A stretch of DNA of 56,587 nt from a virus (lineage: Duplodnaviria > Caudoviricetes): the IMG/VR virus record IMGVR_UViG_3300032092_000034, positions 1 through 56,587 of that record. One strand, written 5' to 3'. Of this stretch, positions 1-56,587 are shown piece by piece (positions within the stretch are counted from its first letter, which is position 1; each line of letters begins with the position of its first letter). A program made the position numbers and the translations under genes. The notes under the pieces are model-generated. The model searched no databases and was not told the DNA's origin. It saw only the letters and a list, made by a program, of their open reading frames with translations.

Positions 1-100
1 TGCTATCCGTCGCTGTGGCTGTCTCTGCTATGAATGCGTTGTAGACAGAATTACTAAGCGACGAAAACGGGGCTTGTGAGAATGCGGATATGCCGAACAC
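1..100 (-). CDS. 5' part of putative tail fibre/tail protein (truncated at window edge)
   Basis: GTG at 100 opens MFGISAFSQAPFSSLSNSVYNAFIAETATATDS..., an N-terminus typical of phage tail proteins; lies downstream of the neck/tail genes. Confidence 0.55.
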   Translation of the reverse strand, partial: MFGISAFSQAPFSSLSNSVYNAFIAETATATDS

Positions 101-118
101 TCGTCATGCCCCACTCAT

Positions 119-295
119 TTAAACTGCTGCCAAATCAGATTCGGCAAACCAGCGTTGTTGTGTACGACCGTTGACATCTGTCCACTCAATCAAGTAAGAC
201 ACATTGCCATCTTCATCCATACGCATACTGATTACTGGGCCTTGGGGAACAACGCCAGCCAGTTTTACGACATCGCCTTTTTTGAATGTTGCCAT
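119..295 (-). CDS. small hypothetical protein (58 aa), SH3/YodC-like pattern
   Basis: Not in ORF track. Translated by hand: MATFKKGDVVKLAGVVPQGPVISMRMDEDGNVSYLIEWTDVNGRTQQRWFAESDLAAV. Fills the gap between flanking minus-strand genes. Confidence 0.7.
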   Translation of the reverse strand: MATFKKGDVVKLAGVVPQGPVISMRMDEDGNVSYLIEWTDVNGRTQQRWFAESDLAAV

Positions 296-297
296 GA

Positions 298-879
298 TTA
301 ACCTGCCAAGCTAAGTGTGTAAGTGACGTTCAGCGTATCGCCTGAAACAACAGAGCGGTCGCCGGGAGAGGTGAAGTCAGATGCAGAGTACAGAGTACCT
401 GTTGATCCGCTCTTTGTGTTGTCGCTGACCAAGAATGCGCCGCCAACAGTTGACGTTGCGTTGATACTGTAAACAGCAGGAGAAGCTGAGTTGGTGGCTA
501 CAGATGGGTTGGCTGTGGTGGGTGTGGCAAATGTGCAAGCAGGGCGGGTTGCTTGGCTGTAAGGAACAACTTCAATCCATCCGGCATGTGAGGACATGGT
601 GTCGCCAGCGGCAGGGCTGTTTGATGCGCCTGAACCGTACAAACCAATATACCAAGTGGCGGTGTAAGCACTGCCAAGGAAGTACTTGTTGTTCATATCT
701 TGCAAACCACCATTGACGACCAGATTGGGACATTCAGCTTCCCACTTCAGGTTTCCGTCTTTGTCAAAGCACTGCATGGTGTAAACGCCTTTGGCAGACG
801 CTGTTTCTACAGACTCCAAGGCTTTGGTGATTGCGCTACCAATAACGTCGGTGGCTTTGGCTTTTTCTATGGTTGACAT
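298..879 (-). CDS. virion structural (tail-associated) protein
   Basis: 193 aa, Ser/Thr/Gly-rich beta protein ending DTLNVTYTLSL; GGAG RBS upstream; late operon context. Confidence 0.65.
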   Translation of the reverse strand: MSTIEKAKATDVIGSAITKALESVETASAKGVYTMQCFDKDGNLKWEAECPNLVVNGGLQDMNNKYFLGSAYTATWYIGLYGSGASNSPAAGDTMSSHAGWIEVVPYSQATRPACTFATPTTANPSVATNSASPAVYSINATSTVGGAFLVSDNTKSGSTGTLYSASDFTSPGDRSVVSGDTLNVTYTLSLAG

Positions 880-889
880 TTGTTGCTCC

Positions 890-1312
890 TTAAATAAGTC
901 GAATGAGTGCAGATGTGCTGGTGTTAGCAGGCATCGTCACAATGAAACTATTGGTAGATGTTTTGTCATTACCAAAATCTAAAACGCAGATTGCGCCGTT
1001 TGCTCCGGCTTTGTAGATCAAAGCGCCACGAGCAGTGATTGACCCAGTCCATGCTGGAGATGTAAAGGATACATACACAACACTGCCGGAAGATGTTGGC
1101 TCAGATGAAACTGTTGCTGTTACAACATTACCGCCAGCAACGTAATTTCCACCAGACGCTTCGCCTGTGGTCGTGTACTCGGTCGTGGTTTGGTTCAACG
1201 TGGCATTGTTGGTGTACAGCGCCAAATAGAACGTGTCGGTAGTCAAGTTGATTGACGCATTAGCCAAGCCAGCGCGAAGCGTATTGCAGGAGAAGTTGCC
1301 GGTGAACGCCAT
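890..1312 (-). CDS. virion structural (tail-associated) protein
   Basis: 140 aa; DTFYLALYT...ARGALIY...CVLDFG pattern common in phage tail modules. Confidence 0.65.
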   Translation of the reverse strand: MAFTGNFSCNTLRAGLANASINLTTDTFYLALYTNNATLNQTTTEYTTTGEASGGNYVAGGNVVTATVSSEPTSSGSVVYVSFTSPAWTGSITARGALIYKAGANGAICVLDFGNDKTSTNSFIVTMPANTSTSALIRLI

Positions 1313-2002
1313 TTATCGCACCCCGTTATTCTGAGGTAGCGGGGCCACACGGTACTGACCACTGCGGTATGCGTCACTGCGCTCCAAACCATCACCAAGA
1401 CGTTGAGCAAGTGCAAGTGCTTCTTTGTATTTGCCGTCATACAAAGCCATGATGTCTGGCTCGCCCTTCATGTAGGTGTAAGCCTCAACCAGTGTTCCGT
1501 ATAACAGAACAGAATCAAAGTTGTCCCCTAACCATGTAGTGGACGCCGTAACAATTGACTCGGGGTAATAGTAGTAATGCAACTCGACGTTATACGCAGA
1601 ATCAGGTGTTGGGCCGAGAATGAAACTCAACTCGTTTGTCACAACAGGGGTTGCACCCGAAGTCGTGGTTGGGCCAAACAATGCGTAGTACTTGGGCAGT
1701 GCGGTGTCAGTTGGCTGCGGGTACGCCTGACGAATGAAGTTCACATCCTTGTTCAACAAATACTCGTAGTTGCCACTTGCGTCAATCACCGCCATAGAGA
1801 ACGATGACAAGAAGTCGCCGGGGCAAGATAAGTACTTGTTTCCAGACGCTGTTACCCCCGTCACGTTTTTACGCAACGAAGGGAACTGAACTGTGTTGTA
1901 GATGCGCTGTTCTGCCTGAGTTATGAACGTGTTCATATTCGCCGTCGGGACGGTGTTCTCAGTGTAGTCAGTGACCGCAACTACAAGCTGGGCGTAATTC
2001 AT
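1313..2002 (-). CDS. putative head-tail adaptor/neck protein
   Basis: 229 aa; FITQAEQRI, G-P-T-P-D-x-x-Y-x-V-E-L-H-Y-Y and LLYGTLVEAY motifs typical of phage adaptor proteins. Confidence 0.6.
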   Translation of the reverse strand: MNYAQLVVAVTDYTENTVPTANMNTFITQAEQRIYNTVQFPSLRKNVTGVTASGNKYLSCPGDFLSSFSMAVIDASGNYEYLLNKDVNFIRQAYPQPTDTALPKYYALFGPTTTSGATPVVTNELSFILGPTPDSAYNVELHYYYYPESIVTASTTWLGDNFDSVLLYGTLVEAYTYMKGEPDIMALYDGKYKEALALAQRLGDGLERSDAYRSGQYRVAPLPQNNGVR

Positions 2003-2265
2003 GCCATTGGGCCTCTAGACATCAAGCCTTTGGTAGCTGCGCCTGTGCCGCGCATTTTGATGCCGTCGGTTTTGATAGGCTGGTTACCGGCAGCTTTGCT
2101 GACATTGCCAACGCTCATATTGACTGTTTTGGCTTCGCTGTGGTTTGGCAGTTTGCCGGGGTTGGGTTCAATACCAACAGCTTTGCCGGTCATGGTGTGC
2201 GGTTGTGCATACACCATAGCGTTGCCAACTTCTTTGCCCATTCGTTTGTCGCTGAATTTAGCCAT
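1999..2265 (-). CDS. small basic protein ending in a variant of the shared tag (RGTGAATKG)
   Basis: 88 aa; overlaps both neighbours in translational-coupling fashion. Confidence 0.75.
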   Translation of the reverse strand: MAKFSDKRMGKEVGNAMVYAQPHTMTGKAVGIEPNPGKLPNHSEAKTVNMSVGNVSKAAGNQPIKTDGIKMRGTGAATKGLMSRGPMA

Positions 2266-2444
2266 TATTTGCCTCGCTGATTTGCAACTTTAGCCATACC
2301 ACGACCCATGCTCAACATCATCTCATTGGTCTTGCCGCCTTTGGCTAATTTGGTCATAGGCTTGCCGGGGTGCAGCTTTTTCTCGTGCTTATGCACAGCT
2401 CCAGCAATCATTTTTTTGTCCTGCTTTAAGTCTTTTTTGTCCAT
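2265..2444 (-). CDS. small basic protein (59 aa) with LAKGG motif
   Basis: Not in ORF track. MDKKDLKQDKKMIAGAVHKHEKKLHPGKPMTKLAKGGKTNEMMLSMGRGMAKVANQRGK; GGAG RBS at 2451-2454; TAATG overlap with next gene. Confidence 0.8.
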   Translation of the reverse strand: MDKKDLKQDKKMIAGAVHKHEKKLHPGKPMTKLAKGGKTNEMMLSMGRGMAKVANQRGK

Positions 2445-2454
2445 GATCGACTCC

Positions 2455-2880
2455 TTATGTCGTTGTTACCGTAACTGTACCAAGTTCTACAACTAAAACC
2501 AAGTTATTTGGTGTTAGCTCAGCGTCAAAACCTGAAGCGCCCCCAACAGGATACCAACCCCACTGGAAAATTCGACTACCGCCTTCGTTCGTCCCTGACC
2601 CATCAATCCCAGTGCCAGTTGGGTCAAGCTGCAACCCGTTTGTTCCAGAAATCACATAACTCCGGTCAGGTCTAGGATTTCTCAAAGCCTGCGGGTCATC
2701 CACAGGATACATACCCAACTGCAACTGAGGGTGATCTGGATCCCAACACTCAGGACAAACCAACAAGTTATATTGTTTTGTCTTGATGATCTCGGTCTTC
2801 AGAACCTTCAGTTTAAACCGTTGTCCACACCGATCACACTCGGAAATTGCGTTCTTGCCAGAGGCAAAACGATTACTCAC
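2455..2880 (-). CDS. zinc-ribbon protein (CxxC...CxxC), late operon
   Basis: CDRC and CPEC pairs followed by DPDHPQL. Confidence 0.7.
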   Translation of the reverse strand: MSNRFASGKNAISECDRCGQRFKLKVLKTEIIKTKQYNLLVCPECWDPDHPQLQLGMYPVDDPQALRNPRPDRSYVISGTNGLQLDPTGTGIDGSGTNEGGSRIFQWGWYPVGGASGFDAELTPNNLVLVVELGTVTVTTT

Positions 2881-2882
2881 CG

Positions 2883-3809
2883 CTACCTCCCAATGTAGGT
2901 TTGACGGGGTACGAGTCTCAAAGCTGCCTTCTCATGATCTTCGTATGCTGCTAGTTCCCAAGCTTCGTCATACTGCGTCTTGAGGAACGGAATGCGCTCT
3001 GCGCCATTGGGAATCTTTCCAGCGATGTAATACGACAGGCCAGCCGCCATACAGGGCAAGAATCTAAAAGGAACGTCCATGATATTGACACCGCCGCCTG
3101 CGTCTTGGGTACGTCGCAGCCGCCAATACACAAATTGGTATTGCTGTGCATTGTCTGGGGTAGGCCAAACGGTGATCGCGGGGACTTGTTGCCAATAAAC
3201 AGCAGTTGCACTTGTGTGGCTTGCGGCGGTTGTGTTTTGCTGACCCCGGAAACAGTTATATAGGGTGTTCCCTGAGATATAGCTGTAGTTGATGATCTCG
3301 TTGTCAATCTTTACAAAGCCAGCGGCGGGTAAGCCAACAGCAGAATTCAGCGTAATCTCGGTGTCAGTGCTTGTGATTGCGCCACTAAGGGTTAACCCTG
3401 TCGGCGAAGTTTGACCGTTGTAGCGTTGAATCCAAACCTGAATAGGTCTGGCTTGTTGAATCTTGTTGGGGATCGTAGCGTAGGTAGAAACGCTAATCCT
3501 TGTGATACTCAAGTCAGCCTGAGTTGCGGCTACGTTTGCACCCGTACGGATCACATGCTCAAGCAAGTCAATGGTGTCGTCAGGCAGGGCGTATGTGTTC
3601 TGACCCTGCACAAAGTCAATCGTGCCGGTCTCGATAGTCCACAAGTTGATGCCACGGTTTGCCCAGTCAGCAAACATAATATTCAAACTACGTCTGGCTG
3701 TACGCAGGTCATATCCGGTGCGAAGCTCACCACCGGCGCGTTCAAACGCCTCCTCTACCAACTCGGTGAGGTCTAGGTTAAAGCCACTTGCGCCGGAAGT
3801 TTGTGCCAT
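2883..3809 (-). CDS. head-to-tail adaptor (P22 gp4-like) with inserted beta domain
   Basis: ELVEEAFERAG...ARRSLN N-terminal helices, VWPTPD, and C-terminal PFRFLPCMAAGLSYYIA. Confidence 0.65.
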   Translation of the reverse strand: MAQTSGASGFNLDLTELVEEAFERAGGELRTGYDLRTARRSLNIMFADWANRGINLWTIETGTIDFVQGQNTYALPDDTIDLLEHVIRTGANVAATQADLSITRISVSTYATIPNKIQQARPIQVWIQRYNGQTSPTGLTLSGAITSTDTEITLNSAVGLPAAGFVKIDNEIINYSYISGNTLYNCFRGQQNTTAASHTSATAVYWQQVPAITVWPTPDNAQQYQFVYWRLRRTQDAGGGVNIMDVPFRFLPCMAAGLSYYIAGKIPNGAERIPFLKTQYDEAWELAAYEDHEKAALRLVPRQTYIGR

Positions 3810-4012
3810 TAAATCATCTCCGCAGTTTCATGAGCCTTTAAAAGCGCTTTTAACCGTTCAATTTCTTTGTCTCGCTCTTCAAGTTTACGCATAAGGCTGT
3901 CGTTCATATCAGCCCACATCACGACTTGTTCCATGCGCTGCTTATGATCCCTGTGCATGAGTTCAAACATGCGCTCAGACATTTCAATTTGCTTTTGGAT
4001 GAAGGTAATCAT
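3809..4012 (-). CDS. small coiled-coil hypothetical protein
   Basis: 67 aa; TAATG coupling at both ends. Confidence 0.7.
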   Translation of the reverse strand: MITFIQKQIEMSERMFELMHRDHKQRMEQVVMWADMNDSLMRKLEERDKEIERLKALLKAHETAEMI

Positions 4013-4245
4013 TATCTAAATCCTGCCGTTTTCTTTGCCACTTTGGGTGGTTGTTTTACGAATTGTTTGCCTTTAGCTTTGCCAGCACGTTTTGCGCGTG
4101 TTGTCGCAGCGTACTCAGAAGGGCTAAGGCTTTTAATTGCAGCCTCAGGAAGGTATCTTTCGCCTGTGTCAGAAGATTTTTTACCACTTTTGGTTCTCCA
4201 TTTTTGATCGCCCCAGTTTTTAAGGGAAGTCTGCGGCGCTTTCAA
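4012..4245 (-). CDS. basic protein, second half of a DUF5872-like unit
   Basis: Likely TTG start at 4245 overlapping the upstream TGA; SLKNWGDQKWRTKSGK...GERYLP...GKQFV. Family recalled from motifs. Confidence 0.65.
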   Translation of the reverse strand: MKAPQTSLKNWGDQKWRTKSGKKSSDTGERYLPEAAIKSLSPSEYAATTRAKRAGKAKGKQFVKQPPKVAKKTAGFR

Positions 4246-4520
4246 TCTCTGTACCCCCCGCCAGCAGCCTTGTACTTCTTGGCTACCAACTGAGCTTTCC
4301 TTGCTGACCACTGACCAGCACCCGTGCCATGAGTAGCTGCTGCTTTGACCTGAGACACAATCCGCTTACGCAGACTTGGTTTCGTGTAATTTCCCGCAGC
4401 ATTGACCTTGCCACCATCCGCATACATATCCACGTCTTGCGGCTTGTCCTTGCGATGGATAACCTTCTTCCCCGGCATCTTCTTGGGGTTGATTGCGCCC
4501 ATGCCACGAGAAGACATCAT
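4242..4520 (-). CDS. basic protein with YADGG motif, first half of a DUF5872-like unit
   Basis: Start at ATG 4520 (TGATG overlap); YTKPSLRKRI...GQWSARKAQLVAKKYKAAGGGY. Confidence 0.7.
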   Translation of the reverse strand: MMSSRGMGAINPKKMPGKKVIHRKDKPQDVDMYADGGKVNAAGNYTKPSLRKRIVSQVKAAATHGTGAGQWSARKAQLVAKKYKAAGGGYRD

Positions 4521-4822
4521 CAGACCATCTTCCCGCGAGTTTTGCCTTTGGTGCAGCAACCATCAGCACGGCTAGAGGCGGATGAAACCATCCCGCCTTT
4601 TTTCATTTGGGTCGCCATACTGCCTTTTTTTGCACGCTCTTCTTCGGCAGCAGCCAAAGCCTTAGATTCAGCTAAAACTTTAGCAACGGAATCTTTTTGA
4701 GCATCCTTGGCAATCATTTGAGGGAGTAAACCAATACCGCCCTGACTAGCCAATTTGCCAATCATTCCTTTACCCGAGGCAATTCCCATCACGGGACTGA
4801 GATCTTCTAAACTTATTGCCAT
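4520..4822 (-). CDS. tagged small protein (array member)
   Basis: Ends MKKGGMVSSASSRADGCCTKGKTRGKMV. Confidence 0.85.
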   Translation of the reverse strand: MAISLEDLSPVMGIASGKGMIGKLASQGGIGLLPQMIAKDAQKDSVAKVLAESKALAAAEEERAKKGSMATQMKKGGMVSSASSRADGCCTKGKTRGKMV

Positions 4823-4824
4823 GA

Positions 4825-5298
4825 TTACACCATCTTTCCGCGAGTCTTACCCTTGGTACAGCAGCCGTCAGCACGGCTGGAAGCTGTCATGCCGCCTTTG
4901 GCAAATGCTTTACCCATTTCTGTTTTGGTGGTGGGCGCAGTCTTTCTCTTCTGGTAATCTTCCTCGTCTTTTGCTTCTTGCATAGACTGCTTCTGACCTG
5001 CGGTCATTGGCTCTTCTTTACCACGAGACTCACGTTTCATCTCGCTTGCGGCTTCACGGCGATCTTGAGCGCGTTTTTCGTCACCTGCTTTAGTTGCCGT
5101 ACGGTCAGCATTACCAATTGCCGCCATAGTCCCCGCCGCTGCTAATGGAGCACCAAAACCTAAAACTGCAATTTTTTCAGCTTCGGCATCGGGGTTATAT
5201 GATTTTTTGGGTGATGATTTATACCTACCCATTCCTGCGCCAGCGCCGCCACCTTCAAGTGGGTTCAAGTCGGCGTAATGTCTTGAGTGTTTTCCCAT
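4825..5298 (-). CDS. tagged small protein (array member)
   Basis: Ends FAKGGMTASSRADGCCTKGKTRGKMV. Confidence 0.85.
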   Translation of the reverse strand: MGKHSRHYADLNPLEGGGAGAGMGRYKSSPKKSYNPDAEAEKIAVLGFGAPLAAAGTMAAIGNADRTATKAGDEKRAQDRREAASEMKRESRGKEEPMTAGQKQSMQEAKDEEDYQKRKTAPTTKTEMGKAFAKGGMTASSRADGCCTKGKTRGKMV

Positions 5299-5300
5299 GA

Positions 5301-6209
5301 TTAACAGATCCTTCCGCGAGTTTTGCCTTTAGTGGCGATGCCGTCACCACGACGCGAAGCAGTCATGCCGCCTTTACGAAAGTTTTCAGCCATACCTTTG
5401 GGGCCAGCAAGCCAAGCATTGGGGTTCAGTGTCTTTGCTTCCCGTGCGGCTTGTCTTGCAGCCAAAGCTTCTGCTGGACTCATACCTTCTGCGGCACGTC
5501 GTTCAGCTTGTGCAGCGTTGTAAGCTTTTTGTGTCCTACCCGCAGTTGACATTTCTGCGCCAATTTTTCCAAGGCCACCACCTATAGGGGTAAGTGCGGA
5601 CATGGTGTTAGAGACATTACGTCCCAGCTCTGTACTGTCAATACGTTCGCCGCCTTCAGGAGCGCGTCTGCTTTGACCGGGGATTTGATCTACAGGAGAC
5701 AACTTGGACCTACGCATTTGCGCTGCCGCTGCGCGGGAAGCGTTACTCATTGCATCTGTAGACTTTGAAGTTTGATTAGATGGTGCTGCCATTAAATCTT
5801 TACGGGCCGCTACTTTGCTCTCAACCGCCCTCAAAGAAGGCATTGGCTTGTTACCTTCAGTACGCTTGGCGTCACCACCGGGAACTGCGCGACTTGAGGT
5901 AGTAGTTGTTTTGTCTTCCGCATCAACCTTGGCTTCAGCTTTGGGCGAAGATTTCAATTTAAGATTTTTGTCGCTATCGGTCCCGCCTCCATAACCGATA
6001 TTTGAAGCCTTGTTTTTGGTAGTACCGGTGTACGAAGACTCGTTTGTGGCTTTAAAAGGCTCGTCTTTAGCCTCGACTTTTTTAGTGTCTTTGGTATAAG
6101 AACTTGTCTTCTGATCGCCAGCGTTGTCTTTGTCTTTGCCCATTTGGGACAGTTTGTACCCAAGAAAACCGAGTGCGGCTAGACCCGCTAAATCTTTTGC
6201 TTTCGCCAT
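5301..6209 (-). CDS. tagged low-complexity protein (array member, 302 aa)
   Basis: Ends FRKGGMTASRRGDGIATKGKTRGRIC; AGGAG RBS. Confidence 0.85.
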   Translation of the reverse strand: MAKAKDLAGLAALGFLGYKLSQMGKDKDNAGDQKTSSYTKDTKKVEAKDEPFKATNESSYTGTTKNKASNIGYGGGTDSDKNLKLKSSPKAEAKVDAEDKTTTTSSRAVPGGDAKRTEGNKPMPSLRAVESKVAARKDLMAAPSNQTSKSTDAMSNASRAAAAQMRRSKLSPVDQIPGQSRRAPEGGERIDSTELGRNVSNTMSALTPIGGGLGKIGAEMSTAGRTQKAYNAAQAERRAAEGMSPAEALAARQAAREAKTLNPNAWLAGPKGMAENFRKGGMTASRRGDGIATKGKTRGRIC

Positions 6210-6221
6210 GATTGGCTCCTT

Positions 6222-6593
6222 TTAGCAGCTTTTGCCGCCCTTGTTCATTTTGACCATCTTGCCTTTGGTTTTACCCTTGGCTTCGATGCCGCCGCCTTTA
6301 GCCATTTTCTTCATGCCGTCTTTGGCAGTGTCCATACCTTTTTTCATTGCAGGCTTGCCCATCTTAGAAGGCATCTCTGATTTTTTACCTGCTGCCATCT
6401 CTTTTTTCTTGGCAATCATTTCCATGAAAGGGTTTGCTTTAGCCATATCACCACCTCTTTTAAAAGTTTTGCCTTTGTCGGCGTTTGAAAATTCTTTACC
6501 CACAGACTGCGGGACTCCGGCTTTCTTGGCAAACGCTGGGTTGTGGGCCACCGCTTCCATGAAATTGTGCTGCTTCTTACTCGTGCTCGGCAT
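6222..6593 (-). CDS. tagged Lys/Met-rich protein (array member)
   Basis: Probable start MPSTSKKQHNFM at 6593; contains FKRGG, MAKGGGIEAKGKTKGKMV and MNKGG. Confidence 0.8.
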   Translation of the reverse strand: MPSTSKKQHNFMEAVAHNPAFAKKAGVPQSVGKEFSNADKGKTFKRGGDMAKANPFMEMIAKKKEMAAGKKSEMPSKMGKPAMKKGMDTAKDGMKKMAKGGGIEAKGKTKGKMVKMNKGGKSC

Positions 6594-6783
6594 CGTCGTC
6601 TTTCTTTTTACGGAACAACGTGGAGAAATCTTTGCCTGTAGCCATTTCGTAAATACGCATGGCACCCACTATTGCACCGATCAAGCCAAATACGGGCGTG
6701 AGTAAGTTTAAAAATGTACCGAGTGTAGTAAACACTGCTACGACATCTAATACATTTTTTGCGGTGTCTGTATGTTCAGTCAT
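6577..6783 (-). CDS. small membrane protein (holin-like topology)
   Basis: 68 aa; hydrophobic stretch VLDVVAVFTTLGTFLNLLTPVFGLIGAIVGAM and charged C-terminus. Confidence 0.6.
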   Translation of the reverse strand: MTEHTDTAKNVLDVVAVFTTLGTFLNLLTPVFGLIGAIVGAMRIYEMATGKDFSTLFRKKKDDDAEHE

Positions 6784-7094
6784 ACGAATCTACCCTTCGT
6801 TTTGCCTTTGGTAGCACAGCCATCTGCGCGTGAGGAGGCTGTCATGCCGCCTTTTTTAAACTTGGGTTTCCTCAACCCAATCACTTTACCCCGTGTTTCG
6901 CGTTTTACTTCATCATCCGCCTCATCTCTTGCAGATTTTATTGACTCTAACTTATCCTCCCGAGAAGTTTTAGGGTCAAGAACTGTGTTGTAATATTTTT
7001 TTTCGCCCGCGTGTTCGCCAATTTTAGTTTTTGCTAGGCTAAGTTCTTCAGACGTACGGTCTTTAAAATCCGGGAATGATAGTTTTTTAGCCAT
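6780..7094 (-). CDS. tagged small protein (array member)
   Basis: Ends FKKGGMTASSRADGCATKGKTKGRFV. Confidence 0.85.
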   Translation of the reverse strand: MAKKLSFPDFKDRTSEELSLAKTKIGEHAGEKKYYNTVLDPKTSREDKLESIKSARDEADDEVKRETRGKVIGLRKPKFKKGGMTASSRADGCATKGKTKGRFV

Positions 7095-7418
7095 TTACAC
7101 AAACCTACCCTTCGTTTTGCCTTTGGTAGCGCAACCATCAGCTTTGGTGACGTAGCCGCCTTCAGCGCAGTTCCATGCACGGAGGCTCTTGTTAATCCTC
7201 GAATCTGGATCCCTTGCGGTTTCGGCGCTCGTCAATTTCGCTTTCATCCCTTTCATACGGGCGCAGAAAGAGTCTCGCCTGCTGCCGCCTTGGGGCTGCG
7301 GAGCTTTTAACCCCGGTTTCCCGGGATTCGCTGCGTTGTAAGAAGCCCGTCCTTTGGCGTTCAGCCCGCCTTTCGGATTCTTCCCTTCTTTGCGCGTCCA
7401 TGCTGGGGATTTAGCCAT
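7095..7418 (-). CDS. DUF6321-like basic protein with appended tag (array member)
   Basis: GGLNAKGRASY...RRDSFCARM...SRINKSLRAWNC (family recalled from motifs) followed by AEGGYVTKADGCATKGKTKGRFV. Confidence 0.8.
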   Translation of the reverse strand: MAKSPAWTRKEGKNPKGGLNAKGRASYNAANPGKPGLKAPQPQGGSRRDSFCARMKGMKAKLTSAETARDPDSRINKSLRAWNCAEGGYVTKADGCATKGKTKGRFV

Positions 7419-7701
7419 AAAATGTCGTCACTTTAGCTACATTGGGGGCCGTGCCGGGTAGCGTCACATGAATGTCTGTCTCGAACAAAATGCCTTCGCC
7501 GGGAATGAGCAATGAAACGGGTTGTGTACCTGTACCAATATTAAATTGCAACCTCACAGTACCGGAAGCACCGCCGTCACGAAAAATAATATCCCCCGCT
7601 GTTCCACCAGAAATGCAATGATATGCCTTGAGGCGGTTGCGCCCCGATACCACTGTACCTGTCGCTTCTACGTGCGCGGATTTAACGTCTGTCTGCATCA
7701 T
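7411..7701 (-). CDS. small virion structural protein
   Basis: beta-rich ~96 aa ending IPGEGILF...VTTFYG; AGGAG RBS; start codon uncertain (7698/7701). Confidence 0.6.
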   Translation of the reverse strand: MMQTDVKSAHVEATGTVVSGRNRLKAYHCISGGTAGDIIFRDGGASGTVRLQFNIGTGTQPVSLLIPGEGILFETDIHVTLPGTAPNVAKVTTFYG

Positions 7702-7745
7702 AATCAATCTCCTGTTATTAGGGGGCCGAAGCCCCCTTGGGTTGA

Positions 7746-8267
7746 TTAAGCTGTACGAGAGAACACGTAAGCTGTGGCACTAGAGAACATGATAGTGAAA
7801 CGAGCAAGTCCTGTTACGCCAGAAGGTACTGTCAACAGACCTGCGCCAGCACCTGAACCGGCGGCGGCGGCGGCAGACAAGATGCCGTTAGTTGCCACAG
7901 CAATTGTTACTGTGTTTGCGCCAGCGGTGTTGTCAACAAACAAGTCCAGCGTAGTGCCGCGAGTTGCACCAATAGCAGTACCAAGGTCTGTGCCGGTAGG
8001 CAAGGTGATGGTTGTGGCTGCTGCGGAGGTTGAAGTGATGTAGCCTGTAGCAACTTCTGCTGCGGTGGCTGTAGCCGTTGCGTTGATAGCAGCGGTTGAT
8101 GGATGATTTATATCGGTAAAGACCAGATTTGTGGCTGTTAAATTGGTTACGCTAGTGGTAACACCAAGAGTAGAAGTCGTAGTGACTGCGCCAGTGGTTG
8201 AGTTGATAGAAACAGTCTCAAAACCGTTCTGCGATCTTACTGGGCCGCTAAATGTACTATTTGCCAT
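7746..8267 (-). CDS. virion structural protein (head decoration/fibre-like)
   Basis: MANSTFSGPVRSQNGF N-terminus; Ala/Thr-rich; TITLPT motif. Confidence 0.65.
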   Translation of the reverse strand: MANSTFSGPVRSQNGFETVSINSTTGAVTTTSTLGVTTSVTNLTATNLVFTDINHPSTAAINATATATAAEVATGYITSTSAAATTITLPTGTDLGTAIGATRGTTLDLFVDNTAGANTVTIAVATNGILSAAAAAGSGAGAGLLTVPSGVTGLARFTIMFSSATAYVFSRTA

Positions 8268-8275
8268 GTTTAATT

Positions 8276-8345
8276 CTCCATGCGTTGTAGCGTATCAATC
8301 TGCATGAGGTCAGCCGAGCCTGTTTGATACGCCGATGAGTCTCGG
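8276..8345 (-). ncRNA. structured 5' leader (double pseudoknot) pairing with the SD of gene 7746-8267
   Basis: Minus-strand pairings CCGAG/CUCGG, GGCGUAUCAA/UUGAUACGCU, CUG/CAG, CUCAUGC/GCAUGGAG. Confidence 0.55.
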
Positions 8346-8354
8346 GGTGGTTGC

Positions 8355-8382
8355 AATATACACGATCTATGTAGAATGTCAA
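8355..8382 (-). promoter_or_regulatory. sigma70-like promoter
   Basis: TTGACA-16 nt-TATATT on minus strand, just upstream of the structured leader. Confidence 0.6.
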
Positions 8383-8383
8383 C

Positions 8384-8755
8384 ATGCCGTACAAAGACCA
8401 AACCAAAAGAAAAGAAAAACAACAGGAATATTCCAAAAAATACTACGCTGACAATACGCAAAAGGTCAAAGACACCACTAGAAAAACAGACGCCACCTTC
8501 AAGAAAAAATGGAAGGAATTTAAGGCCACTCTGTCATGTCTTGAATGTGAGGTTAGCCATCCGGCGGTTTTAGATTTTCACCACATAGACCCGGAAATGA
8601 AGAACGCCAGCGTTCATACACTTGTAAAGGCTAAAAGTTACAGAAAAGCACTGGAAGAAGTGCAGCAGTGCGTAGTGTTGTGTTCAAACTGCCACAGGGT
8701 TCACCACTATAACGAACACCAAGCCAAAAAAATGGGGGCCAAAGCCCCCACTTAA
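8384..8755 (+). CDS. HNH endonuclease
   Basis: CLEC...LDFHHIDP...CVVLCSNCHRVHH zinc-binding HNH motif; antisense to the late operon. Confidence 0.85.
   Translation: MPYKDQTKRKEKQQEYSKKYYADNTQKVKDTTRKTDATFKKKWKEFKATLSCLECEVSHPAVLDFHHIDPEMKNASVHTLVKAKSYRKALEEVQQCVVLCSNCHRVHHYNEHQAKKMGAKAPT
8726..8751 (-). terminator. intrinsic terminator after acidic gene
   Basis: GTGGGGGC-TTTG-GCCCCCAT-TTTTTT on minus strand. Confidence 0.75.
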
Positions 8756-9115
8756 TCACTCTTGTACAGTTTCTTGTACAACTTCTTCAACTTCCTCTTC
8801 AACGTACTCAACCCAGTCATCAGACTCTTCGTCGTACACATACCATGTGTCGAGTTCTTCGTCGTACCAATACCAAGCGTCGGTCTCTTCGTCGTAAACG
8901 TACTCTTCGTCTTCGTCAAACTCAACGCCTGCGTCGTCAAATTGGTTGAGAAGAAACTCGTCGGTAACGTCATAGTCGACAGCCCAGCCGTATTCTTTTT
9001 GAAACTCGATGAATTCTTGAATGATCTGCACTTTTTCAAAGTCGCTGGTCTCGATGGTCACAACTTCGTCGTCCAAAAAATCCCAATCGCCAATTTTAAT
9101 TTCTACTTTGTACAT
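8756..9115 (-). CDS. highly acidic protein with aromatic-acidic repeats
   Basis: 119 aa; YVYDEETDAWYWYDEELDTWYVYDEESDDW; AAGGAG RBS. Confidence 0.8.
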   Translation of the reverse strand: MYKVEIKIGDWDFLDDEVVTIETSDFEKVQIIQEFIEFQKEYGWAVDYDVTDEFLLNQFDDAGVEFDEDEEYVYDEETDAWYWYDEELDTWYVYDEESDDWVEYVEEEVEEVVQETVQE

Positions 9116-9157
9116 GAAAAACTCCTTTAATTTGGTGCAGCCCTATGCCGCAAAACA

Positions 9158-9186
9158 ATCCTACGGAGCTTCTATGACTATTGCAA
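9158..9186 (-). promoter_or_regulatory. sigma70-like promoter of acidic gene
   Basis: TTGCAA-17 nt-TAGGAT on minus strand. Confidence 0.55.
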
Positions 9187-9194
9187 GGCTAATG

Positions 9195-9219
9195 AAAAAG
9201 GGCCCCTTTTGGGGGCCCT
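9195..9219 (-). terminator. intrinsic terminator after major capsid gene
   Basis: GGGCCCC-CAAAA-GGGGCCC-TTTTT on minus strand. Confidence 0.8.
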
Positions 9220-9244
9220 CATCTGGTTATTTAAAACCAAATTA

Positions 9245-10156
9245 TCATGCCGAACCGGGGGAACCGTACATTCCCAATGGATCAGACCAACCGAAGCTGT
9301 AACGCTCGCGGGCTTTGTAACGGACGTTGCCGGTATCAAAGTCACCGTCCATGCTGTTAGCAAGGGGTGAACGAACAAAGTGCTTCAGACCGTTAGGCAC
9401 ATCAGTAGTCAAATACCAGCCATTTGTGTCGGTCAGGTAATGGTTAATGGTGTAGCCTTCAGGGATAGAGCCGTTGTTCTTCAATGCGTTGATGTCGTTG
9501 TCGGTAGTGCCAACGCGGAGGTTGGTTTCCAACAGGCGGGTAGCCACGAACTGCAATGCAGGGGGAACAATCAGCTTCTTGGGCTTAGCGGCAATTAACA
9601 AACCACGCTCGTCTGTCCATGCAGCGATCTGAATAACAGCGTTTTCCAACGAAGTTTCATTCAAGTCAGCAGCAGTGGCGGGACGGTTGGAGTTAGTGCC
9701 ACCAGAAACCAAGGGGTGAGCAGTGCTAAACAAAGCAACGCCGTCGCCACCGGGATAAGCGGCAGAGAAACCGTTGTTCAGAGTAGCAGCAGCTTTAACC
9801 TGCTTGGTGTAAGCCATAGCACGAGCCAGACCTTTGGTGTAACGAGCAGACAAGCTGTCGTACAAGTTATCTTCAATCGCTTCTTCAGTGATCGAGAAAC
9901 CCAAAGCAATGGTTTCGTGGTTGTAGCGGGTAGTCCATGCCTCTTGTGCGTTGTCATAAGCGATGGCAGAACCTTCGTTTTTGACGGGTGCAGCTGAGAA
10001 GCCAGACAGTTTGGTCTCTTCCTCAAAAGAACGCTCTGAGGTTTCGGTTTCATAAATTTCTTTATGTTCTTCACCGTAACGAGCGTACTCCATACCAAAC
10101 AAAGCGTTCAGGCCGGGTAAGAGTTCTTTAAGCAGTTGTGCGCGTGAAATAGCCAT
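9245..10156 (-). CDS. major capsid protein
   Basis: 303 aa; MAISRAQLLKELLPGLNALFG, KLIVPPALQF, YKARERYSFGWSDP; position after scaffold; terminator follows. Confidence 0.9.
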   Translation of the reverse strand: MAISRAQLLKELLPGLNALFGMEYARYGEEHKEIYETETSERSFEEETKLSGFSAAPVKNEGSAIAYDNAQEAWTTRYNHETIALGFSITEEAIEDNLYDSLSARYTKGLARAMAYTKQVKAAATLNNGFSAAYPGGDGVALFSTAHPLVSGGTNSNRPATAADLNETSLENAVIQIAAWTDERGLLIAAKPKKLIVPPALQFVATRLLETNLRVGTTDNDINALKNNGSIPEGYTINHYLTDTNGWYLTTDVPNGLKHFVRSPLANSMDGDFDTGNVRYKARERYSFGWSDPLGMYGSPGSA

Positions 10157-10168
10157 TTAAGTAACTCC

Positions 10169-11002
10169 TTATGCGCCAGTGGCGGAATAGTAGCCATGCA
10201 GACCTTGGTTCAACTTAACCAAGACTTCAGGATACTGAGTGAAAATCACAGTCGATGTGTAAACACCAGAGTTCAATGTGAATGTGGCGGCTTGGTTCAG
10301 CACAACAGAAGTTGCGCCTGCTGCGGCTGCGGTATCAACAAAAGAACCTGTCTGTGCAATTTGACCGTTTGTGGTCAACACAGAAACGTCTGTACCAACT
10401 GGCAAGGCGAAAGGCAAAGCACTGACGGTCAAGGTAGTTGTACCTGTACTGTAAGTGGCTGTACCCAACGAAACTGCTGTGTCGGCAACGACACCAACCA
10501 TGCGCAAAGGCAAAGTAGTAGTGACGGGAGTATCCACAGGAGCCAAAACTGCGTTAGCAGAATTACCAGTGGCTGTGCTGCCAGTGTTGTTGATGGCTGA
10601 CAGGTTAGTGCCAATCATCGCCAAAGCGCCGGAAGCAATGGTAGTGCCAGAAGAACAAACAACAGCCTTGAACACAGCATCGGGATCGTCCAACACATAA
10701 GCTTGGCAATCACCGGCAGCGGTGCTTGCGGGCCAGTATTGGCTGAATTGCTTTTGCTTTGTTACGGGGCTAGTGAATGTGCAACCCAAGAAAATACCGG
10801 TAGTCTGGTTCAAACCAGTGCCAGTAGAAACTGAGGCGCGTGTGGCAAAGCCACGGGATAGAACAACAAAGTCACCATAGAAGATGTCGGTCGCATAACC
10901 GTACTGGATGGGGTACATGCGAGTAGAACCCGCAAATACTTGACCACCAATCAAGTTTTGTGCCAACAGCCCGTATGGAGCTGATACGACGGGATAAGCC
11001 AT
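10169..11002 (-). CDS. capsid-associated (cement/decoration) protein
   Basis: Between scaffold region and MCP; IFYGDFV, GIFLGC, AYVLDDPDAVF motifs. Confidence 0.65.
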   Translation of the reverse strand: MAYPVVSAPYGLLAQNLIGGQVFAGSTRMYPIQYGYATDIFYGDFVVLSRGFATRASVSTGTGLNQTTGIFLGCTFTSPVTKQKQFSQYWPASTAAGDCQAYVLDDPDAVFKAVVCSSGTTIASGALAMIGTNLSAINNTGSTATGNSANAVLAPVDTPVTTTLPLRMVGVVADTAVSLGTATYSTGTTTLTVSALPFALPVGTDVSVLTTNGQIAQTGSFVDTAAAAGATSVVLNQAATFTLNSGVYTSTVIFTQYPEVLVKLNQGLHGYYSATGA

Positions 11003-11023
11003 TTAAGACTCCTTTTAAAAAAT

Positions 11024-11503
11024 TTATGTACCTGTTCCAAATGTTACTTTGGACGATCTTTCCGCGAATTTTGACATTCGTGGGTCATTGTCTTTCATGT
11101 AGGTGTTGTCCACCGAATCCATTTGCGCTTTGTTTATCTTGGCAAAGTGAGCATCACGTTGTTGCATAAACTCGGCTGGGATACGGCAAAGTACTAACCC
11201 ACCAACTTCAACATTTCCTTTAAAGCGTCCGTCAACGGAAGCGTGCATCATGAGTTCTGGATAATCTTCTGCTTTGCAGGGTTCATATCCCTCACGTAAC
11301 TTAGAAGAGATGTTTGATGGATCACTATTACCCAGTACGCTAGTACGGATCCAACGATGTGTCCAACCGGGCCTATCGTCGGGTGAAGGTAAAGCCTCTG
11401 GCGCTTGCCATGATGTTGGTCGTCGTATCTCTTGGCGAGTGTCCAACGCACGATCTAGGCGATTTTGCGGTTTTCCAGCTTTATTGACTTCAGTGTTTTC
11501 CAT
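11024..11503 (-). CDS. conserved head-module hypothetical protein
   Basis: HRWIRTS...KLREGYEP...VGGLVLCRIP; position in head operon. Confidence 0.7.
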   Translation of the reverse strand: MENTEVNKAGKPQNRLDRALDTRQEIRRPTSWQAPEALPSPDDRPGWTHRWIRTSVLGNSDPSNISSKLREGYEPCKAEDYPELMMHASVDGRFKGNVEVGGLVLCRIPAEFMQQRDAHFAKINKAQMDSVDNTYMKDNDPRMSKFAERSSKVTFGTGT

Positions 11504-11506
11504 TTT

Positions 11507-12502
11507 TTATCCTTTTCTAAGTAAAGCAACCTGTTTAGCATATTCTTCGATGGGCACCCCAAGGCGACGCGCAGTGGCGGCTTCTGATGCTTTTAAACGA
11601 ATACGGCTAGGTGGAGTACTACGCGAGGCCGGAGCCACAGGCGAAGTATTTCTTGTTGCACGGCGTGGAGTATCTTCATATTCCTCTTCCGGTTCTGACG
11701 CCCTTTTCTTAGGAGGCGGATCGTCTTCCTCGTAGCTCTGGTCACTCTCAAAGTGCTCAGGAAATCTTTTGCGCATCGTTTTGTCGATGGTTTTGAAGTA
11801 CTCTTCAGTACCTACATAGTCCGCACCATACTCTTTCTGCAACTTTCTGTCAATACCCATTGCAGACATAGTCATTTCGTCGTCAATACCCCACCAGTCG
11901 CTGTTGCGCTCAACCCACTTTTTAGTGCGAGGTGGCATACGTGGAGCTTCTTCTGCCTCACGCGCGGGGGGCTGGTATTCTTTCTCCTCATTCTTAATTG
12001 GCCTCATGCCTTCAGCACGGTCAATCTTGAGGGTAGCTCTAGCAATCGCTTCTTGCGCTGCAACAATTGAGTCTGGATCAGCAGCTTCGTACGCTTTTTT
12101 GTACTTCTCTTTGGCGGCGTCTAACTCAATTTGAGCAGCGGATTTGGACTGCTCAATGTAAGCTTCGCTGCCTGTAGAGAGCTGTTGTTGTAAGCGTTTG
12201 TTTTCTGCAAACACCTGTTTGGCAAATTCCTCCGCAGCTTCACGTTCCCGCAGAGCTTGCTCTTTTGCGCGGCGTTCATCGTGATATCCACGGGTGAACT
12301 TCTTAATTCGTTTTTGGACCTTCTCGTCGTAGGATGCTAACTCTTCATCAGTTACTTCCTCAACAGGCTCCTTCATGGGCTTGCGACCACGATCTTCCTC
12401 TGGGGTGTCGTCTTCAATCTCAACTTCAAATTTCTCTTCAGCAGCTTTTTCTGCTTTCTCGTCGGGAAACTCGTAAGTCTCTTCAAACTTTGGTAACGGC
12501 AT
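11507..12502 (-). CDS. capsid scaffolding protein
   Basis: Acidic coiled coil with C-terminal ARRLGVPIEEYAKQ helix; between portal and MCP. Confidence 0.75.
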   Translation of the reverse strand: MPLPKFEETYEFPDEKAEKAAEEKFEVEIEDDTPEEDRGRKPMKEPVEEVTDEELASYDEKVQKRIKKFTRGYHDERRAKEQALREREAAEEFAKQVFAENKRLQQQLSTGSEAYIEQSKSAAQIELDAAKEKYKKAYEAADPDSIVAAQEAIARATLKIDRAEGMRPIKNEEKEYQPPAREAEEAPRMPPRTKKWVERNSDWWGIDDEMTMSAMGIDRKLQKEYGADYVGTEEYFKTIDKTMRKRFPEHFESDQSYEEDDPPPKKRASEPEEEYEDTPRRATRNTSPVAPASRSTPPSRIRLKASEAATARRLGVPIEEYAKQVALLRKG

Positions 12503-12512
12503 GATTTACTCC

Positions 12513-12923
12513 TTATGCTGCTCGTGTGATACCACGGGGATCTTCCACAACCGCTTCAACCGAATCATCATTGATGATGCGGAATTCACGACCATGAATC
12601 TTCAGGCGAGTGCCTGAATTGGGGCGGACGATGACAAAGTCACCTTCCTTGCATGACGGTCCACTAGGGAATCGGTCAGTGTCTTTATAGGCGTCGGGGC
12701 CAATCTTCACTACAAATAGCACTGGGGTCAGTACTTCTTCATAGTGCATAGATTGATTTGATTTAACAATACCAATTTCACTATCTGCAAACTCTTCCAT
12801 TGCTTCAGGAACAACGCACAGAAGGTGGAAAGTTTTAGGATCGGGCAACTGTTTCGCTTTATCTTCTGCACTCGTGTTAAGAATGCCAGATAAATCTACC
12901 GCAGCGACGTCAAATTCAGTCAT
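12513..12923 (-). CDS. groES: GroES-like co-chaperonin
   Basis: VVKIGPDAY...CKEGDFVIV...GTRLKIHGREFRIINDDSVEAVV; start taken as ATG 12923. Confidence 0.75.
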   Translation of the reverse strand: MTEFDVAAVDLSGILNTSAEDKAKQLPDPKTFHLLCVVPEAMEEFADSEIGIVKSNQSMHYEEVLTPVLFVVKIGPDAYKDTDRFPSGPSCKEGDFVIVRPNSGTRLKIHGREFRIINDDSVEAVVEDPRGITRAA

Positions 12924-13110
12924 CAGAATACTCCAGTTTTTTCGCAAGGTCTTTGACAAGTTGTTCTGCGTGAGTTAGACCCCGAATAACTCCGCAAACG
13001 TGCCGATACTCGGCGAAATCCTTAGCACCACCACCGTTTAAAAAAACGGCCTGATCCTCGCGTAACTTGTCAATTTCTTTGAGTAAATATGCAAGTGCTT
13101 GTGAATTCAT
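12916..13110 (-). CDS. small conserved protein downstream of portal
   Basis: 64 aa; DFAEYRHVCGVIRGL. Confidence 0.75.
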   Translation of the reverse strand: MNSQALAYLLKEIDKLREDQAVFLNGGGAKDFAEYRHVCGVIRGLTHAEQLVKDLAKKLEYSDD

Positions 13111-15603
13111 TTACTGTCCTTTATTTGGTGGTTTGCCAGTGTTTTGCGCAGCTCTCTGCGCGGCTTGCTGTACGGCTAATTGAGCGCGATGTTTAGCAGC
13201 GTCAATCCCTAAACGCATTCCTTCAGTCTCTTGTTGTCTTGCTGCTTTATCTTTGTTTGCAGCTGCCTGTGCGCCGACCTGCATAGCAGCAATTTCTTTT
13301 TGAGCCGCGATACGCGCTTCTTCAATACGAATCTGATCTGCCTTTGCCGCAGCATCAATCTGTTGCTTCTGCTGTTTAAGCTGCAACTCGCCTTGTTTGA
13401 TCTGCAACTCCTGCATCTGCATCTGGACCAATGGGTCCTGCATCTGTTGTTGAGCCTGCTGCTGTTGAGCTTCTTGTTGGTTCTGCTGAAGAATCTGTTG
13501 AGCCGCTTGCGCTGCCATAACAGCAATTTGATCCGCCTGTTCAGGAGTGATCTTCTTGTTATTTTCTTCACCGGGCAACGACATGCCCATACGCATCTCG
13601 ATTTGTTTACGGTACTCAAGCGCCATATGCTCGTTGATGTGAGCCATAGCCGCCGCCATAATCACCTGCGCCTGTGGATTCATCTGCATCATCTGCTGAA
13701 TCTTGGGATCTTGAATCGCTGCCATATGCACTTGGATGTGAGCTTGATGGTTCTGCTCGATGAACGCCTTGACGGGCTTCATAGTCAACAAGTCTTGGTT
13801 CTCTTGCACTGGGTCTGTTGGCACTTCATCATCTTCAGTCTTGACTAACTTGTCTGCGTTCTTAACGCCAAGCACTTCAATCATCTGACGGTGCAATAGA
13901 GACATGTCATACAACTGCGGAGCTTGTTGAGCCAACTGCATAACAGCTTGGTACTGCACAATTTTTTGTGCCATTGTTGCCGCGTTTGGATCACTGACAG
14001 GGATAACTTCTGTGCTGTCGTAATCCGATTTCTTGGCTTTACGGCCTGCGTCTACAGGCTCATAGTCGTACTCCTCGGGCGTATAGTCAGCGATGATGAT
14101 TTTCAAAAGTTTGAACTCTTGTTTCATCGTGAAGTGAATACGAGCTTGAACTGCCCCCATCACTTTTAACTGTCGCTCTAACAACGCAAGCGTTGTACCG
14201 ACTGGAGCCTGCGCGCTCATATCCGACACATTCATATCACCACTTGATGCGAATGCGCGGCCTTCTTCTACTATGTTCTGGAAAAGGGCAAACAGGACCT
14301 GACTTGGCTCCTTGTATGGAAGTGGTAATATGTTGTCACGGATGCTTCCTGAAGGCACATCTACGTCTCTAAATTCTCCGGGTTGGATTGGGGTGTCGTC
14401 TCCCTTAATGCGTAAGCCGCGAGATTTAAGACCTCCGGGTAAGTTAGACAGCGTGCCAGCATCAACGAGCTGTCGGATGAGCATCGTAGCCGATTTCGCA
14501 TATCCCCCGATAAGGTGGATAAGACCGTAACCATAGAAGCCAAAACCGGGGATGTACTGGTAGTGGACAAAGTGCTGTCGTTTGTTGTGAAGTTCGTCGT
14601 CTTCATACCAATTTCTCCTAATAGCTAAAACTTTGTTTGTGCTTTTTTCTACGGTGACTACGTATGGCAGTGCTATCCCAGTGGGTTTACCTTTTTTGTC
14701 TTTATGTTCAAACCCAGCCAAGTCCAAGTCAACGTGCATCTCCAACAGCCGGAAACGGTCGTCGTTAATAGCTGACATGCCCTGCTCTTCAGCTTTCTGC
14801 TTCTCAATATCATCCAACTCATGTGTTGGCTCGCCTAAGTCCACGTCGATGTAAAACCCAGCTTCTTGTAACTTCTTAATCTCGTTCTCGGTCTTACGCA
14901 TGACGTGTGTTACGCGTTCTGCCGTCTCCAAATTACTTGCCCCATACGGCACAACAATGTCTTCTGCTGGAATAAACACCGCGACCTGACGGCCCTTGCT
15001 CGGGTCATAGTAGACTTTCTTAAACGCTGAACCTGCAAGAGGCAATGACCACAAGAGCTTTTCATGCTCAGGACGATACTCAGTCATCACTTCGGTCAAC
15101 TGATAGTTCATATCATCTTGTACACGTATGGCAGCTTCTTCTGTATCGCGTGTCTCTTCACCAATAATTTTTGTCTTGACTGGACCCATTGCTGGGAACG
15201 TTTCCATAATCCCTTCTGCTTGAAAGCGTACAACGCTCTCTGTCAACATAGGGTGGAATACACCACAAGCGCCCTGCCAAGGTTCTGTTCTATCTTCGTA
15301 ATTCAAACCCAGCAACTTCAGACCATCAACATAAGTTTTGATCCAATCCTTGCGGTCCATTATGTCTTTGCCAAAGTCTTCAACTAATTCTGACCCAAGC
15401 GAATCTAAGTCGCCCTCGTCCATGTATTCGGCGAGATTGGCATCAAAGTCTTCTGCTGTTTCTTTGCGGGGCTTTAAATCAATCTCAATGTCGCCAAGGC
15501 CAATATTGACTGACTCAGGATCTTCAATTTCGATCTCAATAGGAGCATCCATTTCTTGTTCCATACCAAGAGGGGCTGCGTACAAACCTTTTTCTATTGC
15601 CAT
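13111..15603 (-). CDS. portal protein
   Basis: 830 aa after terL; LPLAGSAFKKVYYD, GFYGYGLIHLIG, Gln-rich C-terminal barrel as in P22-like portals. Confidence 0.9.
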   Translation of the reverse strand: MAIEKGLYAAPLGMEQEMDAPIEIEIEDPESVNIGLGDIEIDLKPRKETAEDFDANLAEYMDEGDLDSLGSELVEDFGKDIMDRKDWIKTYVDGLKLLGLNYEDRTEPWQGACGVFHPMLTESVVRFQAEGIMETFPAMGPVKTKIIGEETRDTEEAAIRVQDDMNYQLTEVMTEYRPEHEKLLWSLPLAGSAFKKVYYDPSKGRQVAVFIPAEDIVVPYGASNLETAERVTHVMRKTENEIKKLQEAGFYIDVDLGEPTHELDDIEKQKAEEQGMSAINDDRFRLLEMHVDLDLAGFEHKDKKGKPTGIALPYVVTVEKSTNKVLAIRRNWYEDDELHNKRQHFVHYQYIPGFGFYGYGLIHLIGGYAKSATMLIRQLVDAGTLSNLPGGLKSRGLRIKGDDTPIQPGEFRDVDVPSGSIRDNILPLPYKEPSQVLFALFQNIVEEGRAFASSGDMNVSDMSAQAPVGTTLALLERQLKVMGAVQARIHFTMKQEFKLLKIIIADYTPEEYDYEPVDAGRKAKKSDYDSTEVIPVSDPNAATMAQKIVQYQAVMQLAQQAPQLYDMSLLHRQMIEVLGVKNADKLVKTEDDEVPTDPVQENQDLLTMKPVKAFIEQNHQAHIQVHMAAIQDPKIQQMMQMNPQAQVIMAAAMAHINEHMALEYRKQIEMRMGMSLPGEENNKKITPEQADQIAVMAAQAAQQILQQNQQEAQQQQAQQQMQDPLVQMQMQELQIKQGELQLKQQKQQIDAAAKADQIRIEEARIAAQKEIAAMQVGAQAAANKDKAARQQETEGMRLGIDAAKHRAQLAVQQAAQRAAQNTGKPPNKGQ

Positions 15604-15612
15604 GATGTGTCC

Positions 15613-17130
15613 TTACACAGTGTAGTACCGCTCTGCGCGGCGACTTTTAAAATATTGAATTTCATCAGGTTCATCGCTTGGTAACCTAATAAAACCCCCC
15701 TGACGAAAGCGTGCTAGAGCTTGTGTGGTTGAGTCAACCAAGTCATCGTTTGTACCGCTTGGAAAGTCGTTACATTCTTCAATCACTTCTCTTGCCCATC
15801 TGCGGTCCGGTGCCCATACCATCCCTGAAGAGAACAAATCAGAGACAGCATTTACACGAGAGATCTTATCCTGTCCTTTACCCGGAGTAAACTCTCCTAC
15901 AGGCACGCCCATACGCCTAAACTCTTGGTACAGCGCCGCGCCGTTAGACTTCTTCTCCACTACAAAAGCGTCCGGCTCCCAATCCTTGTACTCCTCCAGC
16001 ACCATCTTTTTAAGGTCCGGAAACTCCATACGTTTCTTTATGGCGTTGAGCAAAATTATGTTGTAGTTCTTAGACTCTTCGTTGAAGAAGACACCCCATG
16101 TGGTCAGGGCGTTGTAGTCAGACCTGTTGTTTGTCTCTTGGGCAGCGTCCAAGCTCATGATGATGAACTCGCAGTTGGGAGGCGGTTTGTCCTGATCCCA
16201 TATCTGCCACCACTCCCTCTTTATCAGTGCGCCTTCTTCTGATACGGGGTTCTGCATATACTGGGCTTCCCAGTAACGCACGTCCATACCAGCCTTTTTG
16301 GACAGTAATTCCTCAATAGTCCAGAACTCACCCCACAAGGGTTTCTCGTTCAAAATGGCAGGAAATTCAACAATCTCCCAGTCATCTACGCCCTCTTCTC
16401 GGGCCATCTGGCTAACTATCTGACCAGTCAAATCCAGCTTGGACCAACGAGTCATCACAATGATGATTGCACCGCCAGGCATAAGACGCTGGAGAGGACC
16501 AGATTGAAACCACTCCCAAGCAGGAAGAAAGACATCGGGTCGTCCAGTTTTAGCTTCTTGCTCAGAATGAGGATCATCAATAATAAATAGATCAGCGCCG
16601 CGACCTGCCAAAGCACCGCCAACACCAATAGCAAAGTATTCGCCATTTGAATTTGTCCCCCACCTTGATGCAGATTTGCTGTCTGATTGCAGCTCTACGT
16701 CCGCAAAAATGTCTTTATAGTTATCTGAACCCACAAGATTACGAACGCGGCGACCAAAATTAACAGCCAAATCTGCTGTGTGAGACGCCATAATGACCTT
16801 CTTATGGGGGAATTTGCCCAAAAACCATGCTGGCGCAAGATAGGAAATGAGTTCAGACTTGCCATGTCGAGGCGCAATATTAACGATGACACGCTTTTTC
16901 TTTCCGTTGGCGATGTCTTCAAAGATTTTAGCGAGCCTACGATGATGCGGACCAACTTTATAGCCCGGGTATACATGATCTGCGAACTCCAAAAGTGATT
17001 CTTTGCCCAAATTCTGCACGGATTGGGCATCCCATACCTTAATTAGCTCAAGAATCTTGCGTTTTTCATCATTTGACGCTGTCGGCAACAGGTTTTTTAG
17101 GGTTTCGATCTGTTCTCGTGTAACTTTCAC
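15613..17130 (-). CDS. terL: terminase large subunit
   Basis: Walker A APRHGKS, Walker B IIDDP, coupling motif MTRW, nuclease DDLVDS. Confidence 0.95.
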   Translation of the reverse strand: MKVTREQIETLKNLLPTASNDEKRKILELIKVWDAQSVQNLGKESLLEFADHVYPGYKVGPHHRRLAKIFEDIANGKKKRVIVNIAPRHGKSELISYLAPAWFLGKFPHKKVIMASHTADLAVNFGRRVRNLVGSDNYKDIFADVELQSDSKSASRWGTNSNGEYFAIGVGGALAGRGADLFIIDDPHSEQEAKTGRPDVFLPAWEWFQSGPLQRLMPGGAIIIVMTRWSKLDLTGQIVSQMAREEGVDDWEIVEFPAILNEKPLWGEFWTIEELLSKKAGMDVRYWEAQYMQNPVSEEGALIKREWWQIWDQDKPPPNCEFIIMSLDAAQETNNRSDYNALTTWGVFFNEESKNYNIILLNAIKKRMEFPDLKKMVLEEYKDWEPDAFVVEKKSNGAALYQEFRRMGVPVGEFTPGKGQDKISRVNAVSDLFSSGMVWAPDRRWAREVIEECNDFPSGTNDDLVDSTTQALARFRQGGFIRLPSDEPDEIQYFKSRRAERYYTV

Positions 17131-17675
17131 CGTACAACCTCTACCATCTGTACGTCAACAGTGCGTTTTTCCAATTTGGCAAGGGTTTCAAGCAGTTCTT
17201 TCTCAACTTCTTCGATAGATTGCTGTTTGTGCGTGACTTCAGAGCGTTTCTTGAAGGCGTCTACCCCGTCTACTTCCCCTAAAGCACGAAGGGCAGTGAG
17301 TCGAATCTTGGCATCTGGATGATCCGTCTCTGCAACCAGCTTGTTGACCACAAATTTCTTCAAGTCAGCCAGCTCTTTCACGACCATAGTGTCATGCTGC
17401 GCCACCATTCCTGCAAGATAAGCTATCGTTGCGTTTGGATAGGTAGATAAAGTGGGTACTTGCTTTTGATCGCCCATCATGCTCTGGGCAATCTCGACCG
17501 CCTGCTGGCGTTCTTCATCATTTGGCTCAATTGGCGTGTCTGTCAGGTCTGCTATGAGCTTAACAGTCCTTGCACGCATTTCCAGTTCTTCACGCGGAGA
17601 CAGCTCGGGCATAGCGTCAACGGCAGACGCCGGGAGCGGAACATGAGAGTCTATTTCTGGAATTAAATCTTGCAT
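17127..17675 (-). CDS. putative terminase small subunit
   Basis: Helical 182 aa directly upstream of and overlapping terL; RLTALRALGE motif. Confidence 0.65.
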   Translation of the reverse strand: MQDLIPEIDSHVPLPASAVDAMPELSPREELEMRARTVKLIADLTDTPIEPNDEERQQAVEIAQSMMGDQKQVPTLSTYPNATIAYLAGMVAQHDTMVVKELADLKKFVVNKLVAETDHPDAKIRLTALRALGEVDGVDAFKKRSEVTHKQQSIEEVEKELLETLAKLEKRTVDVQMVEVVR

Positions 17676-18052
17676 TGGGAGGGAAGTGGCACTCCAAAGT
17701 TGATGGAATATACCACGTATTTTGACGAGGAGGTAGGATTCCTACCCGGGGGTATTAGGGAAAACACCTATATACAAAGTGCTGCGCAAAAAAAGACCCC
17801 GGGGAGGGGGTCTAAAGGAGTAGGCAACTAACTTCGGTAATTATATACACGTTGTGGGGGATGTGTATAGATTTTGTGAAAATTTGAACATGTTGTAGGT
17901 TATTTGTGCAAGTCTTGGTGTATAGGACGCGGGAGGGACCCATTTGGGAATCCGGGGGGTGGGGGTCACCTGCCCAGCCCCGTATATGTAAAGTTTGTGT
18001 TATACTAATTCCAATGCGATGCAATAGTGCAAAGCAGAAATGGAGAATGCAA

Positions 18053-18265
18053 ATGGATGGAATGCTCACAATCAAAATGGCGGTAACTCTGCCAACAACT
18101 AAGTACCGCATGAAGCGTGTCACACTAGCCAAGTCATGGTGCAAGCGTAGTGAATGTGATAGTGTGTTTGCCAAGTTTTTAAGTATAAATGACCATATCA
18201 ACCCCACGCTATTGCGTGTGGAATGGATAGCGCAGGAAAGCGTGTTTGCTGGAGATGAGTCTTAA
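18053..18265 (+). CDS. early hypothetical protein
   Basis: ATG 18053 after GGAGAATGCAA leader; TATACT -10 at ~18001. Confidence 0.65.
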   Translation: MDGMLTIKMAVTLPTTKYRMKRVTLAKSWCKRSECDSVFAKFLSINDHINPTLLRVEWIAQESVFAGDES

Positions 18266-18306
18266 TCAACCCGCAGGGCGAGAGCCCTGCATTTTTGGAG
18301 AATGCA

Positions 18307-18552
18307 ATGAAACCCTGGGATGAAATGTCAGTAATGGAAAGAATGCGTGCTGAATACAGCGATTTGCACAAAGATACTTTTGGCTTTCGCCCATCTATTG
18401 AGCACAGAATGGAAATTGCAAAAATGTCAGATAAAGAATTCGTAATGCAATTTGATACCCTGCTCGATATGATGCAATGCGATTCAGAGTTTGAACAGCA
18501 AGTACATATCGAACGCAGGAAATTGGAAAATCGGGATTGGGAAAAAGAGTAA
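18307..18552 (+). CDS. early hypothetical protein
   Basis: ATG 18307 after GGAGAATGCA; YSDLHKDTFGFRP motif seen in phage early proteins. Confidence 0.8.
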   Translation: MKPWDEMSVMERMRAEYSDLHKDTFGFRPSIEHRMEIAKMSDKEFVMQFDTLLDMMQCDSEFEQQVHIERRKLENRDWEKE

Positions 18553-18598
18553 CTGATGAGGCTTGAATAGCCGAAACCGCAGGGATGCGGTCTTACTC
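18547..18598 (+). ncRNA. hammerhead ribozyme, type I
   Basis: Stem I GAGUAA/UUACUC; core CUGAUGA; stem II GGCU-UGAAU-AGCC; GAAA; stem III CCGCA-GGGA-UGCGG; GUC cleavage triplet (cut after C18592). Confidence 0.9.
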
Positions 18599-18618
18599 AA
18601 CTAACTGGAGAATGCAAA

Positions 18619-18861
18619 ATGTGGACACAATTAAATCTTTTTGACAAACAAACCGAAGTGGAATATGCAATGAGTTTGACATCGGATGAATTACAATCAA
18701 TCAAACAAAGTAGTGAGTATTCATACGAATTGATTAAAAACTTGCGCCATATTGTGCAAAGATGTGAATCAATAAAAAAAGGCGCAGACTTACGCGCAAG
18801 GGCAGAAATAGATGCGTGTTTATTAGGGGTACATAATTTTACGCGTGGATATTCTCGCTAA
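18619..18861 (+). CDS. early hypothetical protein
   Basis: 80 aa; GGAGAATGCAAA leader; terminator follows. Confidence 0.75.
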   Translation: MWTQLNLFDKQTEVEYAMSLTSDELQSIKQSSEYSYELIKNLRHIVQRCESIKKGADLRARAEIDACLLGVHNFTRGYSR

Positions 18862-18865
18862 ACAC

Positions 18866-18893
18866 AGGGGACTTCGGTCCCCTTTTTATTTTT
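18866..18893 (+). terminator. intrinsic terminator
   Basis: AGGGGAC-TTCG-GTCCCCT followed by T tract. Confidence 0.9.
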
Positions 18894-18904
18894 GCCTGTG
18901 CCTT

Positions 18905-18983
18905 TGATGCCAGTTATTCGTCGTCGCGCGTGAGCTGGGCGCGTATGCCAAGCGCGTATATAAGCGTTCAGGATACGCTGAAA
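18905..18983. repeat. conserved intergenic element, copy 1 of 3
   Basis: TGATGCCAGTTAT..GTCGTCGCGCG-[variable]-CAAGCGC.TAT...TTCA-N8-TGAAA. Confidence 0.85.
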
Positions 18984-18984
18984 C

Positions 18985-19013
18985 TTTACTTAAGAGCTAG
19001 CATGGTATATAAT
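18985..19013 (+). promoter_or_regulatory. sigma70-like promoter
   Basis: TTTACT-17 nt-TATAAT, followed by a 5' hairpin ACCGCAGAC-AATTCG-GTTTGCGGT. Confidence 0.7.
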
Positions 19014-19069
19014 TCACTCACCGCAGACAATTCGGTTTGCGGTGTTTTTAAACTTTTTGGAGATTTGCA

Positions 19070-19720
19070 ATGAACGCAAAGACAAAATCCGCAATAGCCG
19101 TTGAAGCTATTACGCCCCGCGACTTAAAAGACGCGGCCTACAAATTCGCTAAAACCGGCGAAACATCCGCGAGCATTGCTCGCTTTGTGATGGACAATGA
19201 TGCTTCATTCCCTGATGAAGTCAGCAAAGAATTGAAAGCCGATTTAAATGCGGGTTTCATGTTGCGCGCGACTGAATTGTGGGGTGATGAATTCTACAAA
19301 ATCGGTGACGGCGGTACATACATTCCATTGGGCAATTCCATTGTCTTAAAGAATGAAACCCCACAAGGGTCAATCCGCGTCGGTCTGTCCTATTGCTTTG
19401 CAATGAGTCAGCAAGAATTCGGGCAATTAAAAAACAAAGACCCGCAATTACATAGCATTGTCAAACCAATGCGCGACAAATTCAGCAAGTATTCCCACAA
19501 TAATATCGCGGCGCTGAAATTGGCGGCACGCGCTTTGTTGAATGATGGGAAGTCACGCGAACGCGGCGCGACAAAAAACTTCAGCGAAGCATTAGCTGAA
19601 ATGTTTAGCGCATACGATAAACGCGCAAAGAACGCTGAAGCGCGCAATGATGAAACGGCGTCACCGCTTAGATTCAGAGTCGCCGTAGATGCTTTTTGGT
19701 CTGCATACAATAAAAAATAA
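19070..19720 (+). CDS. early hypothetical protein, paralog A
   Basis: 216 aa; shares KDAA, SQQxFGQLKNxDP, RDKFxKY, KNAxARxD with 19955-20533. Confidence 0.85.
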   Translation: MNAKTKSAIAVEAITPRDLKDAAYKFAKTGETSASIARFVMDNDASFPDEVSKELKADLNAGFMLRATELWGDEFYKIGDGGTYIPLGNSIVLKNETPQGSIRVGLSYCFAMSQQEFGQLKNKDPQLHSIVKPMRDKFSKYSHNNIAALKLAARALLNDGKSRERGATKNFSEALAEMFSAYDKRAKNAEARNDETASPLRFRVAVDAFWSAYNKK

Positions 19721-19735
19721 TTAGCTAATAGTTTT

Positions 19736-19762
19736 AGACCCCGCTTCGGCGGGGTTTTTTTT
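19736..19762 (+). terminator. intrinsic terminator
   Basis: ACCCCGC-TTCG-GCGGGGT followed by T tract. Confidence 0.9.
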
Positions 19763-19787
19763 CGCCCAAAATATCTGCCCTCCCCCC

Positions 19788-19867
19788 TGATGCCAGTTAT
19801 ATGTCGTCGCGCGTGTGCAAGCTGGTGCATGGCAAGCGCCTATATAAAGATTCAGGGTAGCGTGAAA
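19788..19867. repeat. conserved intergenic element, copy 2 of 3
   Basis: Same consensus as copy 1; followed by TATAAT at 19884-19889 and hairpin CCGCACAGC-AATCAG-GTTGTGCGG. Confidence 0.85.
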
Positions 19868-19954
19868 CACTAAATAGTTGTTATATAATTCTCTTACCGC
19901 ACAGCAATCAGGTTGTGCGGGATGTTCTTTAACACTTCTAATGGAGAAATGCAT

Positions 19955-20533
19955 ATGAATGCAAAGCAAAACTTCGTGGTTAAGTCCTTCAAGGATGCCG
20001 CCATTATTTCGGCGACCCTCGGCGAGCGCATGGCAACAGTTGCCCAGTTCATCGTCACCCAGTGTCCTAATTTCTTGGATGATGTACCCAAGGAAGTCAA
20101 GGCGGAACTGCATGAAGGTTGGGCGGTTCGTTGGCAGGAACTCAATCCTGCTACGGAATACTCAACCGAATGGGTTCCCAAGAAAGGTGGCGGGTTTGTG
20201 GCAACCCTTGCCTTTGCCATGTCTTACAGTCAACAGGCTTTCGGGCAGTTGAAAAATGAGGACCCAGTAAAGCATGGCGTCATCAAGGATGTTCGGGACA
20301 AGTTCAATAAATATTGTTCTAACCGAATGAAGGACTTGAAGAAGGCGGTTCGTGACCTCAACCCTGAGACAAGAACTAGGACACAATCCGACAACTTCGC
20401 AACTTATATCGAGAAAACGATGGATAACATCAAGACACGATGCAAGAATGCGGTTGCAAGGGATGACGCAACAGCCAACGAACTTAAAACGAGAATGGCA
20501 ATACAAGCATTCATGGATACTCTGAACAAGTAA
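19955..20533 (+). CDS. early hypothetical protein, paralog B
   Basis: ATG 19955 after GGAGAAATGCAT; homologous to 19070-19720. Confidence 0.85.
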   Translation: MNAKQNFVVKSFKDAAIISATLGERMATVAQFIVTQCPNFLDDVPKEVKAELHEGWAVRWQELNPATEYSTEWVPKKGGGFVATLAFAMSYSQQAFGQLKNEDPVKHGVIKDVRDKFNKYCSNRMKDLKKAVRDLNPETRTRTQSDNFATYIEKTMDNIKTRCKNAVARDDATANELKTRMAIQAFMDTLNK

Positions 20534-20543
20534 CCACCCTACG

Positions 20544-20577
20544 AACCCAGTCTGAGAAATCGGACTGGGTTTTTTTT
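20544..20577 (+). terminator. intrinsic terminator
   Basis: ACCCAGTCTGA-GAAA-TCGGACTGGGT followed by T tract. Confidence 0.9.
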
Positions 20578-20590
20578 CGTCCGTCCCTCC

Positions 20591-20659
20591 TGATGCCAGT
20601 TATATGTTGTCGCGCGGGCTAACCCAAGCGCCTATTTAGCGTTTCACGGTAGGCTGAAA
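20591..20659. repeat. conserved intergenic element, copy 3 of 3
   Basis: Same consensus with shortest inner hairpin (GGG-CTAA-CCC). Confidence 0.85.
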
Positions 20660-21185
20660 TTCCAATATTCCAAAAGGCGATTCCAAAATTCCAACCCGAT
20701 TCCAATTTTTTGGAACAAAATAAAAAACAAAAAATCGTCAGTCGCGGCTTTGTTCCAAGATTCCAATTTATCAAAATGAGTTGGAACCGACTTTTCCTTT
20801 TAAAATCATATAGTTACGCGATTTTATTCCAATATTCCAATATTCCAAAAAGTTTTTGCGCTTCCAGAGAGTTTGACATCGAGCGAACCTTTCAGCTGGT
20901 GCAAAATCACGCATCACCCAACTCCCCAAATCACTCCCAACTTCCCGCAAAACTCATTGGAATTCTGGAATACTGGAATAAATATATTTATTCTTCTTCT
21001 ACTACTATATATATGTTATATATAGGTTTAGTATTTCTCTCATCCCTAACCAAGTTAGTACTTTTCCTTACAAATAAAAATTCCAGCCCGATTCCAATTT
21101 CACCCAATTTATTCCAATTTCAGCCCAACAATTCCAATTCCAAACCAATCGCACCAAATTAAGAATACTTTTCCATTCTTACCAA
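20660..21185. repeat. TTCCAA-repeat, AT-rich non-coding locus (candidate replication origin)
   Basis: Roughly 20 TTCCAR/YTGGAA hexamers in both orientations around an AT-rich core at ~20976-21080. Confidence 0.6.
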
Positions 21186-21260
21186 TTTATCACTTCACCA
21201 CACCCTGAACACCTGCACCAAAAGCCCACCCCCACTAGATAAAAAAGTTATAGTAAACAC

Positions 21261-21288
21261 TTGTGGTATAACTATTATGTGGTATAAT
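21261..21288 (+). promoter_or_regulatory. extended -10 promoter
   Basis: TGG-TATAAT at 21280-21288; leader duplicated at 22601. Confidence 0.65.
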
Positions 21289-21375
21289 ACAAACAGGTCG
21301 GGGAATATCCTTAGACCGTGCCTGTTTACCGTTTCACGGTAGGCTGAAATTAACCTCAATCAAATGGAGAATGCA

Positions 21376-21657
21376 ATGAAAGTTAACTTTGTTTTTAATC
21401 GTTCTATGCGCAAGACATTGCGCCTTGCAACCCGCCGCCCTGCGTACAACATTGCGCACACAGACCTGACCGAGACACTGCGCCGAGACGCGTGTTTGAC
21501 TGACGATGTTCTGTTACAGAATTTAGAGTTCCTTGACCGTGGCTACGACCACGACGAGTTCATGGACATTGATAACGAATACGAGGGCTTGACCATAACC
21601 GAGCCTATGGACGAGGTAGAGCAGTTCAAGTTCTGCACTGGCTACGACGTCATCTAA
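21376..21657 (+). CDS. early hypothetical protein
   Basis: ATG after GGAGAATGCA; acidic C-terminal half. Confidence 0.75.
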   Translation: MKVNFVFNRSMRKTLRLATRRPAYNIAHTDLTETLRRDACLTDDVLLQNLEFLDRGYDHDEFMDIDNEYEGLTITEPMDEVEQFKFCTGYDVI

Positions 21658-21680
21658 TTAACAATTCACGGAGAGCTGAC

Positions 21681-21845
21681 ATGAAAGAAACAGGCAAGTG
21701 GGTAGTGATTTGCTATATCCACTACGAACCAACAGGTGTGTACGGATTCTTTACCGATGAGGTAGAGGCACACAAGTTTGCGGATGACAATCCCGCTTTA
21801 TGGGATGTCTACGATGTATCAATGGTGTTAACCAAAGGAGACTGA
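21681..21845 (+). CDS. small early hypothetical protein (54 aa)
   Basis: Not in ORF track. MKETGKWVVICYIHYEPTGVYGFFTDEVEAHKFADD...; GGAG RBS. Confidence 0.65.
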   Translation: MKETGKWVVICYIHYEPTGVYGFFTDEVEAHKFADDNPALWDVYDVSMVLTKGD

Positions 21846-21846
21846 C

Positions 21847-22038
21847 ATGGAATACCAAGAACTGATAAACAAGTTAGAGAATTTGCAAGCCCTCATGGGT
21901 GAGATTGCAATTGCGGATTTTGCTACCGCACACGACCTAGCCCTACCTGAAACATGGTTGCGTGTGGAGAACTACATCACTTACTTAAAACAATACAAGG
22001 AGGCAACATGGGATACCGTTCAAACATTGCGTACATGA
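21847..22038 (+). CDS. small early hypothetical protein
   Basis: 63 aa; AAGGAG RBS. Confidence 0.65.
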   Translation: MEYQELINKLENLQALMGEIAIADFATAHDLALPETWLRVENYITYLKQYKEATWDTVQTLRT

Positions 22039-22559
22039 TACTGTTCCCCAACGAGACGGAATACCTTTCGTTCTTGACCGAGGCGGCGACTCTATCCAAC
22101 CAACCCATAAACAATGAAGAAATCACGGAGGTCAACGGTAGGCAGGTGTGGGGAGATATGAGTTCAGCCTTGGCTGAAACGAAACATGGCGCAAACGCAT
22201 ATCGGCAGGACTACCTGTCATCAGACGGTGTTCAGAAGTATTTCCCTGCCATTGTGTTTCACGCTAAAGATGTGAAGTGGTATACGAGCTACCCCGATGT
22301 GCATTCGCATGAGTCGTTGATAGCTTTGGCGAAACTGTGGATTGTGGGCGGTGAGTTCTCTTACGACATTGGTGCGTATAAAGATGTTCTTATGACAAAG
22401 TGCGCCGTGTATTCCGTCAGAGTCGGCGAAGACAGAGGCGATGAAGACACGATTGATTTGGGCAGGCACGTTGCCATGTATTCCCGACCCATGTGGGTGG
22501 AGAAGCAAATCGACTTTCACGGAAGCATCAAGAAATTCCTTGACAAGGAGGATGTATAA
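22008..22559 (+). CDS. early hypothetical protein
   Basis: AAGGAGG RBS then MGYRSNIAY; DVKWY and VRVGED motifs seen in phage early proteins. Confidence 0.75.
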   Translation: MGYRSNIAYMILFPNETEYLSFLTEAATLSNQPINNEEITEVNGRQVWGDMSSALAETKHGANAYRQDYLSSDGVQKYFPAIVFHAKDVKWYTSYPDVHSHESLIALAKLWIVGGEFSYDIGAYKDVLMTKCAVYSVRVGEDRGDEDTIDLGRHVAMYSRPMWVEKQIDFHGSIKKFLDKEDV

Positions 22560-22578
22560 AAAAGATACCACAACAGCT

Positions 22579-22606
22579 TTGTTTATATGTCAAGTTATGC
22601 TATAAT
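22579..22606 (+). promoter_or_regulatory. extended -10 promoter
   Basis: TGC-TATAAT at 22598-22606; leader similar to that at 21283. Confidence 0.65.
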
Positions 22607-22689
22607 ACAAACAAGTCGGGAAGTATCTACAAACGGTGGTTACTTACCGATTCACGGAGAGCTGAAATTTCAACCAACTGGAGAATGCA

Positions 22690-22938
22690 ATGGGAAAGAT
22701 GAAACATATTTCTATTCTGATAGACGAGGCAATGGCGGCGGGCGCACTACCCAATCCGCTCATCAAAGCGCCAACTGTCTATGTTGTTATGTGCGACGAG
22801 AAGCCTGTCGGCGTGTATGTTGACAAGCAGACTGCCGACTACGAGATGCACCTGTGCATCCAAGGCGACTACATCGAGATGGGGGTCGTATCAAAGTATG
22901 AGCTTCTCGAACTGCCTCTGACCACTCATCGTCTGTAA
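22690..22938 (+). CDS. early hypothetical protein
   Basis: 82 aa; GGAGAATGCA leader. Confidence 0.7.
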   Translation: MGKMKHISILIDEAMAAGALPNPLIKAPTVYVVMCDEKPVGVYVDKQTADYEMHLCIQGDYIEMGVVSKYELLELPLTTHRL

Positions 22939-22956
22939 CATTTCAGGAAGAAGTGA

Positions 22957-23184
22957 ATGACTAATCGAATGAAACCATTGTGTGTTCGCTGTGGCGACAC
23001 ATACTCAGCCAAGCGTGCGAACGCTGGCTATCAACTATGTTTGTCTTGCGGAGAGGACGCCGCACAAACACAGCGCAAGTCGTGGTGCATTATGACCCCA
23101 CACAAGCAGGGGGCGATGTTCTTCACGGTTGACTCAGCCAAGGAACTCGCCAAAGGTATCAACAGCAAGTACACACCAGTATAG
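22957..23184 (+). CDS. zinc-finger protein (CxxC...CxxC)
   Basis: CVRCG...CLSCG. Confidence 0.75.
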   Translation: MTNRMKPLCVRCGDTYSAKRANAGYQLCLSCGEDAAQTQRKSWCIMTPHKQGAMFFTVDSAKELAKGINSKYTPV

Positions 23185-23192
23185 GAAACAAC

Positions 23193-24107
23193 ATGAACTT
23201 TGAACTTGAAAAGCCCAAGCACCTCATCAGCTTGGCGTCATCCGCTGTTATTGTTACAGTCGAGGTGAATGTATGGACTGCGACCAAGCAGGACAAAGCC
23301 ATCTCCAACGAGGTGACCACCGCCAAGCGAGCAAGCGCAGACGCAGGCAAATTCACACAGAACCTCCTCGCCAACTCGCCCGAACACAAGGCGCTTTTGA
23401 ACTATCGGCAGACCGTGTATAACTGGCTTCAGCGATGCACCTACGATTGGGCTGGGTCAGCGCGGTTGTTGCCCACCTTTCAGATTGAGAAGTTTATGAA
23501 GGAGTTGGGTGAACACAAGACAGCGTTTCAGGCACTCCTGAACGACTTCATAACGAAGTATCCCTCCATCGTGTCGGATGCGGCGTTCAAGCAGGGCGAC
23601 ATGTTCGACCGTATGCTCTACCCTGACCCCAAAGATATTCTTAGACGATTCCAAATCAAGGAGTTCATCTCTGATGTACCGAAGAACGACTTTCGTACAG
23701 GCGGTATCGCCTCTGCGATTGCAGACGACTTGCAACAACACTTCACCATGCAGACCAAGAACATCGTCAACGATGTAATGGCAGACGCAAGCGGGAGGTT
23801 GCTGGCTATCGCCGAGCGTATCAGTTCAGCGTGTTCTGAACCCGAATACAAGGACGACGGCAAGAGCAAGCGCAAGAAGATTTACGACACAACTGTGAGT
23901 CAAGCCAAAGAGATTTGCGAGACTTTGAAACACTTCAACTTAACAAACAACAGTGCATTGGAGGACGCACGGCAGCAACTTGAGGCGGCGCTTGACGGCG
24001 TTACCACAGAGGACTTGCGTGAGAGCGCATACGAGAGACGCAAGGTCAAGGACAGCGTGGACGACATGCTGAGTAAATTTAAACCACTGAGGACTTTCAA
24101 TGACTGA
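23193..24107 (+). CDS. DUF3150-like helical protein
   Basis: 304 aa; WTATKQD, YPDP, FNLTNN motifs; precedes AAA ATPase/VWA pair; family recalled from motifs and context. Confidence 0.55.
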   Translation: MNFELEKPKHLISLASSAVIVTVEVNVWTATKQDKAISNEVTTAKRASADAGKFTQNLLANSPEHKALLNYRQTVYNWLQRCTYDWAGSARLLPTFQIEKFMKELGEHKTAFQALLNDFITKYPSIVSDAAFKQGDMFDRMLYPDPKDILRRFQIKEFISDVPKNDFRTGGIASAIADDLQQHFTMQTKNIVNDVMADASGRLLAIAERISSACSEPEYKDDGKSKRKKIYDTTVSQAKEICETLKHFNLTNNSALEDARQQLEAALDGVTTEDLRESAYERRKVKDSVDDMLSKFKPLRTFND

Positions 24108-24333
24108 CCTAGAAATCTTCTTAGCCATTCTGAACGGCGTACTGCTGTTCGTTTGGCACAGAGAACACGACAAACGCACGGAGTTAAACCGTGTAGTAAG
24201 TATGTTTCACATGTTGATTGAGCGCATCGGCATGGGTCACGCCACAGTAGTGAAGCTCAACGACGAGCAGTTCACTATCAAACCCACAGAGGCTGGCATC
24301 AAAGCGGCTTTTGAACAAATCACCTTACCCTGA
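24100..24333 (+). CDS. small membrane-anchored hypothetical protein
   Basis: N-terminal hydrophobic IFLAILNGVLLFVW. Confidence 0.6.
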   Translation: MTDLEIFLAILNGVLLFVWHREHDKRTELNRVVSMFHMLIERIGMGHATVVKLNDEQFTIKPTEAGIKAAFEQITLP

Positions 24334-24353
24334 ACAACTAACTGGAGAATGCA

Positions 24354-25460
24354 ATGAGCAAAATCAATTTCACCCCAATGGTTTCCATCGACGAAGCCAA
24401 GTCCATTATCGGTGCTATCGGTAATGAAGTTACATGTATCTTGGTGTCTGAGCCAGGTGTTGGCAAGTCATCCATCCTTTCAGGGTTGGCTGAAATGAAC
24501 GGCGACCAATGGCGCAAGGTTGGGGACAACTTTCCCGCAGACAAGTATGACTACATCTACATCGACTGCCCTGTGAAGGACATGATGGACATTGCGGCAT
24601 CAATCCCCAATCATCAGAGCAAGTCTCTTGAGTACTATGTGTCATCGTTGTTCAAGCTCGACAATGGCAAGCCCAAGGTCATCATGGCAGACGAGGCGTT
24701 CAAAGCGCCCAAGCTCATGCAGATTATCTACACTCGGATGTACTTGGAGAGAACAGTCGGCGATACACCGTTGCCTGCTGGGTCTATCGTGTTCGGTACA
24801 AGTAACAACGCATCGGACGGCGTGGGCGACAACTTGCTCAGTCATGTGGGCAATCGTGTGTGTATCTTGAACATGAGCAAGCCGAACCATGAGGAATGGT
24901 TGCGTTGGGCAGGCAAGAATGGTATCTCTCGCTTGACTCGGGCATGGGCGGCTATGAACCCACGAGCATTCAAGTCTTATCTTGACTCAGACCAACAAGA
25001 CAATCCATACATCTTCAAGCCAGCGTCTACGAACAAGCAGTTCGTATCTCCTCGGTCATTGGCGAAATCATCTGTTGTTATTGAGCGCAAGCACAAGTAC
25101 ACGGAGAACGGCATGATGGTTGCGTTGTCAGGCATCGTTGGTGAAGCGGCGGCTAAGAGCATGGCGGCGTTCATTGCGGTAGAGGACAAGCTCTTGAAGT
25201 ATGAGGATGTTCTCAAAGACCCGACCAAGGTGGCAGTCCCCGACGAGGTGGCAGTACTTGTTCAGATGTTGTTTGAAGCCATTGACAACATAGAGACTCA
25301 GGATGCCCTGAACAGCTATATGGAGTTTGTCAACCGTATCAAGCACAGCGAGATTCAGACAATCTTCTTCACGATGATGATGCGTACCAAGCCTCGCGTT
25401 GCGCGTTACAACCAACAGCTGAGTACTTGGGCGGCGGCTAACCACATCTACATGGGCTGA
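24354..25460 (+). CDS. AAA+ ATPase (MoxR-like)
   Basis: Walker A EPGVGKS, Walker B IMADE, sensor GTSN, SPRS. Confidence 0.85.
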   Translation: MSKINFTPMVSIDEAKSIIGAIGNEVTCILVSEPGVGKSSILSGLAEMNGDQWRKVGDNFPADKYDYIYIDCPVKDMMDIAASIPNHQSKSLEYYVSSLFKLDNGKPKVIMADEAFKAPKLMQIIYTRMYLERTVGDTPLPAGSIVFGTSNNASDGVGDNLLSHVGNRVCILNMSKPNHEEWLRWAGKNGISRLTRAWAAMNPRAFKSYLDSDQQDNPYIFKPASTNKQFVSPRSLAKSSVVIERKHKYTENGMMVALSGIVGEAAAKSMAAFIAVEDKLLKYEDVLKDPTKVAVPDEVAVLVQMLFEAIDNIETQDALNSYMEFVNRIKHSEIQTIFFTMMMRTKPRVARYNQQLSTWAAANHIYMG

Positions 25461-25713
25461 TGTGATGAAAATTAAAGTTTATTTTGAAGCGCCAGCAGGC
25501 GCACACGAGATAGCCGAGTTCTACGATGAAGTGTTGTACATGGCGTGTGTACCCGCACTTGAAGAAAAGGCTAAGGCGCAAGGATATGTATTGACTGAGT
25601 CAGTAACTTATGACGAGGTAACAGAGGATGAGTAAAGAAAGTATTGGGTTGACCGTCGTCTATGTCTTGGCGGTGGTTGTTTTGTTGTTAGATTTATTTA
25701 TTTGGAGAATGTA

Positions 25714-26913
25714 ATGGAAATGACAGAAGAGGTACGCGTCAAGCGTGGGCACATTGCCATGATGAAGCATCCCGAGACAGCGTTGTACTCAGGTGTGATG
25801 ATGATGGGCGAATCGTCAGTCGAGGATTCAAAGATTACGGCATACACCGATGGCTACAACAAGCGTTACGGCAGAGCCTTTCTTGCGGAAATGTGCGAAG
25901 AGGACGCAGAGGTCAACGCACTTATCTTGCACGAGAACTTGCACATCGTGTTGCGTCATCATATCTACGGCAAAGATATGTTCATGGAGAACAAGGAGCT
26001 AGCCAACTACGCCGCAGACTATGTCGTCAATGGCATCATCATGGCAATCAAAGACAAGAAGCTGGTCAAGCTACCCGATGGTGGTTTGTACGACCCACGC
26101 TTTGACAACATGAACATGCGTCAGGTCTATAACATTCTCAAGGATGAGCAGGAGGAAGGTGGCGGAGGTGGTCAACCCGACCCGAACGGCGACCCATCCA
26201 ACGGTTCAGGAGGGGGTGAATACCAATTCGACGAGCATGACTTTGACTGCAACATGACTGACGAAGAAGCCAAAGAGATGGACAACATGATTGACCGAGC
26301 CATACGAGAGGGCGCAATCCTAGCGGGGCGACTGGGCGTTGACTTGCCACGAGCCATCACAGAGATGCTTGAGCCACAAGTCGATTGGCGCAGAGAGTTT
26401 GCAGACTATGTGTCGGCGGCATGTAAGGGCAAGGATGAGTACACATGGCGCAAGTTCAATCGCCGTATGTTGCCCAATGACTTGTTTCTACCAACTGTGG
26501 AGGACGAGACTATCGGGGAGATTGTTGTACCCATTGATACATCAGGTTCGATTGGGCAGAAGGAACTTAATGAGTTCGCCTCAGAACTGGTCTCAATCGC
26601 CGAGCTTGTTCAGCCCGAAGCGATTCGCATTATCTGGTGGGACACCAAGGTACACGGTGAACAACTCTTCACAGATAACTACGCCCAAATTGGTTCGATG
26701 CTCAAGCCCAAGGGTGGGGGTGGAACTAGGGTTTCATGTGTCTCTGAATACATAAACAAGAAGAAGATAAAGGCAGAGTGCGTTGTGGTGTTCACCGATG
26801 GCTACTTGGAGAATGATGTGGTGTGGAACATCGACAGCCCAACTCTGTGGTTGGTGACTGAGAACAAGCACTGGACACCGCCAACTGGCAAGATGGTTTT
26901 CGTTAACAAATAG
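25714..26913 (+). CDS. metallopeptidase-like (HExxH) plus VWA domain protein (DUF2201-like)
   Basis: ILHENLH, NYAADYVVN, MIDAS DTSGS, GGGT, FTDG. Confidence 0.85.
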   Translation: MEMTEEVRVKRGHIAMMKHPETALYSGVMMMGESSVEDSKITAYTDGYNKRYGRAFLAEMCEEDAEVNALILHENLHIVLRHHIYGKDMFMENKELANYAADYVVNGIIMAIKDKKLVKLPDGGLYDPRFDNMNMRQVYNILKDEQEEGGGGGQPDPNGDPSNGSGGGEYQFDEHDFDCNMTDEEAKEMDNMIDRAIREGAILAGRLGVDLPRAITEMLEPQVDWRREFADYVSAACKGKDEYTWRKFNRRMLPNDLFLPTVEDETIGEIVVPIDTSGSIGQKELNEFASELVSIAELVQPEAIRIIWWDTKVHGEQLFTDNYAQIGSMLKPKGGGGTRVSCVSEYINKKKIKAECVVVFTDGYLENDVVWNIDSPTLWLVTENKHWTPPTGKMVFVNK

Positions 26914-26923
26914 GAGATATGCA

Positions 26924-27817
26924 ATGACTTTCTATGATGTAAGCAAGATGGAATACAAGGACTACGAAAAGCGAGTGAAGACTTACAAGCCTTATCGTGG
27001 GACTAACGTGTATCCAGTAGGCGACAGACGCTACTCCGCTAGGCACTTTGTTATGAGGGACGATGGCGTGGTGGAGGTCTACTATATTGGTATGACCTAC
27101 AAGAAACAAAAAGAGGAACAAGGTAATCCGATTACTCCACTTCTATACATTCATCCTGACAACACAGTAGAGTTCAACCGCTCTAGTGATGTGGGGTTCT
27201 TATCCAAACTGACTGGGTATTCGGTAAGACATGATATGAAGTACGGCGGCACGATAATCTGCAATTTTGGACTCCGAGGTAGCATTCATCCTGTATTCAA
27301 GGGGGCAAGATATTCATTAGATACCTTTACCTGCCTGACTCCCTACGAATGGCATCACCCCAAGGTGAATCGTAAAAGAGCAAAAGAGTCTATGAAGAAG
27401 TACGATGAGTTCTTGAAGCTTCACAAGGTGTTCCTTGACCCTATGAATAAAGAAGGTATTGAAGGAATATTTGATGACTTCCATAAGGAGATTGGCGAAC
27501 ACTGGGAACATCAACATAGATGGGACATAAACAAATTTAATGAGATGGTGGAGAGCAAACGCCATGTAGATGCGGTGGTGTATCTGAATGTAATTGACAG
27601 GGGGTTTTGGTGGATTAAGTATGCCGTAGACCGAGACATTGATAACTTCAAAGACCAAGTGTGTAAGTTTGCGCAGAACAGTCTCAAGACAGTTATATAC
27701 AAGCATGGAGGTGAGCAAGTATTTGATTACAGAGAAATACCCGCAGGGGGACACATCACGTCTTCTAAATGGAAGATTCGTGTGACCTCAAACGGTCAAG
27801 GTGTAGAACGTCTTTAA
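26924..27817 (+). CDS. hypothetical protein
   Basis: 297 aa ORF with GGAG RBS. Confidence 0.75.
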   Translation: MTFYDVSKMEYKDYEKRVKTYKPYRGTNVYPVGDRRYSARHFVMRDDGVVEVYYIGMTYKKQKEEQGNPITPLLYIHPDNTVEFNRSSDVGFLSKLTGYSVRHDMKYGGTIICNFGLRGSIHPVFKGARYSLDTFTCLTPYEWHHPKVNRKRAKESMKKYDEFLKLHKVFLDPMNKEGIEGIFDDFHKEIGEHWEHQHRWDINKFNEMVESKRHVDAVVYLNVIDRGFWWIKYAVDRDIDNFKDQVCKFAQNSLKTVIYKHGGEQVFDYREIPAGGHITSSKWKIRVTSNGQGVERL

Positions 27818-27838
27818 TTTAATCAACAGGAGAATGCA

Positions 27839-28780
27839 ATGAGTAACATGTCAGAAATAGTTTCACCCTACGGTGACACGATAGGAACAACAACAGCGTT
27901 GACTCAGTCAACACCAATAGCGAAGTTTGCGTATGAGTTCTGCACAGAATTCAATGTGCAAGTTACCAAGAGAAAGGGGTCAATGGGCGAGGGGGTCACA
28001 TTCAATATCCTATCAACAGACGGTATACCTCTTGGTAGTTTATATACTCAGACATGCCGTGGTTCTAGTGGGGGTGACGAGACGGTGTATTTTTACAATT
28101 CACCAAACATTGTTTCAAAAGCTAAAGGCACAGCGAGGTCTGATAGTCAGACAAGGGACGCTAACAAAATTAAAAGTCTTTTGGCAGTGATTAAGAAGAA
28201 CAACGAAATTCCTAATGTCAAATCTATGTATAGAACATTCGTTGGTGGCATTAGATATTCGTTTCAGCAAGTATCTAGAAATAGAGAACCTGAAATCTCT
28301 ATCGGAGACGACATGGCGATAGCTTTAATTGAGAAAGTGTTACTTGACAAACCAATAACGCACGAACAAAATCAATCTATTGAATCAGCGTACAAAACAT
28401 ATCAGTCCAAAATGAAGTCATACGAAAAAGCAGAATCTGATGGCATTAGATTTAATCAGGGCGCTAAACTTATTGGCATAAGTGGTGACCGAGATAATAG
28501 ATATTATCTTGTTGGCGAAGCTTCATTCGATGTTAGCTTACATGGTAACGAGGGAGTAACCATTCACGGTGACCTGAAACGCTATGACAGTCTGAAAAAT
28601 GTTCCCCAGTTTTCTGCTGATGTGGCGATGATTAATGCGTATATGCAGGGCAGGGGTGACTATGACGATAGTAATGAGTTTGGTCTGTCACGCCGTGATA
28701 CTTATTACGCAGACATTGATGTGGCTACTGGGTATGCGAGCAACGAGCTGTGGATTCTCATTCCTAAGACCGCCCCATGA
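27839..28780 (+). CDS. hypothetical protein
   Basis: 313 aa ORF with GGAGAATGCA leader. Confidence 0.75.
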   Translation: MSNMSEIVSPYGDTIGTTTALTQSTPIAKFAYEFCTEFNVQVTKRKGSMGEGVTFNILSTDGIPLGSLYTQTCRGSSGGDETVYFYNSPNIVSKAKGTARSDSQTRDANKIKSLLAVIKKNNEIPNVKSMYRTFVGGIRYSFQQVSRNREPEISIGDDMAIALIEKVLLDKPITHEQNQSIESAYKTYQSKMKSYEKAESDGIRFNQGAKLIGISGDRDNRYYLVGEASFDVSLHGNEGVTIHGDLKRYDSLKNVPQFSADVAMINAYMQGRGDYDDSNEFGLSRRDTYYADIDVATGYASNELWILIPKTAP

Positions 28781-29118
28781 GAGAAAGCTATCACCCCATC
28801 ACGCATAGTTATCTAGACCATACCTATCGTGTACCAATGTGGGCGGCAGACGACGACTACGAAGTGAGTGTTGGGCGAAACAATTACAGGATGTTCACCA
28901 ATGAAACACTACCAGACCGTATCGCAACTGCCATATCCATGATTAACGCGTACCCAACGAGGGACTATGCGGATTGGGAAATCAACCCCATCAATGTATA
29001 CATCAACCATCAAGACCCAGCGCTTGACGAGATTGGTTGGCGTATCAATCGGAGCATGTACATGCTTGTGTTACCTACTGACTACTTGGAGAATTTAGCA
29101 AATGGCAGATACACCTGA
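28777..29118 (+). CDS. hypothetical protein
   Basis: 113 aa; ATGA overlap with upstream gene. Confidence 0.7.
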   Translation: MRESYHPITHSYLDHTYRVPMWAADDDYEVSVGRNNYRMFTNETLPDRIATAISMINAYPTRDYADWEINPINVYINHQDPALDEIGWRINRSMYMLVLPTDYLENLANGRYT

Positions 29119-29404
29119 AGCGAAAGTAAAAAAGAAAGTGAAGGCTGTCCTTGAATCATTGGGTGCGTACTACACCATGCCTGTCGCTGGCGTATTCGGG
29201 CGTTCAGGGGTACCTGACATCCTATGTTGTCTTCACGGACGGTTTGTTGCAATCGAGTGCAAAGCGAATGGCGGTAAGACCACAAGGTTGCAGGATTCAA
29301 ACCTTACTGCCATAGCACAGGCAGGGGGCGTTGCACTTGTTGTTGATGAGACAAATATCAGTTCACTGGGAGCTGACTTGTTAAAACTGGTATCAGGGGG
29401 TTGA
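29102..29404 (+). CDS. VRR-NUC nuclease (resolvase-like)
   Basis: TPEAKVK...GVPDIL...FVAIECKA...LQ PD-(D/E)xK motif. Confidence 0.85.
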   Translation: MADTPEAKVKKKVKAVLESLGAYYTMPVAGVFGRSGVPDILCCLHGRFVAIECKANGGKTTRLQDSNLTAIAQAGGVALVVDETNISSLGADLLKLVSGG

Positions 29405-29405
29405 T

Positions 29406-29624
29406 ATGAAAACAATTATCCATGTGAATCAGCACGTTGTTAAAGCCAACGCAAAGAATGGTACTAACGAACCTGTGCTGACAGTCAAGACATACAAGGA
29501 CAACTTGTATACACATTGTGTACACATCAAAGGCGAAAGCCGTGTGGTGTACAGCCCTGACAAGCCGTTGTCGTGCGGTGCAAAGGTATGGATTGAAACT
29601 CAAGCAGAAGTGGAGGTGATGTGA
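29406..29624 (+). CDS. conserved phage hypothetical protein
   Basis: IHVNQH...YSPDKPLSCGAKVWIET. Confidence 0.75.
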   Translation: MKTIIHVNQHVVKANAKNGTNEPVLTVKTYKDNLYTHCVHIKGESRVVYSPDKPLSCGAKVWIETQAEVEVM

Positions 29625-29744
29625 TGTTAGAAATGATTGCAGGGATTCTTGTAATGACAGCAATGTTGGCACTGGGCGCTATTCTTTTTGTCTTTGTGTG
29701 CGCCATGATTGGTTGGATGGTATTCATAACACAGAACGGAGGCG

Positions 29745-30068
29745 ATGATGACTGAAGAAGATGAAGCGTTCAACGAGATTGAACGACAAGCAAAGCAACG
29801 CAAGGAGTCGGTGATGGCGGCTGTGCATACCCTTACGGAGTATCAGCGTGGGTATGAAAATGGGTTCATTGATGGAATGCAAAAGCAGACTCAATCTGAT
29901 GTAACAAGAATCATGAATGGCGGCATTCGTAACGATGCCATTGAAGAAGTGTTGCAAATCATCAAAGAACTGCGCCCCGCCATCATGCCGTTAGAAGGTA
30001 TGGGCAGAGGTAAGACCACACAAGAATGGTTTGACATCTTGGTACAGGACATTGAGGAGAAGCTATGA
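29745..30068 (+). CDS. hypothetical protein
   Basis: GGAGG RBS; MTEEDEAFNEIER N-terminus. Confidence 0.65.
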   Translation: MMTEEDEAFNEIERQAKQRKESVMAAVHTLTEYQRGYENGFIDGMQKQTQSDVTRIMNGGIRNDAIEEVLQIIKELRPAIMPLEGMGRGKTTQEWFDILVQDIEEKL

Positions 30069-30280
30069 CATTCAGAGAAACCACAATCAAATACATCAAG
30101 GATATTCTTAGACCAAAGACTATCTACGAAGTTATTTACGCAGAACTGCAAGAGGCACACCTACGCAAGTTGGAAGCCGAGACTGCGGCTGAGTACGCAG
30201 ATGCCACTATCGGATACAACAGTCGCCGAATCGAAAGGTTGAAGCAACGCTTGTTTGAACACGCAGAGGAGGACGCATGA
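30065..30280 (+). CDS. hypothetical protein
   Basis: ATGA overlaps at both ends. Confidence 0.7.
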   Translation: MTFRETTIKYIKDILRPKTIYEVIYAELQEAHLRKLEAETAAEYADATIGYNSRRIERLKQRLFEHAEEDA

Positions 30281-30477
30281 TTGACAAACTCATTCTCAGT
30301 GCTGTGCTAGGCACAGTGGGGTTCAATGGCCTATTCCCTGACCCGCCACAACCAATTACGCCTTGGCAGTTACAACAAAAAGCAAAGAAGAAATCCATAA
30401 GCGCCATGTGCGACAGGAAACCAAAGAGCAAGACGGCAAAAGATTTGTGTAGAAGATGGAGGAAACTAAATGCTTGA
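30277..30477 (+). CDS. small protein with signal-like N-terminus
   Basis: MIDKLILSAVLGTVGF; coupled to upstream gene. Confidence 0.6.
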   Translation: MIDKLILSAVLGTVGFNGLFPDPPQPITPWQLQQKAKKKSISAMCDRKPKSKTAKDLCRRWRKLNA

Positions 30478-30765
30478 GCAAATCAAAACATTTTTTGGGA
30501 AGTTGCGTGGCTTGCATGGGCAACGCAAAGTGATAGTAGAGCAGGGGTTACTTTGGAAATGCACCAAGTGTGGCTTAATTTTCTTAAACAAGAAAGAAGG
30601 AGAGAAGCATGGTAGTGAAAGAAATTGTTGAAAACGAGAACGGCACAATGACCGTCATTTGTGACTTTGAACCGGCAGAGGTACGTGCTTGTGTTGAGGT
30701 TGGGTTTTTGAAGCTACTCAAAGACTACTTAGACGAACACGCACCATTCCATCAGGGGAATATAG

Positions 30766-30930
30766 ATGCCAAGACCGAAGAGTGAGTTAACCAAGAGCGG
30801 TAAGACCATCGGCATCCGCGTAACGCAGAGTGAGTATGAGGAGTACATGCAACTAGGAGGAGGTAAATGGATTAGAAAACTTTTACAAGACAGTAGAGAT
30901 AGCAAAAACAAACGAGCAAACAATTCTTAA
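30766..30930 (+). CDS. small ribbon-helix-helix-like DNA-binding protein (54 aa)
   Basis: Not in ORF track. MPRPKSELTKSGKTIGIRVTQSEYEEYMQLGGGKWIRKLL...; beta-helix-helix pattern. Confidence 0.6.
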   Translation: MPRPKSELTKSGKTIGIRVTQSEYEEYMQLGGGKWIRKLLQDSRDSKNKRANNS

Positions 30931-30948
30931 ACAACTGGAGAGAAGCAA

Positions 30949-31404
30949 ATGGCTACAGCCAAAAAATCAAAGATATCAACTGCATCAAGAGTCCGTAATT
31001 ACATTTCACTTCACCCTGAAGCAAAAGCAGAGGACATTGCGATTAAATTCAACACGACAAAACAACATGTATATGTGATTCGTCACAACATGCGTAAGGT
31101 AGGCAAGGAACTCTTGAAGAAGAAAAAACTGCCACAAACTGCGTTAACCCCTAGTATCGTACAGAAACATTTTGGCATTGACATCGACAAAGCGCATGAC
31201 CCAGTGAATCAGCCATCGCACTACAAAGTAGGAGGCATTGAGACAATAGACTTTATTGAAGCCAAGGGGTTGAACTACAACTTAGGTAATGCAATAAAGT
31301 ACATCACCCGAGCAGACCATAAGGGAAGCAAGGCGCAAGACTTGGCGAAAGCCATTTGGTATCTACGAAGAGAAATAACAAACAATGTCCCTAATAACAA
31401 TTGA
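30949..31404 (+). CDS. DUF3310 domain protein with N-terminal HTH-like segment
   Basis: DPVNQPSHY..GGIETIDFI...GNAIKYITRA.HKG...QDLAKAIWYL. Confidence 0.85.
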   Translation: MATAKKSKISTASRVRNYISLHPEAKAEDIAIKFNTTKQHVYVIRHNMRKVGKELLKKKKLPQTALTPSIVQKHFGIDIDKAHDPVNQPSHYKVGGIETIDFIEAKGLNYNLGNAIKYITRADHKGSKAQDLAKAIWYLRREITNNVPNNN

Positions 31405-33256
31405 TTTTGAGACTTATTACACCGATACAGACCTAGGGTTTAAAAAGCAGACGACTGAAGAGTACGTGCGAGACCCTAGGTTTGAGGTGATTGGCGTGGC
31501 GGTTCAAGTGGGCGACGGAGACCCAGTTTGGTTTTCAGGGACACATGAACAGCTACGCAAATCTCTAAAACAATTTGACTGGAAAGGTAGTGCTGTCTTG
31601 GCGCACAACACGCTATTCGACGGCGCTATCCTAAGTTGGATTTTCAATATCAAGCCGATGGCATTGTTGGATACATTGTCAATGGCGAGAGCGATACATG
31701 GCGTGGATGCTGGGGGTTCACTTGCCGCACTTGCAAAGCGCTATGAGATTGGGGAGAAGGGCGATGAGGTTGTCAAAGCAATCAACAAGACACGCCTAGA
31801 CTTTACAGAAGAAGAGCTTGCTTTGTATGGTGAGTATTGCAGAAACGATGTGCGCCTGACATACAAGTTGTTCTTGATGATGATGCCGAGCTTTGACCCT
31901 GACGAGTTGAAGTTAATAGACATGACGTTGCGCATGTTCACCGACCCGATGTTGTATGTGAATCAGGATACCCTGAAAGAGCGATTTGATGATTTGGCTA
32001 AAGAGAAATCAGAGTTGCTTGCTTCACTGATGACTGACCTTGAGTGCGCCACAGAAGAAGAGGTGCGAGAAAAGCTATCAAGTAACCCCAAGTTTGCAAA
32101 GGTACTGGAGAAGTTTGGTGTGCCTGTGCCGATGAAGATGAGTGAGAAGCAGAAGAAGGAAGTGCCAGCACTTGCCAAGAAGGATGAAGGATTCATTGCG
32201 CTGACTGAGAGCGAAGATACTTTTATCCAACACTTGTGCGCTGTGCGCTTGGGGACTAAGTCAACACTTGAAGCCAATAGACTTGAACGGTTCATGGGCA
32301 TAGGACTGCGGAACAAAGGCAGGCTACCTATCCCGCTGAAGTATTACGGCGCACACACTGGGCGCTGGTCAGGCACAGACAAGGTGAACTTCCAAAACCT
32401 ACCGAGCAGGGATGCCAAGAAGAAAGCTCTGAAGAAAGCCATCGTGCCGCCTGAAGGCTACATGGTGATTAACTCTGACTCATCGCAGATTGAGGCTAGG
32501 GTGCTTGCGTGGTTGGCAGGGCAGGAGGATGTTGTCAAGCAGTTTGCTGATGGCGAAGATGTGTACTCTATATTTTCTTCATCCGTCTACAACAGGACAA
32601 TTACCAAAGCCGACGCAACCGAACGGTTCGTGGGTAAGACATGTATTTTGGGATTGGGTTATGGGACAGGCGCGTTTAAGCTACAGCACACATTGTCTAC
32701 TTCCCAACCAGTAAGCGTGAAGCTGACTGAAGAAGAATGCAAAACCATCGTGGGTATTTATCGAGACAAGAATTACAAGATACCTGAGTTGTGGGCTGAT
32801 GCTGACAGGATGCTCGACACCATGATGAACGGCAACATAAAGAAACCAATACAACTTGGCGAGTATGGTTGTTTGTTCTATGACAACGATGGAGTCATTC
32901 TGCCAAACGGTCTACGCATACGCTATCCCAACTTGAGGCGTGTAGACAAAGATGGCAAGTCGCAGATTGTTTACGATTCACGCAGGGGTGAAGTCTCCAT
33001 TTGGGGCGGCGCTGTTGTAGAGAACGTGGTGCAAGCTCTAGCAAGAATCGTCGTGGGCAAGCAGATGCTCGCCATATCTGAAAGATACCGTGTAGCTTTA
33101 ACAGTACACGATGCGGCAGTCGTCGTCGTGCATGAGGACGTTGTACCCGAAGCGGTAGCGTACATCAATGAAGTTATGTCTACCCCACCCGACTGGGCGA
33201 CAAACTTGCCAGTGGCATGTGAAACAAAAGTCGGTGCAACTTATGGAGACTGCTGA
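31385..33256 (+). CDS. polA: DNA polymerase, family A, with 3'-5' exonuclease
   Basis: ExoI DFETY, HNTLFD; motif A DSSQIEARVLA, motif B KTCILGLGYG, motif C TVHD. Confidence 0.95.
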   Translation: MSLITIDFETYYTDTDLGFKKQTTEEYVRDPRFEVIGVAVQVGDGDPVWFSGTHEQLRKSLKQFDWKGSAVLAHNTLFDGAILSWIFNIKPMALLDTLSMARAIHGVDAGGSLAALAKRYEIGEKGDEVVKAINKTRLDFTEEELALYGEYCRNDVRLTYKLFLMMMPSFDPDELKLIDMTLRMFTDPMLYVNQDTLKERFDDLAKEKSELLASLMTDLECATEEEVREKLSSNPKFAKVLEKFGVPVPMKMSEKQKKEVPALAKKDEGFIALTESEDTFIQHLCAVRLGTKSTLEANRLERFMGIGLRNKGRLPIPLKYYGAHTGRWSGTDKVNFQNLPSRDAKKKALKKAIVPPEGYMVINSDSSQIEARVLAWLAGQEDVVKQFADGEDVYSIFSSSVYNRTITKADATERFVGKTCILGLGYGTGAFKLQHTLSTSQPVSVKLTEEECKTIVGIYRDKNYKIPELWADADRMLDTMMNGNIKKPIQLGEYGCLFYDNDGVILPNGLRIRYPNLRRVDKDGKSQIVYDSRRGEVSIWGGAVVENVVQALARIVVGKQMLAISERYRVALTVHDAAVVVVHEDVVPEAVAYINEVMSTPPDWATNLPVACETKVGATYGDC

Positions 33257-33295
33257 TGATATTATCTAGCTCCCCAAACAAAGTGAAAATCAGTC

Positions 33296-33955
33296 ATGGA
33301 AGCACACGAAGTCAAATGGTCTTACTCCAGCCTTAAAGATTATCAAAACTGCCCACGGCAGTATCAGGAAATAAAAGTACTGAAGAACTACACCAAGTTT
33401 CCTACCGCAGAAATGCGCTACGGAACAGAGGTACATAAAGCGATAGAAGATTATGTCGGAGAGGGTAAACCTCTTGCGCCTGATTACGAACGCTTTTCTA
33501 AACAACTCCAGCCCTTGGTAGAAATGGATGGCGTCAAGCATCCCGAGCTACGCATGGCGCTTGGCTTTGACCGCAAGCCGTCTAAATGGAACGACTATTG
33601 GGTGCGTGGTATCGCCGACTTGGTTGTGTTAAATGGTGACACTGCGTTCATTGTTGACTACAAGACAGGCAGTAGCAAGTACCCTGACCCAAAACAGTTA
33701 CAACTGATGGCGTTAATGGTCTTTTCACACTACCCTGAAATCGTACATATCAAGGCAGGTCTTCTGTTTGTTATGCACGAACACTTCTTCTCCTTTGAGT
33801 ATCACAGAGAGGATGAGGAAAAACTTTGGGGTGACTTCTACCCCCACCTTGAGCGCCTGCGCCTTTCGTATGAAAACGGTGTATGGCAAGAAAACCCTAC
33901 GCCATTGTGTGGTTGGTGTCCCGTAAAACGATGCCAGTTCCATAAGGAAAGATAA
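33296..33955 (+). CDS. PD-(D/E)xK exonuclease (RecB/Cas4-like)
   Basis: SYSSL...CPR, GIADL, VDYKTG, QLQLM, C-terminal CGWCP...C. Confidence 0.85.
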   Translation: MEAHEVKWSYSSLKDYQNCPRQYQEIKVLKNYTKFPTAEMRYGTEVHKAIEDYVGEGKPLAPDYERFSKQLQPLVEMDGVKHPELRMALGFDRKPSKWNDYWVRGIADLVVLNGDTAFIVDYKTGSSKYPDPKQLQLMALMVFSHYPEIVHIKAGLLFVMHEHFFSFEYHREDEEKLWGDFYPHLERLRLSYENGVWQENPTPLCGWCPVKRCQFHKER

Positions 33956-34168
33956 ATGAGAAATGAAGAGTTGATAGATTACGCCTATCCGTTAATGATG
34001 GCTGAGAGAGCGCTGAAAAAAGCACATGACTTTTTGCTGGAAGAAGACTATATTCTTGCAATGGATCAATTAGAGAAAGCGATTGTCGAGGTACGTATCG
34101 CTAGAAACTCTGTTCTTCATATAAAGGAAACTAGCAATGCCATACGTGAACAAACCGAGACCATATAA
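33956..34168 (+). CDS. hypothetical protein
   Basis: 70 aa helical ORF in operon. Confidence 0.7.
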   Translation: MRNEELIDYAYPLMMAERALKKAHDFLLEEDYILAMDQLEKAIVEVRIARNSVLHIKETSNAIREQTETI

Positions 34169-34454
34169 AAAAGAATACCAACAGCAGAAAGCTCGTGGTG
34201 AATTAGCTAACCGCATGGAGCGCCAACGTGCCCGACGCGCGATGGATAAGACAGGCAAAGACGCAGACAAAGACGGCACTGCTGATGCTCGTGAGGGTAA
34301 GGACATTGCGCACCGCAAGGCTCTATCTAGAGGTGGGTCAAACGGTGATGGTGTGCGTGTAGAGAGTGCGGCTGTCAACCGTTCATTCAAACGCAATTCT
34401 GCTGGCGCTTTGGTATCGGAAACCAGCAAGCGTGAAAAAAAGTTGAAAAAATAA
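34137..34454 (+). CDS. HNH-like basic protein
   Basis: DIAHRKALSRGGSN...NRS resembles minimal HNH fold. Confidence 0.6.
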   Translation: MPYVNKPRPYKKEYQQQKARGELANRMERQRARRAMDKTGKDADKDGTADAREGKDIAHRKALSRGGSNGDGVRVESAAVNRSFKRNSAGALVSETSKREKKLKK

Positions 34455-34455
34455 C

Positions 34456-34483
34456 TTGACAAATAAAAAATAGACTCCATAAT
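34456..34483 (+). promoter_or_regulatory. sigma70-like promoter
   Basis: TTGACA-16 nt-CATAAT. Confidence 0.65.
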
Positions 34484-34488
34484 TCAAT

Positions 34489-34660
34489 TATCAAGAGTTT
34501 TCTGATCTTGGTCGGGCGTAAGGCATGAGTGGCTCGTAGACTTAATTGCATAGTCAAAACCATTGTCAGTTGATCGGCAGCCGCTTATTTCGGTAAGTCT
34601 CCTCTGTGGCAGGGTCAACCGTGCGGGGCGTTCCCCGCACGTAAAGCAGTCTTAATTCAG
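34489..34660 (+). ncRNA. candidate structured RNA/leader upstream of helicase
   Basis: Several stems incl. GCUUAU-UUCG-GUAAGU, GUUGAUC/GGUCAAC and perfect 9-bp CGUGCGGGG/CCCCGCACG. Confidence 0.45.
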
Positions 34661-34673
34661 TCAAGGGGAATGA

Positions 34674-36251
34674 GTGGAAATCGTGAACAACATAGCTGTG
34701 CGTTTTGAATGTCCTACCGACATTGCACAGACGATAAAAAGCTACATTGAACGTAGCGAAGTGCTGGAAGAAAAGAACGGCATCGCTGACGTAGTAGTGC
34801 ATTGGGGGCTTGATGAGATGCAACGTCTCTCATACCTTACCCCATCCGCTATAAAAGTTCCATCACCTATCGAGCGAGACTACGCCTGGCCCGGTATGTT
34901 TCAGCCATTCGATCATCAAAGAGATACTTCACGGTTCCTGACCCTTAACAAACGCGCTTTCTGTTTCAACGAAGCGGGTACAGGTAAAACATCTGCGGCT
35001 ATATGGGCGTCTGACTATTTAATGAATCAGGGTATCGTGAAACGTGTGTTAGTGGTTTGCCCTCTGTCCATCATGCAGTCTGCATGGCAAGCTGACCTAT
35101 TCAAAACAGCAATGCACAGAACATGCGGCATTGCCCACGGCTCTACATCAAAGCGCAAAAAGATCATCAACGGACTATATGACTTTGTCATCATCAACTA
35201 CGATGGTGTTGGTGTTATGGAGAGAGAAATTGCAGGTAAGTTTGATTTAATCATCATTGACGAAGCCAACGCATACAAGACAACGTCTACAAAACGCTGG
35301 CGCACACTGGCTAGGATACTGACCAAGGATACGTATCTTTGGATGATGACAGGAACACCTGCATCGCAGTCACCAGAGGACGCGTTTGGACTTGCCAAGC
35401 TCATAAATCCCAACGGAGTGCCACGCTATGCCTCCGCTTGGAAAGACACCGTGATGCGCCAAATAACCAAGTTTAAGTGGGTTCCAAAACCTGACGCACA
35501 AGACACGGTATATAAGGCGCTTCAGCCTGCAATCAGGTATGAAAAGTCGCAGTGTCTTGACCTTCCAGAAGTTATTTACCAGACGCGTATTGTGCCGCTC
35601 ACGCCCCAAGCGATGAAGTATTACCGAGAACTTCTTAAAGAGATGCAGATACAAGCGGCTGGAGAGACAATCAGCACAGTCAATGCCGCCGCTTCACTTA
35701 GCCGTTTGCTTCAATTGTCAGGCGGGGCTGTGTACACGGATGATGGCAACGTAGTTGAGTTTGACGTCCAACCTCGATTGTCAGTCCTGCATGAAGTGCT
35801 TGATGAGTCGCCGCATAAAGTGATTGTGTTTGTACCGTACAAACATACGTTGACTCTCGTAAAAGCTTACTTGGATAAGAATAACGTCAGCAACGCAATT
35901 ATTTCTGGAGACGTTACTGCAAACAATCGGTCAGCCATATTCAACTCATTTCAAACGACGGCACACCCCCGAGTTTTGTTGATTCAGCCACAAGCCGCAT
36001 CCCACGGGGTTACCCTAACTGCCGCTGACACAGTAGTATTTTGGTCTCCAGTAATGTCCGTAGAAACATATTTACAGTGTATTGCACGTATTGATCGGGT
36101 AGGACAGAAAAACAAAATGACAGTAATCCACCTCCAAGGGTCTGAGGTGGAGCGGCGCATGTATGCAATGCTTCAAAACAAAGTAGACATGCACGAACAA
36201 TTAGTAGACCTGTATCGGGAAGAGATAGAAGAAGGAGAAATCAATGAATGA
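34674..36251 (+). CDS. SNF2-family (SF2) helicase
   Basis: EAGTGKT, IIIDEA, MTGTP, QCIARIDRVGQ. Confidence 0.9.
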   Translation: MEIVNNIAVRFECPTDIAQTIKSYIERSEVLEEKNGIADVVVHWGLDEMQRLSYLTPSAIKVPSPIERDYAWPGMFQPFDHQRDTSRFLTLNKRAFCFNEAGTGKTSAAIWASDYLMNQGIVKRVLVVCPLSIMQSAWQADLFKTAMHRTCGIAHGSTSKRKKIINGLYDFVIINYDGVGVMEREIAGKFDLIIIDEANAYKTTSTKRWRTLARILTKDTYLWMMTGTPASQSPEDAFGLAKLINPNGVPRYASAWKDTVMRQITKFKWVPKPDAQDTVYKALQPAIRYEKSQCLDLPEVIYQTRIVPLTPQAMKYYRELLKEMQIQAAGETISTVNAAASLSRLLQLSGGAVYTDDGNVVEFDVQPRLSVLHEVLDESPHKVIVFVPYKHTLTLVKAYLDKNNVSNAIISGDVTANNRSAIFNSFQTTAHPRVLLIQPQAASHGVTLTAADTVVFWSPVMSVETYLQCIARIDRVGQKNKMTVIHLQGSEVERRMYAMLQNKVDMHEQLVDLYREEIEEGEINE

Positions 36252-36657
36252 CACAGATGCGTTAGTAGAAACCTATTTGACAATTCGGCGCAAACGTGAG
36301 AACCTGAAAGCTGAGTACGAATCACAAGATGAAGAACTCAAAGAAGATATGTCGCGCTTAGAACAAGCGTTGCTCGCAATTTGTAATGAGGCTAATGTTA
36401 ATGGACTTAAAACAGTACATGGCACTGTCACAAGGACAGTCAAGGAAAGATTTTTTTGCACTGATTGGGATCACTTCAGAGAGTTTGTCGAGGCAGAAGG
36501 CTCGATTGATTTACTTGAACGCCGCATCCATCAACGCAATTTCAAAGAATTCATGAACGGACGTGACTCTAAAGGGTTACCCCCCGGCGTGAATGCCCTG
36601 CGCGAGTTTGATATAACAGTGCGCAAGGCTAGTTCAACCAGTGATAGTTTAGTTTAA
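36244..36657 (+). CDS. conserved replication-module protein
   Basis: Coiled coil then KTVHGTV, DWD, LLERRIHQ, LPPGVN. Confidence 0.75.
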   Translation: MNDTDALVETYLTIRRKRENLKAEYESQDEELKEDMSRLEQALLAICNEANVNGLKTVHGTVTRTVKERFFCTDWDHFREFVEAEGSIDLLERRIHQRNFKEFMNGRDSKGLPPGVNALREFDITVRKASSTSDSLV

Positions 36658-36671
36658 GGAAAAAATAAATC

Positions 36672-37511
36672 ATGAGTAATGATCTCGCATCCATCATGCA
36701 GTCGTCCGACCTCGTTGAGCTTGGACTTGATGAAGACACCCTTGCTGTTGCAGGGGGAGCAACAAAAGGCAATAAGCGCATTTCAATTGAAGGGCGTGTG
36801 TTCCGCAAAATTGTTGGCGGTAAAGAGCAAAGTGTTAACACTGATATTTCTATGAATGTCGTGTTTGTGAAGATGGCGCATGACGCATCACGTACGTACT
36901 ATAGTCAGACATACAAGAAGGGTGTAAAGATTGCGCCTACTTGCTGGTCTAGCGACTCTAAGACGCCTGACGTAGATGTGAAAGAGCCACCCGCATCAAC
37001 CTGCGCTGATTGCCCTAACTCTGTAAAGGGTTCAGGTCAAGGCGGTATGGGCGCGGCGTGTCGTCTGTCTTGGCGCACTGCCGTTGTATTGCCTAATGAC
37101 CCCGCTGGTGATATCTATCAGTTGGTGTTGCCAGCCACTTCAGCGTTTGGCAAAGAAGAAAATGGTCGTTGGCCTTTCCGTCCCTATATCCAGATGCTTG
37201 CGAACAACAATGTGTCTGCTGGGCGCGTTGTGACCAAGATGGAGTTTGATACCAACTCTTCTACACCTAAATTGCTGTTCTCTCCACAGTCAGCAGTGCC
37301 ACCTGATGTTCGTGAAATCATTGCACGTCAGAGCAAGTCACCTGCCGCTGAGAACGCAGTCAAGTTGACCGTGTTCAAGACGGATGAAATCGCTGAAGCT
37401 GAAGCCCCTGCGCAGGCTGTACCTGAGCCAACAAAGCGCGAGACTACAAAAGTCGCCCCTGCCAAGGCAGAGGAAGTCAATGACGTCTTGAAGAAGTGGT
37501 CTAAGAAGTAA
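36672..37511 (+). CDS. putative single-stranded DNA-binding protein
   Basis: Replication cluster; RISI, CWS...CxxC...C zinc motif, low-complexity tail. Confidence 0.6.
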   Translation: MSNDLASIMQSSDLVELGLDEDTLAVAGGATKGNKRISIEGRVFRKIVGGKEQSVNTDISMNVVFVKMAHDASRTYYSQTYKKGVKIAPTCWSSDSKTPDVDVKEPPASTCADCPNSVKGSGQGGMGAACRLSWRTAVVLPNDPAGDIYQLVLPATSAFGKEENGRWPFRPYIQMLANNNVSAGRVVTKMEFDTNSSTPKLLFSPQSAVPPDVREIIARQSKSPAAENAVKLTVFKTDEIAEAEAPAQAVPEPTKRETTKVAPAKAEEVNDVLKKWSKK

Positions 37512-37849
37512 TGAGCAGAGGATATAGCCCCGAGTTATTGGACTTGATTGATAACACAAAGGTGTATCGGCTAGGAACTGATCTTGCGAAAGCCTGCATC
37601 AATGCCAACCTCCCAGCCGTATACGTAGCGCAAGTGTTTGAAGTTACCAGAGCAACCATCCACACATGGTTTAGAGGCGGGGCTATACGTCCAAGGAAAC
37701 GTCCAAGGATTGAAACATTTATCTCTCTTGTAGAGGAGGATTTGAAAAAAGGTATTCTGCCGTGCAGAAACCTACGTGATGCTAAAAAGTATTTGAGAGA
37801 TATGGTTGGTCGTCCTATCAAGTCTACTTTAGAACACGAAGCGAGCTGA
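37511..37849 (+). CDS. HTH DNA-binding protein
   Basis: VAQVFEVTRATIHTWFRG. Confidence 0.75.
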   Translation: MSRGYSPELLDLIDNTKVYRLGTDLAKACINANLPAVYVAQVFEVTRATIHTWFRGGAIRPRKRPRIETFISLVEEDLKKGILPCRNLRDAKKYLRDMVGRPIKSTLEHEAS

Positions 37850-37868
37850 ATAAGCTATTCCATTTGTT

Positions 37869-37893
37869 GGCGGGGTAACTCCCCGCCGTTTTT
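37869..37893 (+). terminator. terminator-like hairpin ahead of primase gene
   Basis: GGCGGGG-TAACT-CCCCGCC-GTTTTT. Confidence 0.6.
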
Positions 37894-37905
37894 GTCTCTG
37901 CGACC

Positions 37906-40755
37906 ATGAATAAACAATTTTTTGAGAAAGTATTGCCAACGCAGGGCAACATTTGTGTAGTAGGTATAAAAGATAAGAGCGTAAAGCCACGGTTTGTTGA
38001 TGACATTGATAGCGCCATTGAGCAGATGGTAGCTTTTGACAAAGACAACTACAACACATTCTTTGCACTGGGGACATTTGAGGGGTACGAACGTAAGGCG
38101 GCAGGTTGTATTTTCATGCGCGCTTTCTTCGTTGATTTAGATTGCGGCGAGGGGAAGCCGTATGCGGAGTGGGAAGATGGGTTAATTGCGTTACACAAGT
38201 TTGTAGACAACACTGACTTACCTACACCGATTATTGTCAACTCTGGGCGCGGTATACACGCTTACTGGCCTTTTGATGATGAAGTACTTGCCGAAGATTG
38301 GAAGCCATACGCTGAAAAGTTCAAGACATTTTGTCTTGACAACGAACTGCACATTGATGAGACAGTCACAGCGGACTTGGCGCGGGTTCTTAGAGTACCG
38401 GGGTCTCGCAATCTGAAGGGTGAGGCGTTACCTGTTGCAGTAATTCAGGACGCTGAACCTACATCGTTTGAGTATTGGACTGAACGCCTTGGCGCAGTTG
38501 AGTTGCCATTTGACCTAAAGAAGGTTGAAAAGGGTCTCGACCCTGATACCAAAGCCATTTACGAAAAGCGTAACGACAATTTTGAATATGACTTCATGCG
38601 CATTGCGCAAATGAGTTTAGAAGGGAACGGTTGTGGACAAATTAAATACATTCTCGAAAACGCCGCTAGTTGTCCAGAGCCGATCTGGTACGCTGGAATA
38701 TCTGTCGCCTCTCGGTGTCGTGATGGCAGTACTGCCATACATATCATGTCCGAAGACCACCCAAAATATTCTTGGGAAGAGACTGAACGAAAATCCGCTC
38801 AATCCCTTGAAGTTGATTGGTCATTCAGTTGTGATGCCTTTGAGAAAACCAACGCAGGAGGATGCAAAGGATGCGCCTACGCCGGAAAGTTCGGAAAACG
38901 TGGGCCTATCGAGCTTGGCAAAATCCTTAGAACCGCACAACAGCCCATTGACAGAGAGCCTGATGAACAACAAACAGATACGCAGGAACCAATTCGGGTC
39001 GAAGCGCATACCGAAAAAATTCCTTTCTTCCCCGACGCCCTTTATCCCTTCTCTAGAGGAGTCAACGGAGGAATCTATTTCCAGCCATCTCCCAGAGCAA
39101 CAAAAAAAGGAATGGTTCAAGACCCCCCAGAAATGATTTCTGCCGTGGACTTTTTCCCAACACAAAGGGTATTTAGTCCGCACGATGGGGAATGTCTGGT
39201 GATGCGGGCGGTACTACCAATAGACCCAACCCGTGAATTTTTACTACCACTTAAAGATGTAGGAGCAGTGGATAGGCTGAAGTCTTCGCTTTTATTTCAA
39301 GGCATCAACTTTGACCAACGACATGCTCCGATGGTGTCGAGCTACATCACGAAGTGGATGGATTTTTTAATGCAAACACAAAGGGCAAGTATCATGAGAA
39401 TGCAACAAGGTTGGACAGAAAACAATGAATCGTTTGTACTGGGAACGACAGAGTACATGGCAGATGGTGAAGAACGCTACTGCCCACCTTCCCCGATGGC
39501 GAAGAATGTTGTAAAAAATATTGAACAGAAAGGCACATTTGACGAGTGGAAGAAAGCCATTCAGATGTTCAATGACCCCGGATATGAGTACCATGCCTTC
39601 GCTGTATTGTGCGGCTTGGCTTCCCCGTTGATGCAGTTCACCAATGTCAACGGCGCTATCTATTCTTTGTTTGGTGAAGCTGGTAACGGCAAGACTGGCG
39701 CGTTGAACGGCGCATTGAGCATTTGGGGTAACTGCGAGAACTTGGCTGTATTTGACGCAACGCAGAACGCCCTTATGCAGAGGATGATTACCTGCAAAAA
39801 CATTTTGTTTGGTATGGATGAGCAGTCAAACACAGACGGTAAGGTTGTTTCACATGTGGCGTACAACGTCTCATCTGGTGCGCCAAAGTTACGGCTTCAG
39901 GCTTCGGTGAATCAAGAACGTGAGATGTCGTTTGTTACAAACCTGTTGGCAATCATTACTACAAACACTCCGCTCAAGGACATCATTGCGCTATACAAAG
40001 CAAACACCAACCCAGAAGATGTACGGATTATTGAACCAGAAGTTCCACGTCCATCAGAACTGGGCTACGAGTTGAACATGGCGCGCGGTCTGTTGATGTT
40101 TGAACCATTGAAGTTTAACTACGGCTTTGCCGGCCCTGTCTACGTCAAGGACTTGTATAAACAAACTCTACCTGAAATCAAAAAGCGCATCCGTAACGAG
40201 TACCTTGATTACAGCCGCGCCTATACAGACAACGCTGAGTACCGATTCATCGCCAACGTACTGGCAGTGACAAGGGTAGCGGGAGAGGATGGCAACAGAC
40301 TTGGCCTGTTTAATTTTGATCTAGACCGCATCATCGGCGTGGTAGGGCAGGGCATCATGGACACGATTAACGGTAAGTCTAAGGACAAGACCAGCGCATA
40401 CGAAGACATTCTTGGTGACTTCATCAATAAGTACATTCAATCTGCGTTAGTCATCAAAGACGGTCGTACATCAACCGAGCCGAAACAGGCGCTATACATC
40501 CGTGCCGAAGTCGATGAGGGAAAGATCTACATCTCTACATCTGCCATGAAGACGTATCTTAAAGATATCAAGTTAGGAGTAAGGGAGTTTGAATCCAATC
40601 TGACGAGGCGCGGTACGCTCAAGAGCAAGATACGCAAGCAGATGGCTTCAGGGTGGAAGGATGCGTTTGGCACAACAAACATCCAAGCTTACGAGTTTGA
40701 AATGGATATGACCCACCTCTTCCCAGTAAATGAAGAAGCTGTCGTCAGCGAGTAA
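37906..40755 (+). CDS. primase (AEP/RepB-like) fused to DUF927/helicase
   Basis: FVDLD, SGRGIHAYW, RVLRVPGS; Cys cluster; Walker A GEAGNGKT, Walker B MDE. Confidence 0.85.
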   Translation: MNKQFFEKVLPTQGNICVVGIKDKSVKPRFVDDIDSAIEQMVAFDKDNYNTFFALGTFEGYERKAAGCIFMRAFFVDLDCGEGKPYAEWEDGLIALHKFVDNTDLPTPIIVNSGRGIHAYWPFDDEVLAEDWKPYAEKFKTFCLDNELHIDETVTADLARVLRVPGSRNLKGEALPVAVIQDAEPTSFEYWTERLGAVELPFDLKKVEKGLDPDTKAIYEKRNDNFEYDFMRIAQMSLEGNGCGQIKYILENAASCPEPIWYAGISVASRCRDGSTAIHIMSEDHPKYSWEETERKSAQSLEVDWSFSCDAFEKTNAGGCKGCAYAGKFGKRGPIELGKILRTAQQPIDREPDEQQTDTQEPIRVEAHTEKIPFFPDALYPFSRGVNGGIYFQPSPRATKKGMVQDPPEMISAVDFFPTQRVFSPHDGECLVMRAVLPIDPTREFLLPLKDVGAVDRLKSSLLFQGINFDQRHAPMVSSYITKWMDFLMQTQRASIMRMQQGWTENNESFVLGTTEYMADGEERYCPPSPMAKNVVKNIEQKGTFDEWKKAIQMFNDPGYEYHAFAVLCGLASPLMQFTNVNGAIYSLFGEAGNGKTGALNGALSIWGNCENLAVFDATQNALMQRMITCKNILFGMDEQSNTDGKVVSHVAYNVSSGAPKLRLQASVNQEREMSFVTNLLAIITTNTPLKDIIALYKANTNPEDVRIIEPEVPRPSELGYELNMARGLLMFEPLKFNYGFAGPVYVKDLYKQTLPEIKKRIRNEYLDYSRAYTDNAEYRFIANVLAVTRVAGEDGNRLGLFNFDLDRIIGVVGQGIMDTINGKSKDKTSAYEDILGDFINKYIQSALVIKDGRTSTEPKQALYIRAEVDEGKIYISTSAMKTYLKDIKLGVREFESNLTRRGTLKSKIRKQMASGWKDAFGTTNIQAYEFEMDMTHLFPVNEEAVVSE

Positions 40756-40951
40756 GCCCTACGACGAGCCAGTATGGTTGTTCCCCTATCCAGCGATGCT
40801 GGTGGGGGATAGCTTCTTTATACCGACTATGAAGCCTGCGTACTTGACGTATGCGGCTGATAACGCCGCAAAGAAAAGTGAAGTGAAAGTAAAAATACAC
40901 ACCGTCACTGAAGACGGTGTTCTTGGTATACGTGTTTGGCGCGTGTCTTAG
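40730..40951 (+). CDS. small hypothetical protein
   Basis: FPY..MLVGDSFFIP...GIRVWRV; last plus-strand gene. Confidence 0.7.
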   Translation: MKKLSSASKPYDEPVWLFPYPAMLVGDSFFIPTMKPAYLTYAADNAAKKSEVKVKIHTVTEDGVLGIRVWRVS

Positions 40952-43900
40952 GGTTTGACGTCAAGCGTATCAAAGGCTTCAACGAGTCTGTGTTTAACCA
41001 AGCTTGACATGTCGTTAAGCTGTTTGAGCTGTTCTTTGCGCTCCATGATGGTTAAATCTTTATTTGCGCGAACTTGATTTGCCATAGTACGAATATTGCG
41101 TAGTGTCCCATTTACTTGCATGTTGTAGAACTGTACAGCAGAATAGGCATTGGGGTTGTCCTCCATAAATTTTTCCAATTGCTCTGGGCGGTCTCTAAGC
41201 GAATTGATGCGCTGCTCCATCTTCTTGACTTGCTTCTCAATGCTACTAAATTCACGGGCATCAATGTTTGATTTAGACCCAATAAAGCTACTGAGGAACA
41301 CCATGTCGTTCTTTGGATCAAACTCTTTTGCCCCAGCCACAGTCAAGCCTACGTTTGTCGCACTTGAAGCCATCTTTGCAATACCGTCAAAGTAGTTGCT
41401 GGCAAAAAAGTACATTGTGTTTGGACTCCAATCCACCGCGCCATTAGTTGCATCAAACAATTCTCTAGCGGCTTTCTTGTACATCTCAGGAATGTTATCC
41501 CCACCAGTGTACGCATCGCCAAACCGCGACTGACGATTGTTATATATCTGACGCCCCAGACCATCCAAGTTCATCACATACTCAAAGAACGGACGGAATG
41601 CAGATGGCGTTACTGAGTCCATTGCAAACGCTGGGAAGTTGTCTATTGGACTGATGCGCGATACCGGCAGCGGCATGAATGAGTCAGCTCCTGTAACCAC
41701 GATGTTTCCAAACGCGTCAAGTAGAGACGTCCTGCCAGATGCAACAGACGCTATCTGCGCGCCAGCAGATGCAAATGCGCCAAGACCAAAGCCCCAAGGG
41801 ATCTGAATAATTATGTCTGTGCCGGGTATATGGAATCGCGCATAGCGAGTCCAACGTGCCATATCGTCCGTGACGACTTTGTTGCGACCTAAGTCATCAT
41901 CCTCTGCCATCATCAACGCCATATAGTACATAGCTACGCCTGTACCAATTAGTCCTGTGGACATATACCGCGCATTAGTTTGGCGTTGTTTAAGTTCTTT
42001 TACGGCGTTGTCAATCTGCTCTTCAGTACGACCCTGCGCAGCAGCTTCTTCTCTAAAGTTTGCTTCGTTAAAACCAAACGCTGGAGCCAACGCTTCAATC
42101 GCTCTAACTGCGCCTGTGGCAGCTGGACGGAAGAACATAAACAATGCGCCAGCACCCTTGCCCCAACGACCGACCTGCTCAAAGTTGGCTAGGTTCTTGG
42201 CATACTCAACTGCTTGAGACTTAGCGTCAGCCAGCGCATCAGCATCGTTTTTAAATTTACCGCTTGATTTATTCTCGGCAAAGAATTGATCCTTCAACAT
42301 ACGATACGTAGCAGCACGGCTAGACAATTCAAACATGTCGTTATAGATGTCAATGAACTTGTCTACCTGATCTTTCTTTTGCAGGATGCCACTGCGTCCA
42401 ACTTCTTTTATCAGTCCATCAAGCGCACCCTTGGCAGCAAGACCTTGCAGGTATGACACCTTGCCACCTAACTGTATATAGTCAAGCAGGTCAGCGTAGT
42501 ATTGGTCTTTGGCGGCAAGCTCTTTTAGTTTGTCAAATTTACCGTTCGCATACAGGTTAGAAAACTTAATTGACTTGTACATGCCACCACCAGCCACATC
42601 CGCAGCAACAGCAGTCAGCAACTGCCCAGCTTTGGTTGGGCCAAATTCAGCACCAAGCGTAAAGGCATTAGTCAACGCATCGCGCACAAAGTTCATTGGC
42701 GCAAACGCTGGGTTATACCGTGTGTGCATTTGCCCGATACCACTTGTAATTGCGTTAGCAATCTCGATTAATGGTTGCGTTGTTCTGTATGAACGTCGAA
42801 TAGCTTCGCGTTGTTTTGGATCATTCAGTTCAATGATGTCTACTGTTCCATCGGCGTTGTAATGGAATATTTTGTTGTCTCCGCCAATGTCTTTCTTTTC
42901 AACATTGTTTAGGAAACGATCTTCAAACTTAATAGGGTCTTTGCTGACTTTACCAATAAGTAATTTGTCTCTTACAGCATTCTTAATTGACAGAGTCAAG
43001 TCTTTACGTCCAGCACGCATAGCAGCAGACGCACCATCCGCAAGGGATTGGAGTAATGGATTCTCAGACTCTGACTCTCGACCACTAAAAGGATTTTGGC
43101 CTTCCTGCAAGTCACCGCCAATACGTCGTGAATCAATGTTGAACTCTTCGTCAATCTGCCTAAAGCCGGGACGTCCTTTGAACGGCACATAGTTTTGGAA
43201 GTTATAGAAGTCAATTACGTTTGACGCAGGTTGAGAGTGGTAGTTAGCCATCTTGTTCAGTGTCTGTGTCAGTTGATTGACTTTACGCAGGGATTCCACC
43301 ACCGCATCAACTTCTTTTTCTGTCTCGGGTGTTACGCGCTCTTTAAGGATTGCTGCAATTTGTCGCGGTGTACGGTTTGCAATGACGTTGTACATTGCAT
43401 TGTTTTGGTTAAACATTTCAGGCGCAGTTGGTTTACCGTTTATCTGTTTTGCATGAAATGTCTTATCGTCAACAACTTGATCCAGCATGGCGCGTAGGTC
43501 AAGCGCGCGCTCTTTGCGCTTTTGATCCAACTCGTTGATTTGGTCCTGCGTCATGTCTTCTGTGACTGCGTAAGACGGTTGCGCCAACTCACGCATTATT
43601 GCTTCTCTAAAACCTTCAGCAGAATATTCTTTGCCTTCAAACTTAATACGCTTGCTATCATTTTCAAGCGGCACTGTCTTTATGTATTTGACCCGACGAC
43701 GTTCAGGCTCGTGACGCGCTTCCAAAATAATGTGCAGGCGTGCAAGTGCTTCTTTGATTGTCAGACCAGATTTTTTCGCATACGCTTCTACCGCAGCATG
43801 AGTTTCTTCAGTTGCATTACGTAGATACTCGTCATACAAATTGACAGCCATACCAGCAGAACGCGTAATTTGCCCATACACATTGTTCAGATCAGGCCCA

Positions 43901-46900
43901 ATACGTTTGAGTAAACCAAACAATTTTGCACGGTCTTCTGCTACTTTAATTGGGTAGCGTTCGTTTTGGAACATAGTAGCTGCCCAATGCCCACCTCTTT
44001 TAGTGAACAAATTACTCAAGAACGACTTGGCGGTATGTTCTTTTAGCTGGACTTCAGACTCAGCTTGTGCCGCAAGTTGTTCATCTGATAGATTTGACTC
44101 GTCGTATGTCTCCGCCTTTTTTGTTTCAGTAGGCAGGGGAGCCATTTGGACGCCGCCCTTTGGAGCAGACATGACGTATTCAAATGCGCCAAAGGTTTCA
44201 ATTAGCGCATTGCGCTCTCCAACAGTATCTGGAATGCCAAGTACTTGGGCAACAGCTTTTACAAAATTAGACCATGCATCTTTGACTTGACCCCATAATG
44301 AAGCACTAGCTGGGATCTGTATGCGTTGTAATTCTTTTTGAAATGCACGGTCAGTCACAGCATAGGCTACAAACTCATACACGTTCTTGTATGCAGCAGG
44401 GTACTTTTGCGCCAAGAGAGGCTGTGTTTTACCCATCAAGTAATCAAGATGCACTGCGCCGTCTTCTTGTTTTTGAGATAACTTACCCGTGCTTTCTTCA
44501 AAACTGTTTAACACGCGTATGGTCCCGGCGTGCGCAAACTCATGTAGTAAGACAGTCTCTGTCTGTCCTTCTTTGGTCACCCGGACAGTATCCGTTTGAG
44601 GGTCGTACTCCGCAGGGCGATTGTTTTGTAATCCTTTTACGATTTCAACTTTTGTATCTAGTTTAAGTTTGTAAAGCGCCTGTGCAATAGCTCTATGTAC
44701 GGGGTCTTGCGCAGAAGTACGTAAGTAGTTTAGGAAAGCTGTGGCGTTATTCTTATCAAGCTGTTCTTCAACAAACTTTGGTAGTGGTTTAGTCTTAGGC
44801 ACGCCTTCAGGTTGGATGTCCTGCGTTTCAGCTAAGTAACCAGACAATCTTTCAGCCGCAAGGTCATGTTCAGGCTGATTATTAGTCGCTAAACCTTCAA
44901 AGTAAACCTGTTTTTCTTCAGGCGACAACGCGCCAAACTCAGGCAGGTGTAGCCGCGCATCGGGTTCAATACCGTTGTGGTATTCCCGTGTGTCTTCGTA
45001 CATCTCCTGTTGTTCAGGAGTTATTTCTTGTTCTCGCGTTTCTGGAACACCACTAGGCTTTCCTTTGGTTACTATTGAATTAAATAATTCATTCTTGTCG
45101 TTTATTTCTTTTATCAATTCTTCGTCGGTAAGCGCCGCTGCTCTAGAAGGAGGCAAAAGATATGATTGTTCATCGCCGTCAGAGTATTTAGCCGCAATAA
45201 CAGTCCAACCACCTTCGCCCCGCACAACTTTGTATTCAGTATTTTTGTTGTAAGCAGGTTCATCAAAGTATTCGGGAATAGTAACAGTAGCTGTGTACAT
45301 TTCTCCCGGCTGATCTTTTGCCGCATCAATTTTTGCCTGCGCTTCAATATGACCAAGATTTGTAGTTTCTTCTACGCTTTTTTTATTTAACTCTTCTACA
45401 GGCGCTTCAGATTCTATTTTTTCTCCTGTAATAGGGTGTACAAAAGAAAAATCTTCTTCGTCTGCGTCAATTGGAAGGGATTCATCTACTGGAGCTTGTT
45501 GCGTTCCTTCTCCTGCAACAGGTTGCACAACATCCTGTCTAGGAGGAACCACTCCAGATCCGTCAGGTTCTCCAAGTCCTTCGGTGGGTACGACTGTATC
45601 GGGCTGTTGAGCCACTGGAACGCTTGTTCCACCTGCTGTGGTGTCAGTTGGTACAACATCTGGCGCTCCTTTCTGAGCTGCTTGTAGAGTCTCAATTTGG
45701 GTTTTGACGCGTCTTTGCTTATTTCTTTTACCACTTAACGCGCCTTGTTCTGCTTGAGTAATAGTGCCATCTTGCTTCTTTGCTTCAAGTACCTTAATCT
45801 CTTCAGTTCGTTTATTAAAGTCTTGTACAAGCAAATCAACTTCCGTAGCTGGCGCACCAGCAGGCATGGCAACGGGCGTACCTTCAGGAGAGATTTCAAA
45901 ACCGGATACAGTGCGCTGCGCTGTAGTAGGCGCAAGTTCAGGCTCTGGACCTAGGTCAGTACCCGTAGGCACTTCAACATCTGCCAACCCTTTGGTTTGG
46001 ATCTTTTGCGCTTCGGCCTCAGGCCCTTTGCCAAGTGCTACGTCTGCAACGCCAGTAATAGCGCCACCACCAAGACCGCCCTTGAGTCCAGCATTGATAA
46101 ACCGTTCAAAATTCTTCGGGGTGAAAAACTCTTGGTTTTGGTCAACAAAATTTTCAGCAGCAGCACTCGATACTTCTTGCAACGCTTCAGTACCGCCTTC
46201 AGTCACAAAGCCTTTGGCTACGCCCGTGCCTGCACGTTTATACCAAGCCGCACCCAATTCTTCAGGGCCGATTCCAGACAACTTTGCTTTGCGTAATAGA
46301 CTTATAGGTAACGCAGCGTCCAACACGGCGTTAAAGCCACCAAACGCAATTGCCGTACCAATATCTTGTTTGCCTGTGGCTTCATAAATGTTCTGATAAA
46401 CATCGGGTATGTTCTGCGCCGCAGAGCCAACCAACGCGCCACCTGCTTCATACTTTAGTGCAGTCTGCCGTGCAGCTTGAATACCCGCTTGCGTCGCAGC
46501 TTGCTTTAATTCTTCACCTACCAGCCCTTTGGCGGCTTGATTCAGCACAGCTTTCTCAGCAGCAGACTGCGCCGCCGCTACTGCACCACGCCCTAAAACA
46601 GATGCTGCGCCGCCAGTGAACAAACTTGGTATGAGAGAGGGCAGGGCTTCTCCAACTGCTTCCTTGGCGTATGTAAGCGCATCCCCTACACCTGTGATGT
46701 CGGTATACGATGCTATTTCAGCTGGATATTTTTTTGCTATTTCTTCTTGGGTCTTTGCAGCCTCTTGCATCTGCTGCGCGGCGTACTCATCTGCGCCAAC
46801 TGCTTTACCAACCATAGCAGGCAGGATATCCCCAAGCAGCATACCGGTTTGCGCTGCGCCACGTTTGATGGACGGAATGAAGCCAGTTTCCGGTTTCTTT

Positions 46901-47040
46901 ACTGGGGCAGGGGGAGCCTCTGGTTCTTGCATCAAATTAAGATAGTCTGACGCCAGCATTTTTACCGCATCTACTGGCAGGCCATCAGGCCCTTCAAAGT
47001 TATAAACCTTCCCGCCGGAACGTACTTTGTAAGTTGCCAT
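40948..47040 (-). CDS. large polyvalent/internal virion protein with zincin HExxH and LPD38-like C-terminus
   Basis: 2030 aa; LLHEFAH...EFVA; NPAFAPMNFVRD and IPWGFG motifs; last gene of the ejection cluster. Confidence 0.75.
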   Translation of the reverse strand: MATYKVRSGGKVYNFEGPDGLPVDAVKMLASDYLNLMQEPEAPPAPVKKPETGFIPSIKRGAAQTGMLLGDILPAMVGKAVGADEYAAQQMQEAAKTQEEIAKKYPAEIASYTDITGVGDALTYAKEAVGEALPSLIPSLFTGGAASVLGRGAVAAAQSAAEKAVLNQAAKGLVGEELKQAATQAGIQAARQTALKYEAGGALVGSAAQNIPDVYQNIYEATGKQDIGTAIAFGGFNAVLDAALPISLLRKAKLSGIGPEELGAAWYKRAGTGVAKGFVTEGGTEALQEVSSAAAENFVDQNQEFFTPKNFERFINAGLKGGLGGGAITGVADVALGKGPEAEAQKIQTKGLADVEVPTGTDLGPEPELAPTTAQRTVSGFEISPEGTPVAMPAGAPATEVDLLVQDFNKRTEEIKVLEAKKQDGTITQAEQGALSGKRNKQRRVKTQIETLQAAQKGAPDVVPTDTTAGGTSVPVAQQPDTVVPTEGLGEPDGSGVVPPRQDVVQPVAGEGTQQAPVDESLPIDADEEDFSFVHPITGEKIESEAPVEELNKKSVEETTNLGHIEAQAKIDAAKDQPGEMYTATVTIPEYFDEPAYNKNTEYKVVRGEGGWTVIAAKYSDGDEQSYLLPPSRAAALTDEELIKEINDKNELFNSIVTKGKPSGVPETREQEITPEQQEMYEDTREYHNGIEPDARLHLPEFGALSPEEKQVYFEGLATNNQPEHDLAAERLSGYLAETQDIQPEGVPKTKPLPKFVEEQLDKNNATAFLNYLRTSAQDPVHRAIAQALYKLKLDTKVEIVKGLQNNRPAEYDPQTDTVRVTKEGQTETVLLHEFAHAGTIRVLNSFEESTGKLSQKQEDGAVHLDYLMGKTQPLLAQKYPAAYKNVYEFVAYAVTDRAFQKELQRIQIPASASLWGQVKDAWSNFVKAVAQVLGIPDTVGERNALIETFGAFEYVMSAPKGGVQMAPLPTETKKAETYDESNLSDEQLAAQAESEVQLKEHTAKSFLSNLFTKRGGHWAATMFQNERYPIKVAEDRAKLFGLLKRIGPDLNNVYGQITRSAGMAVNLYDEYLRNATEETHAAVEAYAKKSGLTIKEALARLHIILEARHEPERRRVKYIKTVPLENDSKRIKFEGKEYSAEGFREAIMRELAQPSYAVTEDMTQDQINELDQKRKERALDLRAMLDQVVDDKTFHAKQINGKPTAPEMFNQNNAMYNVIANRTPRQIAAILKERVTPETEKEVDAVVESLRKVNQLTQTLNKMANYHSQPASNVIDFYNFQNYVPFKGRPGFRQIDEEFNIDSRRIGGDLQEGQNPFSGRESESENPLLQSLADGASAAMRAGRKDLTLSIKNAVRDKLLIGKVSKDPIKFEDRFLNNVEKKDIGGDNKIFHYNADGTVDIIELNDPKQREAIRRSYRTTQPLIEIANAITSGIGQMHTRYNPAFAPMNFVRDALTNAFTLGAEFGPTKAGQLLTAVAADVAGGGMYKSIKFSNLYANGKFDKLKELAAKDQYYADLLDYIQLGGKVSYLQGLAAKGALDGLIKEVGRSGILQKKDQVDKFIDIYNDMFELSSRAATYRMLKDQFFAENKSSGKFKNDADALADAKSQAVEYAKNLANFEQVGRWGKGAGALFMFFRPAATGAVRAIEALAPAFGFNEANFREEAAAQGRTEEQIDNAVKELKQRQTNARYMSTGLIGTGVAMYYMALMMAEDDDLGRNKVVTDDMARWTRYARFHIPGTDIIIQIPWGFGLGAFASAGAQIASVASGRTSLLDAFGNIVVTGADSFMPLPVSRISPIDNFPAFAMDSVTPSAFRPFFEYVMNLDGLGRQIYNNRQSRFGDAYTGGDNIPEMYKKAARELFDATNGAVDWSPNTMYFFASNYFDGIAKMASSATNVGLTVAGAKEFDPKNDMVFLSSFIGSKSNIDAREFSSIEKQVKKMEQRINSLRDRPEQLEKFMEDNPNAYSAVQFYNMQVNGTLRNIRTMANQVRANKDLTIMERKEQLKQLNDMSSLVKHRLVEAFDTLDVKP

Positions 47041-47043
47041 GTT

Positions 47044-49572
47044 TTAACCCAAATCAATTATGTCATCATCATCGTCTTTTGAAGAGGATACCCCAGTCAT
47101 ACCAAATCCAGTTGTCATTGGTAAATATTTTTTCAGGGCTTGGTTTATCATACGATCATAGTCTTCTGGCTTTACTGGCATTCCGCTCGCTTTTATTTTT
47201 CCGTCAACTTCGCCACGCGCCAGTTTAATAGCTTCCGCTCTGCTTTTTGCTGCATATTGCATACCACGCAAACCAGCAGTGCCAGACCTAGCAGCAATTT
47301 GCTGCCCTAACAACCCTTCTTTTACTTTATTTGCACGAATAGTCTCATCAAGTTGACGTTGCTGCTGTTTGATAGTCTCTTGGGTTTGCTGTAACTGACG
47401 CATATTTGTGGCGTGTTGCATTGCAGTTGCGGAGTCATTCTTACGTGTGGCGATGTTGAATTTACGCATCTCCATTTGCAGCTTCATATCGTTATCATCT
47501 GCGGCAGCAGCAAGTTTTTGGCTTTCAGCAACAGACGCAGCAAGTACTGGACTAGCGGCAGCAAGACTTCCAAGTAGGCCCGCAGTACCCTGACCTTTGC
47601 TTTTCTTACCCTTTTCAGAAGCTTGAGCAGCTACATTAAAACCATATTCAGTAATTGCTTTATTAAAAGCTTGTTCTTTAATTTGTTTAGACTTACCTGA
47701 TTGTTTTTCTATCAAGTCTTGAAGTCCCTTCAAGTCCTCTTTGCTTTCGGCTTGCAGTTTGTCACGAAACTCGTCAAAAGTTTTCATGAATTCGTCTTTA
47801 GGCACGCCCTGTTCTTCAGCCATCTTTGTGATGGCTTTATCCATACTTGGGCTGAGTTTTTTTTGCTTTACAACAGGCTTTTCCTCTTGCGTATCTTTTG
47901 CAATAAAAGCAGGAGTAGACCGTGCGCCAGCACCTTTTGGTTGAGGGCGGTTAGCCATAGTAGGAGCAGGCGCTCTACCTGATTCCCGCATAACTCGGTT
48001 GTATTCAGAATTAGGATCGTTTTTTCTAGCAGTATCCCCAGTCCAATCTTGAATTAATTCAAAAGGTGATTTTGATTTACCAGCTTGTTGTAACGCCGCT
48101 TCAACGCCTAAATCTTCACTAGTTTGTGGCACTAACCCACGGTCAGCAAACGCAACGATGCCGCCATTTGCAGCATACATAATTTCTTCTTGACGCTCTT
48201 GTGGGATTTGGTCAAACGCGTTGCCAAGACCGTGACTTAAAGAAGCTGACTGTGCTTGTATTGCATTTAGTTGTGCGATACGTTCATCAATTGCATTTGC
48301 AGTATCAATATCACGACGAGCAAGCGCGGCTGATTTCATGTCCGTCAAAGCTTGTATGCTGTATGTATCGTCAATCAAATTTTCTTTGTTGTTTTGACTT
48401 GTTACATCGCCGCCATCTGCATAACGAACTACAGACTCACCATCCATAATCTGACCGCCATCGGCGTAGCTCTTCATTAATCCGCCATCTGCCGCCATCA
48501 TTCTGGACAGGCCATACGCACCCATACCCAAGCCAGCAAGCTGACCCATTGTGCTACCGGGGGCTTCATACATAGTGCTTGTAGATTTTTGACCCAAAGG
48601 CATACCACGCACCAAGTCAGACATGAAGCCCAACTGCTTGTATGGGTAGTTCTGTTGGTTCTGGAAGTCCTGATACGCCATGTCCAGCGGACGCTGGGCT
48701 TGTTGTTGCATCTGACCGCCGTAAGCGCTTTGCAACTTGTTGATGTCCATGCCTTGCTGAAACTGCTGACCACCTAACTGACCAAGTTGACCTGCGCTTT
48801 GTAGAGCGGTTTGAAGTCCCTGCATACCAAGACCAGCACCGTATTGGCGAGACTGCTCACCCAATTGTTGTGCTTGCATCCGACGGGCTTGGTCGGCATT
48901 GAATTGTTGTTGAGCCTGTTGGAACGCGGCATTAGAGCCTTGGGCTTGAATATCACCCATCTGCTGACTAAGATTGCGCTCACGCTCTGCTCGCATGATG
49001 GCCTCCCGACCACCGCCAAAAGCACCGGCTTGAGTGGCTTGAGCTTGTTGTTGTGCGCCTTGAATTCCAGATTGCCGGGCAGCTTCACGCTTGCCAATAT
49101 CAATGACGTTCTGTTGATACGGGTTCATGTAGAAGTTGGCTGCGTCCTGACCAAACGTACCGCCAGAGAATTTTCCGCCTTGATAATTAGTACCCAACGC
49201 GCCAATACCTGCGGCGGTGGCTAAGTCTGAACCTGTACCCAATTGCTGAGAAGGCTGCATATTTGCAGCGCCTTGAAACGCCTGTTGCTGCATGGGGGTA
49301 AACCCAGCAATTCGATTGCCGCCATACTGTTGATATGGGTTTTGGTTAATGTCGGTAAGCGCCGCGCCTTTAGCAAGGGTACTCTGTGCGTATGGACGCG
49401 CCCATTCTGGCAGTTCTACCGTCTGTGTAGTTTTATCAGCGGGTGCTGGCGCACTTCCACCACCGCCACCGCCGTCACCAAGGACTAAACCACCAGCCTT
49501 GCGGTAGGTCGCAGAATCACCGAGCGGTTCGCCCAATGCGTATAACTCACGACGAGAGTAGCTGCGTTTCAT
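47044..49572 (-). CDS. internal virion/DNA ejection protein
   Basis: Gln/Gly/Ala-rich; LPEWARPY, AGAFGG; repeated [YA]ADGG/AANGG motifs. Confidence 0.7.
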   Translation of the reverse strand: MKRSYSRRELYALGEPLGDSATYRKAGGLVLGDGGGGGGSAPAPADKTTQTVELPEWARPYAQSTLAKGAALTDINQNPYQQYGGNRIAGFTPMQQQAFQGAANMQPSQQLGTGSDLATAAGIGALGTNYQGGKFSGGTFGQDAANFYMNPYQQNVIDIGKREAARQSGIQGAQQQAQATQAGAFGGGREAIMRAERERNLSQQMGDIQAQGSNAAFQQAQQQFNADQARRMQAQQLGEQSRQYGAGLGMQGLQTALQSAGQLGQLGGQQFQQGMDINKLQSAYGGQMQQQAQRPLDMAYQDFQNQQNYPYKQLGFMSDLVRGMPLGQKSTSTMYEAPGSTMGQLAGLGMGAYGLSRMMAADGGLMKSYADGGQIMDGESVVRYADGGDVTSQNNKENLIDDTYSIQALTDMKSAALARRDIDTANAIDERIAQLNAIQAQSASLSHGLGNAFDQIPQERQEEIMYAANGGIVAFADRGLVPQTSEDLGVEAALQQAGKSKSPFELIQDWTGDTARKNDPNSEYNRVMRESGRAPAPTMANRPQPKGAGARSTPAFIAKDTQEEKPVVKQKKLSPSMDKAITKMAEEQGVPKDEFMKTFDEFRDKLQAESKEDLKGLQDLIEKQSGKSKQIKEQAFNKAITEYGFNVAAQASEKGKKSKGQGTAGLLGSLAAASPVLAASVAESQKLAAAADDNDMKLQMEMRKFNIATRKNDSATAMQHATNMRQLQQTQETIKQQQRQLDETIRANKVKEGLLGQQIAARSGTAGLRGMQYAAKSRAEAIKLARGEVDGKIKASGMPVKPEDYDRMINQALKKYLPMTTGFGMTGVSSSKDDDDDIIDLG

Positions 49573-49976
49573 AATTCAATCCTCATTACTTGGTGGGTGT
49601 TTTCCATACCCATTTTCTTGTACATCTCAACAAGAGAACCTCTTGCCCAACATTGGGCTTTCTTTGCACCGTTGAGCCGCATAAATTCTTTGGCCTCATC
49701 AAACACGTAGTCTCTGACAACCCCTTTGCCACCCATCAAGTTCACATGCCCAACACGTTCCATCGGGTAGTCAATGAACTCAATTGTGCAAGCACCGGTT
49801 ATGCCTTCACCGGGTTCTTCCCATACCAACAAATGCGTCTTGCCTGTGCGAATGCTGTACTCAATGAACTGCTCATTGTGTGACCCCGGCTCCAAGTCCA
49901 TCGCTTTTTTGAGGAGGGGCAGAGCAACAGGCCATACAACTGGAAGGTGGTTAGGGTGAACGTGGTGCAGAGGCAT
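49569..49976 (-). CDS. GNAT-fold-like protein of the ejection cluster
   Basis: 135 aa between ejection genes; pattern resembles acetyltransferase-fold podovirus proteins. Confidence 0.45.
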   Translation of the reverse strand: MPLHHVHPNHLPVVWPVALPLLKKAMDLEPGSHNEQFIEYSIRTGKTHLLVWEEPGEGITGACTIEFIDYPMERVGHVNLMGGKGVVRDYVFDEAKEFMRLNGAKKAQCWARGSLVEMYKKMGMENTHQVMRIEL

Positions 49977-49978
49977 AG

Positions 49979-51637
49979 TTACGCAGGGAGGTATTTCTCA
50001 GAGCGGCTGTTCTTTGCCACTTTACCTTTGCCTACAGTCTTACCGCGAGCCTTTTGGATTCTGTCCATCATTGCGTACAGCTTACGTGCGCCAGCTTCGG
50101 TTGAGCCATTGCCCAACTCAGAAACAATACGTGCAGGTACAACAAATTCACCGTCAGCCAGTCGTGCAGGTTGCTTCTTGCCAATCACCGCAGGGATGGA
50201 GTCGGACACGCCGTCACCGGGGCCACGCAGTAATCTGCCGCCATCAGAGTAACCACCAAGGTTGTAGCCTGCGTCAGAGATACTGCCACCTGCGGCACGA
50301 CCAAAAGGTTGAGGCATACTAATCCCACCGCCACCGCCACCGCCAAGCCCACCAATATTTCCAATAGAGGGCTTATTTTTCTTTTTTTCTGCCGCTGCTT
50401 GCGCTTCTGCAAACTGTGGGTTTGGCATATATCTTTGTGCATTTGCATCAAAAATGAACTCATTATCCGCGTCAGCTACAAAAAGTTGTGGTGGATTTGG
50501 TAACGCAGTCGGTGGCGCGATTGGCATTTGTGCAGGGGCGCTTGTAGTTTGTTTCAAGTAGTCCGCATACTGGGCATTTGCGTCAATTTGGGGCGCTTGA
50601 GGTTGAGCCGCACGTTGGGCCTGCATTTGTTTAAACGCAAGCAATGCTGGTGTTTCAGTAGGGCGATCCGGGTCTGTTGCGACTCCACCATCTGCATACC
50701 CATACGTTGATTTAGCTTGCTCAGGAGTCAGTTTTGAGTACGAAGGCGCAAAGTACTGCTGCTCCCGACCATATGGATCTGACTGTGGAAACGGAGTGGT
50801 AGTTGGGTTCATAGAAAAACCATAGCGCTGCCCCATGTCTGTATCGGCTTTTTCTTCCTCTGGGGCTTTAGGCTTCATCATTTCAGCCGCAGTTGGCGAA
50901 AGAGCAGACCCGACCTTAGTGGCAAGTCCTATAGGATCTTTACCAATAAGATTACTAATCCCACCTTCTTGGCCCAAAGTCCCAAACCCTTTACCCATAG
51001 CGCCAAATCTATCACCTATTGACATATTGGCAAATTGCATTTTTGCTGCTTCGGGGGTTAAAGCTGCGTTTTGAACTGCTTGGAATTGTGCGCCTGAGTT
51101 TGCGCCAGCGCCAGCTAAAGCTTGATGATCCGCAAGCATCTGTGCTGTTGGCCCTTCTATTGGAGCCGCAAGTGCAGCCTGTTTAGCCATTTCTTGTTGT
51201 GCAAGGACTGACTGTTGAGCCATTGCCCCAGTGCCTGCAAGGTCGGCGGCGGCTGGTGCGGCGGCAGCTTGAACCCCTTGCATAGCTATAGATTCGCCCA
51301 ACCCCGCACCACCATAAGCACCAAGACCCGCCATCAAGCCCTTCTCAAGGCTACCAGTCATGGCAAAGCTTAAACCGCCTGTTATTAAACCAGCAGTCAT
51401 TGGATTAATTGCCCCGCCAGAAACCGCCATCAAGCCAGCACCAGCCACCATAGGCAGGATAGACTCAAGGAAGCCAGCTTCGGGTAAACCCGTGTGTGGG
51501 TTGGTGGTCAGTTGACCGCCGTGGGCTTTGGCAATCGCGTTTAAGCTGTTCACTTCCCGAGGGGACATGTGAACCATTGTGGAATCATTACCACGACCAT
51601 GCGAAGACAAGTGTTGGGCTGCGATTTGTAGGCTCAT
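49979..51637 (-). CDS. internal virion/pilot-like protein
   Basis: GRGNDS..VHMSPRE...TNPHTGLPE, Gly/Ala hydrophobic segment, C-terminal GPGDGVSDSIPA...LADGEFVV. Confidence 0.7.
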   Translation of the reverse strand: MSLQIAAQHLSSHGRGNDSTMVHMSPREVNSLNAIAKAHGGQLTTNPHTGLPEAGFLESILPMVAGAGLMAVSGGAINPMTAGLITGGLSFAMTGSLEKGLMAGLGAYGGAGLGESIAMQGVQAAAAPAAADLAGTGAMAQQSVLAQQEMAKQAALAAPIEGPTAQMLADHQALAGAGANSGAQFQAVQNAALTPEAAKMQFANMSIGDRFGAMGKGFGTLGQEGGISNLIGKDPIGLATKVGSALSPTAAEMMKPKAPEEEKADTDMGQRYGFSMNPTTTPFPQSDPYGREQQYFAPSYSKLTPEQAKSTYGYADGGVATDPDRPTETPALLAFKQMQAQRAAQPQAPQIDANAQYADYLKQTTSAPAQMPIAPPTALPNPPQLFVADADNEFIFDANAQRYMPNPQFAEAQAAAEKKKNKPSIGNIGGLGGGGGGGISMPQPFGRAAGGSISDAGYNLGGYSDGGRLLRGPGDGVSDSIPAVIGKKQPARLADGEFVVPARIVSELGNGSTEAGARKLYAMMDRIQKARGKTVGKGKVAKNSRSEKYLPA

Positions 51638-51685
51638 TTTTGCCTCATTTAAACGGGTTTATTGATAGTATCATGGGAATGCTTT

Positions 51686-52009
51686 TTAGCCAACTTTCCA
51701 GTTGGTTCCGTCAGAATAGACTGGAACTGTTACCGCCCCACCAGCCGCCACGGTTGAACCAAAAGTTGGAGTCAGAGCATCAGACACAAACGTCCTTGCG
51801 CCTTGTCTTGAATCTACTGCGCTGGGTAGGTCAGCCACGGCGTACACCGTTGATGCCAATACCGTCTGTTTCAGCACGTTATCCATTTGGTTGAAATACA
51901 ACCGAAAAATATTGTTTAGCTGGTCTTGGTACTGCCGGTCATACTGCTCTGGGGCTAACGGGGTATTTGGTGCAGACGGCGCAATAAAGGCGGTTAAGTT
52001 TATTGCCAT
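51686..52009 (-). CDS. tail-associated protein
   Basis: PLAPEQYD...LYFNQ; VPVYSDGTNW. Confidence 0.6.
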   Translation of the reverse strand: MAINLTAFIAPSAPNTPLAPEQYDRQYQDQLNNIFRLYFNQMDNVLKQTVLASTVYAVADLPSAVDSRQGARTFVSDALTPTFGSTVAAGGAVTVPVYSDGTNWKVG

Positions 52010-54642
52010 TACGAACCCCTGCGTCCGTCGGGCTTGATGTCAATACGAGGCGCACCCAACTGCCACTGTAGGCCAAGCTGAGTGCCGTCAACCCTAAACG
52101 ACATCTGACGACCACGTACCCTGACATAAATATACTGGGTGAACTGTTCGACCGGAACAGTTGCTGTGCGGGTAACAGTGCCGGAACTTACGCCACCTTC
52201 AGACTCGGGCGTGTTGTACCCAGAGCCGGAATTTTGCAACGGCTTAATGGTCATGGTGACTTGTGGGCTGGCGGCAGTAGAGCCACGGAACGTGATGTCT
52301 GGGATTATTCTCCAGATGAACCCAAAGTTATGCCCGTCACCAATGTCAAACTCAGAGGAGACGATGTATGAATCAATAGCCACGGCATTTTCTGTGGTGC
52401 GGTCATCTACGCCATACTCATGGTACACAAGGTTGTTTGAATACGTAGCGCCGATGGGGTATTCGTTGATGCCAGAGTCCAACCAAGCAGTCCTGCCCAA
52501 AGTGCCGTAGTACCAAATGTCTTCTGCGTAGTTGTACACAACATACTTGTCAATCACGGTTGAGGTAGAAGAGCAGTAAAACCACCAAACTTCATTGAAG
52601 CCTTCGCTTGTACCAGCAAAGAACTGTGACTGCTGTTGGAGGTTAATGTCTTGGAAAATGTACTGACGCAGGTCACAGCGCAAAGTTTGAATGCGACCAT
52701 CGTATTTGTAGAACTTGTCTATGCCCATCCAGTAAATAACGCCAGAGGCAATGACCGCCGTGTTAAATCCAGCAATTGAGATGTTGTCACCAAGAAGTTG
52801 TGAACCCCAAACATAGGGTGGGCCAAGGTATTGCAGAGAATACAAAGACGCATCTGTGAACACAACGATCTCTTGCCGCGCCTGCACTGCTGTGCGGATT
52901 TCAGAACCGTGGGACAGTCGGATAAAGCCAGCCTGATTGGTTGCCGCAGGTGTCCACGCAACAACCGACTCTTGGTCTGACCAACGAATCAGCATGGGGT
53001 CAAGCGTACCGCCACCAAAAGGTGTAGCGCCAAACGCAATAGTGAACCGACTTGCGTCCGACACCATGACAAAATCCACGGCTGCTGGCACATCCGATGC
53101 ACCGCCCAAAGAAGTCACTGGGATGGCGCGAGGAGAAACGTAATGCGTACCAGACTGCGTTCCAGATGTGGTTATGTACACCCCAGCCACTGCGTTTGCA
53201 TAGGTGGTTGAAAGTCTAAACGTCGAGCCGGAAGCGCCGCTTACATAGTACACAGTACCTGAAGTCAACCCAGTCGGCAGTGCGCCGGAGGTAAGAAGAA
53301 CAACAGCCATTGTGTCAATTAAGCTGCCATAACTAAGTGTAAACACACCGGGGGTTGCTATGGTTATAGTTACTGGGTTTGGTGAAGACCCAACTGAAGC
53401 GTTCCAGTAGTACATCGGGCCACCACGATAGGCAAAGATCAAGTCCTGCCCAAAGTTAGCCTGTGACCAAATCCTGATAGGGGACACACTCGCAGTGCCA
53501 ATACCCCAAGGCCCTTCACCCCAAGGGCCAGCGCCCCAGCCAGTTAAAGGTTGTGCAACATCTTTACCGACATTGATATCGTAGTACGCATTGACCGGAT
53601 TGCCGCCATTCCCAGTGTCATACACGCCAGCCGCAACAGGGGACTGAATTGTGTAAGAGTTGGTGTTAACAACTGTAATTTGAAAGCTTTGGTTAAGAAC
53701 TTCAGCCGTGATGCCGCTATTGACGTACAGGGAGAACGTGCCTGATCCTGCGGTTGATGTGCTGATTGCTGCGCCGTTTGGCACGTTGGTGAAATTGACG
53801 GTTGTGCCTGACACTACGTTGATGTAGTACTGAGTGTTTTCAGCCAAGCCGCCGGGTAAGGATGAAGAGCCAAGATTGACGGTATATGTCAAGCCAGTCG
53901 GTGTCCCTGCGGTTGTTGTGATAGCTGCGCCGCCAGAAGTAGCCGACAAAGTAAATGTAGTTGACCCGTTGGTCGCAATTATGTAATAAATGGTTGGGTT
54001 GGTATACCCAGTTATTGATCCAGTCCCACCAAAAGTTCCGCTGATAGTCAAAGTCTGACCAATTGCCAAAGTTGAAGATGATGCAGTACAAGTAAATTGA
54101 CCCGCTGTACCGGCAATAGCAACGCCGCTTAAAGTGATGTTGTCACTTTTTGTCAGGAGTACAGGAGTGTTTTGTGCGAGCGCAGTAGTCAGGACAAAGT
54201 TTGTGGCTGTGGAGCGTGTAAACGCCTGTGTGCTTAGAGCTACTGCGCCCAAGAAATTAACAAAGTCGCCATCCGCCGCGCCGTGCGATGCGTCTGTAAC
54301 CGTGATGGTGGTTGAGCCTGCGGTTGCTGCAAAAGGGCCATTTAAACTCATCTGCACCGAACGCAGTGGTGTGATGTCGTCGTAAGCGCCGCCGCTGGAT
54401 ATATAGAACTTCAGGTTTGTGCCAACGCCGATGTAGTTAATGCCAGTTAAGCTGTCCCATGTCCATAATGAGCGGCATGTACCCTCAAAGGTACTAGTAG
54501 AAATCTGTTGCCAGCCGCCAATCTTTTCTGGTGTGCCTTGACGAAAGCGCACTTTGTCGCAGTCGTAGTAACCCCCTTCGGTGGTGTACCTTGTGTTTTC
54601 CCTGTTTATACCGGGCTTGAAGAGGATCTTTTGTAATGGCAT
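52009..54642 (-). CDS. tail nozzle/DNA stabilization protein (P22 gp10-like) with inserted beta domains
   Basis: KPGINRE, VRFRQGTPEKIGGW, IRWSDQE, EVWWFY, C-terminal DIKPDGRR. Confidence 0.75.
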   Translation of the reverse strand: MPLQKILFKPGINRENTRYTTEGGYYDCDKVRFRQGTPEKIGGWQQISTSTFEGTCRSLWTWDSLTGINYIGVGTNLKFYISSGGAYDDITPLRSVQMSLNGPFAATAGSTTITVTDASHGAADGDFVNFLGAVALSTQAFTRSTATNFVLTTALAQNTPVLLTKSDNITLSGVAIAGTAGQFTCTASSSTLAIGQTLTISGTFGGTGSITGYTNPTIYYIIATNGSTTFTLSATSGGAAITTTAGTPTGLTYTVNLGSSSLPGGLAENTQYYINVVSGTTVNFTNVPNGAAISTSTAGSGTFSLYVNSGITAEVLNQSFQITVVNTNSYTIQSPVAAGVYDTGNGGNPVNAYYDINVGKDVAQPLTGWGAGPWGEGPWGIGTASVSPIRIWSQANFGQDLIFAYRGGPMYYWNASVGSSPNPVTITIATPGVFTLSYGSLIDTMAVVLLTSGALPTGLTSGTVYYVSGASGSTFRLSTTYANAVAGVYITTSGTQSGTHYVSPRAIPVTSLGGASDVPAAVDFVMVSDASRFTIAFGATPFGGGTLDPMLIRWSDQESVVAWTPAATNQAGFIRLSHGSEIRTAVQARQEIVVFTDASLYSLQYLGPPYVWGSQLLGDNISIAGFNTAVIASGVIYWMGIDKFYKYDGRIQTLRCDLRQYIFQDINLQQQSQFFAGTSEGFNEVWWFYCSSTSTVIDKYVVYNYAEDIWYYGTLGRTAWLDSGINEYPIGATYSNNLVYHEYGVDDRTTENAVAIDSYIVSSEFDIGDGHNFGFIWRIIPDITFRGSTAASPQVTMTIKPLQNSGSGYNTPESEGGVSSGTVTRTATVPVEQFTQYIYVRVRGRQMSFRVDGTQLGLQWQLGAPRIDIKPDGRRGS

Positions 54643-54644
54643 GG

Positions 54645-54986
54645 TTAACCTACATTGCGCTCAAAATGAGGGCAATCAACAAGGGACTTGAAGTTGCCGC
54701 CCCAGCGGTTCTTTGGATGCAAGGTCTCCCAATACGCACCCAGAGGCGCGAGGATTGTTTTATCCCAAATAATCTTTCCATCCTTGAAAAAATTCAAATC
54801 TATGGCGCACCGCTTTAGATGGATGGAGTTCATTGTCTTGGATCGACCCGTCTTGAAGTAAATGGCTTGCTGCTCGGGTGTACGGGCAAGTTCCCCGCCG
54901 GTCACCACAAACCCTTGGTCTGTAGCATATTGGATTAGCTTGCACATGTCCAGCAAGAATGCGGCTTGTTCAGTGTTTAAACTCAT
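54645..54986 (-). CDS. endolysin, peptidase M15 family
   Basis: RTPEQQ, SIHLKRCAID, WGGNF...DCPHFE. Confidence 0.9.
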   Translation of the reverse strand: MSLNTEQAAFLLDMCKLIQYATDQGFVVTGGELARTPEQQAIYFKTGRSKTMNSIHLKRCAIDLNFFKDGKIIWDKTILAPLGAYWETLHPKNRWGGNFKSLVDCPHFERNVG

Positions 54987-55495
54987 TTTTTGACTTTCAT
55001 ATCAGCCAGCTTTTCTATGGTTCTGCCACCAAAGTAAGCCCCCATAATAAGCATCCCCCAGTTTCCCAGCAGGGTGACATAGGACTCGTTGGCGTTGTAC
55101 CCGTAGGCTGACATCATGGCAAACAGAAAGTACCCCAAGAAAATGGCAATAAGACTCATGGGGCGGATGTTCTTGGATAGCCAAGAATCGCTGTTCATAT
55201 CCGATTTCCAGCGGTCTGTGACGTTGTTGTCCTCATTCTTGGCGGCATCGGCAAACATTTGCAATTCAGCCAATTCCATCTTGGCCTTCTCAATACCCAG
55301 TTCAAGCAGGCGTTCTTCGTGTTCATACTGAAGCTGGCGCAGGTTGCTTACATCTTCTGCGGTTGGATTGTCAGGGATCTTCACGCCAAGCGTTTTCTCA
55401 ACCACCTCTTTGCCTTTGGCTTGGATGGCAGAAGACAGTAACCCCAAGCCGTTTTCGGCTAGGCTACCTAGGAGGGACGCTACTATTGGAATCAT
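54983..55495 (-). CDS. holin (3TM holin-like)
   Basis: Start MIPIVASLL at 55495; DSWLSKNIRP, two TM segments, AYFGGRTIEK; adjacent to endolysin. Confidence 0.75.
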   Translation of the reverse strand: MIPIVASLLGSLAENGLGLLSSAIQAKGKEVVEKTLGVKIPDNPTAEDVSNLRQLQYEHEERLLELGIEKAKMELAELQMFADAAKNEDNNVTDRWKSDMNSDSWLSKNIRPMSLIAIFLGYFLFAMMSAYGYNANESYVTLLGNWGMLIMGAYFGGRTIEKLADMKVKK

Positions 55496-55769
55496 CTCTT
55501 TTTTCCTTTTCAACTTGTCTACGCAGTTTTTCCATCTTCTCAATCTGCGCTTGAGCTTCTTTTTTGGTTTGCAATACGTCCATGTACAGCACCCCAATCA
55601 GTGGCAGCAACAATACTACAAGAACACAAGCTGCTATCCACCCCACAACTATCTCCCAATCTTGTACAAGAGGCCGAGGAGCAACCACATATATAGGAGG
55701 AATAGGATAGTCGCCAGCAGATACGCCTGCCTTTCTCTTAGGAGCCGCTCCTCTTCCTTGCGTTGCCAT
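55464..55769 (-). CDS. single-pass membrane protein of lysis cluster
   Basis: TM IVVGWIAACVLVVLLLPLIGVLY followed by coiled coil. Confidence 0.6.
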   Translation of the reverse strand: MATQGRGAAPKRKAGVSAGDYPIPPIYVVAPRPLVQDWEIVVGWIAACVLVVLLLPLIGVLYMDVLQTKKEAQAQIEKMEKLRRQVEKEKRDDSNSSVPPR

Positions 55770-56317
55770 GACTCATCATCCCGTTTCTTCCTTGCTTTGT
55801 CCTGCTCTATCTTGATGACATCCCGCATATCAAACACTTTGCTATACAAAGCCCCCATCTCTTTGGGAGCGCCGTACACCATTGCTTCTCTTATCTCCGT
55901 CTCTAACAACGCCATCTGGTCTTGAGCCATGACCCGCTTTAGGGCGGCTTCCATCAGGTTGGCATCAGGGTCGTAGACTGTCTTGCTTTTCTCTTCCTCT
56001 TCCCTTATGTGGTCGGCAAGCTGTTCTTGCAGTTTGAAAAATTGAGAAAGCTGAGTAACGATGTCTGCCATGACTTGGGTTTCGTCAACGGCAACGTAGG
56101 CTTCCTTCTTTTTCGCCACAGGCTTGGGGCTTGCGGTGGGCGCTGCTCCGAAAAGCTTTTGCCAGAAACTTCTGACTGCTTTGGCATCTGTAACAACTTC
56201 ATCAACAGTCTTCTTGATCTCCATGAAAGATGTTTTGGCATCTTTGTACAACTTGCATCCCTGCTTGATTGCGGCGACGCAGGCATTGGCGGCAAAGAGG
56301 ATGGAGATCGGGTCAAT
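55649..56317 (-). CDS. coiled-coil protein with C-terminal TM; probable ATT start
   Basis: Frame is open upstream of the listed TTG to ATT-GAC-CCG (IDPISILFAANACVAAIK); GAGG RBS; TAATT overlap. Confidence 0.65.
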   Translation of the reverse strand: MDPISILFAANACVAAIKQGCKLYKDAKTSFMEIKKTVDEVVTDAKAVRSFWQKLFGAAPTASPKPVAKKKEAYVAVDETQVMADIVTQLSQFFKLQEQLADHIREEEEKSKTVYDPDANLMEAALKRVMAQDQMALLETEIREAMVYGAPKEMGALYSKVFDMRDVIKIEQDKARKKRDDESWQRKEEERLLRERQAYLLATILFLLYMWLLLGLLYKIGR

Positions 56318-56587
56318 TATTTAGCCTCAAGCGCAGTGATTCGTGCTGTCAGGGCTGTGATGGTGCTAGATTGGGCATCTACCAATGCCTTGAGTTCTTG
56401 GATGGCGGCTGTTAATGTGGCAACCAAGAATGATGTGTCGATGCCTTGGTAAACAGGGCGAGTAGCCTCATTGCCGTCTTCGTCTGTGTATGTTTCAACA
56501 GCATCTTTCTCGCCATTAACGCAGTCAGGAACAACCTCTTGCAGTTCGTGAGCAATAAATCCTTGACTGCTTGAGCCGTCTACATTC
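56317..56587 (-). CDS. C-terminus of tail fibre with intramolecular chaperone (peptidase S74-like), truncated at window edge
   Basis: Translated by hand: QGFIAHELQEVVPDCV.GEKDAV...YQGIDTSFLVATLTAAIQEL...ITALEAK. Confidence 0.85.
   Translation of the reverse strand, partial: NVDGSSSQGFIAHELQEVVPDCVNGEKDAVETYTDEDGNEATRPVYQGIDTSFLVATLTAAIQELKALVDAQSSTITALTARITALEAK

Follow-up and report, generated by a model that had tools for sequence, protein, structure and literature searches.

A C-terminal peptide common to an array of small basic proteins in a podophage head-gene module, a candidate incorporation signal

Organisation of the array

Six tightly coupled open reading frames of the minus strand, encoding proteins of 107, 104, 123, 302, 157 and 100 amino acids, were confirmed at positions 4520–7418 of the window, which is the whole 56,587-nucleotide stretch of DNA, from an uncultured podophage, analysed here. 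All six proteins are basic, with pI values of 9.6–10.5; mostly basic N-termini had been described in an initial sequence-only reading of this DNA. Gene 1 (7095–7418) encodes 107 residues comprising a full DUF6321 domain and, after it, the shared C-terminal peptide referred to here as the tag (AEGGYVTKADGCATKGKTKGRFV; codons at about 7098–7166). The start codon of gene 2 (6780–7094; 104 residues) lies immediately after the gene 1 stop; its product has a charged body with no match in Pfam, PHROG or NCBIfam and terminates in the tag FKKGGMTASSRADGCATKGKTKGRFV (about 6783–6860). Gene 3 (6222–6593), with 123 residues from the ATG at 6593 and a longest frame opening at the GTG at 6665, combines an N-terminal module that we take to be DUF3008-like with an extended variant of the tag, MAKGGGIEAKGKTKGKMVKMNKGGKSC (about 6225–6305). 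Gene 4 (5301–6209; 302 residues) begins with a hydrophobic helix (MAKAKDLAGLAALGFLGY), continues as a long low-complexity body and ends in FRKGGMTASRRGDGIATKGKTRGRIC (about 5304–5381). The product of gene 5 (4825–5298; 157 residues) contains a Gly/Ala-rich hydrophobic segment (residues 43–61, Kyte-Doolittle 19-residue mean of 1.82), a charged body and the tag FAKGGMTASSRADGCCTKGKTRGKMV (about 4828–4905), and that of gene 6 (4520–4822; 100 residues) an N-terminal MxIxLxDxSP..G..SGKG module and the tag MKKGGMVSSASSRADGCCTKGKTRGKMV (about 4523–4606).

Three untagged genes of the same strand accompany the array. Within it, a frame at 6577–6783, whose start overlaps the gene 2 stop, encodes a hydrophobic, membrane-like protein of 68 residues (from the translation) that matches no Pfam family at its cutoff and was found by tblastn in 6 of 80 loci. 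The array is closed by a conserved basic protein, g4242 (4242–4559; phrog_17747, E 1e-22; tblastn matches in 64/80 loci), in which a YADGGKV box and a GQWSARKAQ domain are found; the sequence is conserved from residue 14 onwards, and the true start is likely the ATG at 4518–4520, overlapping the gene 6 stop. A further conserved basic protein of uncertain start, g4012 (4012–4311; phrog_14910, E 6e-34), is matched in 51/80 loci.

The conserved module is bounded upstream by the major capsid protein (MCP; 9245–10,156, minus strand; Pfam Phage_capsid_4, E 5e-15), which is 76–99% identical over 60 related loci and whose gene lies 1.8 kb from the array. The downstream boundary is a head-tail adaptor-like protein (2883–3809, minus strand; Pfam SU10_adaptor, E 3e-6, 28.3 bits against a cutoff of 27 bits), present by tblastn in 67/80 loci. 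The protein encoded at 11,507–12,502 (minus strand; phrog_28737) is a putative scaffold, judged by its position and composition; it is acidic, with a net charge of −14 and a conserved acidic patch at about residues 28–46. The phage also encodes a weakly vRNAP-like protein of 2030 residues and a 'DNA ejection protein'. No prohead protease family was recognised among the 60 open reading frames with PHROGs, where a missing match is weak evidence of absence.

Sequence, register and conservation of the peptide

Five of the six proteins end in a common sequence, as had been claimed, which in the window reads [FM]xKGG..AS.RADG[CI]A.KGKT[KR]G[KR]xx and, more broadly, [FYM]xxGG-x(2-5)-AS-x-R-[AG]-D-G-[CI]-A-x-[KR]-G-K-T-[KR]-G-[KR]-[MFI]-[VC]-COOH, over approximately 25 residues. 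In a 33-residue alignment of these five tags, positions G11, G12, D20, G21, T24, K25, G26, K27, T28 and G30 are invariant, and the stop codon follows exactly three residues past GKT[KR]G. A regular-expression search of all six frames of the window located the core [KR]G[KRH]T[KR]G at the six array sites only, and a hidden Markov model of the tag retrieved nothing in the record beyond the six array proteins, with E values of 4e-21 to 1e-18 for the five tags and only 0.29 for gene 3. The latter had been described as a shortened copy. It does lack the AS.RADG stretch (GGGIEAKGKTKG), but 12 residues follow its core (...KMVKMNKGGKSC, then the stop), so that the variant is in fact extended; it recurs nearly unchanged elsewhere (for example in contigs L003, L004, L046, L064 and L068). 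No family model or publication describing the tag was found.

Among 277 unique tags, Gly −13, Gly −8 and Thr −6 are present in 100% and Lys −7 in 97%, and Asp −14 and Gly −4 are invariant or nearly so. The basic positions −9, −5 and −3 exchange Lys and Arg freely, while Lys −7 is fixed. The tag ends exactly three residues past the core in 130/137 and 117/120 proteins of two database sets; certain database proteins carry it internally or in two copies. For 275 of 308 canonical tags the next start codon lies −7 to +3 nucleotides from the stop, indicating translational coupling. Dual coding could partly account for the fixed register, since GGN ARR, which encodes G-[KR], occupies the place where the downstream gene would have its Shine-Dalgarno sequence.

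The predominance of synonymous differences between the closest copies is confirmed: over the last 15 codons, genes 1 and 2 differ by 6 synonymous and 0 non-synonymous changes, and genes 5 and 6 by 8 and 0. Across all ten pairs of tags in the window, pS is 0.69 and pN 0.19. Synonymous sites are thus near saturation while the peptide is retained, which argues that selection acts at the peptide level. DNA identity is just 22–43% in the 24 codons directly upstream of these 15. At the protein level, the mean pairwise identity of 0.69 in the last 15 residues compares with 0.08 in a control block of the bodies. In an AF2 model of the gene 1 product, the helical domain has pLDDT values of 60–80 and tag residues 88–107 fall below 50; on this prediction the tag would be flexible when alone.

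Modular bodies and distribution of the tagged proteins

The N-termini had been called dissimilar, and no BLASTP pair reaches E ≤ 1e-3 among the six proteins. They are not wholly unrelated, however, and some short modules are shared: E[MV]KRE[ST]RG is shared by genes 2 and 5 via intermediates (EMKRESRG in gene 5), and further short modules recur across contigs. This tag is joined to three types of module, namely DUF6321, DUF6496 and DUF3008-like, and the N-terminal parts of 205 tagged proteins fall into 89 clusters. The N-terminus of gene 3 matches phrog_16759 (E 4e-21) and also the N-terminal parts of two families annotated 'virion structural protein', phrog_22033 and phrog_25121. Tagged reading frames (n = 210) all have a pI above 9, with a median net charge of +16, unlike the MCP, portal, scaffold and adaptor, which are acidic. 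Of the two cargo types proposed earlier, DNA condensers fit this composition better than anti-defence effectors. No enzyme domain was found with Pfam among 150 tagged proteins, which gave two matches, both to DUFs, contrary to the proposal of effectors. One additional reading frame, situated within a probable assembly chimera, has an acyltransferase domain and then the tag.

The suggestion that the tag had been appended to a complete domain ending in WNC is borne out in gene 1, where DUF6321 spans residues 12–82 and covers the full profile (1–72 of 72), with the tag beyond it. The match scores 69.3 bits against a Pfam gathering cutoff of 28.5, and family membership applies to this body only. 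Homologues in HTVC023P, DSL-LC04 and HTVC115P terminate at W[NK]C, and DUF6321 genes are located in the morphogenesis modules of HTVC115P and the T4-like P-HM2. Among 118 DUF6321 orthologues in related contigs, the tag is present in 18 and absent from 100. Since both forms exist in one orthologue set, the tag behaves, at the sequence level, as a separable add-on that is gained and lost, and at least one body can do without it.

The tagged genes evolve rapidly as DNA. An alignment over at least 60% of the gene was obtained in 0 of 155 loci for three tagged genes of the window, including genes 2 and 4, as opposed to 71 for the MCP. The tag-coding ends are the sole islands of DNA-level similarity inside the array, which is consistent with the earlier idea of cassette exchange by recombination at this DNA.

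A search with the tag model, as the earlier reading had advised, gave at least 8,569 representatives at E ≤ 1e-3 (clusters at 50% identity), with 1–5 copies per locus and the N-terminal variability given above. Wherever the context is visible, the tag is confined to one phage clade with MCPs 76–99% identical, and the tagged genes occupy, on the strand of the MCP gene, the interval from the MCP (with g7746/g7411) to the segment g4242-g4012-adaptor. Within this clade the tag is nearly universal: of 34 loci selected by MCP and holding both MCP and adaptor, 33 have 1–4 tags in the interval, and the remaining one is rearranged with a tag on the opposite strand, so that all 34 are tagged. Fourteen of them have a single tag; most genomes combine several tagged proteins. 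The clade is so abundant that the searches with MCP and with the tag were both saturated, all 8,000 of 8,000 MCP candidates matching.

In a genome collection, the tag occurs on phage-like contigs only, which are binned into metagenome-assembled genomes (MAGs) of many different phyla, so that no host link is visible. The MAG bin labels suggest lakes for the clade. The only cultured carriers found are the cyanophage records Pag-Yong1, MinM2 and Pra-JY27, with one tagged protein each. Relatives with MCP identities of 64% (HTVC023P), 62% (DSL-LC04) and 56% (CRP-902) showed no tag, by regular expression over the 18.9-kb locus of HTVC023P and in the translated MCP-to-adaptor genes of the other two.

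A putative procapsid-incorporation signal and its alternatives

The architecture described at first is supported by these results, with a conserved C-terminal peptide, variable, basic and mostly disordered bodies, and a hypervariable array in a head-gene module. We tentatively propose, with a probability of about 0.4, that the C-terminal tag, which would remain uncleaved, serves to incorporate polycationic head proteins, internal or ejected, into the procapsid of a podophage. It would act as a portable docking signal on small, largely disordered proteins that enter the procapsid ahead of DNA packaging, remain there as internal, DNA-associated head proteins and are probably ejected. Unstructured alone, the tag would fold upon a conserved receptor, with the inner face of the MCP and the scaffold as leading candidates, and would probably stay on the protein because no prohead protease gene was recognised. 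The array would be a fast-turnover locus that exchanges, acquires and loses bodies while the tag alone is constant. Virion location, receptor binding and ejection are steps that we infer from the invariant genomic position, the universality, the constant tag on variable bodies, the peptide-level selection and the separability, together with the strict terminal place, the flexibility, the basic composition and the virion context of the modules. The relatives with similar MCPs and no tag in the stretches read count against this proposal, as do the internal or doubled tags of certain database proteins and the possible dual coding at the tag end, and the untagged DUF6321 orthologues and basic neighbours g4242 and g4012 weigh against a strict reading of the tag as an address.

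The closest parallel is found in the internal proteins of T4, which are described as highly diverse, small, mostly basic and encoded in a variable locus, with only a short targeting peptide conserved among IPI-III and Alt (PMC3012670, PMC7411985). This capsid targeting sequence (CTS) is N-terminal, spans about 10–20 residues, binds the scaffolding core and is cleaved by the gp21 protease (PMC7411985). Both systems place a constant address on a variable body. The tag differs in being C-terminal and about 25 residues long, in its unrelated sequence and in the lack of a recognised prohead protease; moreover, this phage is a podovirus. On the reading proposed here, the tag would work like the T4 system without being a member of it. 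In SPN3US, a C-terminal segment of the gp245 prohead protease is proposed to bring the protein into the prohead (PMC7411985). Each phage has such a terminus on a single enzyme, from which it is later cut away, whereas the tag is common to an array of unrelated proteins. The HK97 protease also has a C-terminal targeting region. Encapsulin cargo peptides resemble the tag in being short, disordered and C-terminal on unrelated proteins beside a shell gene, and they bind inside a shell of the HK97 fold, on its inner surface. The MCP of this phage belongs by its match to Phage_capsid_4, a capsid family that is presumably of this fold. Encapsulin cargo consists of enzymes, with a different peptide motif.

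The most invariant positions of the tag, Gly −13, Gly −8, Lys −7 and Thr −6, spell GxxxxGKT, and it is conceivable, if unlikely, that a free-standing Walker-A-like Gly/Lys loop grips DNA phosphates and anchors the polycations to the packed DNA, so as to condense it, neutralise its charge or be ejected with it, with entry into the head by other means. This would suit the basic charge of all tagged proteins and the Lys fixed among positions that swap Lys and Arg, a pattern expected of a phosphate-loop lysine. The motif GxxxxGK[ST] is shared with P-loop NTPases; the tag, however, lacks their strand-loop-helix frame, Rossmann-like setting and Walker B, as only five residues follow GKT, nothing hydrophobic precedes the loop and pLDDT is below 50, and the tag-bearing proteins matched no NTPase family in Pfam or NCBIfam. 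In a Gly/Lys-rich peptide the motif could be a coincidence, and DNA anchoring leaves the constant C-terminal spacing and the conserved hydrophobic final two residues unexplained. We give low odds to the stronger version, a histone-like system in which a natural phosphate loop clamps fast-evolving disordered polycations onto the genome; such a loop might also be the ticket into the head. The Lys/Gly-rich, hydrophilic composition and KGG boxes recall PF10685, which we take to be the Pfam KGG repeat of YciG-type stress proteins. The tag has an additional RADG..GKTKG half and a terminal position, and the KGG model matched none of the six window proteins (E ≤ 0.1) or 150 tagged proteins (E ≤ 1e-4). 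One source automatically named a tagged protein (P0025) 'general stress protein YciG'.

It is improbable that tags of different proteins pair or bundle into a mixed internal core, through disulfide or metal bonding of a single Cys or stacking of beta-hairpins. One Cys does tend to persist, a terminal Cys occurring in 4/78 DGC tags and 21/52 DGI tags (uncorrected for shared ancestry), most genomes encode more than one tagged protein, and the bodies contain 170 additional [FYM]xxGG boxes where shuffled sequences give 36 ± 5.5. Yet 18/52 DGI tags end in Val and have Cys at neither position, and the loci with a single tag imply that hetero-association is not required. Distinctly improbable is a role outside the virion cargo, with the tag sending late proteins to a cellular hub of host or phage, such as the nucleoid, ribosome, protease or membrane machinery, or leading passage through the tail. 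A short, basic, disordered peptide at the extreme C-terminus would be suited to this, as would the membrane-like segments of some bodies, such as that of gene 5; the invariant place in the head-to-adaptor module, the translational coupling to structural genes and the restriction to one phage clade wherever the context is visible, with no host link across the MAGs, point elsewhere. Finally, the genes might be plain tandem paralogues whose ancestral end is retained mainly because translation of the following gene starts there, with no function of its own, which we regard as very improbable indeed. The position of the next start codons, the purine-rich last codons and the modules common to some bodies agree with it, but amino acids are retained, at nearly saturated synonymous sites, over about 24 codons, far past a ribosome-binding site, the bodies are of different families without BLAST similarity among the six, and the tag is gained and lost within one orthologue set.

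If the proposed incorporation signal is correct, the tag would be the first 'address' that head-internal proteins share at their C-termini and keep uncleaved, in an abundant podophage clade, and would provide a simple handle to load foreign proteins into capsids. The three cultured cyanophage records make the question directly testable. Should the tag bind DNA instead, it would bear on the organisation of packed phage DNA and on minimal phosphate-binding peptides, and a true phosphate loop would be the smallest natural P-loop element known, without a surrounding NTPase domain, in an abundant phage clade. As an incorporation signal, it would explain the rapid turnover of the array inside a very conserved structural module.

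The tag, its register and its conservation

The six open reading frames (ORFs) of the minus-strand array (4520-7418) are present as described in the sequence-only reading. Five of them end in a C-terminal peptide, the tag, of the pattern [FM]xKGG..(S)AS.R[AG]DG[CI][AC]TKGKT[KR]G[KR]xx, with exactly three residues between GKT[KR]G and the stop codon. Searched against the window record, a tag profile matches these five ORFs with E-values of 4e-21 to 1e-18, the sixth (6222-6593) with 0.29, and nothing else. A six-frame scan for the tag core, [KR]G[KRH]T[KR]G, found no occurrence in the window beyond the six array genes. The ending of 6222-6593, taken earlier for a shortened tag, is indeed divergent, but it represents a distinct recurring variant, GGGIEAKGKTKGKMVKMNKGGKSC*, which is nearly unchanged in other contigs.

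Many of the DNA differences between copies are synonymous, as had been noted, with pS of 0.69 and pN of 0.19 over the last 15 codons and synonymous sites near saturation. Two pairs of tags in the window differ by 6 and 8 synonymous changes and no replacement. The 24 codons upstream of the tags are 22-43% identical between the window copies, which is about random. The near-saturated synonymous sites contradict an origin of the copies as recent duplicates or conversion tracts; together with the few replacements, they imply that the copies are old and that the peptide is what selection keeps. A set of 277 unique canonical tags shows no variation at G(-13), G(-8), T(-6) or G(-4) and little at D(-14), K(-7), A(-11) and R(-16) (98, 97, 94 and 92% conserved, respectively). 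Lysine and arginine interchange freely at positions -9, -5 and -3, and the tag closes with two residues that are hydrophobic or Cys. The distance from the core to the end is exactly three residues in 130/137 and 117/120 cases among the matches listed.

For 275 of 308 canonical tags, the stop and the next start codon are -7 to +3 nt apart; the array genes are translationally coupled. This spacing indicates that the final codons of a tag also serve the following gene as its ribosome-binding region, and the fixed register may be due in part to such dual coding, the G-[KR] codons standing at the position of that site. In two database proteins, P0001 and P0007, neighbouring array genes are joined by read-through of tag ends as ...GKMCQEN.M...; judging from the sequence, it looks as if the stop codon was called Q by the gene caller of the source.

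No model in Pfam, NCBIfam or PHROGs, searched with the tagged proteins, covers the tag, and a search of the PDB with the tag profile gave no true match. Chains named 'Bagel' and 'Cell surface protein' were rejected as relatives, being weak matches (E 0.025-1.8) through 'GG..SS' only. The ESM Atlas search matched only unnamed viral clusters. Literature searches returned nothing relevant on the tag strings or on DUF6321, DUF3008, DUF6496, PF19846 and PF20106; those on DUF5872 led to the unrelated Chrysochromulina parva virus genome, and Planktothrix phage Pag-Yong1 is unmentioned among the matches listed. Passages of the work on HTVC023P-type genomics (PMC9599517) make no mention of the locus.

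Bodies of the tagged proteins

The N-terminal parts preceding the tag, here called bodies, had been described as dissimilar. No pair of the six proteins gives a BLASTP match at E<=1e-3, but the bodies are not wholly unrelated, as some short modules recur. An E[MV]KRE[ST]RG module is shared by 6780-7094 and 4825-5298, which are linked via intermediates in other contigs, and other recurring modules are MGIxLGDxSP..G.ISGKG, KKQ..FM.A.AHNP.FAKK.G and a KHE..HKG box. Single-linkage clustering of the bodies without low-complexity masking merged 121 of them and was superseded by a stricter clustering. Those bodies that allow alignment show purifying selection, with pN/pS of 0.23-0.46 against 0.32 for the adaptor, values that are upper bounds because synonymous sites are saturated.

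All six window proteins are strongly basic (pI 9.6-10.5, net charge +7 to +21); the major capsid protein (MCP), portal, scaffold and adaptor are acidic. Membrane-like segments occur at residues 43-61 of 4825-5298, in the N-terminal helix of 5301-6209 and in an untagged 68-aa protein (6577-6783). Such segments fit ejection proteins, and the strong charge fits contact with DNA. Only one of the six holds a Pfam domain, and the four window proteins with no recognisable module have no match in PHROGs. Of the 257 tagged proteins retrieved, the 150 longest were scanned against Pfam, and two carry a domain (DUF6496 and DUF6321). This domain content lends no support to the earlier suggestion of anti-defence cargo, at least of the enzyme type.

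A second short motif, [FYM]xxGG, in which the next residue is often V, I or T, is over-represented in the bodies: 275 tagged ORFs of the window and related loci contain 170 copies there, against 36 +/- 5.5 after shuffling. At least one extra copy is present in 115 of the 275, and within the first 20 residues in 37. Motifs of this type also occur in untagged relatives, as YADGGKV in 4242-4559 and GFKRGGDV in HTVC023P gp43.

The domain-bearing window protein, 7095-7418, matches the full DUF6321 profile at residues 12-82, and the tag follows this complete domain, in agreement with the proposal that it was appended after WNC. HTVC023P gp43, a protein of phage DSL-LC04 and HTVC115P gp68 all end at W[NK]C*, untagged; an apparent full-length match in HTVC115P proved to be a read-through past the stop, the protein really ending at WNC*. 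Among 118 complete DUF6321 orthologues in related contigs, 18 are tagged and 100 are untagged. In an AlphaFold2 (AF2) model of 7095-7418 built from 95 sequences, the helical domain has pLDDT of 60-80 and tag residues 88-107 fall below 50; the modelled tag does not pack on the domain. This DUF6321 model (pLDDT 66) brought up no informative match in a wide VIA structure search (best Z 3.7). Because the tag is missing from most DUF6321 orthologues and from the conserved basic neighbours of the array, it is unnecessary for array membership and, on the same grounds, perhaps for packaging too.

DUF6321 was found by tblastn in 528 cultured phage records, mostly of cyanophages. In the T4-like cyanophage Prochlorococcus phage P-HM2 (L191, 4347-5240), a 297-aa protein carries it as C-terminal domain, and the gene for this protein is flanked by those for the small and the large terminase.

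The head-gene module and its relatives

The window record is linear, comprises 56,587 bases and is estimated to be 89% complete (IMG/VR). Its head genes lie on the minus strand: large terminase (15613-17130), portal (13111-15603), a GroES-like gene, an acidic putative scaffold of 331 aa (11507-12502), g11024 (11024-11503) and g10169 (10169-11002), both of no known family, the MCP (9245-10156; Pfam Phage_capsid_4), the small beta-rich proteins g7746 (7746-8267) and g7411 (7411-7707), the tagged array, the conserved, basic, untagged proteins g4242 (4242-4559) and g4012 (4012-4311), and an SU10-adaptor-like protein (2883-3809). At the far end of the record, also on the minus strand, are a 2030-aa protein weakly resembling N4-type virion RNA polymerases (40948-47040; phrog_2206, E 2e-10, residues 757-992) and an 842-aa protein matching 'DNA ejection protein' (47044-49572; phrog_4287, E 4e-23). 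The core pattern is absent from both. The window ORFs scanned include no recognisable prohead protease family. The modelled fold of g11024 (AF2 pLDDT 76) has no Foldseek match in the PDB below E 0.7 and so supports no assignment, as a protease or otherwise. The putative scaffold is only ~40% conserved overall and includes a strongly conserved acidic patch at residues ~28-46, IEDDTPEEDRGR.P, at which basic partners might dock. An HNH endonuclease gene (8384-8755, plus strand; phrog_3106, E 1.5e-26) occupies the gap between the MCP and the head-decoration-like genes and is probably a mobile insertion, since only 3 of 155 related loci match it at the DNA level.

The closest cultured relatives of the MCP are from Pag-Yong1 and Synechococcus phage MinM2 (71%), followed by Pelagibacter phage HTVC023P (64%), DSL-LC04 (62%) and Roseobacter phages CRP-901/902 (56%). 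A tblastn search of 50,697 cultured phage records with the 33-aa tag found three records of the Pag-Yong1 group, at E 0.8. Pag-Yong1, MinM2 and Pra-JY27 encode a single tagged protein apiece, that of Pag-Yong1 being UMO75986.1. Pattern scans of IMG/VR returned at least 604 stretches, at least 557 of them confirmed, and, for the DGIAQRG-type variant, at least 626, at least 589 of them confirmed. At E<=1e-3, at least 6,548 tag matches were found in a 5.8-billion-protein collection (8,000 candidates scored) and at least 8,569 in a 1.84-billion representative library, where at least 772 reach E<=1e-10. The genome collection yielded 23 matches, all on phage-like contigs binned into metagenome-assembled genomes (MAGs) of many different phyla, and all of these contigs belong to the same phage clade as the window.

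Every locus with enough flank displays one order on one strand: scaffold, g11024, g10169, MCP, g7746 (in some cases), g7411, 1-5 tagged genes, g4242, g4012 and adaptor. A few have one tagged gene just beyond g4012 or the adaptor, and the six genes of the window form the largest array among the loci examined. MCP identity across tagged loci is 76-99%, mostly 84-97%, with ~39% for the scaffold and ~64% for the portal. The MCP homologue search gave, among the matches listed, only proteins at least 96% identical, and the alignment was therefore not deepened. When loci were sampled by MCP alone, 33 of the 34 with both MCP and adaptor hold 1-4 tags between the two; the remaining one is rearranged, with a tag on the other strand. 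In the MCP-selected contig L205 (2500-4397), an HNH gene follows the MCP, and three genes (adaptor, g4242-like and extended-tag) lie on the opposite strand, through either inversion or misassembly. At the DNA level, the closest relatives have flanks that are 85-87% identical, and alignment within the array is confined to islands of ~70-90 nt where the genes' ends encode the tag. For three tagged genes of the window, 0 of 155 loci give coverage, as against 71 for the MCP.

An apparent acyltransferase-tag fusion (L186, 7985-8125), in which an Acyl_transf_3 ORF has the tag at its end and a start typical of array genes, MATKRFNTGG, comes next, was set aside. It lies on a MAG contig of 75% GC in which the phage-like island, made up of the tag and that start, spans only ~140 nt, and is thus a probable assembly chimera.

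A putative incorporation peptide

In phages generally, internal proteins should be unable to pass the portal channel behind the DNA and would have to be in the procapsid beforehand. The tag is the only feature common to the variable array proteins; it combines a terminal position with flexibility and with conservation equal to that of the MCP. These considerations, and the precedent of T4, point tentatively, at a probability of about 0.4, to an incorporation peptide at the C-terminus, probably left uncleaved, for polycationic head proteins that are internal or ejected. The tagged proteins would be incorporated into the procapsid via the tag. The untagged DUF6321 orthologues and basic neighbours weigh against this reading, as does the possible part of dual coding in the fixed register. 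A complex prediction, with alignments of 61 rows for the MCP, 42 for the putative scaffold and 117 for the tag, scored 0.00 without controls, a value that counts neither for nor against binding.

The invariant residues also spell the Walker-A pattern GxxxxGKT, which raises the alternative of a bare phosphate-binding loop that fastens the array proteins to DNA; true P-loops have a strand and a helix that are missing from the tag, and we regard this alternative as rather unlikely. Cross-linking or pairing through cysteines is less probable again: a terminal Cys is rare in DGC tags (4/78) and frequent in DGI tags (21/52), a pattern that hints at such links, but 18 of the 52 DGI tags end in V and have no Cys at either position. 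A host-directed peptide matches the data less well and is slightly more doubtful still, and mere paralogy with translational coupling, likewise a poorer match, is very improbable.

As an incorporation peptide, the tag would resemble the T4 system in combining a constant address with variable, here putative, internal proteins. The T4 capsid targeting sequence is described, in passages of PMC7411985, as N-terminal, ~10-20 residues long and cut off by gp21. By contrast, the tag is C-terminal, is another peptide, is probably unprocessed and belongs to another phage group. A system of constant address and variable internal proteins is thus already known from T4; if the incorporation reading is true, what would be new is the peptide, the end of the protein that bears it, its probable escape from processing and the group of phages concerned.

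Follow-up and report, generated by a model that had tools for sequence, protein, structure and literature searches.

Does the stretch between two small same-strand genes of a double-stranded DNA phage encode a self-cleaving hammerhead ribozyme, and, if it does, what would cleavage do for the messages of the two genes? The question is raised by positions 18547-18598 (+) of IMG/VR virus record IMGVR_UViG_3300032092_000034, positions 1 to 56,587 of which were analysed (56,587 nt; hereafter "the window"). What bacterial and phage hammerheads are for has been in question since 2011, and in a 2019 review their roles are termed "largely elusive"; the present locus makes function testable.

Genome layout and locus

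The window is a linear viral record with an estimated completeness of 89%. The genes at 1-17.7 kb (−) serve packaging and virion structure, portal and terminase among them; a rightward block (18-40.7 kb, +) runs into genes for an ATPase, an HNH endonuclease, a DNA polymerase, an exonuclease, a helicase and a primase, and a leftward block (40.9-56.5 kb, −) follows. A 2029-aa ORF (40948-47040, −) has a weak PHROG match to virion RNA polymerase (E 2.2e-10, ∼236 residues), which hints at an N4-like lifestyle with early genes read by an injected polymerase. The putative hammerhead sits ∼0.5 kb into the + strand block. In the sequence-only reading it was placed between two early genes: the position among small genes on the + strand, in a block leading to DNA polymerase, exonuclease, helicase and primase, was found as described, and the term "early" is plausible.

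The rightward block opens with gene 0 (70 aa; 18053-18265, +), which is preceded by the motif GGAGAATGCAA at 18042-18052 and is nearly identical in the related contigs L004 and L007. The ORF at 18307-18552 had been taken as the first gene of the block; as gene 0 precedes it with the same ribosome-binding motif, this assignment was given up, and the ORF is referred to here as gene 1 (81 aa, +). Its TAA stop codon (18550-18552) supplies positions 4-6 of ribozyme stem I. Between gene 0 and gene 1 lies a terminator-like, GNRA-capped 7-bp hairpin followed by ATTTTT (18273-18290, +). Downstream of the ribozyme, gene 2 (80 aa; 18619-18861, +) starts with an ATG 26 nt past the predicted cut, and a terminator-like hairpin with a T run (18866-18891, +) closes the unit of gene 0, gene 1, ribozyme and gene 2. 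PHROGs gave no family for genes 0, 1 and 2 or their neighbours, and Pfam gave none for gene 2.

The 11-mer GGAGAATGCAA occurs exactly seven times in the window (18042, 18297, 18607, 21366, 22680, 24344 and 27829), always on the + strand and just before an ATG, including those of genes 0, 1 and 2; copies with one mismatch were found at 25704, 32732, 38857 and 39395. It looks like a translation-initiation motif shared by the rightward genes, and might be recognised by a translational regulator or act as a linker in recombination.

The non-coding region between the divergent blocks (17785-18052) contains G-rich runs and hairpins and is ∼97% identical to L004 and L007, while gene 1 strongly diverges. 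The early promoter or promoters presumably lie within it; no sigma-70-like site was found on its + strand.

Sequence and fold of the ribozyme

The core criteria for hammerheads were those given in the methods section of Perreault et al. 2011 (PMC3088659). All nucleotides of the class core (C3 U4 G5 A6 N7 G8 A9, G12 A13 A14, the A15.1-U16.1 pair and H17) are present in the window sequence, together with complete stems of 6, 4 and 6 bp. Stem I (18547-18552/18593-18598) pairs GAGUAA with UUACUC; the core CUGAUGA (18553-18559) follows; stem II (18560-18563/18569-18572; GGCU/AGCC) is closed by the loop UGAAU; GAAA occupies 18573-18576, and stem III (18576-18581/18586-18591; ACCGCA/UGCGGU) carries the GNRA loop GGGA. 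The pairs adjoining the core are intact (10.1-11.1, G18560-C18572; 1.1-2.1, U18593-A18552; 15.1-16.1, A18576-U18591). Stem I is open, stems II and III are closed by loops, and the topology is that of type I. C17 corresponds to C18592, which puts the predicted cut between 18592 and 18593. The flanking residues A18546 and A18599-A18600 (+) are conserved in the family described below and are probably part of the ribozyme.

The earlier description of a type I hammerhead with all core nucleotides and three stems at 18547-18598 is thus borne out by the sequence and by the fold of the 52-mer, and every position given with it proved right: the TAA of 18307-18552 within stem I, the cut after C18592 and the 14 nt from there to the Shine-Dalgarno (SD) sequence of 18619-18861. 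That SD, GGAG (18607-18610), lies inside the GGAGAATGCAA copy at 18607-18617. After the predicted cleavage, gene 2 would be left with a leader of 26 nt (18593-18618, +) that begins with a 5′-OH.

The minimum free energy (MFE) fold of the 52-mer is the exact three-stem hammerhead (−17.1 kcal/mol, z −2.86); its energy was equalled in 1 of 200 shuffles. Within a 172-nt context the predicted MFE fold departs from the hammerhead, pairing with gene 2 taking the place of stem I (z −0.62), a result that weakens confidence in fast folding of the hammerhead and leaves room for ribosome traffic to help it by clearing competing pairings. Stem I is also short and A/U-rich. Fast natural hammerheads need a contact between loop I and loop II. 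The window ribozyme shows no evident contact of the classical loop-loop or pseudoknot type. As a candidate, a pseudoknot between loop II and the flank was sought by eye; the only complement, 3 nt inside gene 1, is not conserved among the family and was rejected. No terminator-like site was found in 18547-18605, where CUUACUCAAC follows stem III.

A descriptor of our own (core, A15.1-U16.1 pair, H17 and paired stems) was run on both strands and matched one site in the window. When the window was shuffled 200 times with dinucleotides preserved, the loose form (stems of at least 4/3/3 bp) matched in 2 of the 200 and the strict form (6/4/6) in none. A chance origin of the window hammerhead is excluded.

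Relatives and covariation

Relatives were sought in viral contigs with the gene 1 and gene 2 proteins, that is, with the motif left unused; ten loci were obtained with each, 17 of them non-duplicate. Eight of the 17 hold 12 hammerheads with the same architecture as the window's. Among these copies all three stems show compensatory changes: GAGUAA/UUACUC, GGACAA/UUGUUC and GAACAA/UUGUUC in stem I; GGCU/AGCC, GACU/AGUC and GACC/GGUC in stem II; and CCGCA/UGCGG to CCGCC/GGCGG in stem III.

A covariance model (R1) was built from eight of the protein-found copies and gave a single match in the window (81.6 bits). A degenerate pattern of the core was scanned over viral contigs and returned at least 132 stretches; over 90 viral loci R1 gave 125 matches at E≤0.01. 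In the resulting alignment 99.5% of 1755 cells are paired, with changes on both sides at 14 of 16 pairs (six of six in stem I, three of four in stem II and five of six in stem III). The covariation score is 0.786, against 0.153 after shuffling and at most 0.095 with slid partners, in an alignment that is fitted to the model; the invariant core of this large alignment is likewise partly imposed by the search pattern and the model. With these reservations, covariation among the relatives makes a functional RNA very likely.

The same core pattern gave at least 120 matches in bacterial genome contigs, from which 80 loci were fetched. By our own arithmetic, DNA of that amount should yield chance matches to a degenerate pattern of 18 bases. 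R1 matched in 67 of 73 viral pattern loci as opposed to 11 of the 80 bacterial ones; this control, in which bacterial loci mostly fail and viral ones mostly pass, supports the discrimination of the model. The best-scoring bacterial matches, two copies at 1495-1546 and 2013-2064 (−) with 76.5 and 73 bits that closely resemble the window's subfamily, are on L229, a 13.9-kb contig binned in a Phycisphaerales MAG; this contig could be a prophage or a piece of phage DNA, and gives a possible lead to a host. A blastn search of 17700-19800 against deposited phage genomes returned no match.

A comparison with Rfam hammerhead models had been proposed along with the original description, and did not bear it out: Rfam 15 gave no match anywhere in the window at the curated gathering thresholds. 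In E-value mode (18450-18700) the sole match was the RAGATH-1 hammerhead (RF03152; 28.2 bits against a threshold of 56.3, E 0.0059), and Hammerhead_1 (RF00163; gathering threshold 34 bits) did not match the window copy even at E≤10. When 58 family copies from 20 loci were tested, a single one reached a gathering score (L055 1995-2046; RF00163, 36.7 bits against 34). The comparative evidence shows that the Rfam miss reflects the limited sensitivity of these models and is no argument against the element. As just 1 of the 58 copies passes, the family is taken as a compact set of type I hammerheads bordering on RF00163, with which it has topology and core in common. RAGATH-1 differs in that the window reaches half of its gathering score, and its extra 5′ hairpin aligns poorly, falls in the coding sequence of gene 1 and is absent from family members. 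For the annotation of viral metagenomes it matters that curated Rfam thresholds overlook nearly all of a well-supported phage subfamily.

That the window copy is an inactive motif, by chance or through decay, might be argued from its Rfam scores below threshold and from its being the only copy in the window; the shuffle counts, the compensatory changes in the protein-found loci and the covariation of the family speak against this, and make it very improbable. The segment 18547-18598 almost certainly encodes a genuine type I hammerhead, for which cleavage is predicted.

Anatomy and gene context of the family

Anatomy and gene context were counted on 115 non-redundant copies, the window's included. 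Most ribozymes measure 50-54 nt. Unpaired A residues mark the open end of stem I (89% of the copies at position −1, 84% at +1 and 68% at +2), and loop II follows the pattern U-N-A-N-U, the three specified positions being conserved in 99, 98 and 80 of 111 rows. From this conservation we infer that the flanking A residues and loop II may substitute for the contact between loops I and II.

A same-strand ORF of at least 35 aa lies upstream of 110 of the 115 copies, and the next start codon mostly follows 19-34 nt past the cut, with an SD sequence. The flanking ORFs are small (medians 86.5 and 78 aa). The downstream proteins were largely without a Pfam family (93 of 103); the ten that have one include ArdC-N, DUF932, DUF6876, a DNA ligase and an HTH protein. 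Copies that start at 0-2 nt past the cut were considered as a subclass of leaderless mRNAs and rejected: the starts are ATG or TTG codons within stem I, upstream and in frame, each such copy has a normal SD sequence and ATG ∼25 nt downstream, and the subclass is an artefact of the ORF rule.

In 106 of the 115 copies the upstream stop codon begins between ribozyme positions −8 and +22, and in 78 it overlaps the ribozyme. The stops form classes: position 4 with 18 copies, position 8 with 29 (where the stop is the UGA of the core), 18/19 in loop II with 15, and −1/−2 with 27. Stops in at least two frames are found within positions 1-26 in 106 of the 115 copies, partly because the catalytic core holds UGA twice. 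This geometry bears on a translation-gated ribozyme, an idea of the sequence-only reading, in which a ribosome terminating on gene 1 would mask the core together with stem I; translation of gene 1 would then set cleavage and thereby the fate of the gene 2 mRNA. The stop inside stem I of the window, and the near absence of a spacer throughout the family, agree with such gating: in almost all members a terminating ribosome would sit on stem I and the core, and folding would be blocked for as long as it stays. The fold of the 172-nt context also suggests that the naked 5′ half can mispair, so ribosome traffic could matter. The frame-set stop classes are, however, what would arise from ORFs that simply read into a stop-bearing motif, and compaction or cassette recombination at stop codons accounts for the same data. 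Gating is therefore regarded as unlikely as the main role, although it is compatible with separation of the two cistrons as a possible added layer.

In every locus the hammerheads are confined to a single strand; two or more copies are present in 26 of 71 locus groups. L035 carries six within 2.4 kb; arrays of four to six hammerheads between single small genes were observed in L035 (1356-3724), L065 (1995-3918), L070 and L076. Between copies of the same genome, identity is 0.29 in the 20 nt upstream of the ribozyme, which equals background, 0.87 and 0.78 within the ribozyme and 0.50 (vs 0.36) in the first 20 nt of the leader; it is back to background by +41. As the identity is limited to the ribozyme and the early leader, the repeated unit consists of ribozyme, ∼20-nt leader and SD sequence.

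Across the relatives with several copies, the stem I strands of neighbours are fully compatible in 21 of 44 consecutive pairs, compared with 7.3% of random cross-locus pairs, which would allow released segments to close on themselves. Circular or re-ligated RNA of the kind made by viroid-like RNAs and retrozymes needs two ribozymes with matching stem I, and the multi-copy relatives could provide them. Within-genome kinship of the copies, however, explains the compatibility; the window has one copy, the stems of its closest two-copy relative, L007, are incompatible (4 of 6 pairs), and circular or spliced products were sought and not detected in the experiments described in passages of Perreault et al. 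(PMC3088659). Production of such RNA is extremely improbable for the window.

Presence and absence among relatives

The same downstream gene is preceded in some close relatives by the ribozyme, in others by a plain hairpin and in others by neither of them, which provides a clean natural experiment. In L007 the slot between gene 0 and gene 1, which holds the hairpin in the window, is taken by a hammerhead identical to the window's; a second hammerhead stands after the homologue of gene 1, and the same leader of the gene 2 type lies behind both. In six contigs (L014, L015, L019, L020, L021 and L023) gene 2 directly follows gene 0 and the hairpin, with gene 1 and the ribozyme both missing; the hairpin is kept there with a degenerate T run. 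In L022 gene 2 comes directly after the 5′ region. As the six related contigs have gene 2 but no ribozyme, gene 2 by itself does not depend on one. When the window is compared with the relatives that lack gene 1, gene 1, ribozyme and leader form an insertion of 310 nt between the GGAGAATGCAA repeats at 18297 and 18607. On this comparative evidence the ribozyme module appears to travel with gene cassettes.

Such mobility would also be seen if ribozyme and leader were a recombination linker, or a rider on one, that shuffles small early genes while cleavage is of little effect. The indel of gene 1 and ribozyme between direct repeats of GGAGAATGCAA, the presence of the identical ribozyme behind a different gene in L007 and the greater likeness of copies within genomes than between them all fit this idea. 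Compensatory pairing and an invariant core, on the other hand, show selection on the RNA fold and not on DNA homology alone, and GGAGAATGCAA, six of whose seven occurrences are without a ribozyme, could be the linker by itself. A mere hitchhiker is accordingly held to be improbable.

Comparison with known systems

Clustered hammerheads that flank single genes in prophages are described in passages of Perreault et al. 2011 (PMC3088659), where three tandem arrangements were cleaved in vitro and one in vivo, and where the proposed role is the processing of long phage transcripts into gene-length mRNAs. The window copy, between genes 1 and 2, has the arrangement of these clusters (same strand, intergenic, flanking single genes). 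As far as those passages describe them, the clusters share with the present family the canonical core, the same-strand intergenic site next to single small genes, the occurrence of several copies per operon (here in relatives) and neighbours of the anti-restriction type (ArdC-N, DUF932 and DUF6876 among the downstream proteins of the family). By the main-text description of the clusters, the window element is set apart as a single copy, and its subfamily by a very compact type I build (stems of 6/4/6 bp, total length 50-54 nt) in which conserved A residues are left unpaired where stem I opens; no pseudoknot was seen.

For the haloviruses HF1 and HF2, the same source reports a hammerhead (HHphage) 13 nt upstream of an early gene, with a transcript 5′ end mapped at most 3 nt from the cut (PMC3088659). 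The common trait, on that account, is a hammerhead a few nucleotides before an early gene in a polycistronic early transcript; HHphage has a variant core and belongs to an archaeal virus, whereas the window copy has the consensus core, lies between two ORFs and overlaps the upstream stop. Type I hammerheads in the 5′-UTRs of fungal and plant RNA viruses enable translation, according to the part of PMC13725137 that bears on them. There too a type I ribozyme stands upstream of an ORF and self-cleavage, which in the window is predicted, makes the translated 5′ end; that system concerns eukaryotic cap-independent initiation on RNA genomes, in contrast to the bacterial SD leader of a dsDNA phage.

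A full-text literature search returned no paper on the compact subfamily, the overlap with the stop codon or the cassette indel; the supplementary alignments of PMC3088659 may contain members. Hammerheads between genes of phage operons, as a general phenomenon, have been in print since 2011, and the window element is a further case.

Proposed role

Self-processing of the transcript is the best reading of the locus, as a prediction from comparative sequence data. The ribozyme would be transcribed within the rightward early operon, in the order gene 0, hairpin, gene 1, ribozyme and gene 2. Hammerheads cut after C17 and leave a 2′,3′-cyclic phosphate and a 5′-OH end. By this chemistry of the class, once the 52 nt have been made and are free of ribosomes, the three-way junction would fold and cut after C18592. 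With the type I topology the whole ribozyme body would remain on the upstream RNA, so that the gene 1 mRNA would keep its stop codon and end in the GNRA hairpin of stem III with a 2′,3′-cyclic phosphate; as the stop lies upstream of the cut, no non-stop message is expected. The gene 2 mRNA would begin with a 5′-OH and a 6-nt remnant of the ribozyme, ahead of a standard leader free of structure and the SD sequence.

Ribozyme, ∼20-nt leader and SD sequence would form a repeated intergenic module that parts neighbouring small cistrons. It would give the downstream gene a 5′ end independent of context, shielded from insertions upstream, in the manner of an insulator, and would let the gene 1 and gene 2 halves decay independently. 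Separation of the cistrons, with a defined 5′ end for gene 2 and independent decay of the halves, is judged somewhat more probable than its opposite, the insulator and stability parts being deduced from the layout. Taken as a whole, a genuine hammerhead whose constitutive cleavage separates gene 1 and gene 2 is the best explanation of the locus, and probably the right one; a role of this kind had been put forward by Perreault et al. for the clustered hammerheads.

Down-regulation, in which cleavage marks one half for rapid decay and lowers expression of gene 1 or gene 2, has a precedent in the glmS ribozyme, of another class, which acts in some bacteria through its 5′-OH product as reported in the passages concerned; processed transcripts of differing stability are likewise allowed for in parts of the reviews. 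In nearly all copies, however, the upstream product would retain its stop codon and a hairpin at its 3′ end, and the downstream one a full SD leader; this looks built to preserve both messages and makes down-regulation quite unlikely.

A bolder extension of cistron separation would treat ribozyme, leader and SD sequence as a plug-in insulator cassette, which ends incoming ORFs by stops in two or three frames, cuts itself and leaves a short 5′-OH leader; together with GGAGAATGCAA it would supply the homology for swapping small accessory genes, and termination by the ribosome would time the cut. This proposal is offered tentatively, with the chances rather against it.

A small canonical ribozyme in fixed geometry to stop and SD makes the ideas of insulation, stability and translation gating testable by reporters. 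RNA-library contigs from three of the four runs examined (13 listed) bridge the cut site (X1 record 1, X2 record 8 and X3 record 13), though contigs cannot show RNA ends and DNA was possibly present.

Further features of the rightward block

Stable hairpins with weak T runs lie just upstream of the SD sequences of early genes at 18273-18290, 19019-19044 and 19897-19920 (+); the latter two directly follow promoter-like sites (18985-19013 and 19862-19889). Such hairpins might stabilise 5′ ends, act as leaky terminators or form promoter elements used by a phage polymerase. Two adjacent ORFs of ∼200 aa each (19070-19720 and 19955-20533, +), for which PHROGs gave no family, resemble diverged paralogues when their translations are compared by eye; a separate promoter-like site, hairpin and terminator accompany each of them. 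The segments 21270-21380 and 22585-22694 (+) are paralogous units with 86% identity; in each, a promoter-like TATAAT box precedes ∼75 nt of conserved leader, which has GGAGAATGCAA at its end and may be a structured 5′ UTR.
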